Positions 1 to 64,000 are shown, counted from the stretch's first letter. The stretch is DNA of 64,000 nt from an uncultured Chloroflexia bacterium (GCA_963810095.1 CAWEMM010000006.1:1312001-1376000); one strand, 5' to 3'. The notes: generated by a model from the letters alone, not told the origin. A program made the numbers and translations.

Positions 1-1110
1 GGCCTGCCACACCCGCAGCTGGTCCGCCGTGAGCACGGGCGGAGTATCCATCTGGAAGTCACGCCCGGCCAGCGGATCGCGCCACACCATCTCCTCGGCG
101 ATGCTGATCAGTCCCGCGGCTTCGAGGTCGCGCAACGTGTTCAGCGTCGCGTCCGTTTCGGCGTAGATCCTGCCGATCCAGACCGGCTCGCCCAGCGCCA
201 GCAGGAGCTCGAGCACGGCCCGGTGCTTCCGCGTCCCGCGCAGCTCTTCCAGGGTCGCAGCCAACGCGTCGGGTGCCAGCGTCAGTTCCACGGTCGCGGG
301 GTCAGCGCCACCGCTCCCCGGCCTTAACGTGACCCAACCCCGCTCGGCCAGCGTCTTGACCGTTGCGCGCTCGCACGGCGCGCCTGCCAGCAGCTCGGCC
401 AGCGGCGCGGCCCGGCCCGCCGGCTGCCTGCCCAGCCAGCCGAGCGCGCTCGCCTGTTTCGACGCCCGCCCAAGCGTGAGCAGGGCCGGGCCGACCTCGT
501 CCGGCTCGACCAGCAGTCGCACCTGGCGGTCGGTCTTCGGCCGGGGGGGCGGCGAGGGGAACTCCGCTTCCCGCGTCACGAGCCTCATCTCAATCAGCGG
601 CTCGAGGTCGTCGCGCTGGGTCACCCGCTTGACGTCCTCCGTCAGCTCGCTCCAGTCGCCCGGTTTCTGGCCGATCCGGGCCAGCAAGGCAAGCTGCTTC
701 TCGGTCAGCCCGCCCGGCGCGGGCGCCGCGGTGCGAACGAATACCGTCCGCCCGCGCTGCGACAGCCCGGCCGGCAGCATCAGGCGCAGTGATTCAATCA
801 GGGGCGCGAGGGTTTGTTCGCTGATCCAGTACGCGAGGCTTAGTTGCGCGGGCGTGAGCACGGGCTGGGACCAGACGAGCGAGATCAGCTCCCGCGTCTG
901 GAAATCGGGCGCGGCGTCGTGCACCCGCAGCACGATCCCCTGCACCCGCCGGCTGCGGAAGGGAATCCACGCGAGGTGACCGGGCGCGAGGCGGCCGGCC
1001 AGCGAGGGGGGCACTCCGTAGGTGAAGGTCTGGCTCGCCGCGTCCTCGCCGCCCACCATGGGGCCAGCGACCCCCACAGGGGTGTTAACGCAGACGTCGG
1101 CGTAAAGCAT
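1..1110 (-). CDS. priA: Primosomal protein N' (N-terminal part, runs off window)
   Basis: Not in ORF track. Manual translation from ATG at 1110: MLYADVCVNTP...QTFTYGVPPSLAGRLAPGHLAWIPFRSRRVQGIV, a PriA 3'-DNA-binding domain pattern. Confidence 0.85.
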   Translation of the reverse strand, partial: MLYADVCVNTPVGVAGPMVGGEDAASQTFTYGVPPSLAGRLAPGHLAWIPFRSRRVQGIVLRVHDAAPDFQTRELISLVWSQPVLTPAQLSLAYWISEQTLAPLIESLRLMLPAGLSQRGRTVFVRTAAPAPGGLTEKQLALLARIGQKPGDWSELTEDVKRVTQRDDLEPLIEMRLVTREAEFPSPPPRPKTDRQVRLLVEPDEVGPALLTLGRASKQASALGWLGRQPAGRAAPLAELLAGAPCERATVKTLAERGWVTLRPGSGGADPATVELTLAPDALAATLEELRGTRKHRAVLELLLALGEPVWIGRIYAETDATLNTLRDLEAAGLISIAEEMVWRDPLAGRDFQMDTPPVLTADQLRVWQA

Positions 1111-1161
1111 GGCAGAATCCCGGTCCCCGATGAGACGTCAAGGCGAAGCCTCTTAATCGGT

Positions 1162-2022
1162 TCAAGCGCCGTAAACCGCGGCGGCCATGTACCCGACGGT
1201 GTAACTCCCGGGGCGCTTGTCCCCGGTTACCTCGCCAGAGTTGGTGTACTGCAGAACATGCACGCCCTGGCCGCCCAGCCGCTGGCAGGTCTCCATGATC
1301 GCCAGCAGGCCGACCGCGCCGCACGCCTGCACCGCCTCGGTCCGCAAGGCAGCGCGCAGCCCGTCCACGTCAAAGGTGGATACCAGTTCGACCAGCCGCC
1401 TGTCCGTCACGACCACGTCCGCATAGTTCTCCATGTGGCTCAGGTCGGTGCTGCAAACCAGCAGCGTCTGCTCGTCGACCAACTCGGCCAGGGCCTGCGC
1501 CAAGAGAGTGATCCGCTGCGTCGCCTGCCTGCTTCCGATGTGTTCGCCGAGCATGACCGGCACAAGCGTGAAGGAGCCGAGCGCCACCTGCAGGAACGGC
1601 AGCTCGATCTCGAGCGAGTGCTCCTGGTCGCCCTGCACCCGCGTCAGGGGGATGCGCTGGCCCAGTTTGCCGACGAATTCCTCGTCCAGCGCCACAACGC
1701 CGAGCGGCGTGCTGTAGCCCCCCTCCGACGGGACCATGTAGGGGCCGGCCGGGCTGCCCGAGATCGGGCGGTGCAGCGGCCCCAGCAGAACTACCCGCCT
1801 GTATTCCGCGCCCTGCACCTGAGCGAACGCGCGGGCTGCCGTCGGGCCGGAATATGCATAACCCGCGTGGGGCGCGACGAGCCCGAGAACACGTCCGGGC
1901 AAGGGTGCTTTTGGGGCTGCGGCAAAGTATTGCTCGATGTCGCGGCGCAGTGTCGTGGGGTTTCCGGGATACCACCGGCCCGCAATGGCCGACGGCCGAA
2001 TCGCTGGCATTGACTCCGCCAT
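1162..2022 (-). CDS. AmmeMemoRadiSam system protein B (MEMO1 family)
   Basis: IAGRWYP, APHAGYAYSG, EHSLEIELPFLQ, STDLSH, ACG and VGY motifs. Confidence 0.9.
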   Translation of the reverse strand: MAESMPAIRPSAIAGRWYPGNPTTLRRDIEQYFAAAPKAPLPGRVLGLVAPHAGYAYSGPTAARAFAQVQGAEYRRVVLLGPLHRPISGSPAGPYMVPSEGGYSTPLGVVALDEEFVGKLGQRIPLTRVQGDQEHSLEIELPFLQVALGSFTLVPVMLGEHIGSRQATQRITLLAQALAELVDEQTLLVCSTDLSHMENYADVVVTDRRLVELVSTFDVDGLRAALRTEAVQACGAVGLLAIMETCQRLGGQGVHVLQYTNSGEVTGDKRPGSYTVGYMAAAVYGA

Positions 2023-2053
2023 ATATCCCCCTGAGCCCGAACACTCCCGGGCT

Positions 2054-2839
2054 TTACCCGGCCCAGCGCTGGGTGCCGGCCACGGTCAAGATCAGCAGAA
2101 TGAGCAGCGCCGCCGCCAGTGCGAGCCAACGTTGACGGTTCGTGCGGCTGTCGACAACACGCGGCGTGGGACCGGGTCCGTCATACGACCAGGCAACCCC
2201 GTACTGGGGAGCAAGAACGAGCCCCATCAAGAAGCCGGCTACCAGGCCGCCAAGGTGCGCGATGTAGTTGATGTTGGGGATGGTGAAGCCAAGCACCAGG
2301 TTGATCACCAGCAGGATCGCGACGTTCTTCAGCCGCTGCTGGCCAAATGCGCCGAAGAGTTGCCGGTTGCGCAAGAAAAAGGCCGCTTCGGCGCCGATCA
2401 GGCCGAAGATGGCGCCCGACGCGCCCACCGACGGTTCCGCTCCGCCCAGCACGTACCATGCCACGCTGCCGGCCAGGCCAGAAACGAGATAGACCACGGT
2501 GAACCAGAGCGAACCGTAGAGGCCCTCGATGTCGCGTCCCAACACGAACAGCGCATAGCAGTTGAAGGCCAGGTGGCTCAAGCTGGCGTGCAGGAGGGTC
2601 GCGGTGAACAGCTGCCAGTACCACCCGGCCGCGACGGCCTCGTTCCATTGCGCGCCGAACATGAAGACCAGGCGCTGCCCCGTGAGCTGGGTGATAATGA
2701 GGTCCGCGACGAAGACGGCCAGGACAACGCCCAACAGCACATAGGTCACGCGCGGCCGGGCAATGGGCACTGCCAGGCCAGAGGACCGCCCGGCAGGCGC
2801 CGCCATATCGTCTTCCGGGCCGGGCTGGTTCGCGTTCAT
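2054..2839 (-). CDS. Rhomboid family intramembrane serine protease
   Basis: HLAFN, GASGAIFG, AHLGG motifs; multiple TM segments. Confidence 0.92.
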   Translation of the reverse strand: MNANQPGPEDDMAAPAGRSSGLAVPIARPRVTYVLLGVVLAVFVADLIITQLTGQRLVFMFGAQWNEAVAAGWYWQLFTATLLHASLSHLAFNCYALFVLGRDIEGLYGSLWFTVVYLVSGLAGSVAWYVLGGAEPSVGASGAIFGLIGAEAAFFLRNRQLFGAFGQQRLKNVAILLVINLVLGFTIPNINYIAHLGGLVAGFLMGLVLAPQYGVAWSYDGPGPTPRVVDSRTNRQRWLALAAALLILLILTVAGTQRWAG

Positions 2840-3519
2840 AGCGCCACCGGCTGCCAGTCAATGCGGCTCTTCTCGGCCTGCACAATCGCGATGACCCGGT
2901 CGACGGTTTCGTCCAACGCACACTCCCGATTGATGATGCGATACCGGAACTCGTGCGCCCTGCGGAGCTCGTTGCGGGCGGTCTCGATGCGCCGCTCGAG
3001 CTGCGACGGATCTTCCGTCTTGCGCCGGCGCAACCGTTCGATGAGCGCTTCCTCGGATTCGGCGGTCAGAAAGATCGTGACGGCTTCTGGCACCAGCTCC
3101 CGAATGGTCGCCGCGCCCTGGACGTCGATGCGCAGCATCACATCCTGGCCGCTAGCCAGTGCCGCCCGAATGCCTGCCTTTGGAATGCCCTTGTACTGCC
3201 CGTACACGAGCGCATGCTCCAACAGCTCGCCGCGCTCGATCAGGTCGTTAAACGTCGTTTCGGAGACGAAGTGATAGTCGACGCCGTCTACCTCGCCGGC
3301 CCGCCGGGGGCGAGTGGTCGCGGTCACCACGAAGAAACACGTATAGCCGCGCTCCTTCATGCGCTCGATCGTCGCGTCCTTCCCCACGCCCGACGGCCCC
3401 GATATCACGACGAGCAGGGGGCGCTGCGCATAGAGCGAGCTGTACCACGTGCGTGAAACGTCTTCGAGGCTGACTTGGCTTGCCTCTGTCCGGTGATCCG
3501 AATACGTCGGTTCACTCAT
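2836..3519 (-). CDS. gmk: Guanylate kinase
   Basis: SGPSGVGK, TTRPRRAGEVDGVDYHF, IDVQGA. Confidence 0.95.
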   Translation of the reverse strand: MSEPTYSDHRTEASQVSLEDVSRTWYSSLYAQRPLLVVISGPSGVGKDATIERMKERGYTCFFVVTATTRPRRAGEVDGVDYHFVSETTFNDLIERGELLEHALVYGQYKGIPKAGIRAALASGQDVMLRIDVQGAATIRELVPEAVTIFLTAESEEALIERLRRRKTEDPSQLERRIETARNELRRAHEFRYRIINRECALDETVDRVIAIVQAEKSRIDWQPVAL

Positions 3520-3623
3520 GCCTTTCGGTCCCTCATGCTATAATCGGATGATAGCTTTTCCGGAGCGCTCGGGGCGCGCAATGCCGCGCCGAGCATTCTA
3601 GAGCCAGACACTGCGAGGACGCA

Positions 3624-4028
3624 ATGCCGATTTACGAGTACACCTGCCAAGATTGCCAGCGCCGGGTCAGCCTCCTTTGGCGCTCATTTGCCGACGCCGA
3701 AGGCCGGGCGCCGGTCTGCCCGCGCTGCGGCGGCGCCAACCTCACCCGCCTGATCTCGCGCGTCGCCGTCGTCCGCTCCGAAGGGGGCCGGCTCGACGAC
3801 CTGGCCGACGGCAGCGCCGACGGCGACCTGTCGGGCCTCGACGAAAACGACCCGAAGTCGCTGGCCCGATTCATGCGCAAAATGGCCGACGAGACCGGCG
3901 AGGATCTGGGCCCTGAATTCGAGGAAGTGGTCGGCCGGCTCGAAGCCGGCGAAGATCCGGAAAGCATCGAAGACTCGATGCCGGACCTCGGCTCGACGCC
4001 CTCGAGCGACGACTTCGGCGTGATGTAA
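3624..4028 (+). CDS. FmdB-family zinc-ribbon protein
   Basis: MPIYEYTCQDC...CPRCG, acidic C-terminus, GAGG RBS. Confidence 0.85.
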   Translation: MPIYEYTCQDCQRRVSLLWRSFADAEGRAPVCPRCGGANLTRLISRVAVVRSEGGRLDDLADGSADGDLSGLDENDPKSLARFMRKMADETGEDLGPEFEEVVGRLEAGEDPESIEDSMPDLGSTPSSDDFGVM

Positions 4029-4064
4029 GGGCTTGTGCGCGAGGGGGCTGAGCCCACTCACCTA

Positions 4065-4391
4065 TTAAAGTTGCACGAACTGCTCGACGTTGAGCACGAA
4101 AAGCACCGCGCCGCCTACGCTGACCTCGATCGGTTCCGCCATTTCCAAACCCGGTCCCTCCAGCGTCGGGAGGGGGGATACCCACTGGGTGCGCCTGCGG
4201 CAGACCTGGCGGACGATATCGGCCGCCTGGGTCAGCTTCTGGTCGTCGGTGCCCAGGAAGAGCGTCGTGTTGCCTTCGCGCAGGAAGCCCCCCGTCGTGC
4301 TAATGACCGTGGCCCGGAACCCTGCTTTCGTTAGCCGGTCCAGCACGTCGCGAGAATCATCGCTGCTGACGATCGCTATGATGAGCTTCAT
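4065..4391 (-). CDS. darA: Cyclic-di-AMP receptor, PII-like (DarA/PstA, DUF970)
   Basis: MKLIIAIV...STTGGFLREGNTT...VGGAVLFV; AAGGAGG RBS; downstream of tmk as in Bacillus tmk-darA. Confidence 0.9.
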   Translation of the reverse strand: MKLIIAIVSSDDSRDVLDRLTKAGFRATVISTTGGFLREGNTTLFLGTDDQKLTQAADIVRQVCRRRTQWVSPLPTLEGPGLEMAEPIEVSVGGAVLFVLNVEQFVQL

Positions 4392-4465
4392 GGGTGGCAT
4401 CCTCCTTACGTGTCGGGCAATAGCAAGTGACAACTAAGAAACCGGGTTTTTCGAAAACCGCAGTT

Positions 4466-5086
4466 CTAGCCGGCAAGTAACCCCTGGACGCGCATGCGAA
4501 TCGCCTGCTGCACCTTCACCACCGGCTGCGTCGCATCCACGACCAACCAACGCTCACCCGCCTCACTCGCCAGCGCCAGATACCCCGCCCGCACCCGCTC
4601 GTGAAATTCCCGCTCTTCGCGCTCCATTCGATTCCACTCGACCGCAGCGCCGCCCCGCTTGCGTAGCAAGCCCTCTGCGACGGGCAGATCCAGGCAAATG
4701 GTCAGGTCAGGCATCAAGCCGCCCGTCGCAAATGCCGTGATCATGCGCAGCGACGCAAGATCGAGTCCCCGGCCGTAGCCCTGGTAAGCAAAAGTGGAGT
4801 CGGCAAAACGGTCGGACAGCACCACGCCCCCCCGCTCGAGGTGGGGCCGGATCACCTCGCCCACCAACTGCGCGCGTGCCGCCGAGAATAACAGGATCTC
4901 GGCCTCCGGCCGCATCTCGGTGTGCTCCGGCTCCAGGAGCACCGCGCGAATCGCATTGCCGATGCGGGTGCCCCCCGGCTCGCGCGTGGTGAGCACGTCG
5001 CAGCCACGCTCCACCAGCCATTCTGCCAGCAGGCGGATTTGCGTGGTCTTGCCCCCACCCTCGGGCCCCTCGAACGTTACGAACAC
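4466..5086 (-). CDS. tmk: Thymidylate kinase
   Basis: FEGPEGGGKTTQ, REPGG, DRFADSTFAYQG. Confidence 0.95.
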   Translation of the reverse strand: MFVTFEGPEGGGKTTQIRLLAEWLVERGCDVLTTREPGGTRIGNAIRAVLLEPEHTEMRPEAEILLFSAARAQLVGEVIRPHLERGGVVLSDRFADSTFAYQGYGRGLDLASLRMITAFATGGLMPDLTICLDLPVAEGLLRKRGGAAVEWNRMEREEREFHERVRAGYLALASEAGERWLVVDATQPVVKVQQAIRMRVQGLLAG

Positions 5087-5182
5087 TGCCGCCCCTGCCT
5101 GTCGAGAAACGTGGTTTCGAAAGAAACCGGGCCTCCCACGGCGTCTTCAAAGCCCGAAACGGATCGCAAACGAGCGATGGAA

Positions 5183-5272
5183 TGGGACACTGATTCAACT
5201 GATTGAACTGATCTGCACTGTCCTTCGGGCAAATCGTGATAATCAGTCCGATGCGTTCAATCAGCGTCCCAT
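5183..5272. repeat. Intergenic imperfect palindrome, family A (GGGACACTGATT...AATCAGTGTCCC); related copies at ~20505-20540 and ~23635-23732
   Basis: Inverted arms visible; three related copies in the window. Confidence 0.7.
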
Positions 5273-5284
5273 TTTCAGATCAGT

Positions 5285-6958
5285 TTAGCTCTGGAAAATC
5301 CGCACACGACGCCGGGGCTCCGAGCCGTAGCTGTGCGAAACCAGGTTCGCCGAGCGCGCCATTTCGTGCTGCATGCGCCTGATCTCGGGACCCGCCGGCG
5401 GCAGCTCCTCGGAACCCGAACCGCCGAGCACCCGGCGGATAGCTTCCTGGGTTTCCGAGACGGCCTTCTCCATCGGGTCTTCCAACTGCACTGGCACGCC
5501 GAAGATGTCGCCCAGGATCGACTCCATCTGGTTAATCGTGTTCGAGCGCAGAACGTAGACCGGGACGCGCCGCCGCTCCGCTTCGGTAATCGGCTGCGGG
5601 TGCTTCCGGTAGTAGTTCTTCAACGTCACCACTGCATTGGCGTGTTCGAGGTCGTCGACCACGCTGACGGGCACGCCCAGATTCTGCGACGCCTGGATCA
5701 GCCGGCCCCGGCCAACGCCGTACGGGTAAACCCGCAGCGTGTTGTGCTGCTGCCGTGAAGTTACGGCTGCGGGCGCGGCACTTTCAAAGTCGCTCGTGTC
5801 ACGGAAGCCGTTCGTCTGCACGCCGCGGGCTGCCCCGCGGCCCGCGCATCCCGTCGCCGCCGCCGGCCCACTCCGTGTGTTTCTCGAAGGGCAGGCGTCC
5901 CATGGCGCCGCCATCCGAGCCCGCCCTGGCGGCCGCCCCGCGGCTCGATTGTCGGAACGGGCGCCTTCTCGATATGCAGCTGCCCCCCATCGTCGACGAA
6001 ACGAATCTCGGGCTGGGGTGTGCGGCCTCGCAAGAGCGCGTCGACCGCGGCCGCGACGCTGTGATGCACCGCCATCCGCTGGCGGTCCTGCAGCTCGATC
6101 AGCACGTCAAAGGTGGGGGGCGCCCGGCGCTCCAGAACGGCCTTCTGCGTGCCGCGGCGCCGCGCCTCTTCGTCGCTCAGCGTAACGCTCTCGATCCCAC
6201 CCACCAGGTCCGACAGGGTGGGGTTGATCAGCAGGTTTTCGAGGCTGTTGCCATGGGCCGTGCCGACCAGTTGCACACCACGCTCGGCGATCGTACGGGC
6301 CGCCGCAGCTTCCTGCTCGCGCCCGATTTCGTCGATCACGATGACCTGCGGCATGTGGTTTTCGACCGCCTCGATCATCACCTCGTGCTGCAGCGCCGGA
6401 TCGGCCACCTGCATGCGCCGGGCGCGCCCGATGGCGGGATGCGGGATGTCGCCGTCGCCGCCGATCTCGTTCGACGTGTCGACGACCACAACCCGGCGCT
6501 TCTCGCTCAGGATGCGCGCGGCCTCGCGCAAGAGCGTGGTCTTGCCCACGCCCGGCCGGCCCAGCAGCAGGATGCTCTGGCCCGACTTCACGATATCTTC
6601 GACAATATCGATCACGCCGTACACGGCGCGGCCGACCCGGCACGTCAGGCCGATGACATTCCCCTGCCGGTTACGGATCGCCGAAATCCGGTGCAGGGTG
6701 CGTTCGATGCCTGCCCGGTTGTCGCCGGTGAACTCGCTGATACGCGAGATCACGTAATCCAGGTCTTCCTGGCTGATTTCCCGTTCGCTGAGGGCGAGCT
6801 CGTGATCGACGAAACGCGGCCTCGGGCACACGTCCGAGGTCCATGATGATCTCGAGCAGGTCGTCGCCTTGATTGGCTGCGCGCAGGGCTCTTTCAATCT
6901 GCGGAGGCAGCACATGCAGCAGCGCATCGAGGTCGTCGGTAATCTTTCTCTGTTCCAT
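5285..6958 (-). CDS. Ycf45/SpoIIIAA-like AAA ATPase with C-terminal R3H domain (two frame breaks, ~6825 and ~5900)
   Basis: [32 protein letters not shown]; C-terminal RRMQH...[14 protein letters not shown]. Confidence 0.85.
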
Positions 6959-6979
6959 ACTTCTCTCAGAATCCTCGGG

Positions 6980-8127
6980 CTACGGCGTACGACGCCGCGG
7001 CCGGCCACTCAACGGCCCAACCACCGGCAGCCGGTGGTGCGGAGATGCCGTGGAGTGCACGCCCATCTCACGCGCCAGCTCGCGCACTGCGGTTGGGACA
7101 GGCTCGGCGACACGGACAACAGCTGTCGTGTGCTTCACAAACCGGGCCCGTTCCATGAGCGGCGCAAAGCCAAAACTGACTAACCCGCCGCTCAAATTCA
7201 AGTCGTAATCCCGCACCGTCACGTAGACTGGGCTCTGCCGGCCGTTCTGGAACGGCGCCGGCTTATCCAGGCTGCGCAAACCCTGCTCGATAAGCAAACG
7301 AACTTCCCGGGCGGAAAGTTCACCCGCGCCCAGCACCCGCAGCCAATGCCCGGCCCGCCCGCGGTGCACCTGGACCGCGCCGCGCACCTCGCCGGCCGGC
7401 TCGAGCACCCACCCCTGCCAATCGTCCGGCTCCCACCAGGAGAGCAGGGGCGACCCGGGGTCGGGGCCGGCCGCGCCGCCCGACAACGCCCCCTCGGCCT
7501 GCTGCACCAGCCGGGGCGTGCTCCGGCTGTACAGCCGCTGCAGCGCCCAGCTATCGCGGGATGCTGCGACCGGATCCCGTAACTGCGTATCTCCTGGCCC
7601 GATGGTCCCGCTTTGGGCACGGTAGCCAGCCGGTAGATCGTCTCGCGCGTATATAGACAGAAACCAGCCTGCTTGAGGCTGGTTTGTTCGTAACAACCTT
7701 CGGGCGTACTCGCGTAGATGCGCTGCAGGCCGTGCGTAGACGCGGCCAACGAACAGTGCGCCAGCAGCCGGCTCCAGACTCCCTCGGCAGACCGGACCAC
7801 GCCCGGCGCCTCCCGGGCCGTGCCATCACCGCCTTCGAGGTAGGCGTCTGACATGACCGCAGGAGCAACATGCAGCAAGTCAGCCTCAGGGCGGCTCGCG
7901 CGCTTCAACAGCTGAGCAAACCCCTGCAAGTGCTCGCCTTGCCGTGGCATGGCCTCATCCAGCACGAACGTAGCAACGCCAACGCCGGCCCAGGGCCACG
8001 GCGCGGTCAGCGCCGTCCACAAAGGCTCGTGCGGGTGCGTCAACATGTGCTCGACGGCCAGGGTCATCCCGCAGCGCTGCAGGCGGCGCACCAGCCAGAT
8101 GTCGTTCAAACCGAACGGACGGATCAC
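6980..8127 (-). CDS. Hypothetical protein, possibly GNAT-like fold (frame break ~7560)
   Basis: ORFs 7219-8127 and 6980-7696 join into one protein-like sequence; MIRPF start and LKQAGF/LVSFGF segments resemble GNAT folds. Confidence 0.55.
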
Positions 8128-8262
8128 GAAAAGCTATCTCTCCCTACACGACCGCCCAACTTCGCGCGATACGATCACCATCCCCAGAGCCATTCTACCA
8201 CAACGGGTAGTCCTGACAAGTGATCTCAGACTCAGATTGCGGGGCCGCGGTCTTGGAGAAAC

Positions 8263-8289
8263 AAAACCCCCGGCGCTGGGCCGGGGGTC
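8263..8289 (-). terminator. Intrinsic terminator after cold-shock gene
   Basis: ACCCCCGG-CCAGCG-CCGGGGGT followed by TTTGTTT on minus strand. Confidence 0.75.
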
Positions 8290-8326
8290 AAGTGGGGCGC
8301 TGGTGAACTCGCGCCCGAGGGGCGAC

Positions 8327-8533
8327 TTACGCAGGCGTCACTGAGACGGCCTGGGGACCCTTCGGCGTATCTTCGACGATAAACCGAACCCGTTCGCCGG
8401 CGTCGAGGTTGCGGAAACCCTCGCCCAGGATGTTGGAATAATGAACGAAGACGTCCTTATCGCCACCATCCGGCGAGATGAAACCGTAGCCCTTGCTCCG
8501 GCTGAACCACTTGACAACACCCGTGCTCTCCAT
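8327..8533 (-). CDS. csp: Cold-shock protein
   Basis: GVVKWF, KGYGFI (RNP1), DVFVHY (RNP2), KGPQA; AAGGAGG RBS. Confidence 0.95.
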
Positions 8534-8713
8534 TAGAAAGTGCCTCCTTGGAGTAAAAGAAAACTTGTGGCCGTGACCCGCCTCCTTGCGATCCGGCAGG
8601 GGAGCGCCTCTGTGCCCATTTAAGCAAAAGCCACCGGGGCAGACGTACGCACCGGTGACTGGTGACCATCCTACTCCCTGACAGACTGCCGGAAAACCCT
8701 CACGGCTGGGACA

Positions 8714-8742
8714 ATCCTACCACTCGTAACCCCAGAAGTCAA
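8714..8742 (-). promoter_or_regulatory. Sigma70-type promoter for csp, giving a ~175 nt 5' UTR
   Basis: TTGACT-17 nt-TAGGAT with extended TG. Confidence 0.6.
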
Positions 8743-8796
8743 ATCAGAATGCGCAATATATTATGCAAAGCGTAGAGTCTTGATAAGTAAGTGACA

Positions 8797-8834
8797 CAAA
8801 AAACGGGCGACCGCCAGCCCGGCTGATCGCCCGT
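8797..8834 (-). terminator. Intrinsic terminator
   Basis: ACGGGCGA...TCGCCCGT stem followed by T run on minus strand. Confidence 0.7.
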
Positions 8835-8853
8835 GCAGCACCTGCAACTGATG

Positions 8854-9543
8854 TCAGTTCGGCAGTAGCGTGCCGCTGAAGCCGAATTGCGCGCCCTCTG
8901 GCCACTCCTTGCTGCCCGTCATCCAGGTCAGCAGCGCATTCTCGCGGTTCAGCAGCGCCATCTCCCGTCGCAGCATCTGTGTAACAGACGCCGAGCCGAG
9001 CAGTTCCTGCTTCTCCTTATTGTCGATCTGCATGGTCACGGCCGCCAAATATCCGATTTGTTCTGCGCCCGTGGGGATCTCCTCGATCTGAATCTGCAGC
9101 CCAGCCGCCTCGGCGATCAACTCCACGTAACGCTCCACCCGGTCGCGAACGACCTGCGCCCGCGCCAGCACCTGCTCCGGATCGTCCGGGTCGGCCATGG
9201 GCAGCGTCAGCACCTGGCCGCGCAAATAGGGTTGGTCGCGCAGCAGCCGTCGGATGCGGAACCGCTCGACCCCCACCGTCACGATGTTCATCGTGCCGTT
9301 GCCCAGATGCGTGCTCTCGATGATACGCGCGACCGTGCCGACGGTATACGGCTCGGCCTCGTCGCCCGCTTCCTGCCCGCGCTTGATGAGGACCACGCCA
9401 AACGGCAAGTCCTGCGCCAGGCAGTGCCGGATCATCAGGCGGTAGCGCTCTTCGAAAATATGCAGGGGCAGCACCTGCCCGGGAAACAGCACGGTATTGA
9501 GCGGGAAGAGCGGCATCTCGACCGCTTCGATCATCTCGTCCAT
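8854..9543 (-). CDS. Lon peptidase N-terminal (substrate-binding) domain protein
   Basis: PLFPLNTVLFPG..LPLHIFEERYR; no ATPase or protease domain. Confidence 0.9.
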   Translation of the reverse strand: MDEMIEAVEMPLFPLNTVLFPGQVLPLHIFEERYRLMIRHCLAQDLPFGVVLIKRGQEAGDEAEPYTVGTVARIIESTHLGNGTMNIVTVGVERFRIRRLLRDQPYLRGQVLTLPMADPDDPEQVLARAQVVRDRVERYVELIAEAAGLQIQIEEIPTGAEQIGYLAAVTMQIDNKEKQELLGSASVTQMLRREMALLNRENALLTWMTGSKEWPEGAQFGFSGTLLPN

Positions 9544-9623
9544 GGTTTTCGTCCTCGTGCAAAGGAACGGGCGGACCCATAAAACGGTTCCAAATCAGCC
9601 GCCCATCGAGGCCACTATATAAC

Positions 9624-9661
9624 AAAAACGGGAAGCAGCCCAACACGCGCTGCTCCCCGTT
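9624..9661 (-). terminator. Intrinsic terminator after CRP-family gene
   Basis: AACGGG..GCAGC / GCTGC..CCCGTT stem followed by T run. Confidence 0.6.
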
Positions 9662-9684
9662 GCGACATCTGAGTTGGTAGGGCC

Positions 9685-10350
9685 CTAGTCCAGGGCGCCG
9701 GCCGCCAGCCGGAGGCCGGGCAAGTCACGGAGCTCGATCTTGCGATACCCGAGCTCGACCAGCCCTTCATCTTTAAAGCTGCGCAGAATGGCGCTGATGG
9801 TTTCGCGATAGGTACCCAGCATATCGGCCAGGGCCTGGTGGCTGGTGCCGCGAATCGCCTTCCCCCCGTTGGCCAGCTCGAGCAGCAGGCCGGCCAGTCG
9901 CTCCGGCAGCCGCTTGTAGGCCACTTCTTCCATGCGATTCTCGACCTGCGCCAACCGCTGGCCGACCGTCTGCAACAGCCCCCAGCTCAGCACGGGGTAG
10001 CGCAGCGCCAGCGTCTGCGCCTGGGGCTGGGGCACGGCCCACAGGATACAATCGGTCAGGGCCACGGCACGCACGCACGGATCGACCGCGCCGAGTAGTG
10101 CACCCTCGCCGAACATCGATCCGGGACCGAGGGTCGCGATCGCCAGCCGGCGGCCGTTGGGTCCCTCGCGGATCAACTGTACCCGACCCTTCATCAAAGT
10201 GTAAAGGTTCTTTCCCAATTGCTCGGGATCTGCGACGTGCTGTCCCGCACGAAACGACTGCGCGCTGATTGCTTGCTTGAACTCTGGGTCGTCCTCACGA
10301 AGCTCGATCAGTATCTCCGGCAATGACCTCTGCTTCCCACGATGAACCAT
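9685..10350 (-). CDS. Crp/Fnr family transcriptional regulator (LdrP/SdrP-like)
   Basis: LGPGSMFGE cyclic-nucleotide-binding fold; HTH SHQALADMLGTYRETIS. Confidence 0.9.
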   Translation of the reverse strand: MVHRGKQRSLPEILIELREDDPEFKQAISAQSFRAGQHVADPEQLGKNLYTLMKGRVQLIREGPNGRRLAIATLGPGSMFGEGALLGAVDPCVRAVALTDCILWAVPQPQAQTLALRYPVLSWGLLQTVGQRLAQVENRMEEVAYKRLPERLAGLLLELANGGKAIRGTSHQALADMLGTYRETISAILRSFKDEGLVELGYRKIELRDLPGLRLAAGALD

Positions 10351-10412
10351 GTGTAACCTTCCTTCCTTCCTCTGCCTACAACTCAATACGTTTACCCATA
10401 CAACTGTAAGAA

Positions 10413-10441
10413 ACTATACTACAGAAGATCGCCCACGTCAA
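10413..10441 (-). promoter_or_regulatory. Sigma70-type promoter for the CRP-family gene
   Basis: TTGACG-17 nt-TATAGT. Confidence 0.65.
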
Positions 10442-10474
10442 CGGTTTGTCGAACTCTTAATGTAACCTTAAGCC

Positions 10475-11486
10475 TTACCCGCCATAATCCTCTCGTTCGC
10501 GGCGGATGCGGAGGATCTGGCTGCCTTCTGCAGTGGGGGCCCCGGATATCAACGCCACGATGTGGTTAACGCCGCTGCGGGCATTTTCGCCCAGGAATAT
10601 GCCCGGCACCTGGGTTCGCAGCTCGGGCTGGACGTTGAAGATCCGCCCGCCAAAGGCAAATAGCGGCCTCGGAGCCGGCATGGCCTGAACCGCCCGGGCC
10701 ATGTCCACCAGTCCCGGGAGCGTGTTAGCAGTCGTGGCAGCCATCACGATCATGGCTGGCCGCAAGCGCTCCATCTCTTCGACAAACTGTTCCACCGGGA
10801 CGTTTTGGCCCAAGTAGATCGTGTTAACATTACGGCGGCGCAGCATCAAATGGATCAGCAACAGCCCTAATTCGTGCCAATCCCCCGGTCCGCAGCCCAG
10901 CACGACGAGCGGTCCGCTGTGCGCCTGGGGCGCTGCGTTAATGATCGCGTCCAGCTTGCGCCGAAGATAGTTGCTGGCAAAGTGCTCCGCGGCGGTCGTC
11001 ATCCGGCCTTCGTGCCACAGGTCTCCCACCTGCATCATCGCCGGGGTCAGAACCTGCTCGGCCGTGCTCTCGAGCCCGTAAATTGCAAACGCTTCCTCCA
11101 GCGCTTGGTCCGCAGCCGCTTCATCGTACCGGATTAGCGCGTCGAGCAGGTGCTCCCGCGCCTCCCGGGGTCCGCCGGACTCGCTGCTGCGCCGCTCGCT
11201 CGGACCGCTGTCTGCGGGCCGCCGGTGGGCGAACAGGTTGATCGCCTGGCTGATGCTCATGCCCTCGTCGACACGAGCCCGCAACCACCGCAAGGTAGCG
11301 ATGTCGCTGGCCGAATACAGGCGATATCCACTGTCGGTGCGGCCCGGCGACGAGCGCGCCATAACGCCGCTCCCAAGCGCGGAGCGTGGCTGCAGAGATC
11401 CCGGTCGCCTCGACGACTGCCTTCATGTTGTAGATTGGTTCGTTATCCATCTCGTGATACGGCTCAAGTGCTGAAGATTGGCCCAT
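10475..11486 (-). CDS. MerR-family B12-binding regulator, CarH/LitR-like, copy 1 (frame break ~11350)
   Basis: [10 protein letters not shown]...GYRLYS HTH; W-x9-EH ([12 protein letters not shown]); DWHELG. Confidence 0.88.
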
Positions 11487-11529
11487 TTTTGCCACCACCC
11501 CCCAAGGACGACCGATTTTGCTAACTCGC

Positions 11530-11574
11530 TTTACAATGTATTTACACTATAGCAGACATTATAAAGTTTGTCAA
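11530..11574 (-). promoter_or_regulatory. Promoter of CarH-like copy 1 overlapped by candidate CarH direct repeats
   Basis: TTGACA(11574-11569)-17 nt-TATAGT(11551-11546); TTTACA repeats with ACA at 11533 and 11544 (11-bp period) and a third ACA at 11556. Confidence 0.6.
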
Positions 11575-11621
11575 TAGTTTGTTTAATCTATAGACAGAAG
11601 ACAACTGGGGGCCGAGCGAAC

Positions 11622-11660
11622 AACAAGGGGCCGTGATTCCGGTGGAATCACGGCCCCTTG
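11622..11660 (-). terminator. Hairpin/terminator between the two CarH-like genes
   Basis: CAAGGGGCCGTGATTCC / GGAATCACGGCCCCTTG perfect inverted repeat. Confidence 0.75.
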
Positions 11661-11690
11661 GCCCGCTCATGGGGCTTGCCCTGATGATTC

Positions 11691-12654
11691 TCAGTTGAGT
11701 CCGTTCACCAGGTCACGTGCAGTAAAGGCAATCTCGGCGCCTTCGAAGCGTTCGGCCAGCTCGGGGTGTGCGGTGAAGGCCCGGCCGCCGAATACCAGGT
11801 GCGGCTTGGGCTCGGGCAAGTCGCGGACGAGCCCGATAAACCTCTTCCAGCGCGTCCACGCTTTCGCGGGTCGCCGCCGACAGGCACAACATGTCCGGCT
11901 TCAGCTTGCGCACTTCGCGGCAGCAGGTGCTCGGCCGGCACATTTTGACCCAGGTAAATGACGCGCCAGCCGTGGCGCCGCAGGCTCAACGAAACGAGGA
12001 GGATGCCCACGTCATGCCATTCATGCGGACCCGATCCTGTGATGGCGAGCGGGCCCGTGAGCGGCTGTGGGTAGGCATGGAAGAGCGCAGTCAGCCGGCG
12101 CCGCAGGAATGCGGTGGCGAAGTGTTCCTGCACGATGCTGGCCTCGCCGCGGTGCCAGCGGTCGCCAATTTCGACCAGCGTCGGGGTGATGATCTCCTCC
12201 GCGACCACGTCGACGGGGTAGAGCGCAAAGGCTTCGCCCAGCACCGCTTCGGCATGCGGCTCCTGAAACAGGATCAGCGTTTCCACCAGCTCTTCGACGA
12301 TCGTCTCCGTGCCGCGCACGTTCTCGGACGGCCCGACCTGCTGCGCCGCACGCTCGAAGTCCAGCTCGGGCTCTTCTCCGGCACGGTGGCGGATCTCCAG
12401 CAGGGCCACGGCCCGGCTGATCGACACGCCCGCATCGACCTGGTTCTTGAGCCAGCGCAAGCGTGGCGATGTCGCGCTCGGAGTAGAGGCGGTAGCCGCC
12501 ATCGCTGCGCCCGGGCGAAAGCACGCCATACCGTCGCTCCCAGCGCGCGCAGCGTTGCGGGCGCGATTCCGGTTTCCTGCACGACTGTCTTGATCGTGTA
12601 GACCGGGGTATCGTCGTACCCGTTCAAGCGAGGTTCTTCAGCCATAGCGCTCAT
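11691..12654 (-). CDS. MerR-family B12-binding regulator, CarH/LitR-like, copy 2 (several frame breaks)
   Basis: YTIKTVVQETGIAPATLRA, GGYRLYSERDI, W-x9-EH (WHRGEASIVQEH), EWHDVG, YLGQNVP. Confidence 0.85.
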
Positions 12655-12689
12655 CCAATCACATAACCCGCGCCCTCTGCCCGAGAGGG

Positions 12690-13473
12690 CTAGGCGAGGG
12701 TGGCTGACTCCAACCCGGCAACGATCTGTTCTGCAGCGGCCACGAGCGTCGGCGCACCGTCAAACACGGCCAGCCCGTGCTGGTCCGCCGCCAGCGCCTC
12801 GGCCGTGAAAGGCAGCGCGCCCAGCAAGGGCACGCCTCCCGAGTGGCTCCGCACGAACTCCTCGTCCTGAACGCTGCGCACCTTGTTCGCGACCAGGAAG
12901 ATGCGCGGCACCCCAATCTCGGACGCGAGGTAGCGGATCTGCTCGGCCGTGCCCAGGCTGCGCAGACCCGGCTCGACCACGATCACGAACGCGTCGACCG
13001 AGCCGGCGGTGCCCCGCCCGAGGTGCTCGATGCCGGCCTCCATGTCCAGGATCAGCGTCTGGTCCTTCTGGAGGAGCAAGTGCGTCACGAGCGCCTTCAA
13101 CAGCGCATTCTCAGGGCACAGGCAGCCCGCACCGCCGGTGCGAACGGTGCCCAAACGCAGCAGCCGCACACCCCGGTGGGTGATGCTCAAGTTCTCCGGG
13201 ATATCGTCGACCTTCGGATTGAGCTTGAACCAGCCGCCCACGGTGCCCGGCTGCGCGCCGGTCCGCTCATAGATCAGGTCGTCCATTTCGGCGATCGGCT
13301 TGAGCCCGGCGTCCATTTCGGCAGACAGCCCGAAGGCGAGGCCCAGGTTCCCAGCCGGGTCGGCGTCGATGGCGATGACGTTCTGACCAGTTGCGCGTGT
13401 ACACGTATGAAAGCAGCGCAGTGAGCGTGGTCTTGCCCACGCCCCCCTTGCCCGTGACTGCAATCTTTGGCAT
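12690..13473 (-). CDS. cooC: CooC/AcsF-type nickel-insertion ATPase (frame break ~13395)
   Basis: KIAVTGKGGVGKTT, IDADP, GAGCLCPEN, DMEAGIEHLGRGT. Confidence 0.88.
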
Positions 13474-13744
13474 GTTAGTTTCCTATTCCATAGATAATAA
13501 AGGTGAGTTGCTGCAAAACCGCCGTATTGTACAACGCGCGTCCAATGTTGCCAATTTACAGGGCCGAAAAGCTCGCGCTTATATGAACAAAGATAGCACA
13601 GGCCCGCGACTTCAACAGGCAGCGATCATACATTCGCGCCGCCGCTGCCGGGCCAGCCGGGAAGCGCTAGGAGAACATATCTTATACAAACACTGGACAT
13701 CCTCTTACAGATGCGCTGCTCGCCTGCCTGCTTAATGTCTGTGG

Positions 13745-13865
13745 CGGCGCGAAGACGCGAAGCACGGTGAAGACGCGACGAACGAAGGCCACAGCCGAGG
13801 GGCGCGCCCTTCGCACAGTCCGCGCTTCGTGATCTTCGTCCACCTTCACGCCTTCGCGTTCCAAA
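13745..13865. repeat. Intergenic imperfect palindrome, family B (CACGAAGACACGAAG...CTTCGTG..CTTTGTGG); related copies at ~18532-18600, ~39698-39782, ~57217-57300
   Basis: Repeated CGAAG units followed by complementary CTTCG units; four related copies. Confidence 0.6.
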
Positions 13866-14033
13866 CGTCTCGAACCGCGTGCCGCGGCCGGCTTGCTCTG
13901 GGGGCGGTAGAACGAGTAGAATCACTGTGGCGCTCGTTCACGCTCGACCTCGCCGTAGGACTGCAGGCAGAGGCAGGGCGAGTGTGATGGGCCCGCCCCG
14001 GCTTCGCCTGCGCTTGACTCAAGGAAGGTTCAT

Positions 14034-16861
14034 TTGACTACGATCCTGCCCACCGCCCCGACCGCACCTGTCACGCCTGCCGAGGACGACTGGCACTTTC
14101 AGAGCGCGGCCGAGACTGCCGCCAGGCTGCAGACCGACCCGGCCGCGGGCTTGAGCGCCGCCGAGGCGGCCGCACGCCTTGCACGCTACGGGCCGAACGA
14201 GCTGATCGAGCGCGGCGGCAAGCGGCCCTGGCAGATCCTGCTGGCGCAGTTCACCAGCAAGCTCGTGCTCATCCTCATCGTCGCCGCCGTGGTCTCGGCC
14301 GTCGTCGGCGACTTCAAGGATGCCATCGCCATCCTCGCCATCGTCGATCCTGAACGCCGTGCTCGGCTTCGTCCAGGAGTACCGGGCCGAACAGGCCATG
14401 GCCGCGCTTCGAAAACTGGCCGTGCCGAACGTGCGCGTGCGCCGCGTCGGCCAGGTCATGGATATCTCCGCGCGCGACCTCGTGCCCGGCGACATCGTGC
14501 TGGTCGAGGCAGGCAACCTGCTCCCGGCCGATGGCCGCCTCGTCGAAGCGGCCAACTTGCGCATCCAGGAAGCGATGCTGACCGGCGAGTCAGAGCCCGT
14601 CGAGAAGATCACGGCAGCGCTGCCCGCTTCGTCGGCTGCGGCCGCGCTGGGCGACCGGCGCAACATGGCCTTCATGGGCACCACCGTCACGTACGGCCGC
14701 GGGGCCCTCGCGATGACCTCGACCGGCATGGGCACCGAGCTGGGCCACGTCGCCGAAATGCTGCAGGAAGTGGACGGCGGCCAGACGCCGCTGCAACGCC
14801 GCCTCGACCAGCTCGGCCGCGCGCTGGCGATTGCCGCGGGCGCGATGGTCGTCATCGTGTTCGGCATGGGCCTGCTCATCGGCGAGGACTGGCGGCTGAT
14901 GCTCATGACCGCGATCAGCATGGCCGTCGCCGTCGTGCCCGAGGGGCTGCCCGCGGTGGTCACGATCGCACTGGCGCTCGGCGCGCAGCGCATGCTCAAG
15001 CGCCAGGCGCTCATCCGCAAGCTGCCTGCGGTCGAGACGCTTGGCTCGGTGACCGTCATCTGCTCGGACAAGACCGGCACGCTGACCGAGAACCGGATGA
15101 CCGTCACCATCCTCGACCTGGCCGGCCACCGGCTCGACCTCACCGAGGAGATCCGCCATCGCGAGCCGGTCGTCGTGACCGCCGACCCGAGCGCCGACAT
15201 CGTGCGCACGCCAGCCTTCGCTCGCGCTGCTGCTGATGGGCGGCGCGCTGGCAACGACGCCGCGCTCCAGCCCGTCCGGCCAGCGAGGGCCAGTTCCACG
15301 CCGTCGGCGACCCGACCGAAGGCGCGATGGTCGTCGCCGCGGCCCGTTTCGGCCTGTGGAAAGACCGGCTGAAGCCGCCTACCCCCGCGTCGCCGAGCTG
15401 CCCTTCGACTCGGACCGCAAGCGCATGACGACGGTGCACCGGTGACCGATTGCGACGCATGGATCGGCGACTGTGCGACCTCGGCGACAGCAGCCACGTC
15501 GTGTTCGCCAAGGGCGCCGTCGACAGCCTGCTGGAGGTTGCGACCGGCGTGTGGGATGACGGGCGCAACGCGGCCGCTCGACGCGGCGTGGCGGGAACGC
15601 GTCGCCGCTGCCAACGAGGAACTGGCGAGCAAGGGCATGCGCGTGCTCGGCGTCGCTTTCCGACCCGGCGAACCCGGCGACCTGACGCGGCGAAGACGCT
15701 TCGCCCGACCTCGAGCGCAACCTGACCCTCGTCGGCCTGGTCGGCATGATCGATCCGCCGCGTGCCGAGGTCAAGGAGGCGGTGCGTCACGTGCCGGGCG
15801 GCCGGCATCCGGCCCGTGATGATCACGGGCGACCATCCGCTGACCGCCCGGCAGATCGCGCACGAGCTCGGCATCAGCGCGAACGGGCGGATCCTGACCG
15901 GGCAGGAACTGGCGCCGCATGTCCGTGCAGGACCTGGAAGGCGTGGTCGAGGACGTCTCGGTCTACGCCCGGGTGTCGCCCGAGCACAAGCTGAACATCG
16001 TGCAGGCGCTGCAGAACCGCGGCCACGTCGTCGCGATGACCGGCGACGGCGTCAACGACGCGCCGGCGCTCAAGCGGGCCGACATCGGCGTCGCGATGGG
16101 CATCACCGGCACGGACGTCTCGAAAGAAGCGTCCGAGATGGTGCTGCTGAACGACAACTTCACGACCATCGTCGCGGCGGTCGAAGAAGGCCGCGCCATC
16201 TACGACAACATCCGCAAGTTCATCCGCTTCTCGCTGGCGGGCAACCTGGGCAAGGTGTTCGTGGTGCTGGCCGGGCCGCTGCTGGGCATGCCGCTGCCGT
16301 TCGCGCCCTTCCAAATCCTGTGGATGAACCTCGTGACCGACGGCGTGCTCGGCCTGGGCATGAGCGTGGAGCCGGCCGAGCGCGGCGCCATGAAACGCCC
16401 GCCGCATCCGCCCGCCGAAGGCGTCTTCGCCCGGGGCCTGGGCCTGCAGATCACCTGGATGGGCCTCCTGATCGGCCTGGTCACGCTGGGCGTCGGCTTC
16501 TGGGCCTGGAGCACCGGGCAGGCCGCCTGGCAGACGATGATCCTCACCACCGTGATCTTCGCGCAGGTCGTGCAGGCCCACGTGGGCCGTTCGAGCCAGC
16601 GAATCGGTCTTCCGGATGAATCCGCTCTCGAACAGGCCGCTGCTGCTGGCCAGCCTGGCGATCGTCGCGCTGCAGCTCGTCGTCGTGATCTACGTCGAGC
16701 CACTGCACAGGCTCTTCGAGACCGTGCCGCTGACCGCGCAGCAGCTGGGCGTGACGGTCCTGGCGTCGCTGGTCATCCTCGTCGCCGGCGAGATCGAAAA
16801 GGCTCATTCGGCGGCGCGGCCGGTCGGGTTGAAGGAGGAAGAAGATGGAACAGACGCTTGA
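14034..16861 (+). CDS. Cation-translocating P-type ATPase, P2A Ca2+-type (at least 5 frame breaks; 3' end approximate)
   Basis: [65 protein letters not shown] spread over successive frames. Confidence 0.9.
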
Positions 16862-16918
16862 ACGTCAGCAAGCCCCGGACGAGCAGTGACCGTCGACATG
16901 CGCACCCGGCGCAACCCC

Positions 16919-17373
16919 ATGCACCAGGTGCTGGAAAGCGGGCGCTACCTCATCCTGATCGGCGTCCTCGTCAGCCTGGTCGCTTCGGCCGCCGCCTTCG
17001 TCTGGGGCGCGTACAAGACCGTGCTGCTCGTGGTGAAGATGGTCGCGGACCTCAAGGCCAAGGCCGTCGCGAACCGGCTTGATCGCGCTGATGGACAAGT
17101 TCCTGATCGCCGCCGGGCCTCTACATCTTTGCCGTCGGCATGTACGAGCTATTCATCGGCGACCTCGATGCTGCCGCCCTGGTTGGTGATGCACAACCTA
17201 CACCAGATCAAGAGGCCGCCTGAGCAGCATCGTGATCCTGCTGCTCGCGATGGTGTTTCTCGAGCATGTCATCGAGTGGCGGGACGCGCAGGCAGTGCTG
17301 CAGACGGGAATCGGCATTTGCCGTCATGATCGCAGCCCTGATCGGATTCAATCTGTTCGGCGAAAAGGATTGA
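16919..17373 (+). CDS. YqhA/UPF0114-like membrane protein (frame breaks; start uncertain)
   Basis: RYLILIGV..., MDKFLIA, GMYELFIG, PPWLVMHNL, VFLEHVI segments across frames. Confidence 0.65.
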
Positions 17374-17391
17374 TCCGGCCGGGCCGCCGCA

Positions 17392-18501
17392 TCAATCGTC
17401 GCGCACACCCTCTTCCACGTAACGCACCAGCTCGCTCACGCTCAGGTTTGTAATGCCCAGCTTGTCGAGCGTGCGGCCCGCGTCGCCAGTAGTCGGTGCG
17501 GTGCACGATGCAAGCCAGCCCGATGATCGCATCCATCCCGCGCACAGAGACCCCGTAACGCTGTCCCAACGCCGCAATCGGCACCAGGCTCATCGGGACG
17601 TCCTCGAAGATATAGCGATGGTTGAGCGTGGGTGGCGCCTGGATGCCGTAGTACCCCGGCTGGTTGTGGATCGCTTCGTTCAGGTTTTCCCCCGTCGCGT
17701 CGTACGCCATCTGCAGCCACTCCAGCGCAGTCTGGGCCCGGATGCCCAGCGCGGCCGCCACCGTGACGCGCTCGCGGTCGAGCACATCCAACACGTGTGA
17801 AACCGAAGGCGTGACCCCGTCGATGTAGAACTGAAAGTTGCCGTGCGTCGCCTCGATCCAGCCCGCGTTCAGCAGGGTCAGGGCCGGGTGGAAAATCGCG
17901 CCCATGTTGTCGAGGCTGGTCTTCAGCACGTTGCCCCCGTCGATGAACTGCGGATATGCCGGGCACAGGAGGTCGATGACCTGCCCGTGCGTTTCGCCGG
18001 CAAGGCGGCCAGGGGCACCGCCTCCTTGATGCGGAAGATGCGTGCCTGCGCCGGCCCGTCCGAACGGCTGGCATAGATGAACGTGCCTGCCTCGGCGATC
18101 GTCACGTCGGCCCGGCACCCCTGGTCGCGGAGCACCTTGGCGAACTCGATCGCGCCGCACGTGCGGCCCGGGTTGAGAATCAGCGTCTGGCCGTCCCGCA
18201 GGTGGGGGGCACAGCCGGCGGCCACCTCCCGGTGCGCGGACGAAGGCGTCACCACCATGATCACCTCGGCGCGTGACAGGGCTTCGCCGTAGTTCGAGGT
18301 AATGCCGGCAAGCCGGCCGAAGCCGGATGGACCCCCGTCCCCACATTCGAGGTCCAGCCCTCCGCGCTTGATGATCGGCGCGACCCGTTCCGGCGTGCGG
18401 TTGAACAGCATGGTGGGGAATCCCATCAGTGAGAGATGCGCCGCCATGGCCTTGCCGCCATGCCCGGCGCCGATCACCGTGTAACGCGTTTGTGTCTGCA
18501 T
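17392..18501 (-). CDS. NAD/NADP octopine/nopaline (opine) dehydrogenase family protein (frame breaks ~17990, ~17480)
   Basis: VIGAGHGGKAMAA Rossmann motif, LNPGRTCGA, LDNMGAIFHP, FYIDG, DRER, HRYIFEDVPMSL. Confidence 0.9.
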
Positions 18502-18613
18502 CTATCTGTCCTCCTACCCGGAGACATCGCCGACCACAGAGACGCCAGGACACGGGGTGGGTGGAGGCGTCTCAATCCGGGCGTCATTGTGTCTTTGTGT
18601 TGGAATCCATCGG

Positions 18614-20251
18614 TTAAGCAAGCGCTGACGCCGCCAGCCGTTCGCGTTCGCCAATCGACCGGCCGCTGGCCGGATCGACCGCAACGCACACGCCTCGGCC
18701 GTCGATACGCGTCGCCGTGGCGCCGCGGGCGAACGGGTTGTTTTTGAGCTGCGGCGCATCGAGGATGCCCGCCGTGACCGCCCCACTGAGCGTCGCCGGG
18801 TCGGTCAGTGGGTCTGTCACGTCCGGACCTGCCAGCCCACGGATCGCTTGGAGCAGCACCTCCGCTTCGGCGATCAGCTCGGCCTTGCGCTCCTGCACCC
18901 GCGGGTCTCGGGTCATGTCGGGCGCACCGCGCACGGCATTCTCAATAGCCCTGCGGGCAACCCGGCAAGCAGCAATGACGTCCTCGGCGGTAGCCGCATG
19001 GTGCGCCTCGGTGTGGCCCACCACGTGCACGACGTGGGGCTTGAGGGCCATTTGCAGGTAAGTGGCTGCGGCCAGGTGGCCGCGGGCCGCCTCGGGGTCC
19101 AGCGGGTGGCTCAGCAGGCCAAGCCGCACCTGTCGCCACACCCGAAACTCCGGGCCTAACGCCTCCACCATCTCGAGACAGGCCAACATCTTCGCCAGGT
19201 CCATCGCATCCGAAAGGCCGGGCGGGCTGTTGAACATGAGCTGTGCGATGTAATCGCGCACGCCGGCGGCCCGTGCGTTATAGGCCGACAGATACGCGCT
19301 CGCCACGAAAGTGACGTCGGAGGCATCGCGCATGCCCCAGTGGTGCGGCTCGTTGAGTTCCACCGGCAGCCCGCGCTCGCCGTACCAGCGCATGACGGCC
19401 TGGTGCTCGCGGATGGAACCCTCCAGGTCCCACGGCCCGCGGCCGTCCATCCGGTTGAACCAGAAGAGCGGAATGGCGCACCACACGTTGTTAATCGTGT
19501 CGAGATACATTTCGGCCAGGGGGATGAAATCGTCCGTGCCCGAGTACGTGCGCATGAGCGGATAATTGCCGCACCGGCTGGCCTCGAAGAGCGCCCGGTA
19601 GTCCTCGGGCGAACGCACCGGCACCCCGCCGGCGCCCCGCCGCCGCGGGTCCTGGCGCTCGGGGTGAAAGAAGTTCTCCTGCGCATCCTGGTCGACGCCG
19701 AGGGAGATCACGTCGAGCACGCGGGCCGCGGCGATCTGCGACACGCCGTCCAGCGTCGCCTCGAGCGTGGGGAGCCCGAAATGGTGTCGCAGCAGCGGAT
19801 ATGGCGCCTTGAACGCAATGCGTTCGACCAGGGTTTGGGGCGGCACGACCGGCGCCCCGTCGACCCGGCTGCCGCGCAGGTACGCCAGCACGTCCTCGGG
19901 GCTCTCCCAGCCGTCGAACACCGCGTCGAAGAAGGGCGCAAAGCGCCGGGCGGCTGCGCCCACGGGGGGGGTCCCCCCGAAGGCGAAGCGAACGCCGGCC
20001 AACCGCAGGTCGTCGGCCGCTTCCGCAAACTCGGCCAGCAAGCGCTCGCCGGTTTCCGCCGTCAGACGATAGGAAACCCCCACAAGCTCGGCGTCGTGTT
20101 GGCGCGCGGCCGCGAGGACGGCTTCGATGGGTGTGGCCGGGCCGAGGAAGAGAGTTTGCCACCCGGCCTGTTCGGCCAGCCGGAGAAAGTTCGACACGCC
20201 GGCGACGTGGACGCACTCGCCCAGCGCAGCGGCAACGACGAGGTGTTGCAT
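18614..20251 (-). CDS. Cobalamin-binding domain fused to a mutase-like catalytic domain, function unknown
   Basis: N-terminal B12 Rossmann domain (LGECVHVAG...FLGP...VGVSY) followed by ~400 aa domain (RHHFG, DVISLG, RTYSGT, ELNEPHHWGMRD, PHVVHVVG). Confidence 0.8.
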   Translation of the reverse strand: MQHLVVAAALGECVHVAGVSNFLRLAEQAGWQTLFLGPATPIEAVLAAARQHDAELVGVSYRLTAETGERLLAEFAEAADDLRLAGVRFAFGGTPPVGAAARRFAPFFDAVFDGWESPEDVLAYLRGSRVDGAPVVPPQTLVERIAFKAPYPLLRHHFGLPTLEATLDGVSQIAAARVLDVISLGVDQDAQENFFHPERQDPRRRGAGGVPVRSPEDYRALFEASRCGNYPLMRTYSGTDDFIPLAEMYLDTINNVWCAIPLFWFNRMDGRGPWDLEGSIREHQAVMRWYGERGLPVELNEPHHWGMRDASDVTFVASAYLSAYNARAAGVRDYIAQLMFNSPPGLSDAMDLAKMLACLEMVEALGPEFRVWRQVRLGLLSHPLDPEAARGHLAAATYLQMALKPHVVHVVGHTEAHHAATAEDVIAACRVARRAIENAVRGAPDMTRDPRVQERKAELIAEAEVLLQAIRGLAGPDVTDPLTDPATLSGAVTAGILDAPQLKNNPFARGATATRIDGRGVCVAVDPASGRSIGERERLAASALA

Positions 20252-20387
20252 TGGAAACCCCCCTGGCGGACGGGAAAAGAAACCCGGCTGCCGGCCTTGG
20301 GGGCTGCGGACGGACAACCGGGACGACTTGCTATATTCGAGCAGCGCGGCTGCCTAAGGGCAAGCCCACTCATTCTGTAGGGTCGCA

Positions 20388-20494
20388 TCCTTCGACTGCG
20401 GCACGCCAGCTGCGCTGGTGCCTCCGCTCAGGATGCCTGCGCTTTAGCATCCTGAGCGGAGGGCGGTCCGCAGGACCGACCGCAGTCGAAGGAT
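20388..20494. repeat. Nested inverted repeat (REP/MITE-like)
   Basis: TCCTTCGACTGCGG...CCGCAGTCGAAGGA outer arms; CCTCCGCTCAGGATGC...GCATCCTGAGCGGAGG inner arms. Confidence 0.8.
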
Positions 20495-20544
20495 AACAAT
20501 CCTGACAATCAGTTCGATCCGTTCAATCAGTGTCCCATTTCAGG

Positions 20545-21240
20545 TCAGATGCGCTCGAATCGTGCGGCTTCGAGCACGAACACGGTCGCGCCATACATCG
20601 GCATGCCCGACTCGACCGGGTTCGCCTGCGCCCGCTGCCGCACGTTGGCGTCGATGATGCGGAGAACGTCGTCCACCTGCGGCTGCTCCACGCCGACCAA
20701 CAGGGTGACGTTGCCGCGGCGGAAGAAGCCGCCCGCCGTGTTCATGCGGGTCACGCGGTAGCCTGCCGCGATCAATCCTCGTGTGACGGGCTCGGCATCG
20801 TCGGCCGCGACGATGCTGACAACCATGTGCATTGGAACTCCTCCTGCGAGCGGCGCTGTGAAGGCCGGGGAATCCGCCCGATTGGCGTAGGGTTCGCCGC
20901 GCCCGAGTCGCTCGAATTGCGAAACAGGGATCATGAAGACCGTCGCGCCGCCAACGATGACTTCGAGAGGATAGGCCGGCGTCGACATCGAGAGGTGCGC
21001 AGGCTCTGCCGTCGAAGGAACGGGGTTGATGTAGCGTTTGCGCGTGTGGCACGTCTTGCGCACCACCTCCAGCACCCGCTCGACCTCGTCCTCCTGGACG
21101 CCGACCAGGCAGGTCACATTTCCGCGCGAAAGAAAGCCGCCCACCGTGTTAAGCCTGGTGACACGTACGCCGGCATTGTTGAGACGCCTCGTTAGGATAT
21201 CCGCGTCCTCGTTTTGGATGATGAGGAACATCAAATACAT
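20545..21240 (-). CDS. Tandem two-domain DarA/DUF970 c-di-AMP receptor-like protein
   Basis: Two full repeats: NTVGGFLSRGNVT...GGATVF and NTAGGFFRRGNVT...YGATVF. Confidence 0.85.
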   Translation of the reverse strand: MYLMFLIIQNEDADILTRRLNNAGVRVTRLNTVGGFLSRGNVTCLVGVQEDEVERVLEVVRKTCHTRKRYINPVPSTAEPAHLSMSTPAYPLEVIVGGATVFMIPVSQFERLGRGEPYANRADSPAFTAPLAGGVPMHMVVSIVAADDAEPVTRGLIAAGYRVTRMNTAGGFFRRGNVTLLVGVEQPQVDDVLRIIDANVRQRAQANPVESGMPMYGATVFVLEAARFERI

Positions 21241-21396
21241 GACGGTCTCCGAGGCAGGGGAAGTGCTTACTCTTGTACCCGCAACCGGGTCCTTTGTCAA
21301 GTGTGTCGAGACACGGCGGCTTAAGAAAGAGGACATGGGCTGCGTCATTGCGCGGGGCGCAGGCGTGTGCTATTCATAACAAACGTGAGAGGACCA

Positions 21397-22224
21397 ATGC
21401 AGTTACTCAATTCCGTCGATTACATTTTTTCGGGTGGGTTGGCCGCGGACGCACCGCACGACCTGGCGGTGGCCGCCGTCCTTGCCGGTCGGGCCGCCGG
21501 TCGGGTGTACGCCGACGACCCGGACGCGCCACGCCTCGCGCTCGTGTCGCCGCATTGGGGGCGGCTCTATGTGCTGGGCCGGGCGAATGCGCAGGCGGCA
21601 TCGGCACTGGCGGCGCTCGTGCAAGAGCAGATCACGCCGGCGGCCCGGGCCGCCGGCGCATCGGTCTTCACCCTGGCCTGCCCTCCCGACTGGGAGCCCT
21701 ACCTGTCGGAAGCGCTGCAGAGCACCCGTGCCGTGCCGGCCGACCGCCAGTATTATCGTTGGGCCGGCGAAGCCTATCCTCGCTTCGAGCCGCCCGACGG
21801 CTTCACCCTGCTGCGCGTCGACGAAGGGCTGCTGGCCCGCCCCGAAATCCGCGACCTGCAGCTCCTGGCGGAGGAGATGGCCTCCGAACGGACATCCGTC
21901 GACGACTTCCTGGCGCGCAGCTTCGGCGTTGCTGCCCTTTGGCAGGACCGGCTGGCCGGCTGGTGCCTGTCCGAGTACAACACCGAGACCCGGTGCGAGG
22001 TGGGCATCGCGACGCTGGAGCCGTTCCAGCGTCGCGGCCTGGCGTCCGCGCTGGGCTGCGCCTTCCTTGACATGGCACGGGCCCAGGCCATGTCGGAGGT
22101 GGGCTGGCACTGCTGGAAGCGCAACGTCCCCTCTGCCGCCAGCGCGCTGAAGATCGGCCTGGCCCACGTGGCAGACTATCCGGTTAGGTTCGGCTGGTAT
22201 AATGAGAGCGATGCGCCCCGCTAG
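21397..22224 (+). CDS. GNAT family acetyltransferase
   Basis: EVGIATLEPFQRRGLA, WHCWKRNVPS..ALKIG; GAGAGG RBS. Confidence 0.85.
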   Translation: MQLLNSVDYIFSGGLAADAPHDLAVAAVLAGRAAGRVYADDPDAPRLALVSPHWGRLYVLGRANAQAASALAALVQEQITPAARAAGASVFTLACPPDWEPYLSEALQSTRAVPADRQYYRWAGEAYPRFEPPDGFTLLRVDEGLLARPEIRDLQLLAEEMASERTSVDDFLARSFGVAALWQDRLAGWCLSEYNTETRCEVGIATLEPFQRRGLASALGCAFLDMARAQAMSEVGWHCWKRNVPSAASALKIGLAHVADYPVRFGWYNESDAPR

Positions 22225-22279
22225 TTGCTGGGGCGGGCACGACCGTCATTTGCACAGGACACTCGAAGAGGAGTAACCG

Positions 22280-23597
22280 ATGAAAACCGCCTCACGTCGC
22301 CGCTGGTCAGTCGTCGCCATCTTCTTTGTTTTCATGCTGCTGCACCAGTCTGACAAGCTCCTGATCGGCACCCTGACGCCGAACATCATGGCCACCTTCG
22401 GGATCACCATGACCGCAATGGGCGCGGTCTCGACCGGCGCGCTGATCGTTGGCGCCATCTTTTATCCCTTGTGGGGCTACCTTTATGACCGCTACGGCCG
22501 GGCCAAGCTCCTCGCGCTGGCCTCCTTCCTGTGGGGCGCGACAACCTGGCTGAATGCGCTGGCCCCGACCTTCCGCACGTTCCTGGTGACCCGCGCCAGC
22601 ACGGGCATCGACGATTCGAGCTACCCCGGCATCTACAGCCTCGTAGCCGACTACTTCCCCCCGCGCATGCGCGGCAAGGTCTACGGCATTCTCCAGCTCA
22701 CCATGCCGCTCGGATTCCTCTCCGGCATGCTGTTGGCCCTCGCCCTGCGCGATACCATCGGCTGGCGCGGCGTCTTCTTTATCACCGGCTCGCTGGGCGT
22801 GCTGCTCGCCATCGTCATCTTCTTCGGAGTCAAGGAGGCGCCCCGCGGCGCAAGCGAGCCCGAGCTCGCAGGCGTCGAGGGCGCGCAGACCTACCATTTC
22901 AACTGGCAAACCGCCCGCGGTCTCTTTGCCAAGCCGACGCTGCGCCTGCTCTTCGCCCAGGGCTTCTTCGGCGTCTTCCCCTGGAACGTCATCACGTTCT
23001 GGTTCTTCACCTACCTGGAGAAGGAGCGGGGCTATACGGGCACGTCCCTGTTCATCACCATGGGGTTGGCCGTCATCGTCCTGGCCGCCGGCTATCCCAT
23101 CGGCGGTGCGCTGGGCGACGCGCTTTCCGCCGCGACCCCGCGGCCGGGCCGTCGTCGCCACGATCGGCGTCCTCCTTGGCGCCGTGCTCATGTTCATTAC
23201 TATGTCGGTGCCGACGGCAAATCAGGGCCTGTTCCTGGTCATGCTGGCGCTGACCGCGCTGTTCATCCCGTTTGCCTCGCCAAACGTCACCTCGACCGTG
23301 TATGACGTGACCCTCCCCGAGGTGCGCAGCACGGCCCTCTCGATCCAGTACTTCATCGAGTCGGCCGGCGCGGCCCTTGCGCCGCTGATTGCCGGCTACA
23401 TCGCCGACCGGTCGTCGCTGCACGACGCCATCCTATGGATCTGCGTGTCGACGTGGCTGGTCTGCGCCGTGTGCTACGCCTTCGTCGCGCGCTTCGTGCG
23501 CGGGGATATCGCGGTGCTGCACGGCCAGCTGCAAGCCCGCGCCAGCGAGCAACGGGCGGCCCAGCAAGCCGGCGCGGAGCCCGCGGTTTTGCTCTAG
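22280..23597 (+). CDS. MFS transporter (frame break ~23125)
   Basis: GYLYDRYGR motif A; ~12 hydrophobic segments over two frames. Confidence 0.88.
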
Positions 23598-23765
23598 AGC
23601 CTCGGCCCCGCGCTGCTGGGCAACGCGGGACGAAACAGGACACTGATTGAACGGATTCGACTGATTCTCATGATCCTTTTTTCCTAAGGGCATTCCAGAT
23701 CAGTTTCAACCAGTTGCATCAGTGTCCCGTTTCAAGTCAGATACTTATTCGGATCGGAGCAGTTT

Positions 23766-24278
23766 GTGAAAGAAACGATCGTCCTGGTCATGCACGGAGT
23801 GCCGCCGCGCGACTTCCCGCCGCGGGAGATCGCCGAACTGATGGGGTTGCAGAACCGGCTGGAGCACGGCGCCGTGCCACCCCACGAGCGGCCGGCCGCA
23901 CAGGCCCGCTTCGAGGAGCTCGACGCAAAGGTACGGGGCTGGCCCAGACACGCCGAAAACGACACCTTCTACATGGCTTCACAGGAATTGGCCGCGGAGC
24001 TGGGGGCCGCGACAGGCCGCGAGGTCATCCTGGCCTTCAACGAGTTCTGCGCGCCCGCCGTGCCGGCCGCGCTGGATGCTGCGGCGGCAGGCGGGGCCGA
24101 GCGCGTCGTCGTGATCACGCCCATGCTCACCCCCGGCGGCGAGCACTCGGAGGTCGAGATTCCGGCCCAGGTGGACGAGGCACACGTCCGCCACCAGGGC
24201 GTCGAGTTCGCCTACGCCTGGCCCTATGCCATGGCCGACGTCGCGGCCTTCCTGGCCCGCCGGATCGAGCAGCTGTAA
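23766..24278 (+). CDS. cbiX: Sirohydrochlorin chelatase, short CbiX/SirB type
   Basis: VLVMHG, AFNEFCAP, TPMLTPGGEHSEVEIP. Confidence 0.75.
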   Translation: MKETIVLVMHGVPPRDFPPREIAELMGLQNRLEHGAVPPHERPAAQARFEELDAKVRGWPRHAENDTFYMASQELAAELGAATGREVILAFNEFCAPAVPAALDAAAAGGAERVVVITPMLTPGGEHSEVEIPAQVDEAHVRHQGVEFAYAWPYAMADVAAFLARRIEQL

Positions 24279-24468
24279 CCCCTCCGACACAGGCGCCGGG
24301 TTGCTGCCGCCAGCCAAGCTGACGCACGGGACCCCGGCGTCGCCCCGCCGGTCCCTCTCCTGTTTGTGGTTGGCCCGGCGTTTGCTTCGGCGCGAAACCT
24401 CCCCGCCGCTTCTCCGTATAGTATCCAAGAAGGAAACAGCGATCGCCGCAAGGCGGGGAGGACTATCC

Positions 24469-24729
24469 ATGGACGAGCAAAAGGTTACCACCGAAGAAAT
24501 TCGGGTGCAGGGCGAGCAGATCGTCGCCAAGATTCAGGAACTGATGCGGCAGGGCAACGTCCGCCGGATCACCGTCAAGAACGAGGCAGGGGCCACCCTC
24601 TTCGACCTCCCGCTGACGCTCGGCGTCGTCGGCGCGCTGCTCCTGCCCCAGTTGGCTGCAGTGGGCCTGGTCGTGATGCTGCTGGGCCGCGGCCGCCTCG
24701 TGGTGGAAAAGATCGGCGAGGAGATCTAG
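24469..24729 (+). CDS. DUF4342-like small protein
   Basis: ELMRQGNVRRITVK...DLPLTLG; GGAGG RBS. Confidence 0.75.
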   Translation: MDEQKVTTEEIRVQGEQIVAKIQELMRQGNVRRITVKNEAGATLFDLPLTLGVVGALLLPQLAAVGLVVMLLGRGRLVVEKIGEEI

Positions 24730-24730
24730 C

Positions 24731-25108
24731 ATGAACTCACTGACCCACGACCAGATGCGGCAGCACGCACAGATCGTTGCCTGGCTCAACATCGCCGGCG
24801 CCGTCATCATGCTGCTGATCGCAGCCTTTCTCATGATCCTGCTGCCGAGCATCGGCGCGATGTCTGGCGACCGCGACGCGCTCGGCATCCTGGCCATCGT
24901 CGGCGTCAGCGTCGGCGGCTTCATGATCGTGTTGGCCCTGCCCGGACTGCTGGCGGGCATCGGCCTGCTGCGCCGCCGGAATTGGGGCCGCATCCTGGCG
25001 ATCGTCGTCAGCTTCCTGAACTTACTCAACTTCCCGATCGGCACCGTCATCGGCGCCTACTCGCTGTGGGTGCTGTTCCAGGACACCGCGGCCGGGTACT
25101 TCGACTAA
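24731..25108 (+). CDS. Small membrane protein
   Basis: GIGLL..RNWGRILAI...FPIGTVIGAYSLWVL; several TM segments. Confidence 0.75.
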   Translation: MNSLTHDQMRQHAQIVAWLNIAGAVIMLLIAAFLMILLPSIGAMSGDRDALGILAIVGVSVGGFMIVLALPGLLAGIGLLRRRNWGRILAIVVSFLNLLNFPIGTVIGAYSLWVLFQDTAAGYFD

Positions 25109-25121
25109 GTCCCGTGGCCGG

Positions 25122-25186
25122 TGAGACCCGGTTTCCGCACTTTCAGCGCCCTGCTCTTCCAGCGCGCCGAGGCGAAACCGGGTCTC
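25122..25186. repeat. Family C palindrome (AGAAACCGGGTTTCT-like); related copies at ~4437-4460, ~5105-5133, ~41790-41815, ~45796-45828
   Basis: GAGACCCGGTTTC...GAAACCGGGTCTC arms; recurs at gene ends. Confidence 0.65.
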
Positions 25187-25246
25187 TTGTTTGCGCCCCC
25201 GTCATGGAGTAGCGCAAAGCTCCATCGTCCTCTATAATCATTCGTA

Positions 25247-26296
25247 ATGACACGTGAAGACATCGTCAAGCTCACCAGTTTGAGCGCCTGCGCAGGCTGA
25301 GCGTCCAAGCTGCCGCCTGAGCAGCTGGCGCAGGTCCTGCGCTCGCTCGAAAACCAGTTTCCGGCCGAGCAGCATCCCAATCTGCTGGTCGGCCTTGGCG
25401 CGCCCGACGATGCCGCGGTCTACCGGCTGAATGACGAGCAGGCCCTGATTCAGACCGTCGACTTCTTCACCCCCATCGTCGACACGCCCTACGAATACGG
25501 CGCCATCGCGGCCGCCAACGCGCTCAGCGACGTCTATGCGATGGGCGGCCAGGTCCTCTTTGCGCTGAACATCGCCGCGTTCCCGCCCAATCTCCCCGCC
25601 GAGCTTCTGGCCGAAATCCTGCGCGGGGGCGCCGATGTGGTCCGCTCGGTCGGCGCGGCCATCGCCGGCGGGCACACGATCCAAGACAAGGAACCCAAAT
25701 ACGGGCTGGTGGTGACCGGGCTGGTCCGCCCGGATCGCATCCTGACGAAGGGCGGCGCTCGGCCCGGCGACTTGCTTCTCCTGACGAAGCGACTCGGCAC
25801 GGGTGTGATTACGACCGCAGTTAAGCGCGACCTGGCCGCGCCCGAACACCTGGCCGCGGCCGTGCAGAGCATGATGCGGCTCAACAAAGTTGCCTCGGAA
25901 GCCTGCCAGGCCGGCGGGGTCAAATCCGCCACCGATATCACCGGGTTTGGGTTGCTCGGCCACGCGCTCGAAATGGCCGAGGCGTCGGGCGTTCGCTTCC
26001 GCATCCGGTTTGACGAGCTGCCCTGGCTGCCCGGCGCGCCGGGCTATGCCGAAGGCTGGGTCTTTGCGGGGGGCGCATTCAATAACCGCACGTATTACGG
26101 CCCGGCGGTCAGCTATGCGCGCCCGCTTGAGGAGTGGCAGCAGCTGCTGCTGCACGACCCGCAGACTTCCGGCGGGCTGTTGGCGGCTGTTCCCGCCGTG
26201 GGCCTGGCAGACTTCCTGGATTACTGCCGGGAACACGGGCAGGAGGCGTTTGTGATTGGCGAAGTGGTTGAGGGAGAAGGGATCGAGATCGTGTGA
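25247..26296 (+). CDS. selD: Selenide, water dikinase (selenophosphate synthetase), selenoprotein form with UGA=Sec at codon 18
   Basis: MTREDIVKLTSLSACAG-TGA(25298-25300)-ASKL continues in frame into DDAAVY, QTVDFFTP, NALSDVYAMGG, GGHT, TDITGFGLLGH, DPQTSGGLL. Confidence 0.95.
25319..25348 (+). promoter_or_regulatory. Candidate bacterial SECIS element
   Basis: GCGCAG-GTC-CTGCGC apical hairpin with a G-first loop ~33 nt after the UGA, closed by GAGC/GCTC. Confidence 0.65.
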
Positions 26297-27210
26297 GCCG
26301 TTTTTCGCGGTACATTTCGATCTTCCTGGTGGCCCTGCTCGGGGGAGCCGTGGGCGCGCTCGGGGTTTGGTTCGTGATCGGCCGCGCCGAGCCCCGCCAA
26401 ACCGCACGGGCCGAGATCGTCAACCTGCTCCCGACCGCTGCCCCAACGTCCACCCGTCTGCTGGACACGCCAACCCCGCTCCCGATCGTCACCCGGGGGT
26501 TCCCCACGCCGACCGAAACGCCGCGGCCCACCACGACGCCCCTCCCCACGCCTACGCCGCTGCCCTCGCTCGCCGAAATCTTCGCCAAGGTCAACCCGTC
26601 GATCGTGACCGTGGTCAACGCCCGAGCCGTGCCCGGCATCAACAATTCGACGTCTGAGGAACTGGTCTGGGGTTCGGGCGTCATCATCGATTCCCGCGGC
26701 TACGTCCTCACGAACGAGCACGTGGCGGGCGCGGCCCAAGAGCTGCTCGTGACCATGTCCGATGGGCGGACGGCACCTGCGCGCTATGTGGCCGGCGACG
26801 GGCTGGCCGACCTCGCACTCATCAAGATCGAGCGCGATTTCCGGTTTCAGAAGCTGCCCTGGGGTGACTCGCGGCGCCTTCAGATCGCCGACCCGGTGGC
26901 CGTGGTCGGCAGCCCGCTGGGCAACCTGCGCAACAGCGTGACGACCGGGGTCATCAGCGGCCTGGACCGTACGGTGTACGTGGAATCGACCAGTGCGGTG
27001 TCCGGCCTGATCCAGACGGATGCGGCCATTAACCGAGGCAATTCGGGCGGCGCGCTGGTCGACGATCGCGGCCGCCTGATCGGGATCGTGACGCTCATTA
27101 TTCGCGAGACGACGATCAACGAGGACCCGCTCGTGCAGGGCATCGGGTTCGCCATCCCTTCGAACGACGCCCGCGCCCTGGCCGACGAGTGGTTGACAGA
27201 AGACAACTAG
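26293..27210 (+). CDS. Membrane-anchored trypsin-like (HtrA/S1C) serine protease without PDZ domain
   Basis: N-terminal TM, PT-rich linker, TNEHV, DLALIK, QTDAAINRGNSGG. Confidence 0.9.
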   Translation: MSRFSRYISIFLVALLGGAVGALGVWFVIGRAEPRQTARAEIVNLLPTAAPTSTRLLDTPTPLPIVTRGFPTPTETPRPTTTPLPTPTPLPSLAEIFAKVNPSIVTVVNARAVPGINNSTSEELVWGSGVIIDSRGYVLTNEHVAGAAQELLVTMSDGRTAPARYVAGDGLADLALIKIERDFRFQKLPWGDSRRLQIADPVAVVGSPLGNLRNSVTTGVISGLDRTVYVESTSAVSGLIQTDAAINRGNSGGALVDDRGRLIGIVTLIIRETTINEDPLVQGIGFAIPSNDARALADEWLTEDN

Positions 27211-27240
27211 CGAATAGGCCGGCTTGGTCGGGGTGGCGCC

Positions 27241-28671
27241 TCATGCTCCCCTGGGCCGCACGAAGAGCGTGGTGATCGCGGACAACACGAACATCACCCC
27301 GAACATCCCCATGAGCAGCACGTAGCCCGAGTGGTCGGCGATCGTTCCGCCGATATACGCCCCGATGGCACCGGCCCCGGCCCCGGCCAGGTTCTGCAGG
27401 CCCAGAAACTCCCCCGCGCGCTCCCGGGGGATGATGTCGGTGCCCAGCGCCCACGAAGCGACGTTGAACAGCGCGTAAGCCAGGCCGATCACGCCCGCGG
27501 CCACGTAGAGCAGCGGCAGGCTGCTGGCAAACACCATCAGCGCGACGCCGGCTGCCCCAATCAGGCTGCCCAGCGCGGTCAACAGCCGGCGGTCGAAACG
27601 GTCCGACAGCCAGCCGGCGCCCAGGCCGAAGAGGATGACGAAGCCCCCCAGGATCATCGGCAGCAGCCCCGCCAGCTCGACGGCCGCGTTCGCTCCGAGA
27701 TTGAGCTTCTCCTGGATGAAGTAAAGCAGGAAGACCGCGATGTTGTTGATGGCCACCAGCGCCGCGAGCCGCGAGATGATCCACCAGGTGAAGGCGCGGC
27801 TCTCGCGCACCGACTTGTCCAGGTGCACGGCCAGGCTGGCGAAGATGCCTACCACAACGGCCACGAACATCGCCAGCACGCCAATTAGGCCGAAGGTGAA
27901 GCGTGAAGCATTGCCGAGCAGCGCCACCAGCCACTTCACCACCTGGCCGAGCCCCAGGATGACCAGGACGAAGACCGCGGTCATCAGCAGGAGGCTGGCG
28001 AACGGGCGCCAGTCGAGCGCGCTAACACCGGTTTGCGGCCGCCGCTCACGAACGAGCATCGTCAGCCCGGCACAGGCGGCCATGACTGCGCAGGTGACCG
28101 CGATGGCCGCCGTCAGGTTCCCCTTGGCCACCATTGGCGCCACGACGAGCCCCACCACGGCCAGCGGCAGCGGGATTTCGAGCAGCATCTTGACGCCCGA
28201 GGTGATGCCGCGCTTCGCCTGGGGCACAACATCCGGAATCAGCCCCTGCGTGCCCGCCTGTGACATGTTATTGAAAACCATGGACAGCATGTACGCGCCG
28301 AAGAGGAAGGTGTAGCCCGTCATCCCCTGCAGCCCGGCGATCCGGGCGATGGCCAGGATCACGACGATCTCGACGAGCGTGCCGGCGAGGATGAACGGCC
28401 GCCGGCGCCCCCACCTGAGCCGGGAATGATCGCTGAGCAGGCCGAACATCGCTTGCGCCAGCAGCGCAAGCATCAGGCCCCACAGCCGGATCGTGCCGAA
28501 GTACGACCCCTTCTGGGCCTCGCCCACGAATCCCTGTACCAACAGCGGCACCAGCAGGCCGGCCAGCACCTGCGAGCGCAAGGTCAGGGAGAACCAGTTG
28601 ATGTTGATAGTGAGGTGGTCGTACCAGCGCACGTTCCGTGAAGCGGCGTTTGCTTCCAATGCGACGGCCAT
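27241..28671 (-). CDS. MFS transporter (possibly sugar/glycoside)
   Basis: GLLSDHSRLRWGRRRPF, GWLSDRFDRR; start at MAVALEAN. Confidence 0.85.
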   Translation of the reverse strand: MAVALEANAASRNVRWYDHLTININWFSLTLRSQVLAGLLVPLLVQGFVGEAQKGSYFGTIRLWGLMLALLAQAMFGLLSDHSRLRWGRRRPFILAGTLVEIVVILAIARIAGLQGMTGYTFLFGAYMLSMVFNNMSQAGTQGLIPDVVPQAKRGITSGVKMLLEIPLPLAVVGLVVAPMVAKGNLTAAIAVTCAVMAACAGLTMLVRERRPQTGVSALDWRPFASLLLMTAVFVLVILGLGQVVKWLVALLGNASRFTFGLIGVLAMFVAVVVGIFASLAVHLDKSVRESRAFTWWIISRLAALVAINNIAVFLLYFIQEKLNLGANAAVELAGLLPMILGGFVILFGLGAGWLSDRFDRRLLTALGSLIGAAGVALMVFASSLPLLYVAAGVIGLAYALFNVASWALGTDIIPRERAGEFLGLQNLAGAGAGAIGAYIGGTIADHSGYVLLMGMFGVMFVLSAITTLFVRPRGA

Positions 28672-28690
28672 CGGCTCGCCCCTTTCTGCG

Positions 28691-31211
28691 TTAACGGACC
28701 GGCGATGGCCGGCCCAGCCCCGCGCCGTCCCAGATCCTGTGCGCAGGCGTTGCGATGGAATGGTCTTCGTTAAGCACGAGGTACGGATAGGCAAAGGCTT
28801 CTGCTGCGTGCTGCAGCGCGTCCGGCGGCGCGTCGCCCTGGTACGGCGCGATGAGGAGGCTGAACTCCTGCACCCGCCCGTTGTACGAGGGCGCGTAAGA
28901 CTTGATGTGGTCAGACGCGGAGAAGGTGGTGGCCAACAAGTTCCCGAGCCCGGTGTCCGCAGTCGCGTACCGGTACTGCTTGCCCCAGTAGGTGCCAAAA
29001 GGATTCAGCCGGACGCGCAGCACACCCCCCTGCCGCCGGGTGCGCAGCGGGCAGAAGGCCATCCCACTGGCCGCATCCGCGCTTTGCGCCACCAGCAGGC
29101 CCCGCTCGCCGTCGGAAACGGCCACCCAGGCGTGCGTGATCTGGTTATTCGCGCTGTCCAACTCGTCATTCTCTGAGAAGCGGCCGTAATCCAGGCCGAA
29201 GTTGCTGACGTGGTCGCAGTAGTTGTGTTTCCACACCCGCAGCGCGCCGGCCGAGGGCCGCCCCGAGGGCCGGCGCAATCTCGCACGGCCAGACCTCCTG
29301 CCAGTTGCCGTCCCAGGCTTGCTGCAGTCGCTCGGCCTTCCCCCGGTCGTAGTCCCGGTCGGGCGTGCGGGGATAGACAACGCGCGTCGAAACGTAGATA
29401 AACGGCAGGTCTTGCGCCAGCAGGATTTCACGCTCGAATTCGGCCGTCAGGCCGCCCGGCAGGGCAACCGCGCCTTTCAGCCGCTTCACCCCCACCACGC
29501 CCAACGCCAACGACGCCGTCAGGGTCCAGCGTTCAACCTCGCACTGCTTGTTCCCGTAGGTCAGACCGCTGCGCAGAAAACGGCCCAGCCCCAATTCTGC
29601 CCCGCCAAACGTGATGCCGGCCACCTGCCCCTGTTCGTCGAAACGGACCTGCAGCGCATCATTTTGCAGGAAGCCGCTCCGCACGACGACCGGCACGGCC
29701 GGGTCGGCACTCGCCTCGCCGGGAACCAGCCTATAATCCTTGCGCTCGTTCGGCTCGAAGCGCTCCACAAACAACAGCTCGCGCCGCTCGCCGGTTGTCA
29801 ACACGGCCGAGGCCACCTCCGCTCCGTCGCCGCTCTGGACGAGGGGCCGCTCGGGCGCCGCGCCTCCCAGCGGCAGGCGTACGAGCCCGCGTGAAGGGTG
29901 CGCCCGGTAGGTGACCAGTCCGGTGGAATCCCCGCGCGCATAATCGACCAGGCTGAAGGAAGGGCGATCTTGTGCGCCGGCCGCGTTGTCCAGGCTTGCC
30001 GCGGCCAGCTCGAAAGCCCGGGCCGCCGCATCGACCGCGCACTGCACCAGGTCTCGGCCGATCCCCTCGCGCGTCACGTTCATGACGGGCGCAGCCATCC
30101 CGAAGTGCGTGGTCGACAGGATCTTCAGCCGTGCTTCGAACGATTCGTCGAGCAGCGCCTGCACCGCGGGGGGCGGATCGCCGTCAAGCAGCCGGTGCGT
30201 TTGAAGCTCCAGGATGCGGGCACGTTCGAGCCCGGTCCACAGCCGGTGGTTCGACCACTTCTCGGCCCAGCTCGAGTGCCCGTCGAAGCTCCCGTCCGCG
30301 GTGTCCTGGCCGATCACGATGCTGCCTACCGGCCCGTGCGCGTCAAGATACTCGCCGGGGGTTGCGAACCTTACATAATCCAGGTCCGCGACGTTCTCCA
30401 CCAGCCCCCGCAGCCCGCTTGCGGTCGAGAAGCGCCCCTTGAGCAAGGGCACGTCGAAACCCACCCAGAACTCGTCGTCCGCGTCCATGTCGATCAGCAA
30501 GAGGGCGTCCTGGGGCTTGTGCAGGCCCAGCTGCTGGCGCCGCATCTGCTTCACCCAGCGGCGGAGCGTCAGGTGATCGGCCAGGTCTCCGGTGTTGTAG
30601 CAAGGCAGCAGGGTCATGGTTTCGGCGATGCCGGGGTAGGTCAGCGTGAGCGGATTGTAGCGCTCGACAAACGTCAGGGGCCGCACGAAGTTGCTGAACC
30701 CGTTGAAGGGGAGGGCCGAGTAGTAGAGGCTGATCGTGTCGATGCCGCACGCAGGGTACAGCTTGAGGTGGATCGGGGTGTAAAGCATCTCCTGCGGCCT
30801 GACGACCGGCCGGAACCCCCCGCCGAACAGGTCGGCCAGCCCCGAGCCCTGCGAGTTGGTCACGCCCCGCCGGATCGCCGCCTCGAATTCCCTGGCCGTG
30901 TGTGCGTCGATCAGCCCGTTGTTATAGGACATCAGGTGCATTTCGTCGCCCGCGCCGCTCACCCGCCGCTGCAGCCCCCTGATGAGATCGGGGCAGTGGA
31001 CCGGCATGATGGTTTCCAGCGAGAAGAAATTCTCGAAGTCCCACGTCGCCCGCACAGGCACGCCCTCCGCGTTCAGCGCGTCGAGCGTCTGGATCAGGTG
31101 ACGGATGATGCGGATGTCCTTGCCGAAGCCGAGTTCGTCGGGGGTGTCGCCCCGGTAGGAATGATAGAAGCTGCCGTGGAAACGGAAGGCGAGGTAGATG
31201 TGAGGGGTCAA
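28691..31211 (-). CDS. Glycoside hydrolase-like protein, GH57/GH38-type N-terminal barrel (frame break ~29260)
   Basis: N-terminal FRFH..YH, VRPQEM, DMDAD, FATPGEY, DGHSSWA, HFG pattern followed by a beta-rich region; family call tentative. Confidence 0.55.
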
Positions 31212-31345
31212 CGCGTTTGCCTTTCGCCTGGGCTGGAGCGGCAAGGTTCCCTTGCCCTGCAGCCCGCTGAGTTAGTTCCACCCCGCGAGCTAGTTATTCT
31301 CGCACATCGCACTCCATCTCAATCAGACCCAATCCCCACCCACGC

Positions 31346-32185
31346 TCAATCCCCACCCACTTCAAACTCAAAACGCCGCTTAAAACGACGCAGCACCCGC
31401 AAAATCGGAGCGCCGAACAGCAGGATCAGCGCCGCATTCCCAATCGCACGCGCGGCATCCCACCAGGCGGACGTGACCAGGTAGAACACGGCGTAGTTGC
31501 GCAGTACCTGCGCCGGCCCCATTCCCGGCGCATATGCACCGCCGGCCGCCTGGCTGGCGTCGCCCTGAACGAAGGGCCAGAACCAGATATTCATGATGGC
31601 GCCGAAGATCAGGCCCAAGACGGCCCCCCAGGCGGCTAGCATCACCGGCTCCCGACGCCGGTGATTCGGGAACTGCGGGAGAAATGCCGACAGCATCCCC
31701 ATCCAGCCGGTCGCAAACATCTGGTAGGGCAGCCACGGACCGATCCCGCCGCCGATCAGTGCCGACACCAGCAGCGAGAGTGATCCCAGAAGAAAACCAA
31801 AGGTAGGACCATAAGCATACCCTGTAAGAATCGGAAGTACAAAGATCGCGTTGAAGCCTGCAGGGCCCGGGACAGCTCGGAGCACGGCGTTCACTGCCAC
31901 CAGCACGCCCAGCACCGCGACCAGCTTGCTGGTCATCTGCCGGCCCGTGAGGTTGGCAAATACGGCGCTGAGGCACAGGCCGAGCAGCATGACGGTGAGC
32001 AGCGGCGCATCGTTCGCGTGCGCTCCCATTGCGGATGTGGCACCCGGTCCGCCGTCAGAGAGGCTGGGGAGGAAGAAAGGATAGAGGAACGCGCCGAGCC
32101 CGATCAGGCTCGCCAACACCATGATGGCGGCCGAAAGCAACTTCGACGACGCGGCCGCTCGGCTTGAAGTGCGCACCACGGCCAT
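31346..32185 (-). CDS. ECF transporter S component, cobalamin-type (CbrT-like)
   Basis: YGPTFGFLLG, GIGPWLPYQMF, WDAARAIGN; last gene of B12-riboswitch operon. Confidence 0.8.
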   Translation of the reverse strand: MAVVRTSSRAAASSKLLSAAIMVLASLIGLGAFLYPFFLPSLSDGGPGATSAMGAHANDAPLLTVMLLGLCLSAVFANLTGRQMTSKLVAVLGVLVAVNAVLRAVPGPAGFNAIFVLPILTGYAYGPTFGFLLGSLSLLVSALIGGGIGPWLPYQMFATGWMGMLSAFLPQFPNHRRREPVMLAAWGAVLGLIFGAIMNIWFWPFVQGDASQAAGGAYAPGMGPAQVLRNYAVFYLVTSAWWDAARAIGNAALILLFGAPILRVLRRFKRRFEFEVGGD

Positions 32186-33876
32186 TACGCCTGCTCCGCG
32201 GCATGTTGGCTCGCGCCGGCCAGCCCGAGGGCCGCGAGCACGTCACCCACCACGAGAAAATGCGGGTCGCGGAAGAGCTTGTTAACCTGGGACGCGAACA
32301 CCTGCGAGTCGCTCATTACTTCGCGGGCCGGCCCGTCCACCACGATCTGCCCCTCGCCCATCAACACGACCCGGTCTACGCAGGCCGCAGCCAACTCGAC
32401 GTCGTGCGTCGCCATGACCACGGTCCGGCATGCGGCCTTGAGCTTCAGCAGCAACTCGGCAAGGCTGCGCTTCTGGAGGATGTCCAGGCCCCGGGTCGGC
32501 TCGTCGAGGAGGATGATCTGGGGCTGGGCCACCAGGATCGTCGCCAACGCGGCCCGCTGCTGTTCGCCGCCGCTCAAATCGCGGGGGTCCCGCTCGGCCG
32601 CATGCGCCAGCCCCAGCTCGGCCAGCAGGGCCAGGTCGCCTTCCGGGTCGGGCGGCATGCCGTGGCTGCGGCGCGTAAACGCCAGCTCGTCGACGAGTTT
32701 CTCGCTGAAGAGAAGCGCACCGGGGTGCTGCGGGACATATCCGACGTAGCGCACCAGCGCGTCGGTATCTGCCGTGCGCGTGTCCAGGCCACTCACCAGC
32801 ACCTGGCCCTCGCCCGGCTTCAGCAGCCCGATCAGCGCCTTAAGGAGCGTGCTCTTGCCCGAGCCGTTGCGGCCCATCAGCGCGATAAACTCACCCTGCC
32901 GTACGTCAAGCGACACGCCGCGCAGCGCGCGGTGGCGGTGATAGGCATAGTGCAGGTTGCGAACGGAGATGGCGAGAGACGGGGAAACGGGCAGCGGCTG
33001 AGCGGAAGAAGAGGGCTGCCCGTCCATCCGATGATCCGTCGCCTCTTGCGCCGCTACTGCGCTTGCCAGCCGGGGCGCGACCCGGCGGACGAACGGCCTG
33101 GCTTCCTTCGTCGTCAGGGGCAGCGGGTCCCAGCCCAGCGTGCGGCCCAGCTCAACCAGCGGCGGAACCATCGGCAGTGCGCCGAGCACCACTCGCGGCT
33201 CGTCCAGCACGGGCGCTGCGCCCAGCTCGGGCAGGTACAGCACGCGATCGACGTACTGCACGACCCGTTCGAGCCGGTGCTCGCTGAGGATGACGGTGAG
33301 CCCCTGGTCTTCGTTCAGATGGCGCAGCGCGATCAACACCTCTTCCGCGGCCTGCGGGTCGAGCTGCGACGTCGGCTCGTCAAGCACCAGGATGTGCGGC
33401 TGGAGCGCGAGCACGCCCGCTATCGCCACCCGCTGCTTCTCGCCGCCTGAAAGGGTGCTGATCCGCCGCTGGCGCAGCTCGGCGATGCCCATCTGGTCCA
33501 GCACTTCTTCGATGCGCTTGCGCATGGTCGCCGGCGCGAGCCCAAAGTTCTCCATCGCGAACGCGAGCTCGTCCTCCACCGTGTCGACTACGAACTGCGA
33601 CTCGGGGTCCTGGAAGACGAACCCCACCAGGTCGGCCATCCCCCGCGGCGCCAGCTCGACGGGGTCGCGCCCGCCCACGCTGATCTGCCCGGACCACCTG
33701 CCGCCAAAGAAATGAGGCACGAGCCCGTTGAGGCTGCGCAGGAAAGTCGACTTGCCCGAGCCCGAAGGCCCGACGACCAGCACAAATTCGCCCTCATCCA
33801 GGGCGACGCTAAAGTCCCGCAGCGCCGGCGCGTCCTGCTCGGGATAGCTGTACGTTACGTGAGATAGCTCGATCAT
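32185..33876 (-). CDS. ECF transporter double ATPase
   Basis: Two ABC cassettes: GPSGSGKS/LSGGEKQR/DEPT and GRNGSGKS/LSGGEQQR/DEPT; ATG at 33876. Confidence 0.9.
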   Translation of the reverse strand: MIELSHVTYSYPEQDAPALRDFSVALDEGEFVLVVGPSGSGKSTFLRSLNGLVPHFFGGRWSGQISVGGRDPVELAPRGMADLVGFVFQDPESQFVVDTVEDELAFAMENFGLAPATMRKRIEEVLDQMGIAELRQRRISTLSGGEKQRVAIAGVLALQPHILVLDEPTSQLDPQAAEEVLIALRHLNEDQGLTVILSEHRLERVVQYVDRVLYLPELGAAPVLDEPRVVLGALPMVPPLVELGRTLGWDPLPLTTKEARPFVRRVAPRLASAVAAQEATDHRMDGQPSSSAQPLPVSPSLAISVRNLHYAYHRHRALRGVSLDVRQGEFIALMGRNGSGKSTLLKALIGLLKPGEGQVLVSGLDTRTADTDALVRYVGYVPQHPGALLFSEKLVDELAFTRRSHGMPPDPEGDLALLAELGLAHAAERDPRDLSGGEQQRAALATILVAQPQIILLDEPTRGLDILQKRSLAELLLKLKAACRTVVMATHDVELAAACVDRVVLMGEGQIVVDGPAREVMSDSQVFASQVNKLFRDPHFLVVGDVLAALGLAGASQHAAEQA

Positions 33877-34977
33877 GCTGGCGTCATGGCCTCCGGGATA
33901 TCGCCTGGCGGCATGACGCTGGCGTTCTCCTCTTCGTGCGGCAGCAGCAAGCCGGGCACGGCCAGGAGCAGCAACACCACGCCGATCACGGGGCTGAACG
34001 TCGGGCCAGGGCGAGTAGGGCATGTACGGGTAGTAGTGGAGCCAGCCGGGGCGGACGAACATCACGGCCAGCCAGGCGGTCACCCCGAAAAGACCGAGCG
34101 CAACGACCACTACGTCGAGCCGCGACCACGGCCAACGCCGGTAGCGCGTGCGCCGCGAGCGCCGTCCGACGTCCCAGAAGCTCCACATCATCAGGGCCAG
34201 CCCACCGGCCACCTGCAGCCCGCCCACAATGGACAAGGCGGGCCAGAAGGCATCGACCGACAGGCCGAGCCCGACCAGTGCCAGCCCGCCGAGCAGCGCG
34301 AGTTGGTGGGCGAGCCGCTGCCGCGGGGTAACCGCGAGCACCTGCCCACCGAACCCGCGCGCCTCCATCGACCCCGCCAGGTTCATTGCTCTTTCGAGCG
34401 CGGTGACCAGCAGCGGCATGAGCAGCGGCAGCAGGTCGCGCAGCCCGCGCACTTTGTGCCCGCGCACCTGCTGTGCCTCGCGGATCGACTGCCACGTCGC
34501 CACCATGGTGGGTACAAAAGCCACCGCGATACCTGCGACCACGCCGGCCTGGTAGAGAAAGCCAGGCGTCAGCCGCAGCAGCCGCGCCTGGTCGACCGCA
34601 ATGTTGAACGTGGCGAAGATCAGCAGCAGAGAAATGATGGCCAGCCCGCCGCTCAGCCCGAACAGAAGAGCCTCCAGCGTGATCGCGCCCCCGATGATGG
34701 GCCAGGCCCGCGGCAGGCGGAAGAGCACGATGGTCCCGCCATGCGAAGTCAGCATCGTGAACGGAATCGTGAGCAGCCACAGAATGGCGCCGAAGCGGAC
34801 GAACGCGCCCCAACTGCGGGCGGTCGGGTTACGGCGCCCCAGGGCCGCGTAAGTTACACCCACGGCCAGGAGGATCAGGCTGAGATAGAGCGGATTGCGC
34901 GTTGAAAGTGCCGGCAGCGCAGCCGCCGCCAGCCAGGCCGTCCAGGCCAGGGGATGAAAGGTCTCTTCTGTCGCCAA
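33873..34977 (-). CDS. ECF transporter T component (frame break ~34005 creates a false fusion to the ATPase)
   Basis: FHPLAW, EAQQVRG, SMEARGFG; alternative frame gives a final TM helix ending in TGA overlapping the ATPase ATG. Confidence 0.85.
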
Positions 34978-35099
34978 GCGTGTCTCGATGCCCGCCGGTT
35001 ACGGACGCGCCCCCCTTCCCGTCTCGCAGGAAAAAGGACGCCGGGGTCTCGTTACCGGCCTTCGTCTGTGCCCTTCGTGCTGAGTGCCCAGGGAAGGCA

Positions 35100-36490
35100 C
35101 TATTCCCCTTCGCCCGGGGCCGTGACCTGGCCATTCCGGCGCCGCAAGGTGAACCATGCCATTACAAGCAGCGCAGCAACCGTCACAATGTAGGCCGCAT
35201 ACTGCGGCAGCAGATCCGGCGTGAACGCCCGGCTCTGCACCAACTGCTGCGCCCCCACCGCGCCCGCACCACGGCCGCTCGCGGCCCTTGCATCCGGCGC
35301 CTGTCCCGCGCCCCGCCGGCGCGCGCGATCAACAGCGGCGTGGGCGTCGGACCATCGGCCCCCAGCATCCGACGTGGCCGCGGCGTTTCCGTCGGCGGCA
35401 GGCTGAATGCATAGCGTGTCGGCGTGTACCGGGGCGTCGGAATGGCTGCTTCGGCCGGCTCAGCCGTCGGTGCAAGCGGCACCCCCCCGGCCAACTCGGC
35501 CTGCGTGCCCAGGATGGCCGATTGGTCCGGGGTGGGCAGCACAGCCGGCGGCTGCGTCATAATCGGACGTTGGACGGCGGTCGGCGCTGCCGGCCGCGGC
35601 GAAGGCGTCGCACCCGGCGTGCTGCCACCGGTCGCGGCGACCTGAATCGACACCTGCCTGGTCGTCTGCCCCGCAGGGTTCACCGCGACCAGGGTCCACG
35701 TTCGCGTCGCCGGCGGGCACACCTGTTGCGATCCGTTCGTCGCCACCGCCGCGCCGTCCAGGGTCACCGAAGTCGCGTCGCTGGTCTGCCAGTTGAGCAC
35801 GGTGCACTGGGGCGCCACCAAGGTCTGCGCCCCGGCTGTGAACGTGACCTGGGGCGCGGTGCCCGGCGGGGCCGCCTGCGTTTCGGCCGTTGCAGTGGCC
35901 GTGGCCGTGGGAGTCGCCGTATTGCTCGCTGCGGCAGCCGTACAAACGTCGTCGAACGTCACGTCGGGCGCCGGCGCGCCGTTATCGGCGTCGCCCGAGC
36001 CCCACGCCCAGCCGTGCATGCCGCCGTTCCTCACGACGACGGTCTCGGCCATCACACCCCATTGGGAATAGATCCAGCCGTCGCCGCCCCAGTGGTAAAA
36101 GGCCCAATACTGGCAGTCCTGAAAATTCTGGCACCGGCAAAAACAATCGTCGGTCGGGCAACCCTCGACGCCGATGCTGCAAACCGCGCCTTCCGGCGAG
36201 ATTGCCGGCGCCAGCCCCGACCGCTGCAACAGTTCGTCGCCGCCGATATCCTCTTCACTGAACGCTACGCAGCGGCTCTCCACGTGGCCGTCGCCAAACT
36301 TGACCGCCACTGCGGCCCGGTTGGGCCCGCTGCCCACGACCTGCGACTGGGGCTGTGCGCCGGCAAGCGCCGGTCCCGCCGACGCCTGGACGACCGGCAC
36401 GGGCGTGCGCGTGGCGATCAGCGCCGCTGCCAGCAGCGCGGCAGTCAGCAGGACCGGACGAACCAGGCGCATGACGAAGATCCTCGACAC
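35100..36490 (-). CDS. Secreted, C-terminally anchored protein with DUF4430/transcobalamin-beta-like domain, beta-rich spacer and PT-rich stalk (frame break ~35285)
   Basis: Signal peptide; VCSIGVEGCPTDDCFC...YWAFYH...WIYS..G....V..G...GWAW; C-terminal TM plus RRR in alternate frame. Confidence 0.7.
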
Positions 36491-36507
36491 CGGCGGCTCC
36501 TACGTGC

Positions 36508-37080
36508 CTACGCTCGCGCGCGCAGCCGCCGGGCATAGCCGGCGAGCGCCGCGATGCCGCCGCCCAGCAGCAGCAGCGTCCCCGGCTCGGGCACCGAAAC
36601 GGGGGGGTTCTGCGCCGCAAGCAGTTGCTCGAACGTGTAGACCGGCGGCTTGACCGTCGGGTTGAACTGAGCGTCAAAACCGCTCCACGCCCAGCCTTCG
36701 ACAGCCCGATTGGCGGGGACATAAGCCCCGACACCCTCGGAGGCGCTCGCCCACGCCCCATTGGCCAGGTGATAATACGCCCAGAAGTGCTCGGCGTCGC
36801 AGAAGCAGTCGTCTGCCGGGCAGCCCGTCGTGTTGATCTTGCACAGCGACGTCCCAAACGAGCTATCTGCCGTGGCAATGGTCACGTTCGCGGCGCGCAG
36901 TGCATCCAGGCTCGTCGCCGCCGCCGGCACCGTCACTACTTGCAGGTGCGTCGTGCCGTTGGGAAAGGCAATGACAACGCCGACCTGCTTGGTGGCCCCG
37001 CCCTGAGCAAGAGCGGAGCTTGCCGTGAGCGCCAAGAGCACAAGCACCAGGACGAGAACGATGGAAGTGCGATGAGACAT
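36508..37080 (-). CDS. Secreted DUF4430-like domain protein with PEP-CTERM sorting signal
   Basis: Signal peptide; LCKINTTGCPADDCFC...FWAYYH...WASASEGV...VEGWAW; tail VPEPGTLLLLGGGIAALAGYARRLRARA. Confidence 0.8.
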   Translation of the reverse strand: MSHRTSIVLVLVLVLLALTASSALAQGGATKQVGVVIAFPNGTTHLQVVTVPAAATSLDALRAANVTIATADSSFGTSLCKINTTGCPADDCFCDAEHFWAYYHLANGAWASASEGVGAYVPANRAVEGWAWSGFDAQFNPTVKPPVYTFEQLLAAQNPPVSVPEPGTLLLLGGGIAALAGYARRLRARA

Positions 37081-37127
37081 AACGGATCCTCCTCTATTTG
37101 CAGGACGGCCGTTGGGCCGCCCCTGAA

Positions 37128-38193
37128 CTAACGCACCAGCAGCACGGGCAAGTACATCCTGCGGCACTCGCCGCCGGGCTGCCCCTGCGCCTGCAGCAAC
37201 CCCGCCAGCGCATCGGCGGTCGCCGTCAGGCGAATCTCTTCGCCGCCGGGCACGGCCGTGTAGACGAACGCGCCGCTCGCTTCCTGGAAGGCCAGCAGCG
37301 CCTGGAGCGCGCTCTTGCCGCCCTTGACGAACGGCGCGGCGTCCGGATTACGCCCGCTGGCCCGTAGCCCGCCGACCGCCAGGCCGGTCGAGTTCGCGTT
37401 CGGCGCCTTGGTGGTGGGTGCGGGCACGTCCGCCCACCCGGCCGTTTCTAACTGCGCCCGGGCCAAAAAGTCTGCCGCCGGCGCGAGCGTCACATCACAC
37501 GCCGCCAACGGGGCCCGTCCCAGCACTGTCAGCACCCGGCCGGTTGTGTCCACGTCGGACGGCGGTGGCGTCTTGCCCGGCAGGGGGAATGCCCAGGCCC
37601 AGCCCCCGTCTGCTAGCTGTGTCTGGCGCAAGGCCGAGTATGCCGGCCCGGGGACGGGCACGTTGGAGCGCTGGAGCGCTTCCACTGCGACCGTGTGGCG
37701 GTAAAGATAGCTCGGATGATACCGCCCGGTCGCCGGATCATAGGCCGCCTGAATCACGCCGATTAGGTCCATGCCACCGAACGCCCGGGGGTTACGTCCC
37801 GCCGCCGCGACGGCCACGCGCGACCTTGCCGGCTTGCCCCGCGTCCGACTTCGCGTAGGCCGGCGCCAGCTTCGCCAGCGCGTCCAGGGCGCTCTGGCCG
37901 TTCTTCGTCCAGGCCGGCCCGCCGGGGTCTTCGCCCGCCAGTGCCAGGGCAAAGACTACGTCGGCAGTCATGGCGGCGCTCGCTTTGCCGTTGACGCCGA
38001 ACGCCCCATCGTACAAATGCCCCGGGTCGGTCAGTTGCTGGGTGTGCAGCCACTGCACGGCCAGCGCCACCGGGTCGCCGGCAAGGGCCTGCACCGGATC
38101 AGCCGCAGCCAGACGCGGGGCGGGCGCCGCGATGGCAGCCAGCAGCACCGCGGCCGACAAAAGAAGGACCAGGTTTCTATTTAGCGTCCGCAT
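37128..38193 (-). CDS. Secreted prenyltransferase/squalene-cyclase-repeat (alpha/alpha barrel) protein (frame break ~37840)
   Basis: Signal peptide; QW-like repeats WLHTQQ..DGAF, QLADGGW, FLARAQ..GW, LLAFQEASGAF; SDVDTT and PNANST. Confidence 0.75.
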
Positions 38194-38206
38194 CAGAGCA
38201 CCCGGG

Positions 38207-38298
38207 AAAACAAAAAGCACCCCGGACCAAGGGGTGCTTGTGTCTCCTGAAAAAGGCCCGACACAACAAAAAACCCCTTGCCCGGCAGTGGCAAGGGG
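38207..38298 (-). terminator. Two tandem intrinsic terminators in the riboswitch leader
   Basis: CCCCTTGCC/GGCAAGGGG plus T6 (38268-38298) and AAGCACCCC/GGGGTGCTT plus TTTGTTTT (38207-38239). Confidence 0.75.
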
Positions 38299-38369
38299 AG
38301 CGGCCGATCCGTGAACAGCACACACCTGTCCACGGTTCCCACTCCCTTTACCTCGAAGGTCGTCGAGAA

Positions 38370-38500
38370 CTGCGGCGGAGGCGGGTTTTCTGGCTCGCCC
38401 AAATGCAATGGGCCTACAGTTGCGGGACAGCGCCGGCTTGCCTGCCGTGGCAGGGCACCGGCTTTCCCCATTTCTCCACCGAAGCATATTCGTTTGTACG
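38370..38500 (-). promoter_or_regulatory. Cobalamin riboswitch
   Basis: GGTG...GGGAAAGCCGGTG...CCGGCGCTGTCCCGCAACTGTA...GAGCCAGAAAACCCGCC; promoter TTGACG-17-TACGCT at 38536-38508. Confidence 0.92.
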
Positions 38501-38551
38501 CTGGCCTAGCGTAGCACAGGAAGCGGGTGTCGTCAAATGACTTTCGTCATA

Positions 38552-39682
38552 TCAGCGCAACATCACCTCCTGCGCCCGTGCCCGCCCCGCGTCGGTCAGG
38601 ATCAAACGCGCCCCGTCGTCGACCCGCCGGATGAACCCCTGCCGGTCAAGTTGGCCCGCAACCGCTTCGCCAAACCCGTCGGGCCACCGCATGTGGCGCG
38701 CCATGTGCTCGACGGTTGCTTCGAGACCCGACGCAGCCGAATCTTGCAGCCCTCCGGCCTCGTGCTGCGAAAGGTGCACCAGGAGCATTTCACCGGCAAA
38801 CTGCCGGCGCTGCCGGCGGCGCAGCAGCGCCTTGCGTACCAGGCCGCGCTGGGGCGCGAACAGCAACGCCAGGAGAAACGCGACCCCGGTCATCGTCGCC
38901 ATGCTGCCCGCAATCGAGGCATCCAGCGCCCGCGCCAGCCCAAAACCCAGGACGGCCGAGAGCACTCCGATTCCAACCGACAGACCGAGCATCCGCGGCA
39001 GGCGGTCGGTGAGCAGGTACGCGGCCGCCGGGGGCGCGATCATCAGCGCCACGACCAGGACCGTGCCGGCTGCCTCGAACGAACTGACGGCCGTCACCGA
39101 AACCAGGGTCATCAGGCCGTAATGGATCACCACGGGCGAGAAGCCGAGCGCAGCCGCCAGCGCAGGATCGAACGTCGCCAGCTTCAATTCCTTATAGAAC
39201 AGGGTGATGAACAGCACGTTGAGCGCGCCGACGCCGAGCGCCAACCACAGCGCCTGCGGCCCGATGTCGACGCCGAACACGACCGTGCGGTTGAACGGCG
39301 CAAAGGCCAGCTCGCCCAACAGCACGGCATCCACGTCCAGGTGGACATTGGCGGCGTAACGCGTGATCAGGATGACGCCGAGCGAGAAGAGCAGCGGAAA
39401 GACGAGCCCGATTGCCGCATCCTCCTTGACCAGTTGCGTGCGCGTCAGCGCCTCGACCAGAACCACGGTCAGCACCCCCGTGACGGTCGCGGCCACGATG
39501 AGCAGGGGCGACGTGGTGCTCTCGACGACAAAGAACATCAGCACGATCCCAAACAGGATCGCATGGCTGATTGCGTCCGACATCAGCGCCATGCGCCGCA
39601 ACACGAGGAAGCTGCCAATCAGCGCGCAGCTTGCCGCCACCGCCGCCGCAATCAATACAATCTCAATCTGTGCCTGTACCAT
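38552..39682 (-). CDS. Mn/Fe/Zn ABC transporter permease (TroD/MntD-like)
   Basis: DAISHAILFG, YKELKLATFDP, C-terminal wHTH-like tail. Confidence 0.9.
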   Translation of the reverse strand: MVQAQIEIVLIAAAVAASCALIGSFLVLRRMALMSDAISHAILFGIVLMFFVVESTTSPLLIVAATVTGVLTVVLVEALTRTQLVKEDAAIGLVFPLLFSLGVILITRYAANVHLDVDAVLLGELAFAPFNRTVVFGVDIGPQALWLALGVGALNVLFITLFYKELKLATFDPALAAALGFSPVVIHYGLMTLVSVTAVSSFEAAGTVLVVALMIAPPAAAYLLTDRLPRMLGLSVGIGVLSAVLGFGLARALDASIAGSMATMTGVAFLLALLFAPQRGLVRKALLRRRQRRQFAGEMLLVHLSQHEAGGLQDSAASGLEATVEHMARHMRWPDGFGEAVAGQLDRQGFIRRVDDGARLILTDAGRARAQEVMLR

Positions 39683-39783
39683 GCGTCTGCCTCATCTCAC
39701 CACCAAGGCCCGAAGCCACAAGGATTCACCGAGTCACGAAGATGCCTTCGTGTCGCCTCGTGTCTTCGTTTCTTTGTGGTTCA

Positions 39784-40905
39784 TCATCGTTCCATCGCCC
39801 GCCGCGCCGACTCGCGCCCCTTGTCGGTGAGCGCCAGCCGGTCGCCCGAACGCGTGATCAGCGCGCCGTCCTGCGCACGACTCACGACCGCCTCCGCGTA
39901 GCCGGGCGACCACCGCATGTGGCTGCTGGCATGGGCCACTTCCGACTCGAAGGCCGCGCCCGGCGCGCCGGCGGCAACAGCGCCCTCGTGCTGCAGCAGG
40001 TGGACCGCCAGCGCCTCCTGCGCAAACTGCCACTTCTGGCGCCGGCGCTGACGGGTGCGGGCGAGCAGCCCGCGGCGCGGGGCGAACAACAGCGAGAAAA
40101 GCACCACTGCGCTCATGTAGACCACAATCACGGGGCCGGTGGGCAGCCGGGGCACGAGACTGCTCGTGATCGCACCGAGCAGCCCCACCAGGGCGCCGAA
40201 CGCGCCCGCCAGGGGCACCATCACGTTCAGCTTCTCGGTCCACTGGCGGGCTGCCGAAGCCGGCGCGACGAGCATTGCGCTCATCAGCACCACGCCCACC
40301 GTTTGGATGCCCACCACGATCGCTACGACCATCAGCGTAATCAGCAAAATCTCGAGCATTTTGGCGGGGTACCCGAGGCTGGCGCCGAAATCCGGATCGA
40401 AGGTCAGCAGCTTGAACTCCTTCCAGAAGAGCATGACCAGCACAAGCGCCGCGCCGCCCAGCGCTGCCATGGTAATGAGGTCCCGGCCGAGCAACGTCGC
40501 TGCCTGCCCGAACAGAAACTTGTCCAGCCCGGCCTTGCCTGCGCTTGGCAGGCGCTGGATGAAGGTCAGCAGCAGCAGGCCGAACCCGAAGAAGACCGCC
40601 AGCGCGATCCCCAGCGCGGCATCCGGCTTGATGCGGGTGTGCCCGGTCACCTGGAGCACCAGCACCGTGGCCAGCCAGCCTGCGGCAATGGCGCCCAGCG
40701 CCAGCACCAACGGTTCTTTGCTGCCCGTGATCAGGAAGGCCAGCGCCACGCCCGGCAGCGCGGCATGGGAAATCGCATCCCCGAGCAAGCTCTGGCGGCG
40801 CAAGACGGCGAACACTCCCAGCACACCGCTGACGAGCCCCAGCAAGGCCGAACCGAGCGCCACCGTGCGCAGCGTGTAATCCGTAAAGAGTAAGAGCAAA
40901 TCCAT
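39784..40905 (-). CDS. Mn/Fe/Zn ABC transporter permease (TroC/MntC-like)
   Basis: GDAISHAALPG, FGQAA, WKEFKLLTFDP, LPTGP. Confidence 0.9.
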   Translation of the reverse strand: MDLLLLFTDYTLRTVALGSALLGLVSGVLGVFAVLRRQSLLGDAISHAALPGVALAFLITGSKEPLVLALGAIAAGWLATVLVLQVTGHTRIKPDAALGIALAVFFGFGLLLLTFIQRLPSAGKAGLDKFLFGQAATLLGRDLITMAALGGAALVLVMLFWKEFKLLTFDPDFGASLGYPAKMLEILLITLMVVAIVVGIQTVGVVLMSAMLVAPASAARQWTEKLNVMVPLAGAFGALVGLLGAITSSLVPRLPTGPVIVVYMSAVVLFSLLFAPRRGLLARTRQRRRQKWQFAQEALAVHLLQHEGAVAAGAPGAAFESEVAHASSHMRWSPGYAEAVVSRAQDGALITRSGDRLALTDKGRESARRAMER

Positions 40906-40945
40906 ACACTGACCTATCTGATGCGAGTCGGAAAGGAAGTCCGGT

Positions 40946-41767
40946 TCAACTAACCGGACTGATGCCTATGAGCCTCTCAGCAGAGGCATCCTGTGCATCA
41001 ATCGCACCGGTTTGCTCGGCGTTCGCTTCCGCCCTGCCCAGGAAAGCAATCCGCCCGCCGTACGCCCGGCGCAGGTTCTCTTCCGTGAACACCTCGGCCA
41101 CCGGCCCGCTCGCGATCCGCCGCACGTTCAGCAACATCACCCAGTCGAAGTATTCCGGCACGGTCTGCAGATCGTGATGGACGACGACCACGGTCTTGCC
41201 TTGCCGCCGCAGCTCGCGCAGCAGCGCCACGATGGCCCGCTCCGTCGTTGCGTCGACCCCGGCAAACGGCTCGTCCATCAGGTACACCCGCGCATCCTGC
41301 ACAAGCGCACGGGCCAGGAAAACCCGCTGCTGCTGCCCGCCCGAGAGCTGGCTGATTTGCCGGGCCGCGAAGTCGGCCATCCCCACCTTCGCCAGCGCTT
41401 CCATTGCCAGGTCGCGCTCCGCCTTGCCCGGCCGGCGCACCCAGCCCACCCGGCGATACAGGCCCATCGTCACCACGTCCAAGGCGTCCGTAGGAAAGTC
41501 CCAGTCGACGCTGCCGCGCTGGGGCACGTACCCCACCAGGCGCCGCTGTTCGGCGTAGGGCCGGCCGTAGATGCGCACCTGTCCCGCGGCCGGCGAAGCC
41601 AGCCCCAGCACGGTCTTCATCAGGGTCGACTTGCCCGCACCGTTGGGTCCAACGATAGCCATCAGCACCCCCTCGGGCGCCTCGAGGTCCACGTCCCACA
41701 GCACCGGTTTCTCGTGATACGCCACCGTCAGGTCGGTGGCCTCAATCGCCAACGCTCGCTCGTTCAT
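40946..41767 (-). CDS. Mn/Fe/Zn ABC transporter ATPase (TroB/MntB-like)
   Basis: [30 protein letters not shown]. Confidence 0.93.
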
Positions 41768-41788
41768 CCACTCATCTCCGGTCCGCCG

Positions 41789-42784
41789 TCAAAGCTCCGG
41801 CTTTTTCGAAACCACAGAGCTCTCGCCTAACAGGGCCCCAACAATCGTGTCGATGTTGTGCCGCACCATCCCGATATAGGTCCCCTCGGGCGTGCCTGCA
41901 CTGCCCATCGCGTCCGAGAACAACTCTCCGCCCACTTCGATGTCCCAGCCGCGTGACCGCACCGCAGCCTGCACCGCCTCGATGTTCCGCACGGGGACGG
42001 ACGACTCGATGAAAAGCGCCCGGATCTTGCGCTGCGCCAGGAAGTCGGCGAGTCCGCGCACGTCGGACGCGCCCGCCTCTGCGGCCGTGCTAATCCCTTG
42101 CAGCCCGCGCACCTCGAACCCGTACGCCCGGCCAAAGTAATTGAAGGCATCGTGAGCTGTAACCAGCACCCGCTGCTCGGGCGGCACCCGCTCGGCCTGC
42201 GCCTTGACATACCGGTGCAGATCCTCCAACTCGGCCAGGTACGCGGCGGCATTCGCCCGGTACGCTTCCGCGCTGCCAGGGTCCATCTCGACCAGCGCGT
42301 CGCGCACCCGCTCCACCGCCTTCATCCACAACGTCACGTCGAACCACACGTGTGGATCGTACTGCCCTTCAAACTGGGCCGGCTTCAGCAGCACGCCGCG
42401 ATCGATGTCGTCTGTGACGGCCACGGTCTTGATGCGCTCGCCCAGCCGCTCCAGGACTTCGGCCAGCTTCGCCTCCAGGTGCAGCCCGCCGTAGAAGATC
42501 ACGTCCGCCGTCCCCAGCCGGAGCACGTCGCCCTCGCTCGCCTTGTAGAGGTGCGGGTCGACTCCGGGGCCCATCAGCCCGGTCACCTGGACGCGGTCGC
42601 CGCCCACCTCGCGCACGATGTCCGTGATCATGCCGACCGTGGTCACCACCCGGATCGGACGGCCGGCCAGGTCGCCGGTTTGGGCCTGAGCGGGCGCGAC
42701 GCAGCCCGTGAGCAGCACGACGAGCAGCAGCAGCGCCGGCGCCGCAGCCCATCGGGAGCCGGACACCCTTCGACGGCGCACCAT
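41789..42784 (-). CDS. Mn/Fe/Zn ABC substrate-binding lipoprotein (TroA/MntA-like)
   Basis: LTGC lipobox, GVDPHLY, DPHVWFD, TAHDAFNYF, LFSDAMG. Confidence 0.92.
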   Translation of the reverse strand: MVRRRRVSGSRWAAAPALLLLVVLLTGCVAPAQAQTGDLAGRPIRVVTTVGMITDIVREVGGDRVQVTGLMGPGVDPHLYKASEGDVLRLGTADVIFYGGLHLEAKLAEVLERLGERIKTVAVTDDIDRGVLLKPAQFEGQYDPHVWFDVTLWMKAVERVRDALVEMDPGSAEAYRANAAAYLAELEDLHRYVKAQAERVPPEQRVLVTAHDAFNYFGRAYGFEVRGLQGISTAAEAGASDVRGLADFLAQRKIRALFIESSVPVRNIEAVQAAVRSRGWDIEVGGELFSDAMGSAGTPEGTYIGMVRHNIDTIVGALLGESSVVSKKPEL

Positions 42785-42909
42785 AAGTGGCGTTCCGCCC
42801 AGGATGCCTATCGCTGCTCCGAGGCCGGCCGCGCCCATGCCCGAACCGCCCAGAACGCCCCGCTCCGCTGCACGCAGGCGAAGGATGCGAATGCCCTGCC
42901 TGAATCCTC

Positions 42910-43614
42910 TCATGCTGCCCCCACCTGTTCGTGCACGTCGACGACGAAGACCTGTTCGGCGGCCCGCCGTCCGATCACGCTGCGATTCCCGCGAATGTCG
43001 ATCGTGACCGGACCGTCAAACGGGGCAACGTCGACCACCAGAACCACCGCATCGGGGTAGACCCCGAGCGCGCCGAGGTAGCGCAGAAATTCGCCGTCTT
43101 CATTGCCAACCCGCGCAATGGTCCCAGCCTCATTGGCCCGCAGCCGTGTGAGTGGCGTGTCCATGAGCGGGCGGACTTGCCCCGCAGTCGACGGGATGGG
43201 CTCGCCGTGCGGATCGGTCAGCGGGCTGCCCAGCGCCTGGTCGATGGCCGCAGTCACCCGCTCGGACAGCACGTGCTCCCACTCTTCGGCCTCCACATGG
43301 ACCTGGTCCCACGAGAGTCCCAACACGTCCTGCAGGTAACGCTCGGCCAGCCGGTGCCGCCGCACGACCGCCAATGCGATGCGCCGGCCCGCCTCGGTCA
43401 GCATCGCCCCCTGGTATGGCGTGTAGGTCACTAACTTCTCGGCCGCCAGCTTCTTCACCATCGCGGTGACCGAGGCCGCGGCGACGCCCAGCCGTTCTGC
43501 CACGTCGTTTGTGCTTACGCCGTGACCGGCAGCACGCTCGCCGTTCGCAATCACCCGCTCGGCCTCGAGCTGGTAGATCGTTTTGAGGTAATCTTCCGTC
43601 GTCTTCTTGTTCAT
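42910..43614 (-). CDS. DtxR/MntR/TroR family metal-dependent repressor with FeoA domain
   Basis: EDYLKTIY, RRHRLAE, EAEEWEH, DPHGEPIP. Confidence 0.93.
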   Translation of the reverse strand: MNKKTTEDYLKTIYQLEAERVIANGERAAGHGVSTNDVAERLGVAAASVTAMVKKLAAEKLVTYTPYQGAMLTEAGRRIALAVVRRHRLAERYLQDVLGLSWDQVHVEAEEWEHVLSERVTAAIDQALGSPLTDPHGEPIPSTAGQVRPLMDTPLTRLRANEAGTIARVGNEDGEFLRYLGALGVYPDAVVLVVDVAPFDGPVTIDIRGNRSVIGRRAAEQVFVVDVHEQVGAA

Positions 43615-43630
43615 AGTTGCACCTAAATCT

Positions 43631-43652
43631 ATTTTTAGTCATATCTAAAAAT
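43631..43652. promoter_or_regulatory. DtxR/TroR-type operator palindrome
   Basis: ATTTTTAG-TCATAT-CTAAAAAT perfect inverted repeat just upstream of the repressor RBS and start codon. Confidence 0.75.
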
Positions 43653-43831
43653 TCCACCGTAGCAATGGCTACAGTTCGGTCGGCGGAGTCGCTCACTGTA
43701 AGCCAGACGCCTAGCCGATTAAGATAATGTCTGCTATACTAAGGTGGTCTGAGAACATAGCTTGAAGTGCGCGGGTGACGAACGCCGGGCTTCTCGCTGT
43801 CCCTGTGTCTCCCGTTTGGAGGTAGTCCATC

Positions 43832-45773
<1,942 letters not shown>

Positions 45774-45871
45774 TCTGAGCGATAGCTATGAGCATAGAAA
45801 CCAGGTTTCTCAAAGAACCCTGGTCTCTTTTGCAATCGCGACAGGATCCCCTTCGTTGCTTAGGAGCAAGC

Positions 45872-46276
45872 ATGGCTGAAACCACTCAATTCCCCGCCGG
45901 CCTCGCCGGCGAAGCCACCGTCGTCGTCATCCCCGAGGTCACCGCCCGCCACATGGGCAGCGGGACGGTCGCCGTCTTCGCCACGCCCGAGATGGTGCGC
46001 CTGATGGAGCGGGCCGCAGTCAACGGCCTGGCCCCCTACCTGGCGCCCGGCCAGCAGTCCGTCGGCACGATGGTCAACGTCAAGCACCTGGCCGCGACGC
46101 CTCTCGGTGCAACCGTCACGGCCCGCGCAGAATTGCTCTCAGTCGACGGCCGGCGGCTGCTCTTCAAGGTCTCTGCGCATGATGGCACCGACCTGATCGG
46201 CGAGGGCACGCACGAGCGCGCACTGATCGACCTGGCCAAGTTCGAGCAGCGGGTGGCGGCGAAGGCGAAGGGCTAA
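45872..46276 (+). CDS. FlK-like hotdog-fold thioesterase
   Basis: VFATPEM..LME, SVG...VKHLAATPLG, GEGTHERA. Confidence 0.85.
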   Translation: MAETTQFPAGLAGEATVVVIPEVTARHMGSGTVAVFATPEMVRLMERAAVNGLAPYLAPGQQSVGTMVNVKHLAATPLGATVTARAELLSVDGRRLLFKVSAHDGTDLIGEGTHERALIDLAKFEQRVAAKAKG

Positions 46277-46308
46277 CGGAGCGGTCCGCACGGTTCACCG
46301 GCCGGCGC

Positions 46309-48676
46309 CTAGAGTAATCCCCCTGAATAGACCAGCGCGAAATCCTGGGGCCCGCGCGGCACGTTGAACGCCCGCACCCGGATGCTATACCGCCCCAATT
46401 CGGGCTGCGCCGATCACCAGCCGCTCCACGTTGTTCACCCGGTCGGGCGATCCGCCCGGCTGCCCGTTCCGGCTGTTCCCGTAGTACAGCGCGCCCGATG
46501 GGCTCGTGACGACCAGGTCCAGGTCGTTCACCAGGTTCGGATAGATGCTCGGGCTGCCGGGGTAGTCGGTCCAGGCGAGGGTGAAGGCTAACGGCACGCT
46601 CGCATCGTTCACCGTGCACGCCCAGCGCCAGCTTTGCCCCGTGTTCAGCCCGCTCCGCTGGTCGTACCACCGCACGTCGGTCGGGCTCGGCGGCGTCAGG
46701 CTCTCGCACAGGTCGATATGCCCCCACCCCTGCGCCCAGTCGTACAGCCCCGGCCCGGCAGGCTCGAAGCGATAGCGGCGAAAGCCGGCCCCGTGGATCA
46801 AAGCGGCCTTGACGAGCGCGGCCGACGGGTTGAGGCGGCGCTTCACCGTCCGAAAGTACTGGCGCACCAGCGCGGCCGCACCGGCCGCCAGCGGCGTCGC
46901 CATGCTCGTCCCGCCGTTGTACATATACCGGTCGCTTCCCGCATATGGCCCCCAGCCGGGCGTCCCTGCCCCCGCCCAGGCAGCCGAGCGGGTCGAGAGA
47001 ATGTTGGTGCCGGGCGCCAACAAGTCCGGCTTGACCCGGCCATCGCGCGTCGGCCCCCGGCTGGAGAACGCCGCGATGTCGTTGCCGTCATTTGATGGCA
47101 GGTCGGCGCTGAGCGGAGGCGTGGCATAGTTGTCGGGCCACAAGCTGCCCCACGCCCGCTGGTACCCCCCCTGTGAGCGGACAGACTCGGCCGCGCCGAC
47201 CGTGATGCAGTTCTTGGCTGTCCCTGGTGGCGTGACACTGCCGGAATCCACGATGCCGTCGCGGTTGCCGTCCGTCCCGTCGTTCCCGGCCGCAACCAGC
47301 ACCAGGAAATCCTTGTGTTCCCACATGAACCGGTCGACTGCCTCCGCGAAGTCGTCGTATGCGCCGAACGAACCGCCGCCCCAACTGTTGCTGTGGATCC
47401 GCACGCCCACGTCGTAAGCCTGCTGAAACACCAGCTTGAGGTCTGCCGGCAGCCCCGCGAGGCCATAGTTGGGCGGATAGCGGCGATACTGGTTGAAGTA
47501 GGACTGCCGGTACGCGTCCGTCCACTTGAGTTCTTGCTCGATGGCCTGGAACACGAGCGTGGCCTCGTAGGCCAGCCCCCGGCACACTGCTCCCTGCTCG
47601 CCAAGGGTCTTCCAGACTGTGCCGTTGCCCAGGATCGAACCGGCGACATGCGTGCCGTGGCCGGAGCGAGTATCGGATGGCCCATCGTCGGCGCCCACGT
47701 TGGTCACCATCGATGACCAACCCGTCGCCACGGGCCAGCTATAGAGGTTGGCGATCCGGCCCGCAAAGTCCGGATGGATCGTCGCCGGCACGCCGCTGTC
47801 CAGCCCCGAATCCGCCATCCCCACGATCTCGCCCCGGCCGCTAAGGTTTAACCCCGAGGGGTCTTGTACCTCCTGCGCACCCATCAGCCCCGGTGCGATG
47901 TTGTTGCGCAACTGCCGCAGAACGTACGGTTCGACTGCCCGCACCCCGTGCAGCGCGGCCAACTGCGCAACCCGTCCAGCCAAGTTCTCCGCCTGAGGAT
48001 CGAAAGTCACGGTAATGACGTTCGCGCCGGGCGTTGGCTCGCTGGTATTCCCGCCGAGATCCTCGATCGGCCGGAGCGCGGCCGCCAGGTCGTCCGGCTG
48101 GAAGAACCGAACGGTGAAGGCGTTGGGCACCCGCTCGACGCCCGGCGGCACACGCGCATCGAACGCCGGCTCGCGGCGCATGATGCCCCGCGCGATCACC
48201 GGGCTGTCTCCCAGCCCTTCTGCCACGTCCGGACTGATACGCAGGTCTACGCCGTAGTGCCGGACTTCGTCGACATAAGGCGCCTGCCGCACAAACGCAT
48301 ATGCCGCGTCGTCGAGCGCGATCACATAGCCGTAAGGTGGCTCAGGCTCTTGGGGCCGGCCGCCGTGCTGGCCGATCTCCGCCAGCCACTCTGGCTTAAT
48401 GGGGCCTGCGAAGTTAACGAGGTAGTAGTGGTGGCCCGGCCCGAGGCTGTCCGGTTCCGGGGTGCTGCGGGGCGTCGCTTCGTCAAGGGCAAAGCCCGAA
48501 GCCGGTTCGGCGCGGTAGATCTCGACTTCATACCCGCGCCCGCGGAGTTGATCCACCTGTTGGTCGCTGGCGCGGGTCAACACATAGTCTTCATACTCCG
48601 CAAGGAACTGGAAGCCCTCGCGGACCAGGCGGCTGCGTGCGCGCCGCGTCGCGTAAATGAGGACCGTTTGGCTCAT
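46309..48676 (-). CDS. S8 subtilisin-family serine peptidase, KP-43-like with C-terminal beta domain (frame break ~46405)
   Basis: DSG, HGTHVAGS, AAGNDG, GTSMATP, LVNDLDL, NNVE; no obvious signal peptide. Confidence 0.92.
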
Positions 48677-48728
48677 GCTTCCCTCCGCGCCCGGCAGAGC
48701 ACTGGCGAAGGCCGGCCGGGCAAGGGCA

Positions 48729-51700
48729 TTATAGCACCCGGCCGCGCCGCCGCAGCAAGAGGATTCCACCTGCGGCCAGCAGGATGAGGAGGCCGGCCAG
48801 CCCGGCCGCGGCCGGTGGGACCCACTGGGCGCCAAGGACCCTGCTTCGCTGCGTGCTCGTCACGCCGGGGTCGCCGCTGAGGACGAAGGCGGCCCAGTAG
48901 TAGGGCGCCCGCCACTCCGGGTGGGCCGGATCGTCGCGAACGGCCGACTGGGCTGCAGCCAGCGCTTGCGCCTTGCCCACGCCCTTCGCGAGGTTCGCGT
49001 AAAAGGCGCCCATCAGGGCGGAGGTCGCGGCGTCGTCCACGCTCCAGAGGCTGGCGACGACCGAGCGCGCGCCCGCATAAAGGAACGCCCGGCTCAACCC
49101 GGTCACGTCGTCGCCCGCATTCAGCTGGCCCAGGTCCGTCTGACACGCGCTCAGCGTGATCAAGTCGGCTTCCTGCAAGTCGAGGCCGTAAACCTCGTGC
49201 ACTTCGAGCGACCCGTCGTTTCCTTCGCCGGGCGCCAGCAGCAGGCGTGAGAAGAGCGGCGCAGTGCTGTTGAGCTGCCCGTGGGCCGCGAGATGGATGA
49301 TCCCGCGACCCGGCGCCCCGGAACGCAGCGCAGTCTCGCTGGCATTTTCGCCCAGCAGCGGCTGTGTGCCCAGCGCGGCGGCCGCCGCCGCGGCCTCGGC
49401 ATCGGCCGCCTGCAGCGGCGCCAACCCTACGGGGCTGGCGTAGGCCATGACCAACGCATCCTGCGCCTGGGCTCGGGCCCTTTCCAGGGGCAAATAGGGC
49501 AGCGCGCCGACGCTGGGCAGCGAAAACAGGAGGAAGCGGCTGCCGAAATAGGCCGGCTCGCCGGGATCGGTGGCCGGTCGGGGGCCCTGCGTCCCTTGTG
49601 AAGGCCAGGCGAGTGCGGCGAAGGGCAGGTAGTGCAACGGGCCGTGAGGCACGACGCCGACAACCGGCGTGTCCAGATACGGCGCCACGGGCGCAAGCAG
49701 CCGTTCGGCGAGCCAGGCGCCCGAGGCGGGCGCCTGGCTCTGCGTATCTGTAAGGCCCCCACGGAAGGCCGCCACCTGCTCCCACACCTGCCCCGCCGGA
49801 GCCTGGAGCGTGACAGTCTGGAAACTACTCGCCCGGATCACGAATGCGAAGGAAGACTCCAGCCCAATGAAATAATCCACGAGTGTGATGTCGGGTGGCA
49901 GCAGGGCCTGGATCTGATCGAGCGTGGCTGGCTCCGCGCTCACCATCGCCGCATACTGCGGGTTGCGACTCTTGATGTCGGCCAGGAGCGCATCGTACTC
50001 CGCCTGGCGCGTGCTCAGGTCCTGGCCGAGCGCCTGGACCCGTTCTGCACTGCGCCGCGCCGATGGCTTCACCGCGTTCCTCGCGCACCTCCTGGTCCAG
50101 GCGACTGATCTCGGCCCGCAGGGCCTGCTCGCGCGCCAACAGCGCGGGCTCAACCCCTGCCGCTTGCTCCAACCGCCCCGCGTTAAGTTGGTCGAGAAGC
50201 TGCCGGCTGCGCGCCCGTTCGGTAAATGCGAACGCCTCTTCCCCCCGGCCCAGCTTCAGCGCCAGCATGGCGGCTGCGTCGTAGACGGCGCTGGCGCCCT
50301 GGGTGAGCCCCACGCGCAGCACTTCGCCCGGAGCCTGGCCCCGCAGTCGCTCGCGCAGCGTGAGCGAGCGGCGGTACGCGTCGAGCGCATCGGCATCGCG
50401 ACCCAGCTGTTCCAGCAGGTAGGCTTTATTTGACAAGGCCGTCGCCTGGCCGGCCACTTCGCCAATCTGCTCATAGAGCGCCAGGGCCCGGTCGAGATCT
50501 GGCAGGCCGTCGGCGGGCGCCGACAGGGCGGCCCGCATCAGCCCTAAGCCGTTCAAGGCGCTGGCTTCCCCGGCTTGGTCACCCAGCTCGCGAAAACCTT
50601 CGAGCGCAGCCTGGTACGTCTCGTACGCCTCCTGATTACGGCCCATTTCGCTCAAAACTGTGGCCACGTGGTTCTGCCAGGTCGCCGCAGCCCCCGGATC
50701 GGTTGCCTCGGCCGCGATCGCTGCCGCCTGGCGATAGCCGGCGAGCGCGGCCCCGTAATCGCTCCGTTCATAATCGAGGGCGGCCAGGTCGCCGAGCACC
50801 ATCCCCTCGCCGGCGCGATCGCCGATCCGCCGCCGCAGGGCCAACGCCTCTTCGTAGCTCTTGTGGGCTTCGTCCAGCCGGCCAAGCGTCATGTACAACG
50901 TTGCCAGGTTGCTCAGGCCCACCGCCTGCGGCTGGAGCATGCCCCGCTCCCGGAAAACCTCGAGCGCAGCCTGGTAGCCTTCCAATGCCTCCCGATATCG
51001 CCCCTGCGCCACGTCCTGTCCGGCCAGGTTCTCGACCACTGCGGCCTCGCCGGCCGCGTCGCCCAGCCGCCGGTGAATGGCGAGGGCCTGATCGTAGAGG
51101 GGCCGCGCTTCTTCGTAGCGCCCCTGGCTGTCGAAGTTCTGCGCCAGGTTGTTCAGCGTGACAGCTTCGTCTGCGACCGAGCCGGCCTTCCGGAACAGGA
51201 CCAGGGCCTCCTGGTAGAAGGCGGCAGCCTCGTCGTACTTCCCCCGGTGATTCGACACGCCGCCCTGGTTGTTGCGCACGGTCGCTTCGAGCTTGGGTGC
51301 CCCAAGCGTCTTCGCCGTCTGCAACGCCGCTTGCAGCGCGGCTTCTGCATCTGCACGCCGGCCGAGAAGGTCATAAACCAAGCCCAGGTCGTTGTTGATA
51401 CGCGCCAGTTGCTCGGCATCGCCCAGTTCGTCCGCAATGGCTCGGGCCGCCTCATAGCGCTCCACAGCCTCGCGGCTCCGGCCCAGCTCCTCCAGCGTCG
51501 CGCCCAGCTGCCTCAGCGCCAACGCCTCGCGCGTGCGGTTCCCCGCCGACCGTTCAAGCGCCAGGGCCTGCTCCTGGGGCTTCAGCGCCTCTGCCCAGCG
51601 TCCCAAGTCATAGAGCGCAAGCCCGGCATCCAAGCGGGCCAGTGATTCGCCGGCAGAGTCGCCGCGTTCCTGAGCAATCGCCGCCGCAGCCTCGAAGTCC

Positions 51701-52530
51701 GCGAGCGCCGCCTCGTACTGCAGGAGTGCGGATTTGGCGCCGCCCATCCCCTCCAGTGCCAACTGCTGCCACATCCGGTCGCCAAGCGCCACGGCCAGGT
51801 CGCGACTCCTTGTGTAGGCCGCCAGCGCCATTTCGTGCTGGTCGAGCGCGTTGTACACGTTCGCCAGACCCGCGTGGAGCATCAACTCGGCCCGCTGGTC
51901 CTTCAGCCCAACGGCGATGGTCAGGCCGGCCTGGAATCTCTCAATCGCTTCATCGTACCGGCCAAGCGCGTGCAAGGTAACGCCCGCGGAATTAATGGCC
52001 GAGACGGCCGAGCGCTTGGAAGCGGCATCCGTATTAGCCATGAAGAGCGTGGTCGCCTCGCCGTAGGCCGAAAGCCCGTCCTCGCGCGCACCGAGCAAGA
52101 CCCGGCAGTCGCCAATGCCCAGCCAAAGACTCCCTTCGACGACCTGATTCCGGAGGGGGCGCACTGTGTCGAGCGCCGCCTGGTACTCGGGCAGCGCGTC
52201 GGCGCAGCGGCCGAGCTTCCGGAGGTACAGCGCCAGGAAGAAGTGCGCGCCCACCTCGCCGTCGGGGTTGTCTCCCTGCTGATACAGCGCAATCGCCTGT
52301 TTGAACCGGACGAGCGCGGCGTCGACGTCACCGGCGTCCGCGAGCCGTTGGGCTTCGGTCAACGCGACGGCGGCGGCATCCGCTGCGGGCTCCGCAGCGG
52401 ATGCCGCCGCCGTCGCAATAGGAGCGGGGGTGGGGGTCTGGGCGGCCGCGGGGGCCTGTGTGACGAGTGCGATGAGCAGGACGGCCGCCAGGCCCAGCGC
52501 CAAGAGGAAGGTGTGGGGGAGTCGCAGCAT
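48729..52530 (-). CDS. Exported TPR-CHAT (caspase-like) protein with C-terminal TM anchor (frame break ~50050)
   Basis: Signal peptide, long TPR array, ERARSR, LHYLPFAAL, IIHLAAHG, LSACQT, SLWSVDD, PYYWAAF, then hydrophobic helix plus RRRGR. Confidence 0.9.
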
Positions 52531-52537
52531 GGTTTGC

Positions 52538-53623
52538 CTACTTCGTCGCGGCGTCGATCTCCGCCACCGACTTCTGGTCGCCCAACTGCTCGTAGAGGCT
52601 GCGAGCCTGCTGGTAGAACGTCTTCGCTTCCGCCGTGTTACCGATCGCACCGTATACCCTGCCCAACCCGCGATTCGCCAACGCGGCCCCCTCCCGATCG
52701 CCCGCGGCGGTCGACGCCTCGAGCGCCCCGGCATACGCCGTTTCCGCCTCGCGCGTCAGCCCCACCGCCAGCGCAATGTCGCCCGCAAGCCGTGCCAGCG
52801 CCGGCTGGGTAGGCGCCTCCGCCCCGCCCAGCCGCTGCAGCGCCTCCGCATACAGCCGCCGCCCCGCATACAGGTTGGCCACCAGCAGCCGGGTCGCCTC
52901 GTCGCTCAGACCCAGGGCGCCCACCCGGGCCTCCTCGGCGCGCACGTCCTGCGCCTCATCCGCAGCCAGCAGGGAGAAACCGAGATCCGGCCCTGCTTCC
53001 TCCCGGGAACTTCGTCCCCCCGCCTCGACCACCAGCCGGTAGCTCTTGCCAGGCTCCAGCGCCGGCGCATCCGCCGGATAAGCCAGCTCCGTTGCGCCGG
53101 CCACTTCGGTCTGCCACGTCGTGCCCTCGATGCTCACCTTGTAGCTCGTCGCACCCGGGACCGCCGTCCACTGGAGGAGCGGCCGGCCGCTCAACAGCCG
53201 CGTCTTGCGCGGCGCCACCACAACGGGGTAGTCACCCGTGCCCTGGTCGCCCGCGCGTCGGCAGCACCAGTGCGCCCTCGAACACCAACGGCGTCTCCTG
53301 TGCCGACGGGCACGGGTAGCCCTTCACCCCGCCGCTAAGTTCCTCCAAGCTGAGGTCCGAGCACGCCACCACAGCCCGGCCGGCGCCGCCGACCTTCACC
53401 AGGTCTCCCCGGCGCACCGCGGCGCCAAAAGCTGCGGGCGCATAATCCTGCCAGCCCTGGCGCTTGAGCGCGGCATCCCCCGTTACGTCGACGATCAGGG
53501 CGGCCCACGCCGGAGTTGGGGCCGCCGCGGTCGAGGGGCCGGGGCAGCGCCGCAGCCCGCCAACACGACGAGCGCCGCGGCGCAGCAAAACCATCGTCCG
53601 AAGACCATCACCCGTCGCTTCAC
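52538..53623 (-). CDS. Putative lipoprotein with FecR-like N-domain, beta-sandwich (DUF928-like) domain and TPRs (two frame breaks)
   Basis: GTG overlapping the upstream TGA, VVLAGC lipobox; GDAALKRQGW...RGDLVKV; PLLQWTAVPGATSY...LEPGKSYRLVV; C-terminal TPRs. Confidence 0.6.
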
Positions 53624-54899
53624 TTTGCAGAGCCTCCAGCTAAACGCTCCTGCGCCAGGGCCGCCCAGCCCGGCTCGACGTCGAAGTCACGCGCATAGGC
53701 CACGCACTGCTCCCAGGAAGCTTGCGCCGCCTGGCCCAGCATCTCCTGCACCTGCGCCAGCAGGCAGTGGGCCGCCCCACCGTCTGGCTTGAGGTCCATG
53801 GCCGCCCGCAAGTCACGCTCCGCAAGACGCGGCAGCATCAAGGACAGGTAGGCCCAGCCCCGGTTCTTGAGCAGCCCGTACCGCGTCAGAGCGTCGATCG
53901 ACTTGCTCTCCAAGGCGGTGTCCAGCAGCTTTACCGCCGAGCCGGGCTCCTGCTTGTGCAGTAGATAAAGCCGCGCCAGGTTGTTGTAGAGGAAGAAGTA
54001 GCGCCCGTCGGCGTGCTGCTGGCTCAGACCCAGCGTGTACTCCCGGATGGCCGCGTCGTAGTCGAGGCCTTCCTCATACACGTTGCCCAGGTTATAGTGC
54101 ACGACGCTTTGATCGGGGTCGATGGCGAGAGCCCGCTCGAAGGTCACGGCTGCTTGGGCCAGCCGGCCGGCTTCGAACGCCGCGATACCCCGGTTATTGT
54201 AGTAACGGGCCACAAGCGGCGGCAGCAGCCGGCTCAGGGCGAAGAGCACAAGCAGTGCGGTCACGGCCAGTGCCAGCCGCGCCCACTGCTCGCGACCCCG
54301 CCGAACGCCAAGCCGCGGGAATACCCGGTCGATGCCGCGCTGGAACAGCTTGAAGAAGTCGTCGGCAATCTCCGAGTCCAACCCGAACGTGTCCGCGACC
54401 CGGCCGATCAGGCGCCGCCCGCGCACGGTCAGCGCGTTCGCGGCGAAGAGCACCAGGACGATCAGGATGAGGGTGACGAATACGCCCAGGAAGTCGACGC
54501 CGGGCGCCAGAAATCGCCGGGCCATGTCGGCAGTCAGCGCCACCGCCGCCGCAATAACCAGCGTGGTGATAATCGTCCAAAGCAGGTCGACTGTGGTTTC
54601 GCCGGCAGGGGTCGGCGGCCACCACCACGCCGTAGGCGGGGGCAGTCGAGCGTCGCGCCAATCGGGCACTTCTGCCGCAGCGGCCGCATGCACGTGCGGC
54701 AGCACCGCCCGCAGCCGCGTATCCAGAGCGGTCGCCTGGGCGATCGCCGCAGCGGTAGGTGTCTCGAGGTGCTCGAAGGCGTAAGCGACATTATCGCGCG
54801 CGGCGAGAAGTTGGAGTGCGTCCTGCGGAGCGTGTGGGCCGCGCCCCATGCCTCGAGGCAGCTTGCATAGTTTGCCAGGGCTTCTGTGTGGTCGTTCAC
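53620..54899 (-). CDS. Membrane protein with 3 TM segments and C-terminal TPRs (probable frame break ~54840)
   Basis: LLAARD...PPPTAWWW N-domain, TM helices, YNNRG/HYNLG/YNNLA/KNRGWA TPRs. Confidence 0.8.
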
Positions 54900-54955
54900 T
54901 GCAAGGCGAGTATAGCACGATGGTTTGCCCTGACAACGCGTGGTAGAATTGCCTT

Positions 54956-57205
54956 GTGACGGCAAACACTCTGCGCGGGACGATCGAGCGCATCACCTAT
55001 CACAACGAGGAGAACGGCTACTCCGTCGTGCAGCTGTTGCCCGACGGCCAGTCGACGCTCGTCACGATCGTCGGCAACATGCTGGGCATCAACGTGGGCG
55101 AGTCCGTCGCACTGACGGGCGCGTGGGTGGCGCACAGCCAGTACGGCAGGCAGTTCAAGGCGGAATCGGTGCAGACCGTCCTGCCCGCCACCGTTGCCGG
55201 CATCGAGCGCTATCTCGGCAGCGGGATGATCAAGGGCGTCGGACCAGTTACCGCAAAACGCATCGTGCGCAAGTTCGGGGCTGAAACCCTCACCGTCATC
55301 GAGCAGGAGCCGGAACGGCTGCTCGAGGTGCTGGGCGTCGGCCGCAAGCGCGTCGACATGATCGCCAAGGCCTGGGTCGAACAGCAGAAGATCAAGGAAG
55401 TGATGTTGTTCCTGCAGAGCCACAACGTTTCGACCGGGCTGGCCGTCCGCATCTTCAAGCGCTACGGCGACGATGCCGTCGACGTGGTACGCAGCGACCC
55501 CTACCGGCTGGCGCGAGAGGTTTACGGCATTGGCTTCCTCACGGCCGACAAGATCGCACGCGAATTGGGCATCGCAGCCGATGCGCCCGAGCGCGTCGCC
55601 GCCGGCGTTTCCTACGCGCTGAGCCAGGCGGCCGACGAAGGGAACTCCTATCTCCCCGAGAAGGAGCTGACGAAGCGCTCGGCCGAACTGCTCGGCGTCG
55701 CAGAAGCGCAGGCGGCCGAAGGCATACGCACGCTGCTGGCCGACGAGCAGGTGTGGGTTGAAGGCGAGACACCCGCCTGGGCCGGCGAGCATGCGGTCCG
55801 GGCCCCTATCGCAGCACTGGCCGAAGAGCGGCCCGTCTACTTGCTGCCGTTCTACTACGGCGAGGTGGGCGTGACGGGACGGCTGCGGCGGCTGGCTGAG
55901 ACGCCCGAAGACCGGTTGGCGGCCTTTGCCAGCTTCAACTGGTCGGCCGCGTTTGCCCTGCTCGCGGCCGACACATCCAACCACCAAACGCTCACGCCCC
56001 GGCAAATGCAAGTAGTCCAGGCCGCCCTGACCAAACGGGTGGTGGTGCTCACGGGTGGCCCGGGTACGGGCAAGACGTTCAGCGTGCGCAGCATCATCCG
56101 GCTGGCCGAGTCGGCGGGCGCGCGGGTTGCGCTGGCCTCGCCAACCGGTCGCGCCGCCAAACGCCTGGCCGAAACCACGGGCCGGCCGGCCAAGACCATC
56201 CATCGCCTGCTGGAGTTCAAGCCCGGTGAAGGGACCACCTTCCAGCGTAATGAGGACAACCCGCTCGAGGCCGACCTGGTCATCGTCGACGAGGCCTCGA
56301 TGCTCGATCTGCTGCTGACGAACCACCTCTTGAAGGCGCTCGCACCGGGTTCGCACCTGCTGTTCGTCGGCGACATCGATCAACTGCCAAGCGTGGGCGC
56401 CGGCAACGTGCTGCGCGACATCATCGCCGCCATCGAGGACTCCGAAGGTTTGCCCAACGCCGAGGTCATCCGCCTCGACACCATCTTCCGCCAGGCGGAA
56501 GGCAGCTTCATCATCACCAACGCGCACCGGATTAACCAGGGCGAGATGCCCGTGCTTGATAACCAGAACAGCCGGGACTTCTTCATTTTCAAGGAAGAAG
56601 ACCCGGACAGGGCCGCCGGGCTGGTGGTCGAGCTGGTGCAGGAGCGGATCCCGCGCAAGTTTGGCCTGGCGCCCGACCAGATCCAGGTGCTCAGCCCGAT
56701 GCACCGCGGGGCCGTCGGCGTGGGCAACCTAAACCTGCTCCTGCAGGCCGCACTCAACCCGCCGAAAGCGGCCGCGCCCGAACGGCAGGTCGCCGGCCGG
56801 GCGTACCGGTTGGGTGACCGGGTGATGCAGATTCGAAACAACTACGACAAGGAAGTCTTCAACGGCGACATGGGGCAGATCGCCGCAATCGATCTGGAGG
56901 AACAAGTCGTGACGGTCCGCATGGACGAGCGCTCGGTTCGCTACGACTTCCTCGAGCTGGACGAGCTGGTCCATGCGTATGCGGTGAGCGTGCACAAGGC
57001 GCAGGGCAGCGAATTCCCGGCGGTCGTCGTCCCCCTGCTGCCCACACATTACATGATGCTCCAGCGCAACCTGCTATATACGGCCGTGACCCGGGCGCAG
57101 AAACTCGTCGTGCTGGTCGGCACACCGCGCGCCGTCGCCATTGCAGTGCGCAACGACCGTGCCCATCAGCGCTATTCCGGCCTGGCCGAGAGACTTGGGG
57201 GATGA
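54956..57205 (+). CDS. recD2: ATP-dependent RecD2-like DNA helicase
   Basis: GMIKGVGP HhH, TGGPGTGKT, PTGRAAKR, VDEASM, QLPSVGAG, VHKAQGSE, YTAVTRA. Confidence 0.95.
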   Translation: MTANTLRGTIERITYHNEENGYSVVQLLPDGQSTLVTIVGNMLGINVGESVALTGAWVAHSQYGRQFKAESVQTVLPATVAGIERYLGSGMIKGVGPVTAKRIVRKFGAETLTVIEQEPERLLEVLGVGRKRVDMIAKAWVEQQKIKEVMLFLQSHNVSTGLAVRIFKRYGDDAVDVVRSDPYRLAREVYGIGFLTADKIARELGIAADAPERVAAGVSYALSQAADEGNSYLPEKELTKRSAELLGVAEAQAAEGIRTLLADEQVWVEGETPAWAGEHAVRAPIAALAEERPVYLLPFYYGEVGVTGRLRRLAETPEDRLAAFASFNWSAAFALLAADTSNHQTLTPRQMQVVQAALTKRVVVLTGGPGTGKTFSVRSIIRLAESAGARVALASPTGRAAKRLAETTGRPAKTIHRLLEFKPGEGTTFQRNEDNPLEADLVIVDEASMLDLLLTNHLLKALAPGSHLLFVGDIDQLPSVGAGNVLRDIIAAIEDSEGLPNAEVIRLDTIFRQAEGSFIITNAHRINQGEMPVLDNQNSRDFFIFKEEDPDRAAGLVVELVQERIPRKFGLAPDQIQVLSPMHRGAVGVGNLNLLLQAALNPPKAAAPERQVAGRAYRLGDRVMQIRNNYDKEVFNGDMGQIAAIDLEEQVVTVRMDERSVRYDFLELDELVHAYAVSVHKAQGSEFPAVVVPLLPTHYMMLQRNLLYTAVTRAQKLVVLVGTPRAVAIAVRNDRAHQRYSGLAERLGG

Positions 57206-57314
57206 CTGCAACGGTTAACCACCAAGACACGAAGACGTTAAGGTTCACGAAGGATGCTTGTCACCTTCGAGTTTCTTCGTGACTTGGTGTCTTTGTGGTG
57301 AAAGGATGGATCCG

Positions 57315-57920
57315 ATGACGATCATTACCCTTTCCAGGGAGTTGGGCAGCCGGGGCGACGACGTGGCAAAGGCCGTGGCCGAACGGCTGGGGCTGCGGCT
57401 GGTCGGCCGCGAGATGATCAACCGGGCCGCTCAGGACGCCGGCGCGGGCGAGGTCGCCCTGGCCGAGTTGGACGAGTTGGGGCTGCTCGGGGTCAAGCCG
57501 TCGGCGGCCAGCCAGAAGCGCTATCGCGCGAAGATCGTGGAAATCATCGAAGCGCAGGCCGCCCAGGGCGACGTGCTGCTCGTCGGCCGGGGCAGCCAGG
57601 TGGTGCTTGGCCAACGGCAGGACGTGCTCCACGTCCGCATCACCGCTCCACTTGCGCTCCGCTGTGCGACGGTGCAGGAGCGGTGCAAGGTGTCTGCGGA
57701 AGTGGCGGCGGCCCGAGTGGCAGCCTCAGACGCAGCGCGCGCCGCATACCACAAGCGCCATTTCGGCGTGCGCTGGGACGACGGGTCGCTCTACGACCTG
57801 GTGCTGAACCTCGCGCGCCTGACCGTGCCGGCCGCGGTGGAGACAATCTGCGCCGCGGCGACCACACAACTCCGGGACACATCAGCGCCAGCCGCCGAAG
57901 GATGTGAGTGCCAGCAATGA
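57315..57920 (+). CDS. Cytidylate kinase-like family protein
   Basis: ITLSRELGSRG, LVGRG, HVRITAP, YDLVLN. Confidence 0.85.
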   Translation: MTIITLSRELGSRGDDVAKAVAERLGLRLVGREMINRAAQDAGAGEVALAELDELGLLGVKPSAASQKRYRAKIVEIIEAQAAQGDVLLVGRGSQVVLGQRQDVLHVRITAPLALRCATVQERCKVSAEVAAARVAASDAARAAYHKRHFGVRWDDGSLYDLVLNLARLTVPAAVETICAAATTQLRDTSAPAAEGCECQQ

Positions 57921-58276
57921 CGGCCGAAGTTCCTCCTCCCTTCTCCCATCCCGTCGAGGCGGAGTTCGCCCGCATTCTCGACTTCTACGGGATCCCGTGG
58001 GACTACGAGCCGCGCACCTTCGTGCTCGAACGCGACGGGCTGGGCCGCGTCACCGAGGCCTTCTCGCCCGATTTCTACCTGCCCGACCAGGACTTGTATG
58101 TAGAGTTGACGACGATGCAGCCGAACCAGATCCGGCACAAGAACAAGAAGCTCAGGTTGCTCCGCCAGTTGTATCCGGACATCAATATCCGCTTGTTCAA
58201 GCGCGGCGACATCCGCAACCTCCTGCTCAAGTTCGGCGTGGAAGACGTGCCGGACATGATGGCGAACGAGCTATGA
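57917..58276 (+). CDS. Conserved hypothetical protein, PD-(D/E)xK-like fold
   Basis: E..FARILDF, W.YEP..F, FSPDFYLP...YVELTT. Confidence 0.7.
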   Translation: MTAEVPPPFSHPVEAEFARILDFYGIPWDYEPRTFVLERDGLGRVTEAFSPDFYLPDQDLYVELTTMQPNQIRHKNKKLRLLRQLYPDINIRLFKRGDIRNLLLKFGVEDVPDMMANEL

Positions 58277-58304
58277 CTGCAACTATCAGAGGCTAAAACG
58301 CGCT

Positions 58305-58896
58305 ATGAACGCAACCCCCAACGACTTCACTGCTGGATTGGGCCGCGTGCTCTTCAGCGAGACCGCTCTTCAACGCCGCGTCGCCGAGCTCGGTGCACAG
58401 ATCAGCCGCGACTACGCCGGCCTGAACCCCGTCGTCGTCGGCGTCTTGAAGGGCGTCATGTTCTTTATGAGTGACCTGCTGCGCACGCTCACGCTCCCCG
58501 TCCAGGTCGACTTCATGGCCATCTCCCGCTACCAGGCGGGTGCCGGCGCCAAGGGTCCGGTGCGCCTGACGAAAGACCTGGACGAGCCCGTCGAGGACCG
58601 CCACGTGCTCTTCGTCGAAGACGTGATCGACACCGGGCTCACCCTGAGCTACCTGCTCCGCAATCTGCGCGCCCGCGGGCCCGGCCAGCCTCGAAGTCTG
58701 CACCCTGTTCGACAAGCCCCAGCACCGTCTCGCCGACGTGAAGATCCGCTACAAGGGGTTCGACCTGCCCGATCGCTTCGTCGTCGGCTACGGGCTGGAC
58801 TACCGCGAAGCCTACCGGCACCTGCCCTACGTCGCCGAGCTGACGCCCGAAGCATTGGGCTTCTCGAACGGCCAGCCGAGCCCGCGGCACTCGTAA
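58305..58896 (+). CDS. hpt: Hypoxanthine phosphoribosyltransferase (frame break ~58680)
   Basis: [16 protein letters not shown]; alternate frame gives LFDKP...[15 protein letters not shown]. Confidence 0.92.
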
Positions 58897-58993
58897 AGCG
58901 CAGCCCGGCTTCGGCCCAGGAAAGGATCAGAAAGCCCGCTTCACGTTTCCAGGTGCAGGCACAGGAAAATTAGCAACTTATGACTGATGACGG

Positions 58994-59267
58994 TTTGGCG
59001 GGGGCGCTCTCGCCCCCGCCGCCCCCGACCAGGGGCTACGCCCTTGGAACCCCAAGGGCAACGCTGCGGGTACATGGGCGGCTAGATAAGTCACTGTACC
59101 GGGGATGAGGCAGGGGTGGCAGAAACCATGCGTGGACTCAACCGCCCTGGTGCGAGAAACGATCACTACCGCGCCCGGCACTGCGAGGCGCCCAACCGTC
59201 AAGAGGCAGCCTGCCCGCCGGGAGCGTTGCCATTGGGGGGTTCGGGGGCCGGCTGGCCCCCGCCAAA
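58994..59267. repeat. ~275 bp intergenic element bounded by long imperfect inverted arms (MITE-like or structured RNA)
   Basis: TTTGGCGGGGG / CCCCCGCCAAA termini; GAACCCCAAGGGCAACGCT / AGCGTTGCCATTGGGGGGTTC inner arms. Confidence 0.6.
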
Positions 59268-59446
59268 AATGTCTGACCTACATTGCAGCCCGAGCCGGCA
59301 ATTCCTTGTGTTTGTGCTTAAGCTAATCCAGAGCGCCCCCGCAAAGTCGTGATTGACCCCGGCAACCAATAATGCTGTTGCTTTTTTGCGCAGTGTCGGT
59401 TATGATGTTGCCCATGTCCAGCATTTCCAGCAGTTAGGCAGGCGCC

Positions 59447-61393
59447 ATGAGACGTTGGCCCATCTTTGCCGTCGCCGTAGTCCTGTTCTTCACCGTCTTC
59501 CCGGTGGCGGCGCTGGCGCCGAGCGGCGCCATGCCAGGCGAGAAGCTGCCCCCGCGGGCCGCACAGCCCGCGCCTCCCGGCGAAGTCGATCGCACAGGCT
59601 ATATCAAGGGCTTCTACGTCTCGGCCGCGGCCATGGGCAACGCCGACTTCATGGCGCGCGTGAAAGACCTGCTGGAGAACACCGAACTCAACGCGGTCGT
59701 CCTGGACTACAAGAGCGACCGCGGCTATATGGCTTTCCCGACACAGGTCCCACTCGCTGTCGAAATCGGTGCGGACGCCGACCCGCAGGTGAAAGACCCC
59801 GCCGAGTTTATGCGTTGGTTCAAAGAACACAACGTCTACACTATTGCCCGCATCCCCACCTTCAAAGATAACATGCTGACCAAGGCCTACCCGGGCTGGG
59901 CAATCGTCGACACGAACACCGGCGGCGTGTGGCGCGACAAGGAAAAGATGGGCTGGGTGGATGGCAACCGGACAGAGGCGTGGGATTACAATGTTGCCCT
60001 GGCTCAGGAAGCGGCCGCGTACGGTTTCGACGAGATCCAATTTGACTACGTCCGCTTCCCGACGGACGGCAACGTCCACAGCGCCCTTTACTCGAAAGAC
60101 AACACGTACGAGAACCGGGTGGCCGCCATCAGCGGACTCCTGAGCCGCGCCAGCCAGGCACTGCGTCCGCTCGGCGTGAAGGTGAGCGCCGACATTTTCG
60201 GCTACACCTCCTGGGTGCCCGACGACCTGGGAATCGGCCAGCACATCGAGGCGCTTGCGCCCTACGTCGACGTCCTCTCGCCCATGGTTTACCCCTCGAC
60301 CTTCGCCGCGGGCATGCCCGGCGAGAACCCCAAATACCACAACGCCGTCGCCTACCCTTACGAAATCGTCAACAAAAGCACCGAACGCTCGGTGCGGCGG
60401 GCGAAGGAGATCAACCCTCGCATCGAGATCCGCCCTTGGCTCCAGGATTTCCAGGACTACGCGTTCGACTACAGGACGTACACGCCGTACGAAATCCGGC
60501 GCCAGATGGACGGGGCACGTGATGCCGGCGCCCGCGGTTGGCTGCTGTGGGATCCGGCGGTGCGGTACACGAAGGAAGCGTTGGCGGCCGCGCAGCCGGC
60601 CTTCGTGCCCAATGGGGCCGGCCAGGTGCCCGTCCTGGCCTACGGCGACGTTGCTCCCGACGTGCTGCAGGACGACCTCACGTGGCTCTTGGCGCAGGGT
60701 TTCTACCCGACGACGGTCAAAGACCTCGCTGCAGGAAAGCTGGGCGGCGTGCCGGCAGGCAAGAAAGCCGTCGTGCTGACGTTCGACGGCTCGCTGCCCA
60801 ACCAGTTCAAGCTGTTGGAGGGGGGCCAGGTCGATCCGGCGAGCGCGGTGGGCGTGCTGCTCAACTTCGGAGCCCGCCATCCGGCCGACTTCCCCGCCCG
60901 CGCCACCTTCTACGTCGACGCGGTGGGCGGCGAGAACTCCCTCTTCGGCACCTCTGATCTCGCCAGCATCAAGCTGCAGACCTTGCAATCGTGGGGCTTC
61001 GACATTGGCTTGGTGCAGCCTGCCGTCTCTGCCACCGAAGGAACAACTACCGAAGGAGCTACTGCCGAGGCGCTCGGGCAGGCGGCGATGGCCGCATTGG
61101 ACGCGGCGAAACAGCGGCTGGCCGGCCAGCTGCCCGACTTTGTTCCCGCCACCGTGGCGCTTCCGAGCGGCGCATCACTGGCGCCGGTCAGCCAGAGCGA
61201 AGGGGACACCGCCGCTGCGCCCGCCATCCCCTATGCCGGTGCGGTCCTGCCAGCCGGCGGACTCGCCACTTCGCCCTACGACCCCGGGGCGAACCCCTAT
61301 CAGATCCCGCGCCTTCCGGCCGGCGAGGCCGGCGGATCGAGCTGGCGTGACGCCATCGGGGCAGCTGAGATTTACGTTTCCGGGGGCGAATGA
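59447..61393 (+). CDS. Secreted putative glycoside hydrolase (DUF4015-like) with degenerate polysaccharide-deacetylase-like C-domain
   Basis: Signal peptide, NAVVLDYKSD, FKD, GFDEIQFDYVRFP, SPMVYPS, RPWLQDF; then VLTFDG, ATFYV. Confidence 0.8.
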   Translation: MRRWPIFAVAVVLFFTVFPVAALAPSGAMPGEKLPPRAAQPAPPGEVDRTGYIKGFYVSAAAMGNADFMARVKDLLENTELNAVVLDYKSDRGYMAFPTQVPLAVEIGADADPQVKDPAEFMRWFKEHNVYTIARIPTFKDNMLTKAYPGWAIVDTNTGGVWRDKEKMGWVDGNRTEAWDYNVALAQEAAAYGFDEIQFDYVRFPTDGNVHSALYSKDNTYENRVAAISGLLSRASQALRPLGVKVSADIFGYTSWVPDDLGIGQHIEALAPYVDVLSPMVYPSTFAAGMPGENPKYHNAVAYPYEIVNKSTERSVRRAKEINPRIEIRPWLQDFQDYAFDYRTYTPYEIRRQMDGARDAGARGWLLWDPAVRYTKEALAAAQPAFVPNGAGQVPVLAYGDVAPDVLQDDLTWLLAQGFYPTTVKDLAAGKLGGVPAGKKAVVLTFDGSLPNQFKLLEGGQVDPASAVGVLLNFGARHPADFPARATFYVDAVGGENSLFGTSDLASIKLQTLQSWGFDIGLVQPAVSATEGTTTEGATAEALGQAAMAALDAAKQRLAGQLPDFVPATVALPSGASLAPVSQSEGDTAAAPAIPYAGAVLPAGGLATSPYDPGANPYQIPRLPAGEAGGSSWRDAIGAAEIYVSGGE

Positions 61394-61425
61394 ACCGGCG
61401 GGGCGAGGCAGAAGGCCCGAGCAAT

Positions 61426-61455
61426 AAAAAGGGAGCGTTGGAATCAACGCTCCCT
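61426..61455 (-). terminator. Intrinsic terminator for the minus-strand ncRNA
   Basis: AGGGAGCGTTG-ATTC-CAACGCTCCCT followed by TTTTATT on minus strand. Confidence 0.85.
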
Positions 61456-61467
61456 GCCGGTTAAACA

Positions 61468-61651
61468 GAGGTGCCCCAAGCAACCGTCTGGCTTTTGAAT
61501 TCCGGGCTCGCTCTTCACTCGCTTAGTCACTTACCAGATTTTCAAGCTTCTGCACTTTTCAGCACGTCTGCTCAACCGGTTTGTCCGAGCTTCCAGTTTC
61601 CTGGTGTATCTTCGAGCCTGGAACCGCCGTCTGATTTCTCGGGGCTCCCTC
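61468..61651 (-). ncRNA. Structured non-coding RNA, 6S RNA-like candidate
   Basis: ~185 nt with paired ends (GAGG.GCCCCGAG / CTTGGGGC.CCTC; TTCCAGGCTCG / CGAGCCCGGAA), purine-rich bubble; own promoter and terminator; no credible ORF. Confidence 0.6.
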
Positions 61652-61707
61652 ACCAGTAGATCAACAACGCCCTTATGATTGTTTGTTGTTTTTCTATTGG
61701 CGCATTG

Positions 61708-61736
61708 AGTGTAGCTGAAATCCACGCTATTGTCAA
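61708..61736 (-). promoter_or_regulatory. Near-consensus sigma70 promoter for the ncRNA
   Basis: TTGACA-17 nt-TACACT. Confidence 0.8.
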
Positions 61737-61739
61737 TAC

Positions 61740-62085
61740 TTTTTATGACAACTTATGAGCCGCACGCGAAATATTAAGCTAAACTTATAAATACCCCGCC
61801 GGCTGTCATCGCCACCGTAAGGGTTGTAACGTATTGAGCTAATGAGTATCTTATTAAAAACAGTAGTAGTAGGGACTGTGGATATGTGGGCAAGACGCGC
61901 TGCAGCAGCGGCGTGCGCGGGATTCCGCGCACCGGTCAGGCGCTCCCACTACATGTGGCCTGCGGCAAATGGCGTCTGGTGTGGGTGGGCCGTGCGCCCG
62001 AGGCCGGGTTTTGTGCCGCAAAGGACATAGGGGGATAACTGGCCTCTGTTTCTCCTGGTTGTCCCCAGTTAAGTGTGGAAAACCG
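61740..62085. other. Candidate chromosomal replication origin (oriC)
   Basis: AT-rich tract, CAG-TAG-TAG-TAG trios (61861-61872), GGAC, overlapping DnaA-like boxes TGTGGATAT and TGTGGGCAA (61877-61893); further boxes at 62030, 62059 and consensus TGTGGAAAA at 62074. Confidence 0.7.
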
Positions 62086-62227
62086 GGAGTGGCCGGGAGA
62101 TGCGGTTGCCATAACGGCCGCTTTTGGTCCTGCCCGGCACCAATGCTATACTGCAAGCGTCAATGAGACGCCGCCCGATTTTGGGCGGCGTTTTGCCCGT
62201 CAGGGGCCGGGAGGCACAGTTCGTTCG

Positions 62228-63043
62228 TTGGCTAGTATTCGCATCATGACCTACAACATTCACCGCTGGGCCGGACGGGACCAGCGGATGGCGCTTGATA
62301 GCCTCGCCGATGTCATCGCCGGCGCCGAGGCCGACGTTATCGGCCTCAACGAGGTGCTTCACCCGGTCACTACGTCGTTGCACACGTATGCCCCGCTCGC
62401 ACAACTCGCCGAGCGACTCGGCATGTGGTACGCCTTTGGGCCCAGTGGGTGGATTGACCAGGGGCCGAGTTGGCATGGCCCGGTGGGAAATGCCTTGCTG
62501 AGCCGCTATCCGCTGGTGGACGTCGCAAACACGCTGCTCCCGCGCCTGCCGGGCACCAAGCAGCGCTCCCTTTTGTGCGCCACGCTCGATGCAGAGCCCG
62601 TGCAGGGCCTCACCGCATTTGTAACGCACCTCGACCATGCCTTCGAAGGCACGCGGCTTGTCCAGATTCGCGGCGTGCTGCGGCGACTGATCCAGCGAGG
62701 ACACAACCACCCGCACTTCCTGATGGGCGACTTCAACACGCCCGGCTTTCTCGGCGCCCGATCGCGCCAGGTCATGCCCCCGGTCCTTCAAGCCATGCAC
62801 GCTGCCGGGTATAGCGATGCATTTCGAACGGTTGGCGAAGGCGCGGGGCGCACCTTCCCGGCCCATTCTCCGATGGTCAGGATCGATTTTCAGTTCGTTC
62901 CGCAGAAGTGGGCGCACGGCTTGCAGCGGGCCGAGGCGATCGGGGGCAGCGCGGCGCACCGCGCGTCCGATCATCGCCCGCTCCTTGTCGAGTGGCTGTG
63001 GCCCGAGCGGACCCGCCTGGGTGAGCTGTCTCCTGCAGGATAA
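62228..63043 (+). CDS. Endonuclease/exonuclease/phosphatase (EEP) family protein
   Basis: MTYNIH, GLNEV, GNALLSR, THLD, GDFN, RIDF, SDH; TTG start after GGAGG. Confidence 0.9.
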   Translation: MASIRIMTYNIHRWAGRDQRMALDSLADVIAGAEADVIGLNEVLHPVTTSLHTYAPLAQLAERLGMWYAFGPSGWIDQGPSWHGPVGNALLSRYPLVDVANTLLPRLPGTKQRSLLCATLDAEPVQGLTAFVTHLDHAFEGTRLVQIRGVLRRLIQRGHNHPHFLMGDFNTPGFLGARSRQVMPPVLQAMHAAGYSDAFRTVGEGAGRTFPAHSPMVRIDFQFVPQKWAHGLQRAEAIGGSAAHRASDHRPLLVEWLWPERTRLGELSPAG

Positions 63044-63082
63044 GCCCGCGCCGCAACCTTCGCCGTCGAGCAAGAGAAGCCA

Positions 63083-63889
63083 GTGAGAGTTCTGACCTAC
63101 AACGTTCATGGCTGGCTCACGCCAGCAGGCGGGCCGAACGTCGACCTGATCGCCGACGTGGTGGGCCGGGCTGACGCCGACCTTGTAGGGCTCAACGAGG
63201 TCTTCTATCCGGACGCCGGCGTCGTGCTGCCGGCGCTCGAACGCCTCGCCGGGGCGCTGGGCATGCATTTCGCGTTTGGCGCTACCCAGCCCACCGATCC
63301 CCAGAAACATCCGCCTTACGGCAATGCCTTGCTGAGCCGTTGGCCCATTGCAGCCTACGCAGCCCATCACCTTGCGCCCGTCGTCAGTTATGGCAAGCGG
63401 GGCCTTTTAGAATGCCGGGTTGTTCGCCCTGACGGTCGAACGCTGACCGTCTACGTCACACATCTCGACCATCGCTCCGAAAAAATCCGCCTCGAGCAGT
63501 GGTCTTCGGCCAACACCTGGTTGCTGCGTGACCGCAACCGGCCGCATCTGCTGCTTGGCGACTTCAACGCCTTGGCCGAGACCGACTATCCCGATCCGGG
63601 CGCCCGCGAACGGCTGGCGGCTTACCAGGTCGAGCGGGAGTGGCCGACGCCGGCATTCGATCTGGTGGCCCAGGTAACCCGGGCGGGCTACCTGGACGGC
63701 TTTGTTGCCGCAGGCCATCCAGCGGGCGCCGGCGCAACCTTCCCCGCCGCCGCGCCTGAGCGCAGGGTCGACTACATCTTTTTGCCAGAGCTATGGCGCG
63801 ACGCGCTGAAGGCCTGTGCCCCGTTCGACCTAGGCCCGGTGCGCGCGGCTTCGGATCACCGTCCCGTGATGGCCGAAATCGATGCCTGA
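63083..63889 (+). CDS. Endonuclease/exonuclease/phosphatase (EEP) family protein, paralog
   Basis: LTYNVH, GLNEV, GNALLSR, THLD, GDFN, RVDY, SDH. Confidence 0.9.
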   Translation: MRVLTYNVHGWLTPAGGPNVDLIADVVGRADADLVGLNEVFYPDAGVVLPALERLAGALGMHFAFGATQPTDPQKHPPYGNALLSRWPIAAYAAHHLAPVVSYGKRGLLECRVVRPDGRTLTVYVTHLDHRSEKIRLEQWSSANTWLLRDRNRPHLLLGDFNALAETDYPDPGARERLAAYQVEREWPTPAFDLVAQVTRAGYLDGFVAAGHPAGAGATFPAAAPERRVDYIFLPELWRDALKACAPFDLGPVRAASDHRPVMAEIDA

Positions 63890-63908
63890 GTCTCTGCCGG
63901 AAACGCCC

Positions 63909-64000
63909 ATGCCTGCAGACCAACCGCCGGACTCGGCGCAGCGAGACCCCGATTGGTGGGAGGCTCGCTACCTGAGCGGGGACCTGCCCTGGGACACGGG
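63909..64000 (+). CDS. SAM-dependent methyltransferase, TPMT/TehB-like (N-terminus only)
   Basis: MPADQ...WWEARYLSGDLPWDTG matches the W..RY.....PWD start of this family. Confidence 0.6.
   Translation, partial: MPADQPPDSAQRDPDWWEARYLSGDLPWDT

Follow-up and report, generated by a model that had tools for sequence, protein, structure and literature searches.

A single-chain B12-dependent mutase-like enzyme paired with an opine dehydrogenase in an uncultured Chloroflexia bacterium

In the genome of an uncultured Chloroflexia bacterium, a gene for a putative B12-dependent mutase is followed on the same strand by a gene for an opine dehydrogenase, which raises the question of what reaction the two enzymes might carry out together. 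We analyzed this gene pair within a window of 64,000 nucleotides, the whole stretch of DNA under study, and compared it with relatives in other genomes. The initial annotation of the window had proposed that an opine is the substrate or the product of a radical rearrangement, and this remains plausible. CarH-like MerR/B12 genes are also found in the window.

The mutase and known B12 isomerases

The mutase-like gene (18614-20251, minus strand) is intact and encodes a single chain of 545 aa from its ATG. The maximal open reading frame begins at a TTG (20317), and homologues align over the full length of the 545-aa protein from the ATG; 120 of them, at 73-100% identity, covered 98-100% of the query. 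The AF2 model of the protein had a pLDDT of 93.6 and a pTM of 0.87. The sole Pfam match was PF02310, B12-binding (residues 5-112, E 9.7e-10), and together with structural matches to GlmS (1i9c_A, TM 0.76), 4jgi_B (Z 16.5) and 1y80 (Z 16.0) it defines a B12-binding Rossmann domain without a cap domain at residues about 1-130 (19862-20251, minus strand). No radical-SAM, methyltransferase, B12-binding_2 cap (PF02607) or DNA-binding domain was found in the Pfam scan, which bears out the original description of a 545-aa protein with an N-terminal B12 domain and neither radical-SAM nor methionine-synthase modules. Some database records call members of the family 'methionine synthase'.

We examined the cofactor-binding motif by profile alignment to solved B12 domains (4jgi, 2yxb and GlmS). 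The results showed that residues 12-18, E-C-V-H-V-A-G, contain the counterpart of DxHxxG (C13-V-H15-V-A-G18; 20198-20215, minus strand), with C13 on the Asp and H15 on the ligand His, as the initial annotation had read them. Hardly any variation is seen in the family alignment (A1) at H15, G18, S60-Y61-(R62)-L63 and G93. Of 160 family proteins that are at least 450 aa long, 143 carry CxHxxG, 10 carry DxHxxG and 7 carry neither; the ten with Asp form a distant clade of 600-aa proteins in which the motif is the canonical D-P-H-T-x-G. To our knowledge, Cys in place of Asp in this ligand triad has no characterised precedent. Judging from the sequence, cofactor binding or chemistry could differ from that of canonical B12 enzymes.

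The remainder of the protein (residues about 136-541; 18629-19846, minus strand) was assigned by VIA-align and hhalign to the TIM-barrel type of GlmE and the aminomutases. GlmE was the best structural match (1cb7_B; Z 33.6, rmsd 2.8 A over 370 residues; Foldseek E 4.4e-14), followed by KamD (8t0v_A, Z 30.5), OraE (3kow_A, Z 27.7) and MCM (5req_A, Z 22.7), indicating an isomerase-type barrel and not a methyltransferase. Comparison with 6 canonical GlmE sequences by hhalign placed residues 149-527 on GlmE 58-432 with a probability of 96.7% (E 4.7e-10). Both hhalign and structure comparison were needed to recognize this homology, because the family sequence profile reached only B12 domains in the PDB and not GlmE. 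The window mutase had no match to PF06368 (Met_asp_mut_E) at E<=0.01, the best score for this model in the organism's own genome was 17.1 bits against a cut-off of 26.6, and no canonical GlmE was found in that genome. PF06368 is a precomputed label on some homologues of the mutase, and one relative (P0128) scores 27.5 bits.

In GlmE, we take Arg66, Arg100, Arg149 and Glu171 to be the residues that bind the carboxylate and amine groups of the substrate. The hhalign alignment pairs GlmE R66, R100, R149, E171 and Y177 with H157, Q191, Y236, C258 and W264 of the mutase, a pocket comparison made by profile alignment at 17% identity, with numbering checked on 1cb7_B. Because all the aligned substrate-binding residues differ, the substrate is probably not free glutamate bound in the GlmE way.

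Glutamate mutase (GlmS/GlmE/GlmL, EC 5.4.99.1, Clostridium cochlearium; PDB 1cb7/1i9c/6h9e) is thus similar to the window mutase in both barrel and B12 domain, and as in GlmS the ligand His, an SxL-like element and the GG element of the B12 loop are kept. It differs in several respects: GlmS and GlmE are two subunits, whereas the window mutase is one chain that starts with its B12 domain; where DxHxxG has Asp, the window mutase has Cys; and the partner of glutamate mutase is methylaspartate ammonia-lyase instead of an opine dehydrogenase. The barrels of KamDE (1xrs, 8t0v) and OraSE (3kow) are nearly as similar as that of GlmE, but these enzymes have a different subunit architecture, and the dehydrogenases of their pathways act on diaminopentanoate or diaminohexanoate, whereas the window partner is of the opine-dehydrogenase family. 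In KamE and OraE, a Lys in the B12-binding domain holds PLP; residues 1-130 of the mutase contain no Lys that is invariant or nearly invariant in alignment A1.

Three distant relatives (P0161, P0163 and P0165) have the mutase fused to MutL/GlmL (PF13941, E 7e-76 to 2e-55), a family that takes its name from the glutamate mutase accessory protein. PF13941 had no match in the organism's own genome, which is 88.5% complete, and a PduO-type adenosyltransferase was found there (E 8e-47). Assignment to the AdoCbl isomerases is supported by these fusions, by the adenosyltransferase and by the DxHxxG motif of the distant members.

The opine dehydrogenase and its conservation beside the mutase

The dehydrogenase gene (17392-18501, minus strand; ATG at 18501) encodes a CENDH-type NAD(P) opine dehydrogenase of 369 aa assigned by PF02317, and a spacer of 112 bp (18502-18613, minus strand) separates it from the mutase gene. 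The distance and strand given by the initial annotation therefore stand; in the window, two indels, which that annotation does not mention, interrupt the frame of the gene. A tblastn search with the intact 368-aa orthologue of a relative (L034:2424-3527) recovered the window dehydrogenase as three pieces in frames -2/-1/-2, each 79-90% identical to that orthologue. The indels are of 1 base each and compensate each other: one base is lacking near 17981-17985 (about 17982), and there is one too many near 17477 (about 17475-17477). We checked both sites against near-identical short-read contigs, which come from other public metagenome runs at low depth (2-4x). An extra G behind 17982 was present in contigs of X1 (depth 3/3) and X4 (depth 4/4), and contigs of X2 were one base shorter at 17475 or 17477 (depth 4.3/7.43 and 3.13/12.6).

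Because these contigs carry exactly both frame-restoring changes, the frame breaks are most likely assembly errors. A true pseudogene, marking a pathway that decays in its own genome, might be suspected from the two breaks and from a second mutase copy that lies in three pieces on contig C8. This is very improbable, given that the breaks compensate, that the pieces have stayed so similar to intact orthologues, that both corrections occur in independent contigs, that unrelated genes of the assembly such as a P-type ATPase (14320-17082) are split likewise, and that the genome scores as 88.5% complete with just 16 contigs.

The window pieces matched PF02317 (Octopine_DH, E 7.8e-48) and NAD_binding_2 (E 4.3e-8), and the GxGxxG glycines G11, G13 and G16 are invariant among the orthologues. 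An orthologue aligned with 1bg6, the structure of CENDH (N-(1-D-carboxyethyl)-L-norvaline dehydrogenase of Arthrobacter sp. 1C), over 351 residues (E 2.6e-78). Its H205, R296 and D301 fall on the His, Arg and Asp at CENDH 202/292/297, which we take to be the catalytic residues. This triad is invariant in 25 orthologues and is also present in the window pieces (...FHPAL..., ...NHRYIFED...), so that the window partner has it in common with CENDH. CENDH ends beta2 with Asp (W-D-I-D), whereas in the window family the first beta-alpha-beta unit is followed by an invariant N-R-T, a feature suggestive of NADP(H) as cofactor in place of the NADH used by CENDH. We know of no report of CENDH paired with a mutase. 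Complex prediction for mutase and dehydrogenase scored 0.00, which makes no call in either direction.

To describe the distribution of the pair, we surveyed the best 80 of 543 confirmed relatives, all from Chloroflexota, so that the following counts describe close relatives only. The dehydrogenase lay directly downstream on the same strand in 74 of the 80 loci and nearby in 2 more; in 2 others the contig ends at the mutase, and the last 2 have no dehydrogenase within at least 5.7 kb. Across 301 sampled Chloroflexota genomes, the mutase occurred in 23 and an orthologous dehydrogenase (at least 61% identity) in exactly the same 23, at adjacent coordinates. The mutase is distributed patchily in this sample and is mixed even within genera. 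No other conserved neighbour of the pair was found in the three reference loci tested. The family as a whole comprises 849 representatives at E<=1e-3, and a word-indexed search placed 7265 of its 8000 highest-ranked candidates at the same threshold. These findings are best explained if the mutase and dehydrogenase genes form one functional unit.

The pairing with pfam02317 is not new, having been in print since 2009. Zhang, Rodionov, Gelfand and Gladyshev then predicted a new family of B12-dependent proteins that always adjoins pfam02317, has a distant N-terminal B12-binding domain, is held by Chloroflexi as well as Clostridia and Thermotogae, and has Ddl or AsnB nearby in several organisms (PMC2667541, in its available text). 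The N-terminal B12 domain and the pfam02317 adjacency are the same here, and we identify the two families by this matching description; the available text of that study gives no catalytic-domain fold, active-site comparison, regulation or function (PMC2667541). In the literature searched, which did not extend to subscription journals, we found no characterised function or described pathway for the family. The statement in the initial annotation that no characterised pathway was known thus holds, with the qualification that the family and its neighbour had been predicted earlier. That annotation had also named three outcomes that would count against it, namely a pair not conserved across genomes, a catalytic domain of a known methyltransferase, and an enzyme already placed in a described pathway; we found a conserved pair, an isomerase barrel and no such pathway.

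Third genes and the c-di-AMP context

The second copy of the pair on contig C8 of the same genome has an AsnB-like gene between mutase and dehydrogenase, and it is surrounded by genes for an Mrp antiporter, a Na/Ca exchanger and other transporters. An AsnB-like gene is added in 13 of the best 80 loci and is absent from the window. The one copy whose N-terminus was read begins M-S-A-I-A-G, without Cys2. In the best-hit lists, the two mutase copies did not separate into subgroups with and without AsnB. The relative P0128 has its mutase fused to an ATP-grasp domain, and a weak match to Peptidase_M15_3 (E 5e-4), below the Pfam cut-off, was obtained for relative P0131.

Upstream of the window mutase lies a gene for a tandem c-di-AMP receptor of the PstA/DarA-like type (20545-21348, minus strand; PF06153 CdAMP_rec, E 8.4e-50, in 2 stretches). 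Homologues of it stand beside the pair in 4 of the 80 loci (L034, L068, L065 and L070), and the gene belongs to the surroundings of the pair without being conserved with it. In 4 of the 80 best loci, the mutase leader contained the c-di-AMP riboswitch RF00379 (96-102 bits); one of the four is L034, whose pair is among those most closely related to the window's own. According to the available text of one report, c-di-AMP riboswitches commonly govern genes for osmotic shock and the cell wall, and aminomutases that make osmolyte precursors are among their targets (PMC9337991).

In the leader of the window mutase (20252-20544, minus strand; 293 nt), a chance hit to a miRNA was the sole Rfam match at E<=1. 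The leader contained neither RF00379 nor any other riboswitch, and it did not align with the c-di-AMP riboswitch leaders of L034 and L001. It folds stably (MFE -147 kcal/mol, z -6.43). We rejected this fold as a specific regulator, since it comes from a palindromic repeat dispersed through the organism's own genome: the leader has a single copy (about 20340-20500), and the 161-nt core of the repeat has 74 matches in that genome. No sigma-70-like promoter or minus-strand terminator was found at 17100-20700, and no terminator-like site was found in the spacer.

Possible functions of the pair

With middling confidence, we propose that the pair comprises an AdoCbl mutase and an NADP(H)-dependent opine dehydrogenase that catalyze successive steps on an amino or imino acid, possibly yielding a stress solute. 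The mutase would be a single-chain cobalamin-dependent radical isomerase that combines a B12 domain of the base-off/His-on type (His15) with a GlmE-like barrel. Homolysis of the Co-C bond of adenosylcobalamin would lead to H-abstraction from the substrate and then to a 1,2-rearrangement. The dehydrogenase may supply the mutase substrate, an N-(carboxyalkyl) amino acid formed when a 2-oxo acid and an amino acid are reductively condensed, or it may handle the mutase product; in a minority of relatives an amide-forming enzyme, AsnB-like or ATP-grasp, would join as a third. The pathway would then build a small amino or imino acid carrying a modification, most likely as a solute against (osmotic) stress, and in the relatives nearest to the window's pair its expression would be linked to c-di-AMP. 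The biosynthetic direction is suggested by the amide-forming enzyme that accompanies the pair in some relatives, and the link to stress by the RF00379 leaders, the c-di-AMP-receptor genes and the transporter neighbours on C8. The fold, the motif, the homology, the strict pairing and the contexts with riboswitch and receptor were observed; from them we infer the use of AdoCbl over another corrinoid, the order of steps, the opine intermediate and what the pathway does for the cell.

In fermentations, amino acids are rearranged by glutamate mutase and by the aminomutases for lysine and ornithine, and where pathways with an AdoCbl amino-acid mutase have been characterised, the mutase product passes to a dehydrogenase or a lyase. 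The pair might likewise be catabolic: the mutase would rearrange an amino acid or an imported imino acid, and the opine-dehydrogenase-family enzyme would then cleave the rearranged product oxidatively at its C-N bond, yielding a 2-oxo acid plus an amine and thereby feeding fermentation. We consider this unlikely, although the barrel is nearly as close to KamD and OraE as to GlmE, Clostridia and Thermotogae are among the holders listed in 2009 (PMC2667541, available text), and the patchy, accessory-like distribution suits an accessory degradative route no less than a solute pathway. The three reference loci have no conserved gene for a transporter, lyase, thiolase or further catabolic function next to the pair, the recurring third gene encodes an ATP-consuming amide synthetase (with the ATP-grasp fusion in addition), the B12 domain has no invariant Lys for PLP as in KamE/OraE, and the N-R-T motif would point to NADPH, a cofactor characteristic of biosynthetic reactions.

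In some bacteria, enzymes of the AsnB type are responsible for amidating the precursors of peptidoglycan. Together with Ddl- or AsnB-like partners, the pair might accordingly modify an amino acid related to peptidoglycan, for example a D-amino or diamino acid. Cell-wall remodelling genes are also under c-di-AMP riboswitches in the available text on these elements (PMC9337991), D-Ala:D-Ala ligase genes are among the neighbours reported in 2009 (PMC2667541, available text), and the peptidase match of P0131 points the same way. A role in the cell envelope is nevertheless improbable, as this match lies under the Pfam threshold, the loci examined have no conserved mur, ddl or penicillin-binding gene next to the pair, and presence in only 23 of the 301 genomes would be odd for a wall component. 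That the protein performs no radical chemistry, being instead a methyltransferase or a corrinoid carrier of methyl groups, a sensor of B12 or light, or a user of Cys-x-His for another metal or cofactor, as the 'methionine synthase' names, the Cys without known precedent and the CarH-like genes of the window might suggest, is hardly credible in view of the missing methyltransferase, cap and DNA-binding domains, the 400-aa C-domain homologous to AdoCbl isomerase barrels, the GlmL/MutL fusions and the DxHxxG of distant members.

Only about a dozen reaction types are known for adenosylcobalamin-dependent isomerases. This large and strongly conserved family probably catalyzes a B12 reaction not yet described, because it combines a GlmE-like barrel whose pocket has been rebuilt with a changed ligand triad and with an opine dehydrogenase as obligate partner. 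In its most specific form, the proposal is a new class of coenzyme-B12 isomerase that receives an opine, here an imino diacid with a secondary amine, from its obligate NADPH-dependent partner and performs a PLP-independent 1,2-shift of the carbon skeleton or of the N-substituent, with Cys-x-His tuning the chemistry. The resulting compound would be a new imino acid of the branched or beta type, to which the three-gene versions would add an amide. Under the control of c-di-AMP, it would act as a compatible solute in anaerobic lineages that include Chloroflexota and Bacillota. We regard this full version as doubtful.

For the window itself the practical consequence is more modest: the interruption of the dehydrogenase most likely arose in assembly, and the genome has two copies of the system. 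For the Anaerolineae and their relatives, the family represents a B12 requirement outside current metabolic annotation. If the product is a c-di-AMP-controlled stress solute, the pair would constitute a new osmolyte pathway. The function of bacterial CENDH-type opine dehydrogenases has been unclear since the 1990s, and the same reading, if true, would give these enzymes a physiological role.

The mutase and its relation to glutamate mutase

The initial annotation had described a 545-aa protein with an N-terminal B12-binding domain, the motif E-C-V-H-V-A-G with Cys in place of Asp, and no radical-SAM motif. This description was correct, since it agreed with the intact ORF (18614-20251, minus strand), the Pfam result and the HMM alignments. 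PF02310 (B12-binding) was the sole Pfam domain recognised (residues 5-112, E 9.7e-10), with no cap, radical-SAM or methyltransferase domain, and the only NCBIfam match was a sub-threshold one to methylaspartate mutase subunit S. Alignment of the family profile with solved B12 proteins (4jgi, 2yxb and GlmS 1be1) placed Cys13 and His15, within residues 12-18, in the Asp and His columns of DxHxxG.

We then compared the predicted structure with GlmE and the aminomutases, a check proposed at annotation. The AF2 model, built from an input alignment of 31 sequences, was confident (pLDDT 93.6, pTM 0.87). The top Foldseek match was Clostridium cochlearium GlmE (1cb7_B, E 4.4e-14), followed by ornithine 4,5-aminomutase, lysine 5,6-aminomutase and methylmalonyl-CoA mutases, and the N-terminal domain was matched by GlmS (TM 0.76). 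VIA-align gave Z 33.6 against GlmE (rmsd 2.8 Å over 370 residues, model 136-541 on GlmE 43-440), 30.5 against KamD, 27.7 against OraE and 22.7 against the methylmalonyl-CoA mutase 5req_A.

Six canonical GlmE genes from other Chloroflexota, found with PF06368 (8 of 401 genomes), were aligned as a reference. Profile-profile comparison with the mutase family gave a probability of 96.7% (E 4.7e-10, residues 149-527). With GlmE numbering checked against the 1cb7_B sequence, the residues that we take to bind glutamate, Arg66, Arg100, Arg149, Glu171 and Tyr177, corresponded to His157, Gln191, Tyr236, Cys258 and Trp264 in the family, which has invariant residues of its own (R155, S183, G209, N229, Y236, D269, E298, D312 and H409). 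Judged from these alignments, the mutase is homologous to GlmE but its pocket is rebuilt, and it is no glutamate mutase. The system is a variant of putative AdoCbl isomerase from the GlmE/aminomutase lineage.

The word-indexed search returned 7265 matches at E ≤ 1e-3 among the 8000 candidates sharing most words with the mutase, the best 120 being 73-100% identical to it. At E ≤ 1e-3 an exhaustive representative search gave 849 clusters, of which 208 reached E ≤ 1e-30, and the identity of full-length members went as low as 32%; near clusters in the Atlas were mainly Bacillota, Chloroflexota and Bacteroidota. Among 160 family proteins examined with a length of 450 aa or more, 143 carried CxHxxG, 10 carried canonical DxHxxG (a 600-aa clade with D-P-H-T-x-G or D-A-H-T-L-G) and 7 carried neither. 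One full-length relative, P0157 (549 aa, 32% identical), has G-D-P-K-Y-T-N-E with no His at the ligand position and could represent an offshoot that is B12-independent or His-off. Another, P0144 (528 aa), begins with about 140 residues resembling an opine dehydrogenase C-terminus (...NHRYIFEDVP...) and continues as mutase from residue 5, the gene order being reversed relative to Chloroflexota; its sequence would fit a genuine fusion of dehydrogenase and mutase or, alternatively, run-through in gene calling. Fusions to MutL/GlmL (PF13941) occurred in three relatives and to a glutathione-synthetase/RimK-type ATP-grasp in one. The source genome (88.5% complete) encodes a PduO-type adenosyltransferase, and neither MutL nor canonical GlmE was found in it.

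Pairing with an opine-type dehydrogenase

The conservation of the pair was surveyed in the best 80 of 543 confirmed relatives, all Chloroflexota MAGs. The dehydrogenase lay directly downstream on the same strand in 74 loci and nearby in two (after an AsnB-like gene in L005, upstream in L050); the contig ended at the mutase in two, and the gene was absent within at least 5.7 kb in two. No further conserved neighbours were found in three reference loci. The mutase occurred in 23 of 301 sampled Chloroflexota genomes (21 of 244 high-quality ones). The dehydrogenase query matched 56 of the 301; matches of at least 61% identity fell in exactly those 23 genomes, at adjacent coordinates, and the other 33 held 28-39% paralogues and no mutase. 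These counts support obligate coupling in the proposed two-enzyme B12 pathway with an opine-type dehydrogenase, in which an opine may be the substrate of the mutase.

In 2009 Zhang et al. (PMC2667541) predicted a B12-dependent family of matching description, with a distant B12-binding domain at the N-terminus, always next to pfam02317 and in several organisms near Ddl or AsnB; it occurred in 11 bacteria from four phyla, Chloroflexi among them. Our searches for an opine or octopine dehydrogenase with a B12 mutase, with subscription journals outside their coverage, found nothing further. The system, predicted in 2009, has no characterisation in the literature that these searches covered.

A second, paralogous copy lies on contig C8 of the same genome (locus L089, about 6900-11100 of the locus, minus strand), in the order mutase (73% identical, in three pieces), AsnB-like gene and intact dehydrogenase. 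Its neighbours on the contig are Mrp antiporter, Na/Ca exchanger, CitMHS, SBF and CBS-SIS genes.

In the window, the dehydrogenase starts at ATG 18501, 112 bp past the mutase on the same strand as annotated, but 17392-18501 (minus strand) holds no single open frame. Locus L034 has an intact orthologue of 368 aa, which in tblastn matched the region in three pieces (frames -2/-1/-2; 79%, 90% and 81% identity). One base is missing at the first junction (about 17981-17985) and one is extra at the second (about 17477). Four public metagenome runs supplied near-identical contigs for comparison. X1 (depth 3 of 3) and X4 (4 of 4) carried an additional G behind 17982, and X2 contigs a one-base deletion at 17475 or 17477 (4.3 of 7.43 and 3.13 of 12.6); the differences, at low depths, were exactly the two frame-restoring changes. 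Other genes of this 16-contig assembly (88.5% completeness) are split as well, including the C8 mutase. A P-type cation ATPase (14320-17082, plus strand) appears as E1-E2_ATPase (14320-15372) and Hydrolase plus Cation_ATPase_C (15919-17082) pieces around an unassigned gap, a pattern that fits indel errors across the whole assembly; ORF pairs that overlap at 27241-31244 and 46385-50153 resemble it. Since short-read contigs restore the frame and other genes are split in the same assembly, the dehydrogenase is most likely intact in the organism and its breaks assembly errors.

The orthologue matched Arthrobacter CENDH (1bg6; E 2.6e-78, 351 residues) and kept the His, Arg and Asp of the catalytic CENDH positions 202, 292 and 297. 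In all 25 dehydrogenase orthologues these three residues were invariant, as was an N-R-T following beta2; the invariant N-R-T suggests NADP(H) as cofactor.

Genomic context and leads on function

Corrinoid-related genes are abundant in the window. A cobalamin riboswitch (RF00174, 38363-38495, minus strand, 43.6 bits) precedes unassigned ORFs, a PEP-CTERM protein (36508-37167, minus) and a 930-aa protein in which CbiQ is fused to two ABC ATPase domains (32185-34977, minus). This is probably an ECF-type operon for the uptake of cobalt or corrinoids under B12 regulation. Tandem MerR-HTH/B12-binding_2/B12-binding genes (10475-11362 and 11705-12529, both minus) resemble CarH-like light or B12 regulators; the B12 domain of the second is only partial, and this gene may be frame-broken. 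A CbiX-type chelatase domain (23766-24278, plus) and a weak, sub-threshold CobQ/CobB/MinD/ParA-type match (12690-13463, minus; 22.96 bits, cut-off 25.4) were also present.

Of the 80 best loci, 13 also contained an AsnB-like gene. Glutamine-dependent asparagine synthetases use Cys2 as nucleophile; the source-genome copy, the one whose N-terminus was read, starts M-S-A-I-A-G and therefore lacks Cys2.

In an Rfam scan of all 80 best loci, four (L001, L002, L003 and L034) had a c-di-AMP riboswitch (RF00379, 96-102 bits), which lay 160-200 nt ahead of the mutase start. L034, among the closest relatives of the window pair, has a c-di-AMP-receptor gene further upstream; the window has one at 20545-21348 (PF06153, E 8.4e-50). 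Such a gene lay beside the pair in 4 of the 80 loci, as few as the riboswitch. Neither Rfam nor comparison with the relatives' riboswitch leaders detected this riboswitch in the window's 293-nt mutase leader, which instead contains one copy of a palindromic repeat dispersed through the genome. This repeat (about 135 bp, 20340-20500) folds into a hairpin of very high stability (leader MFE z -6.43) and takes the position that the riboswitch has in relatives such as L034. Its 74 matches, in both orientations and spread over no fewer than 8 of the genome's contigs, suggest a MITE/REP-like element.

PMC9337991 describes c-di-AMP riboswitches as off-switches of osmotic-shock and cell-wall genes, and as accompanying aminomutase genes for osmolyte precursors. 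The c-di-AMP contexts, with riboswitch and receptor gene limited to 4 of 80 loci apiece, together with the ion-transporter genes around the C8 copy, support, rather than prove, a role of the pathway in making a stress solute.
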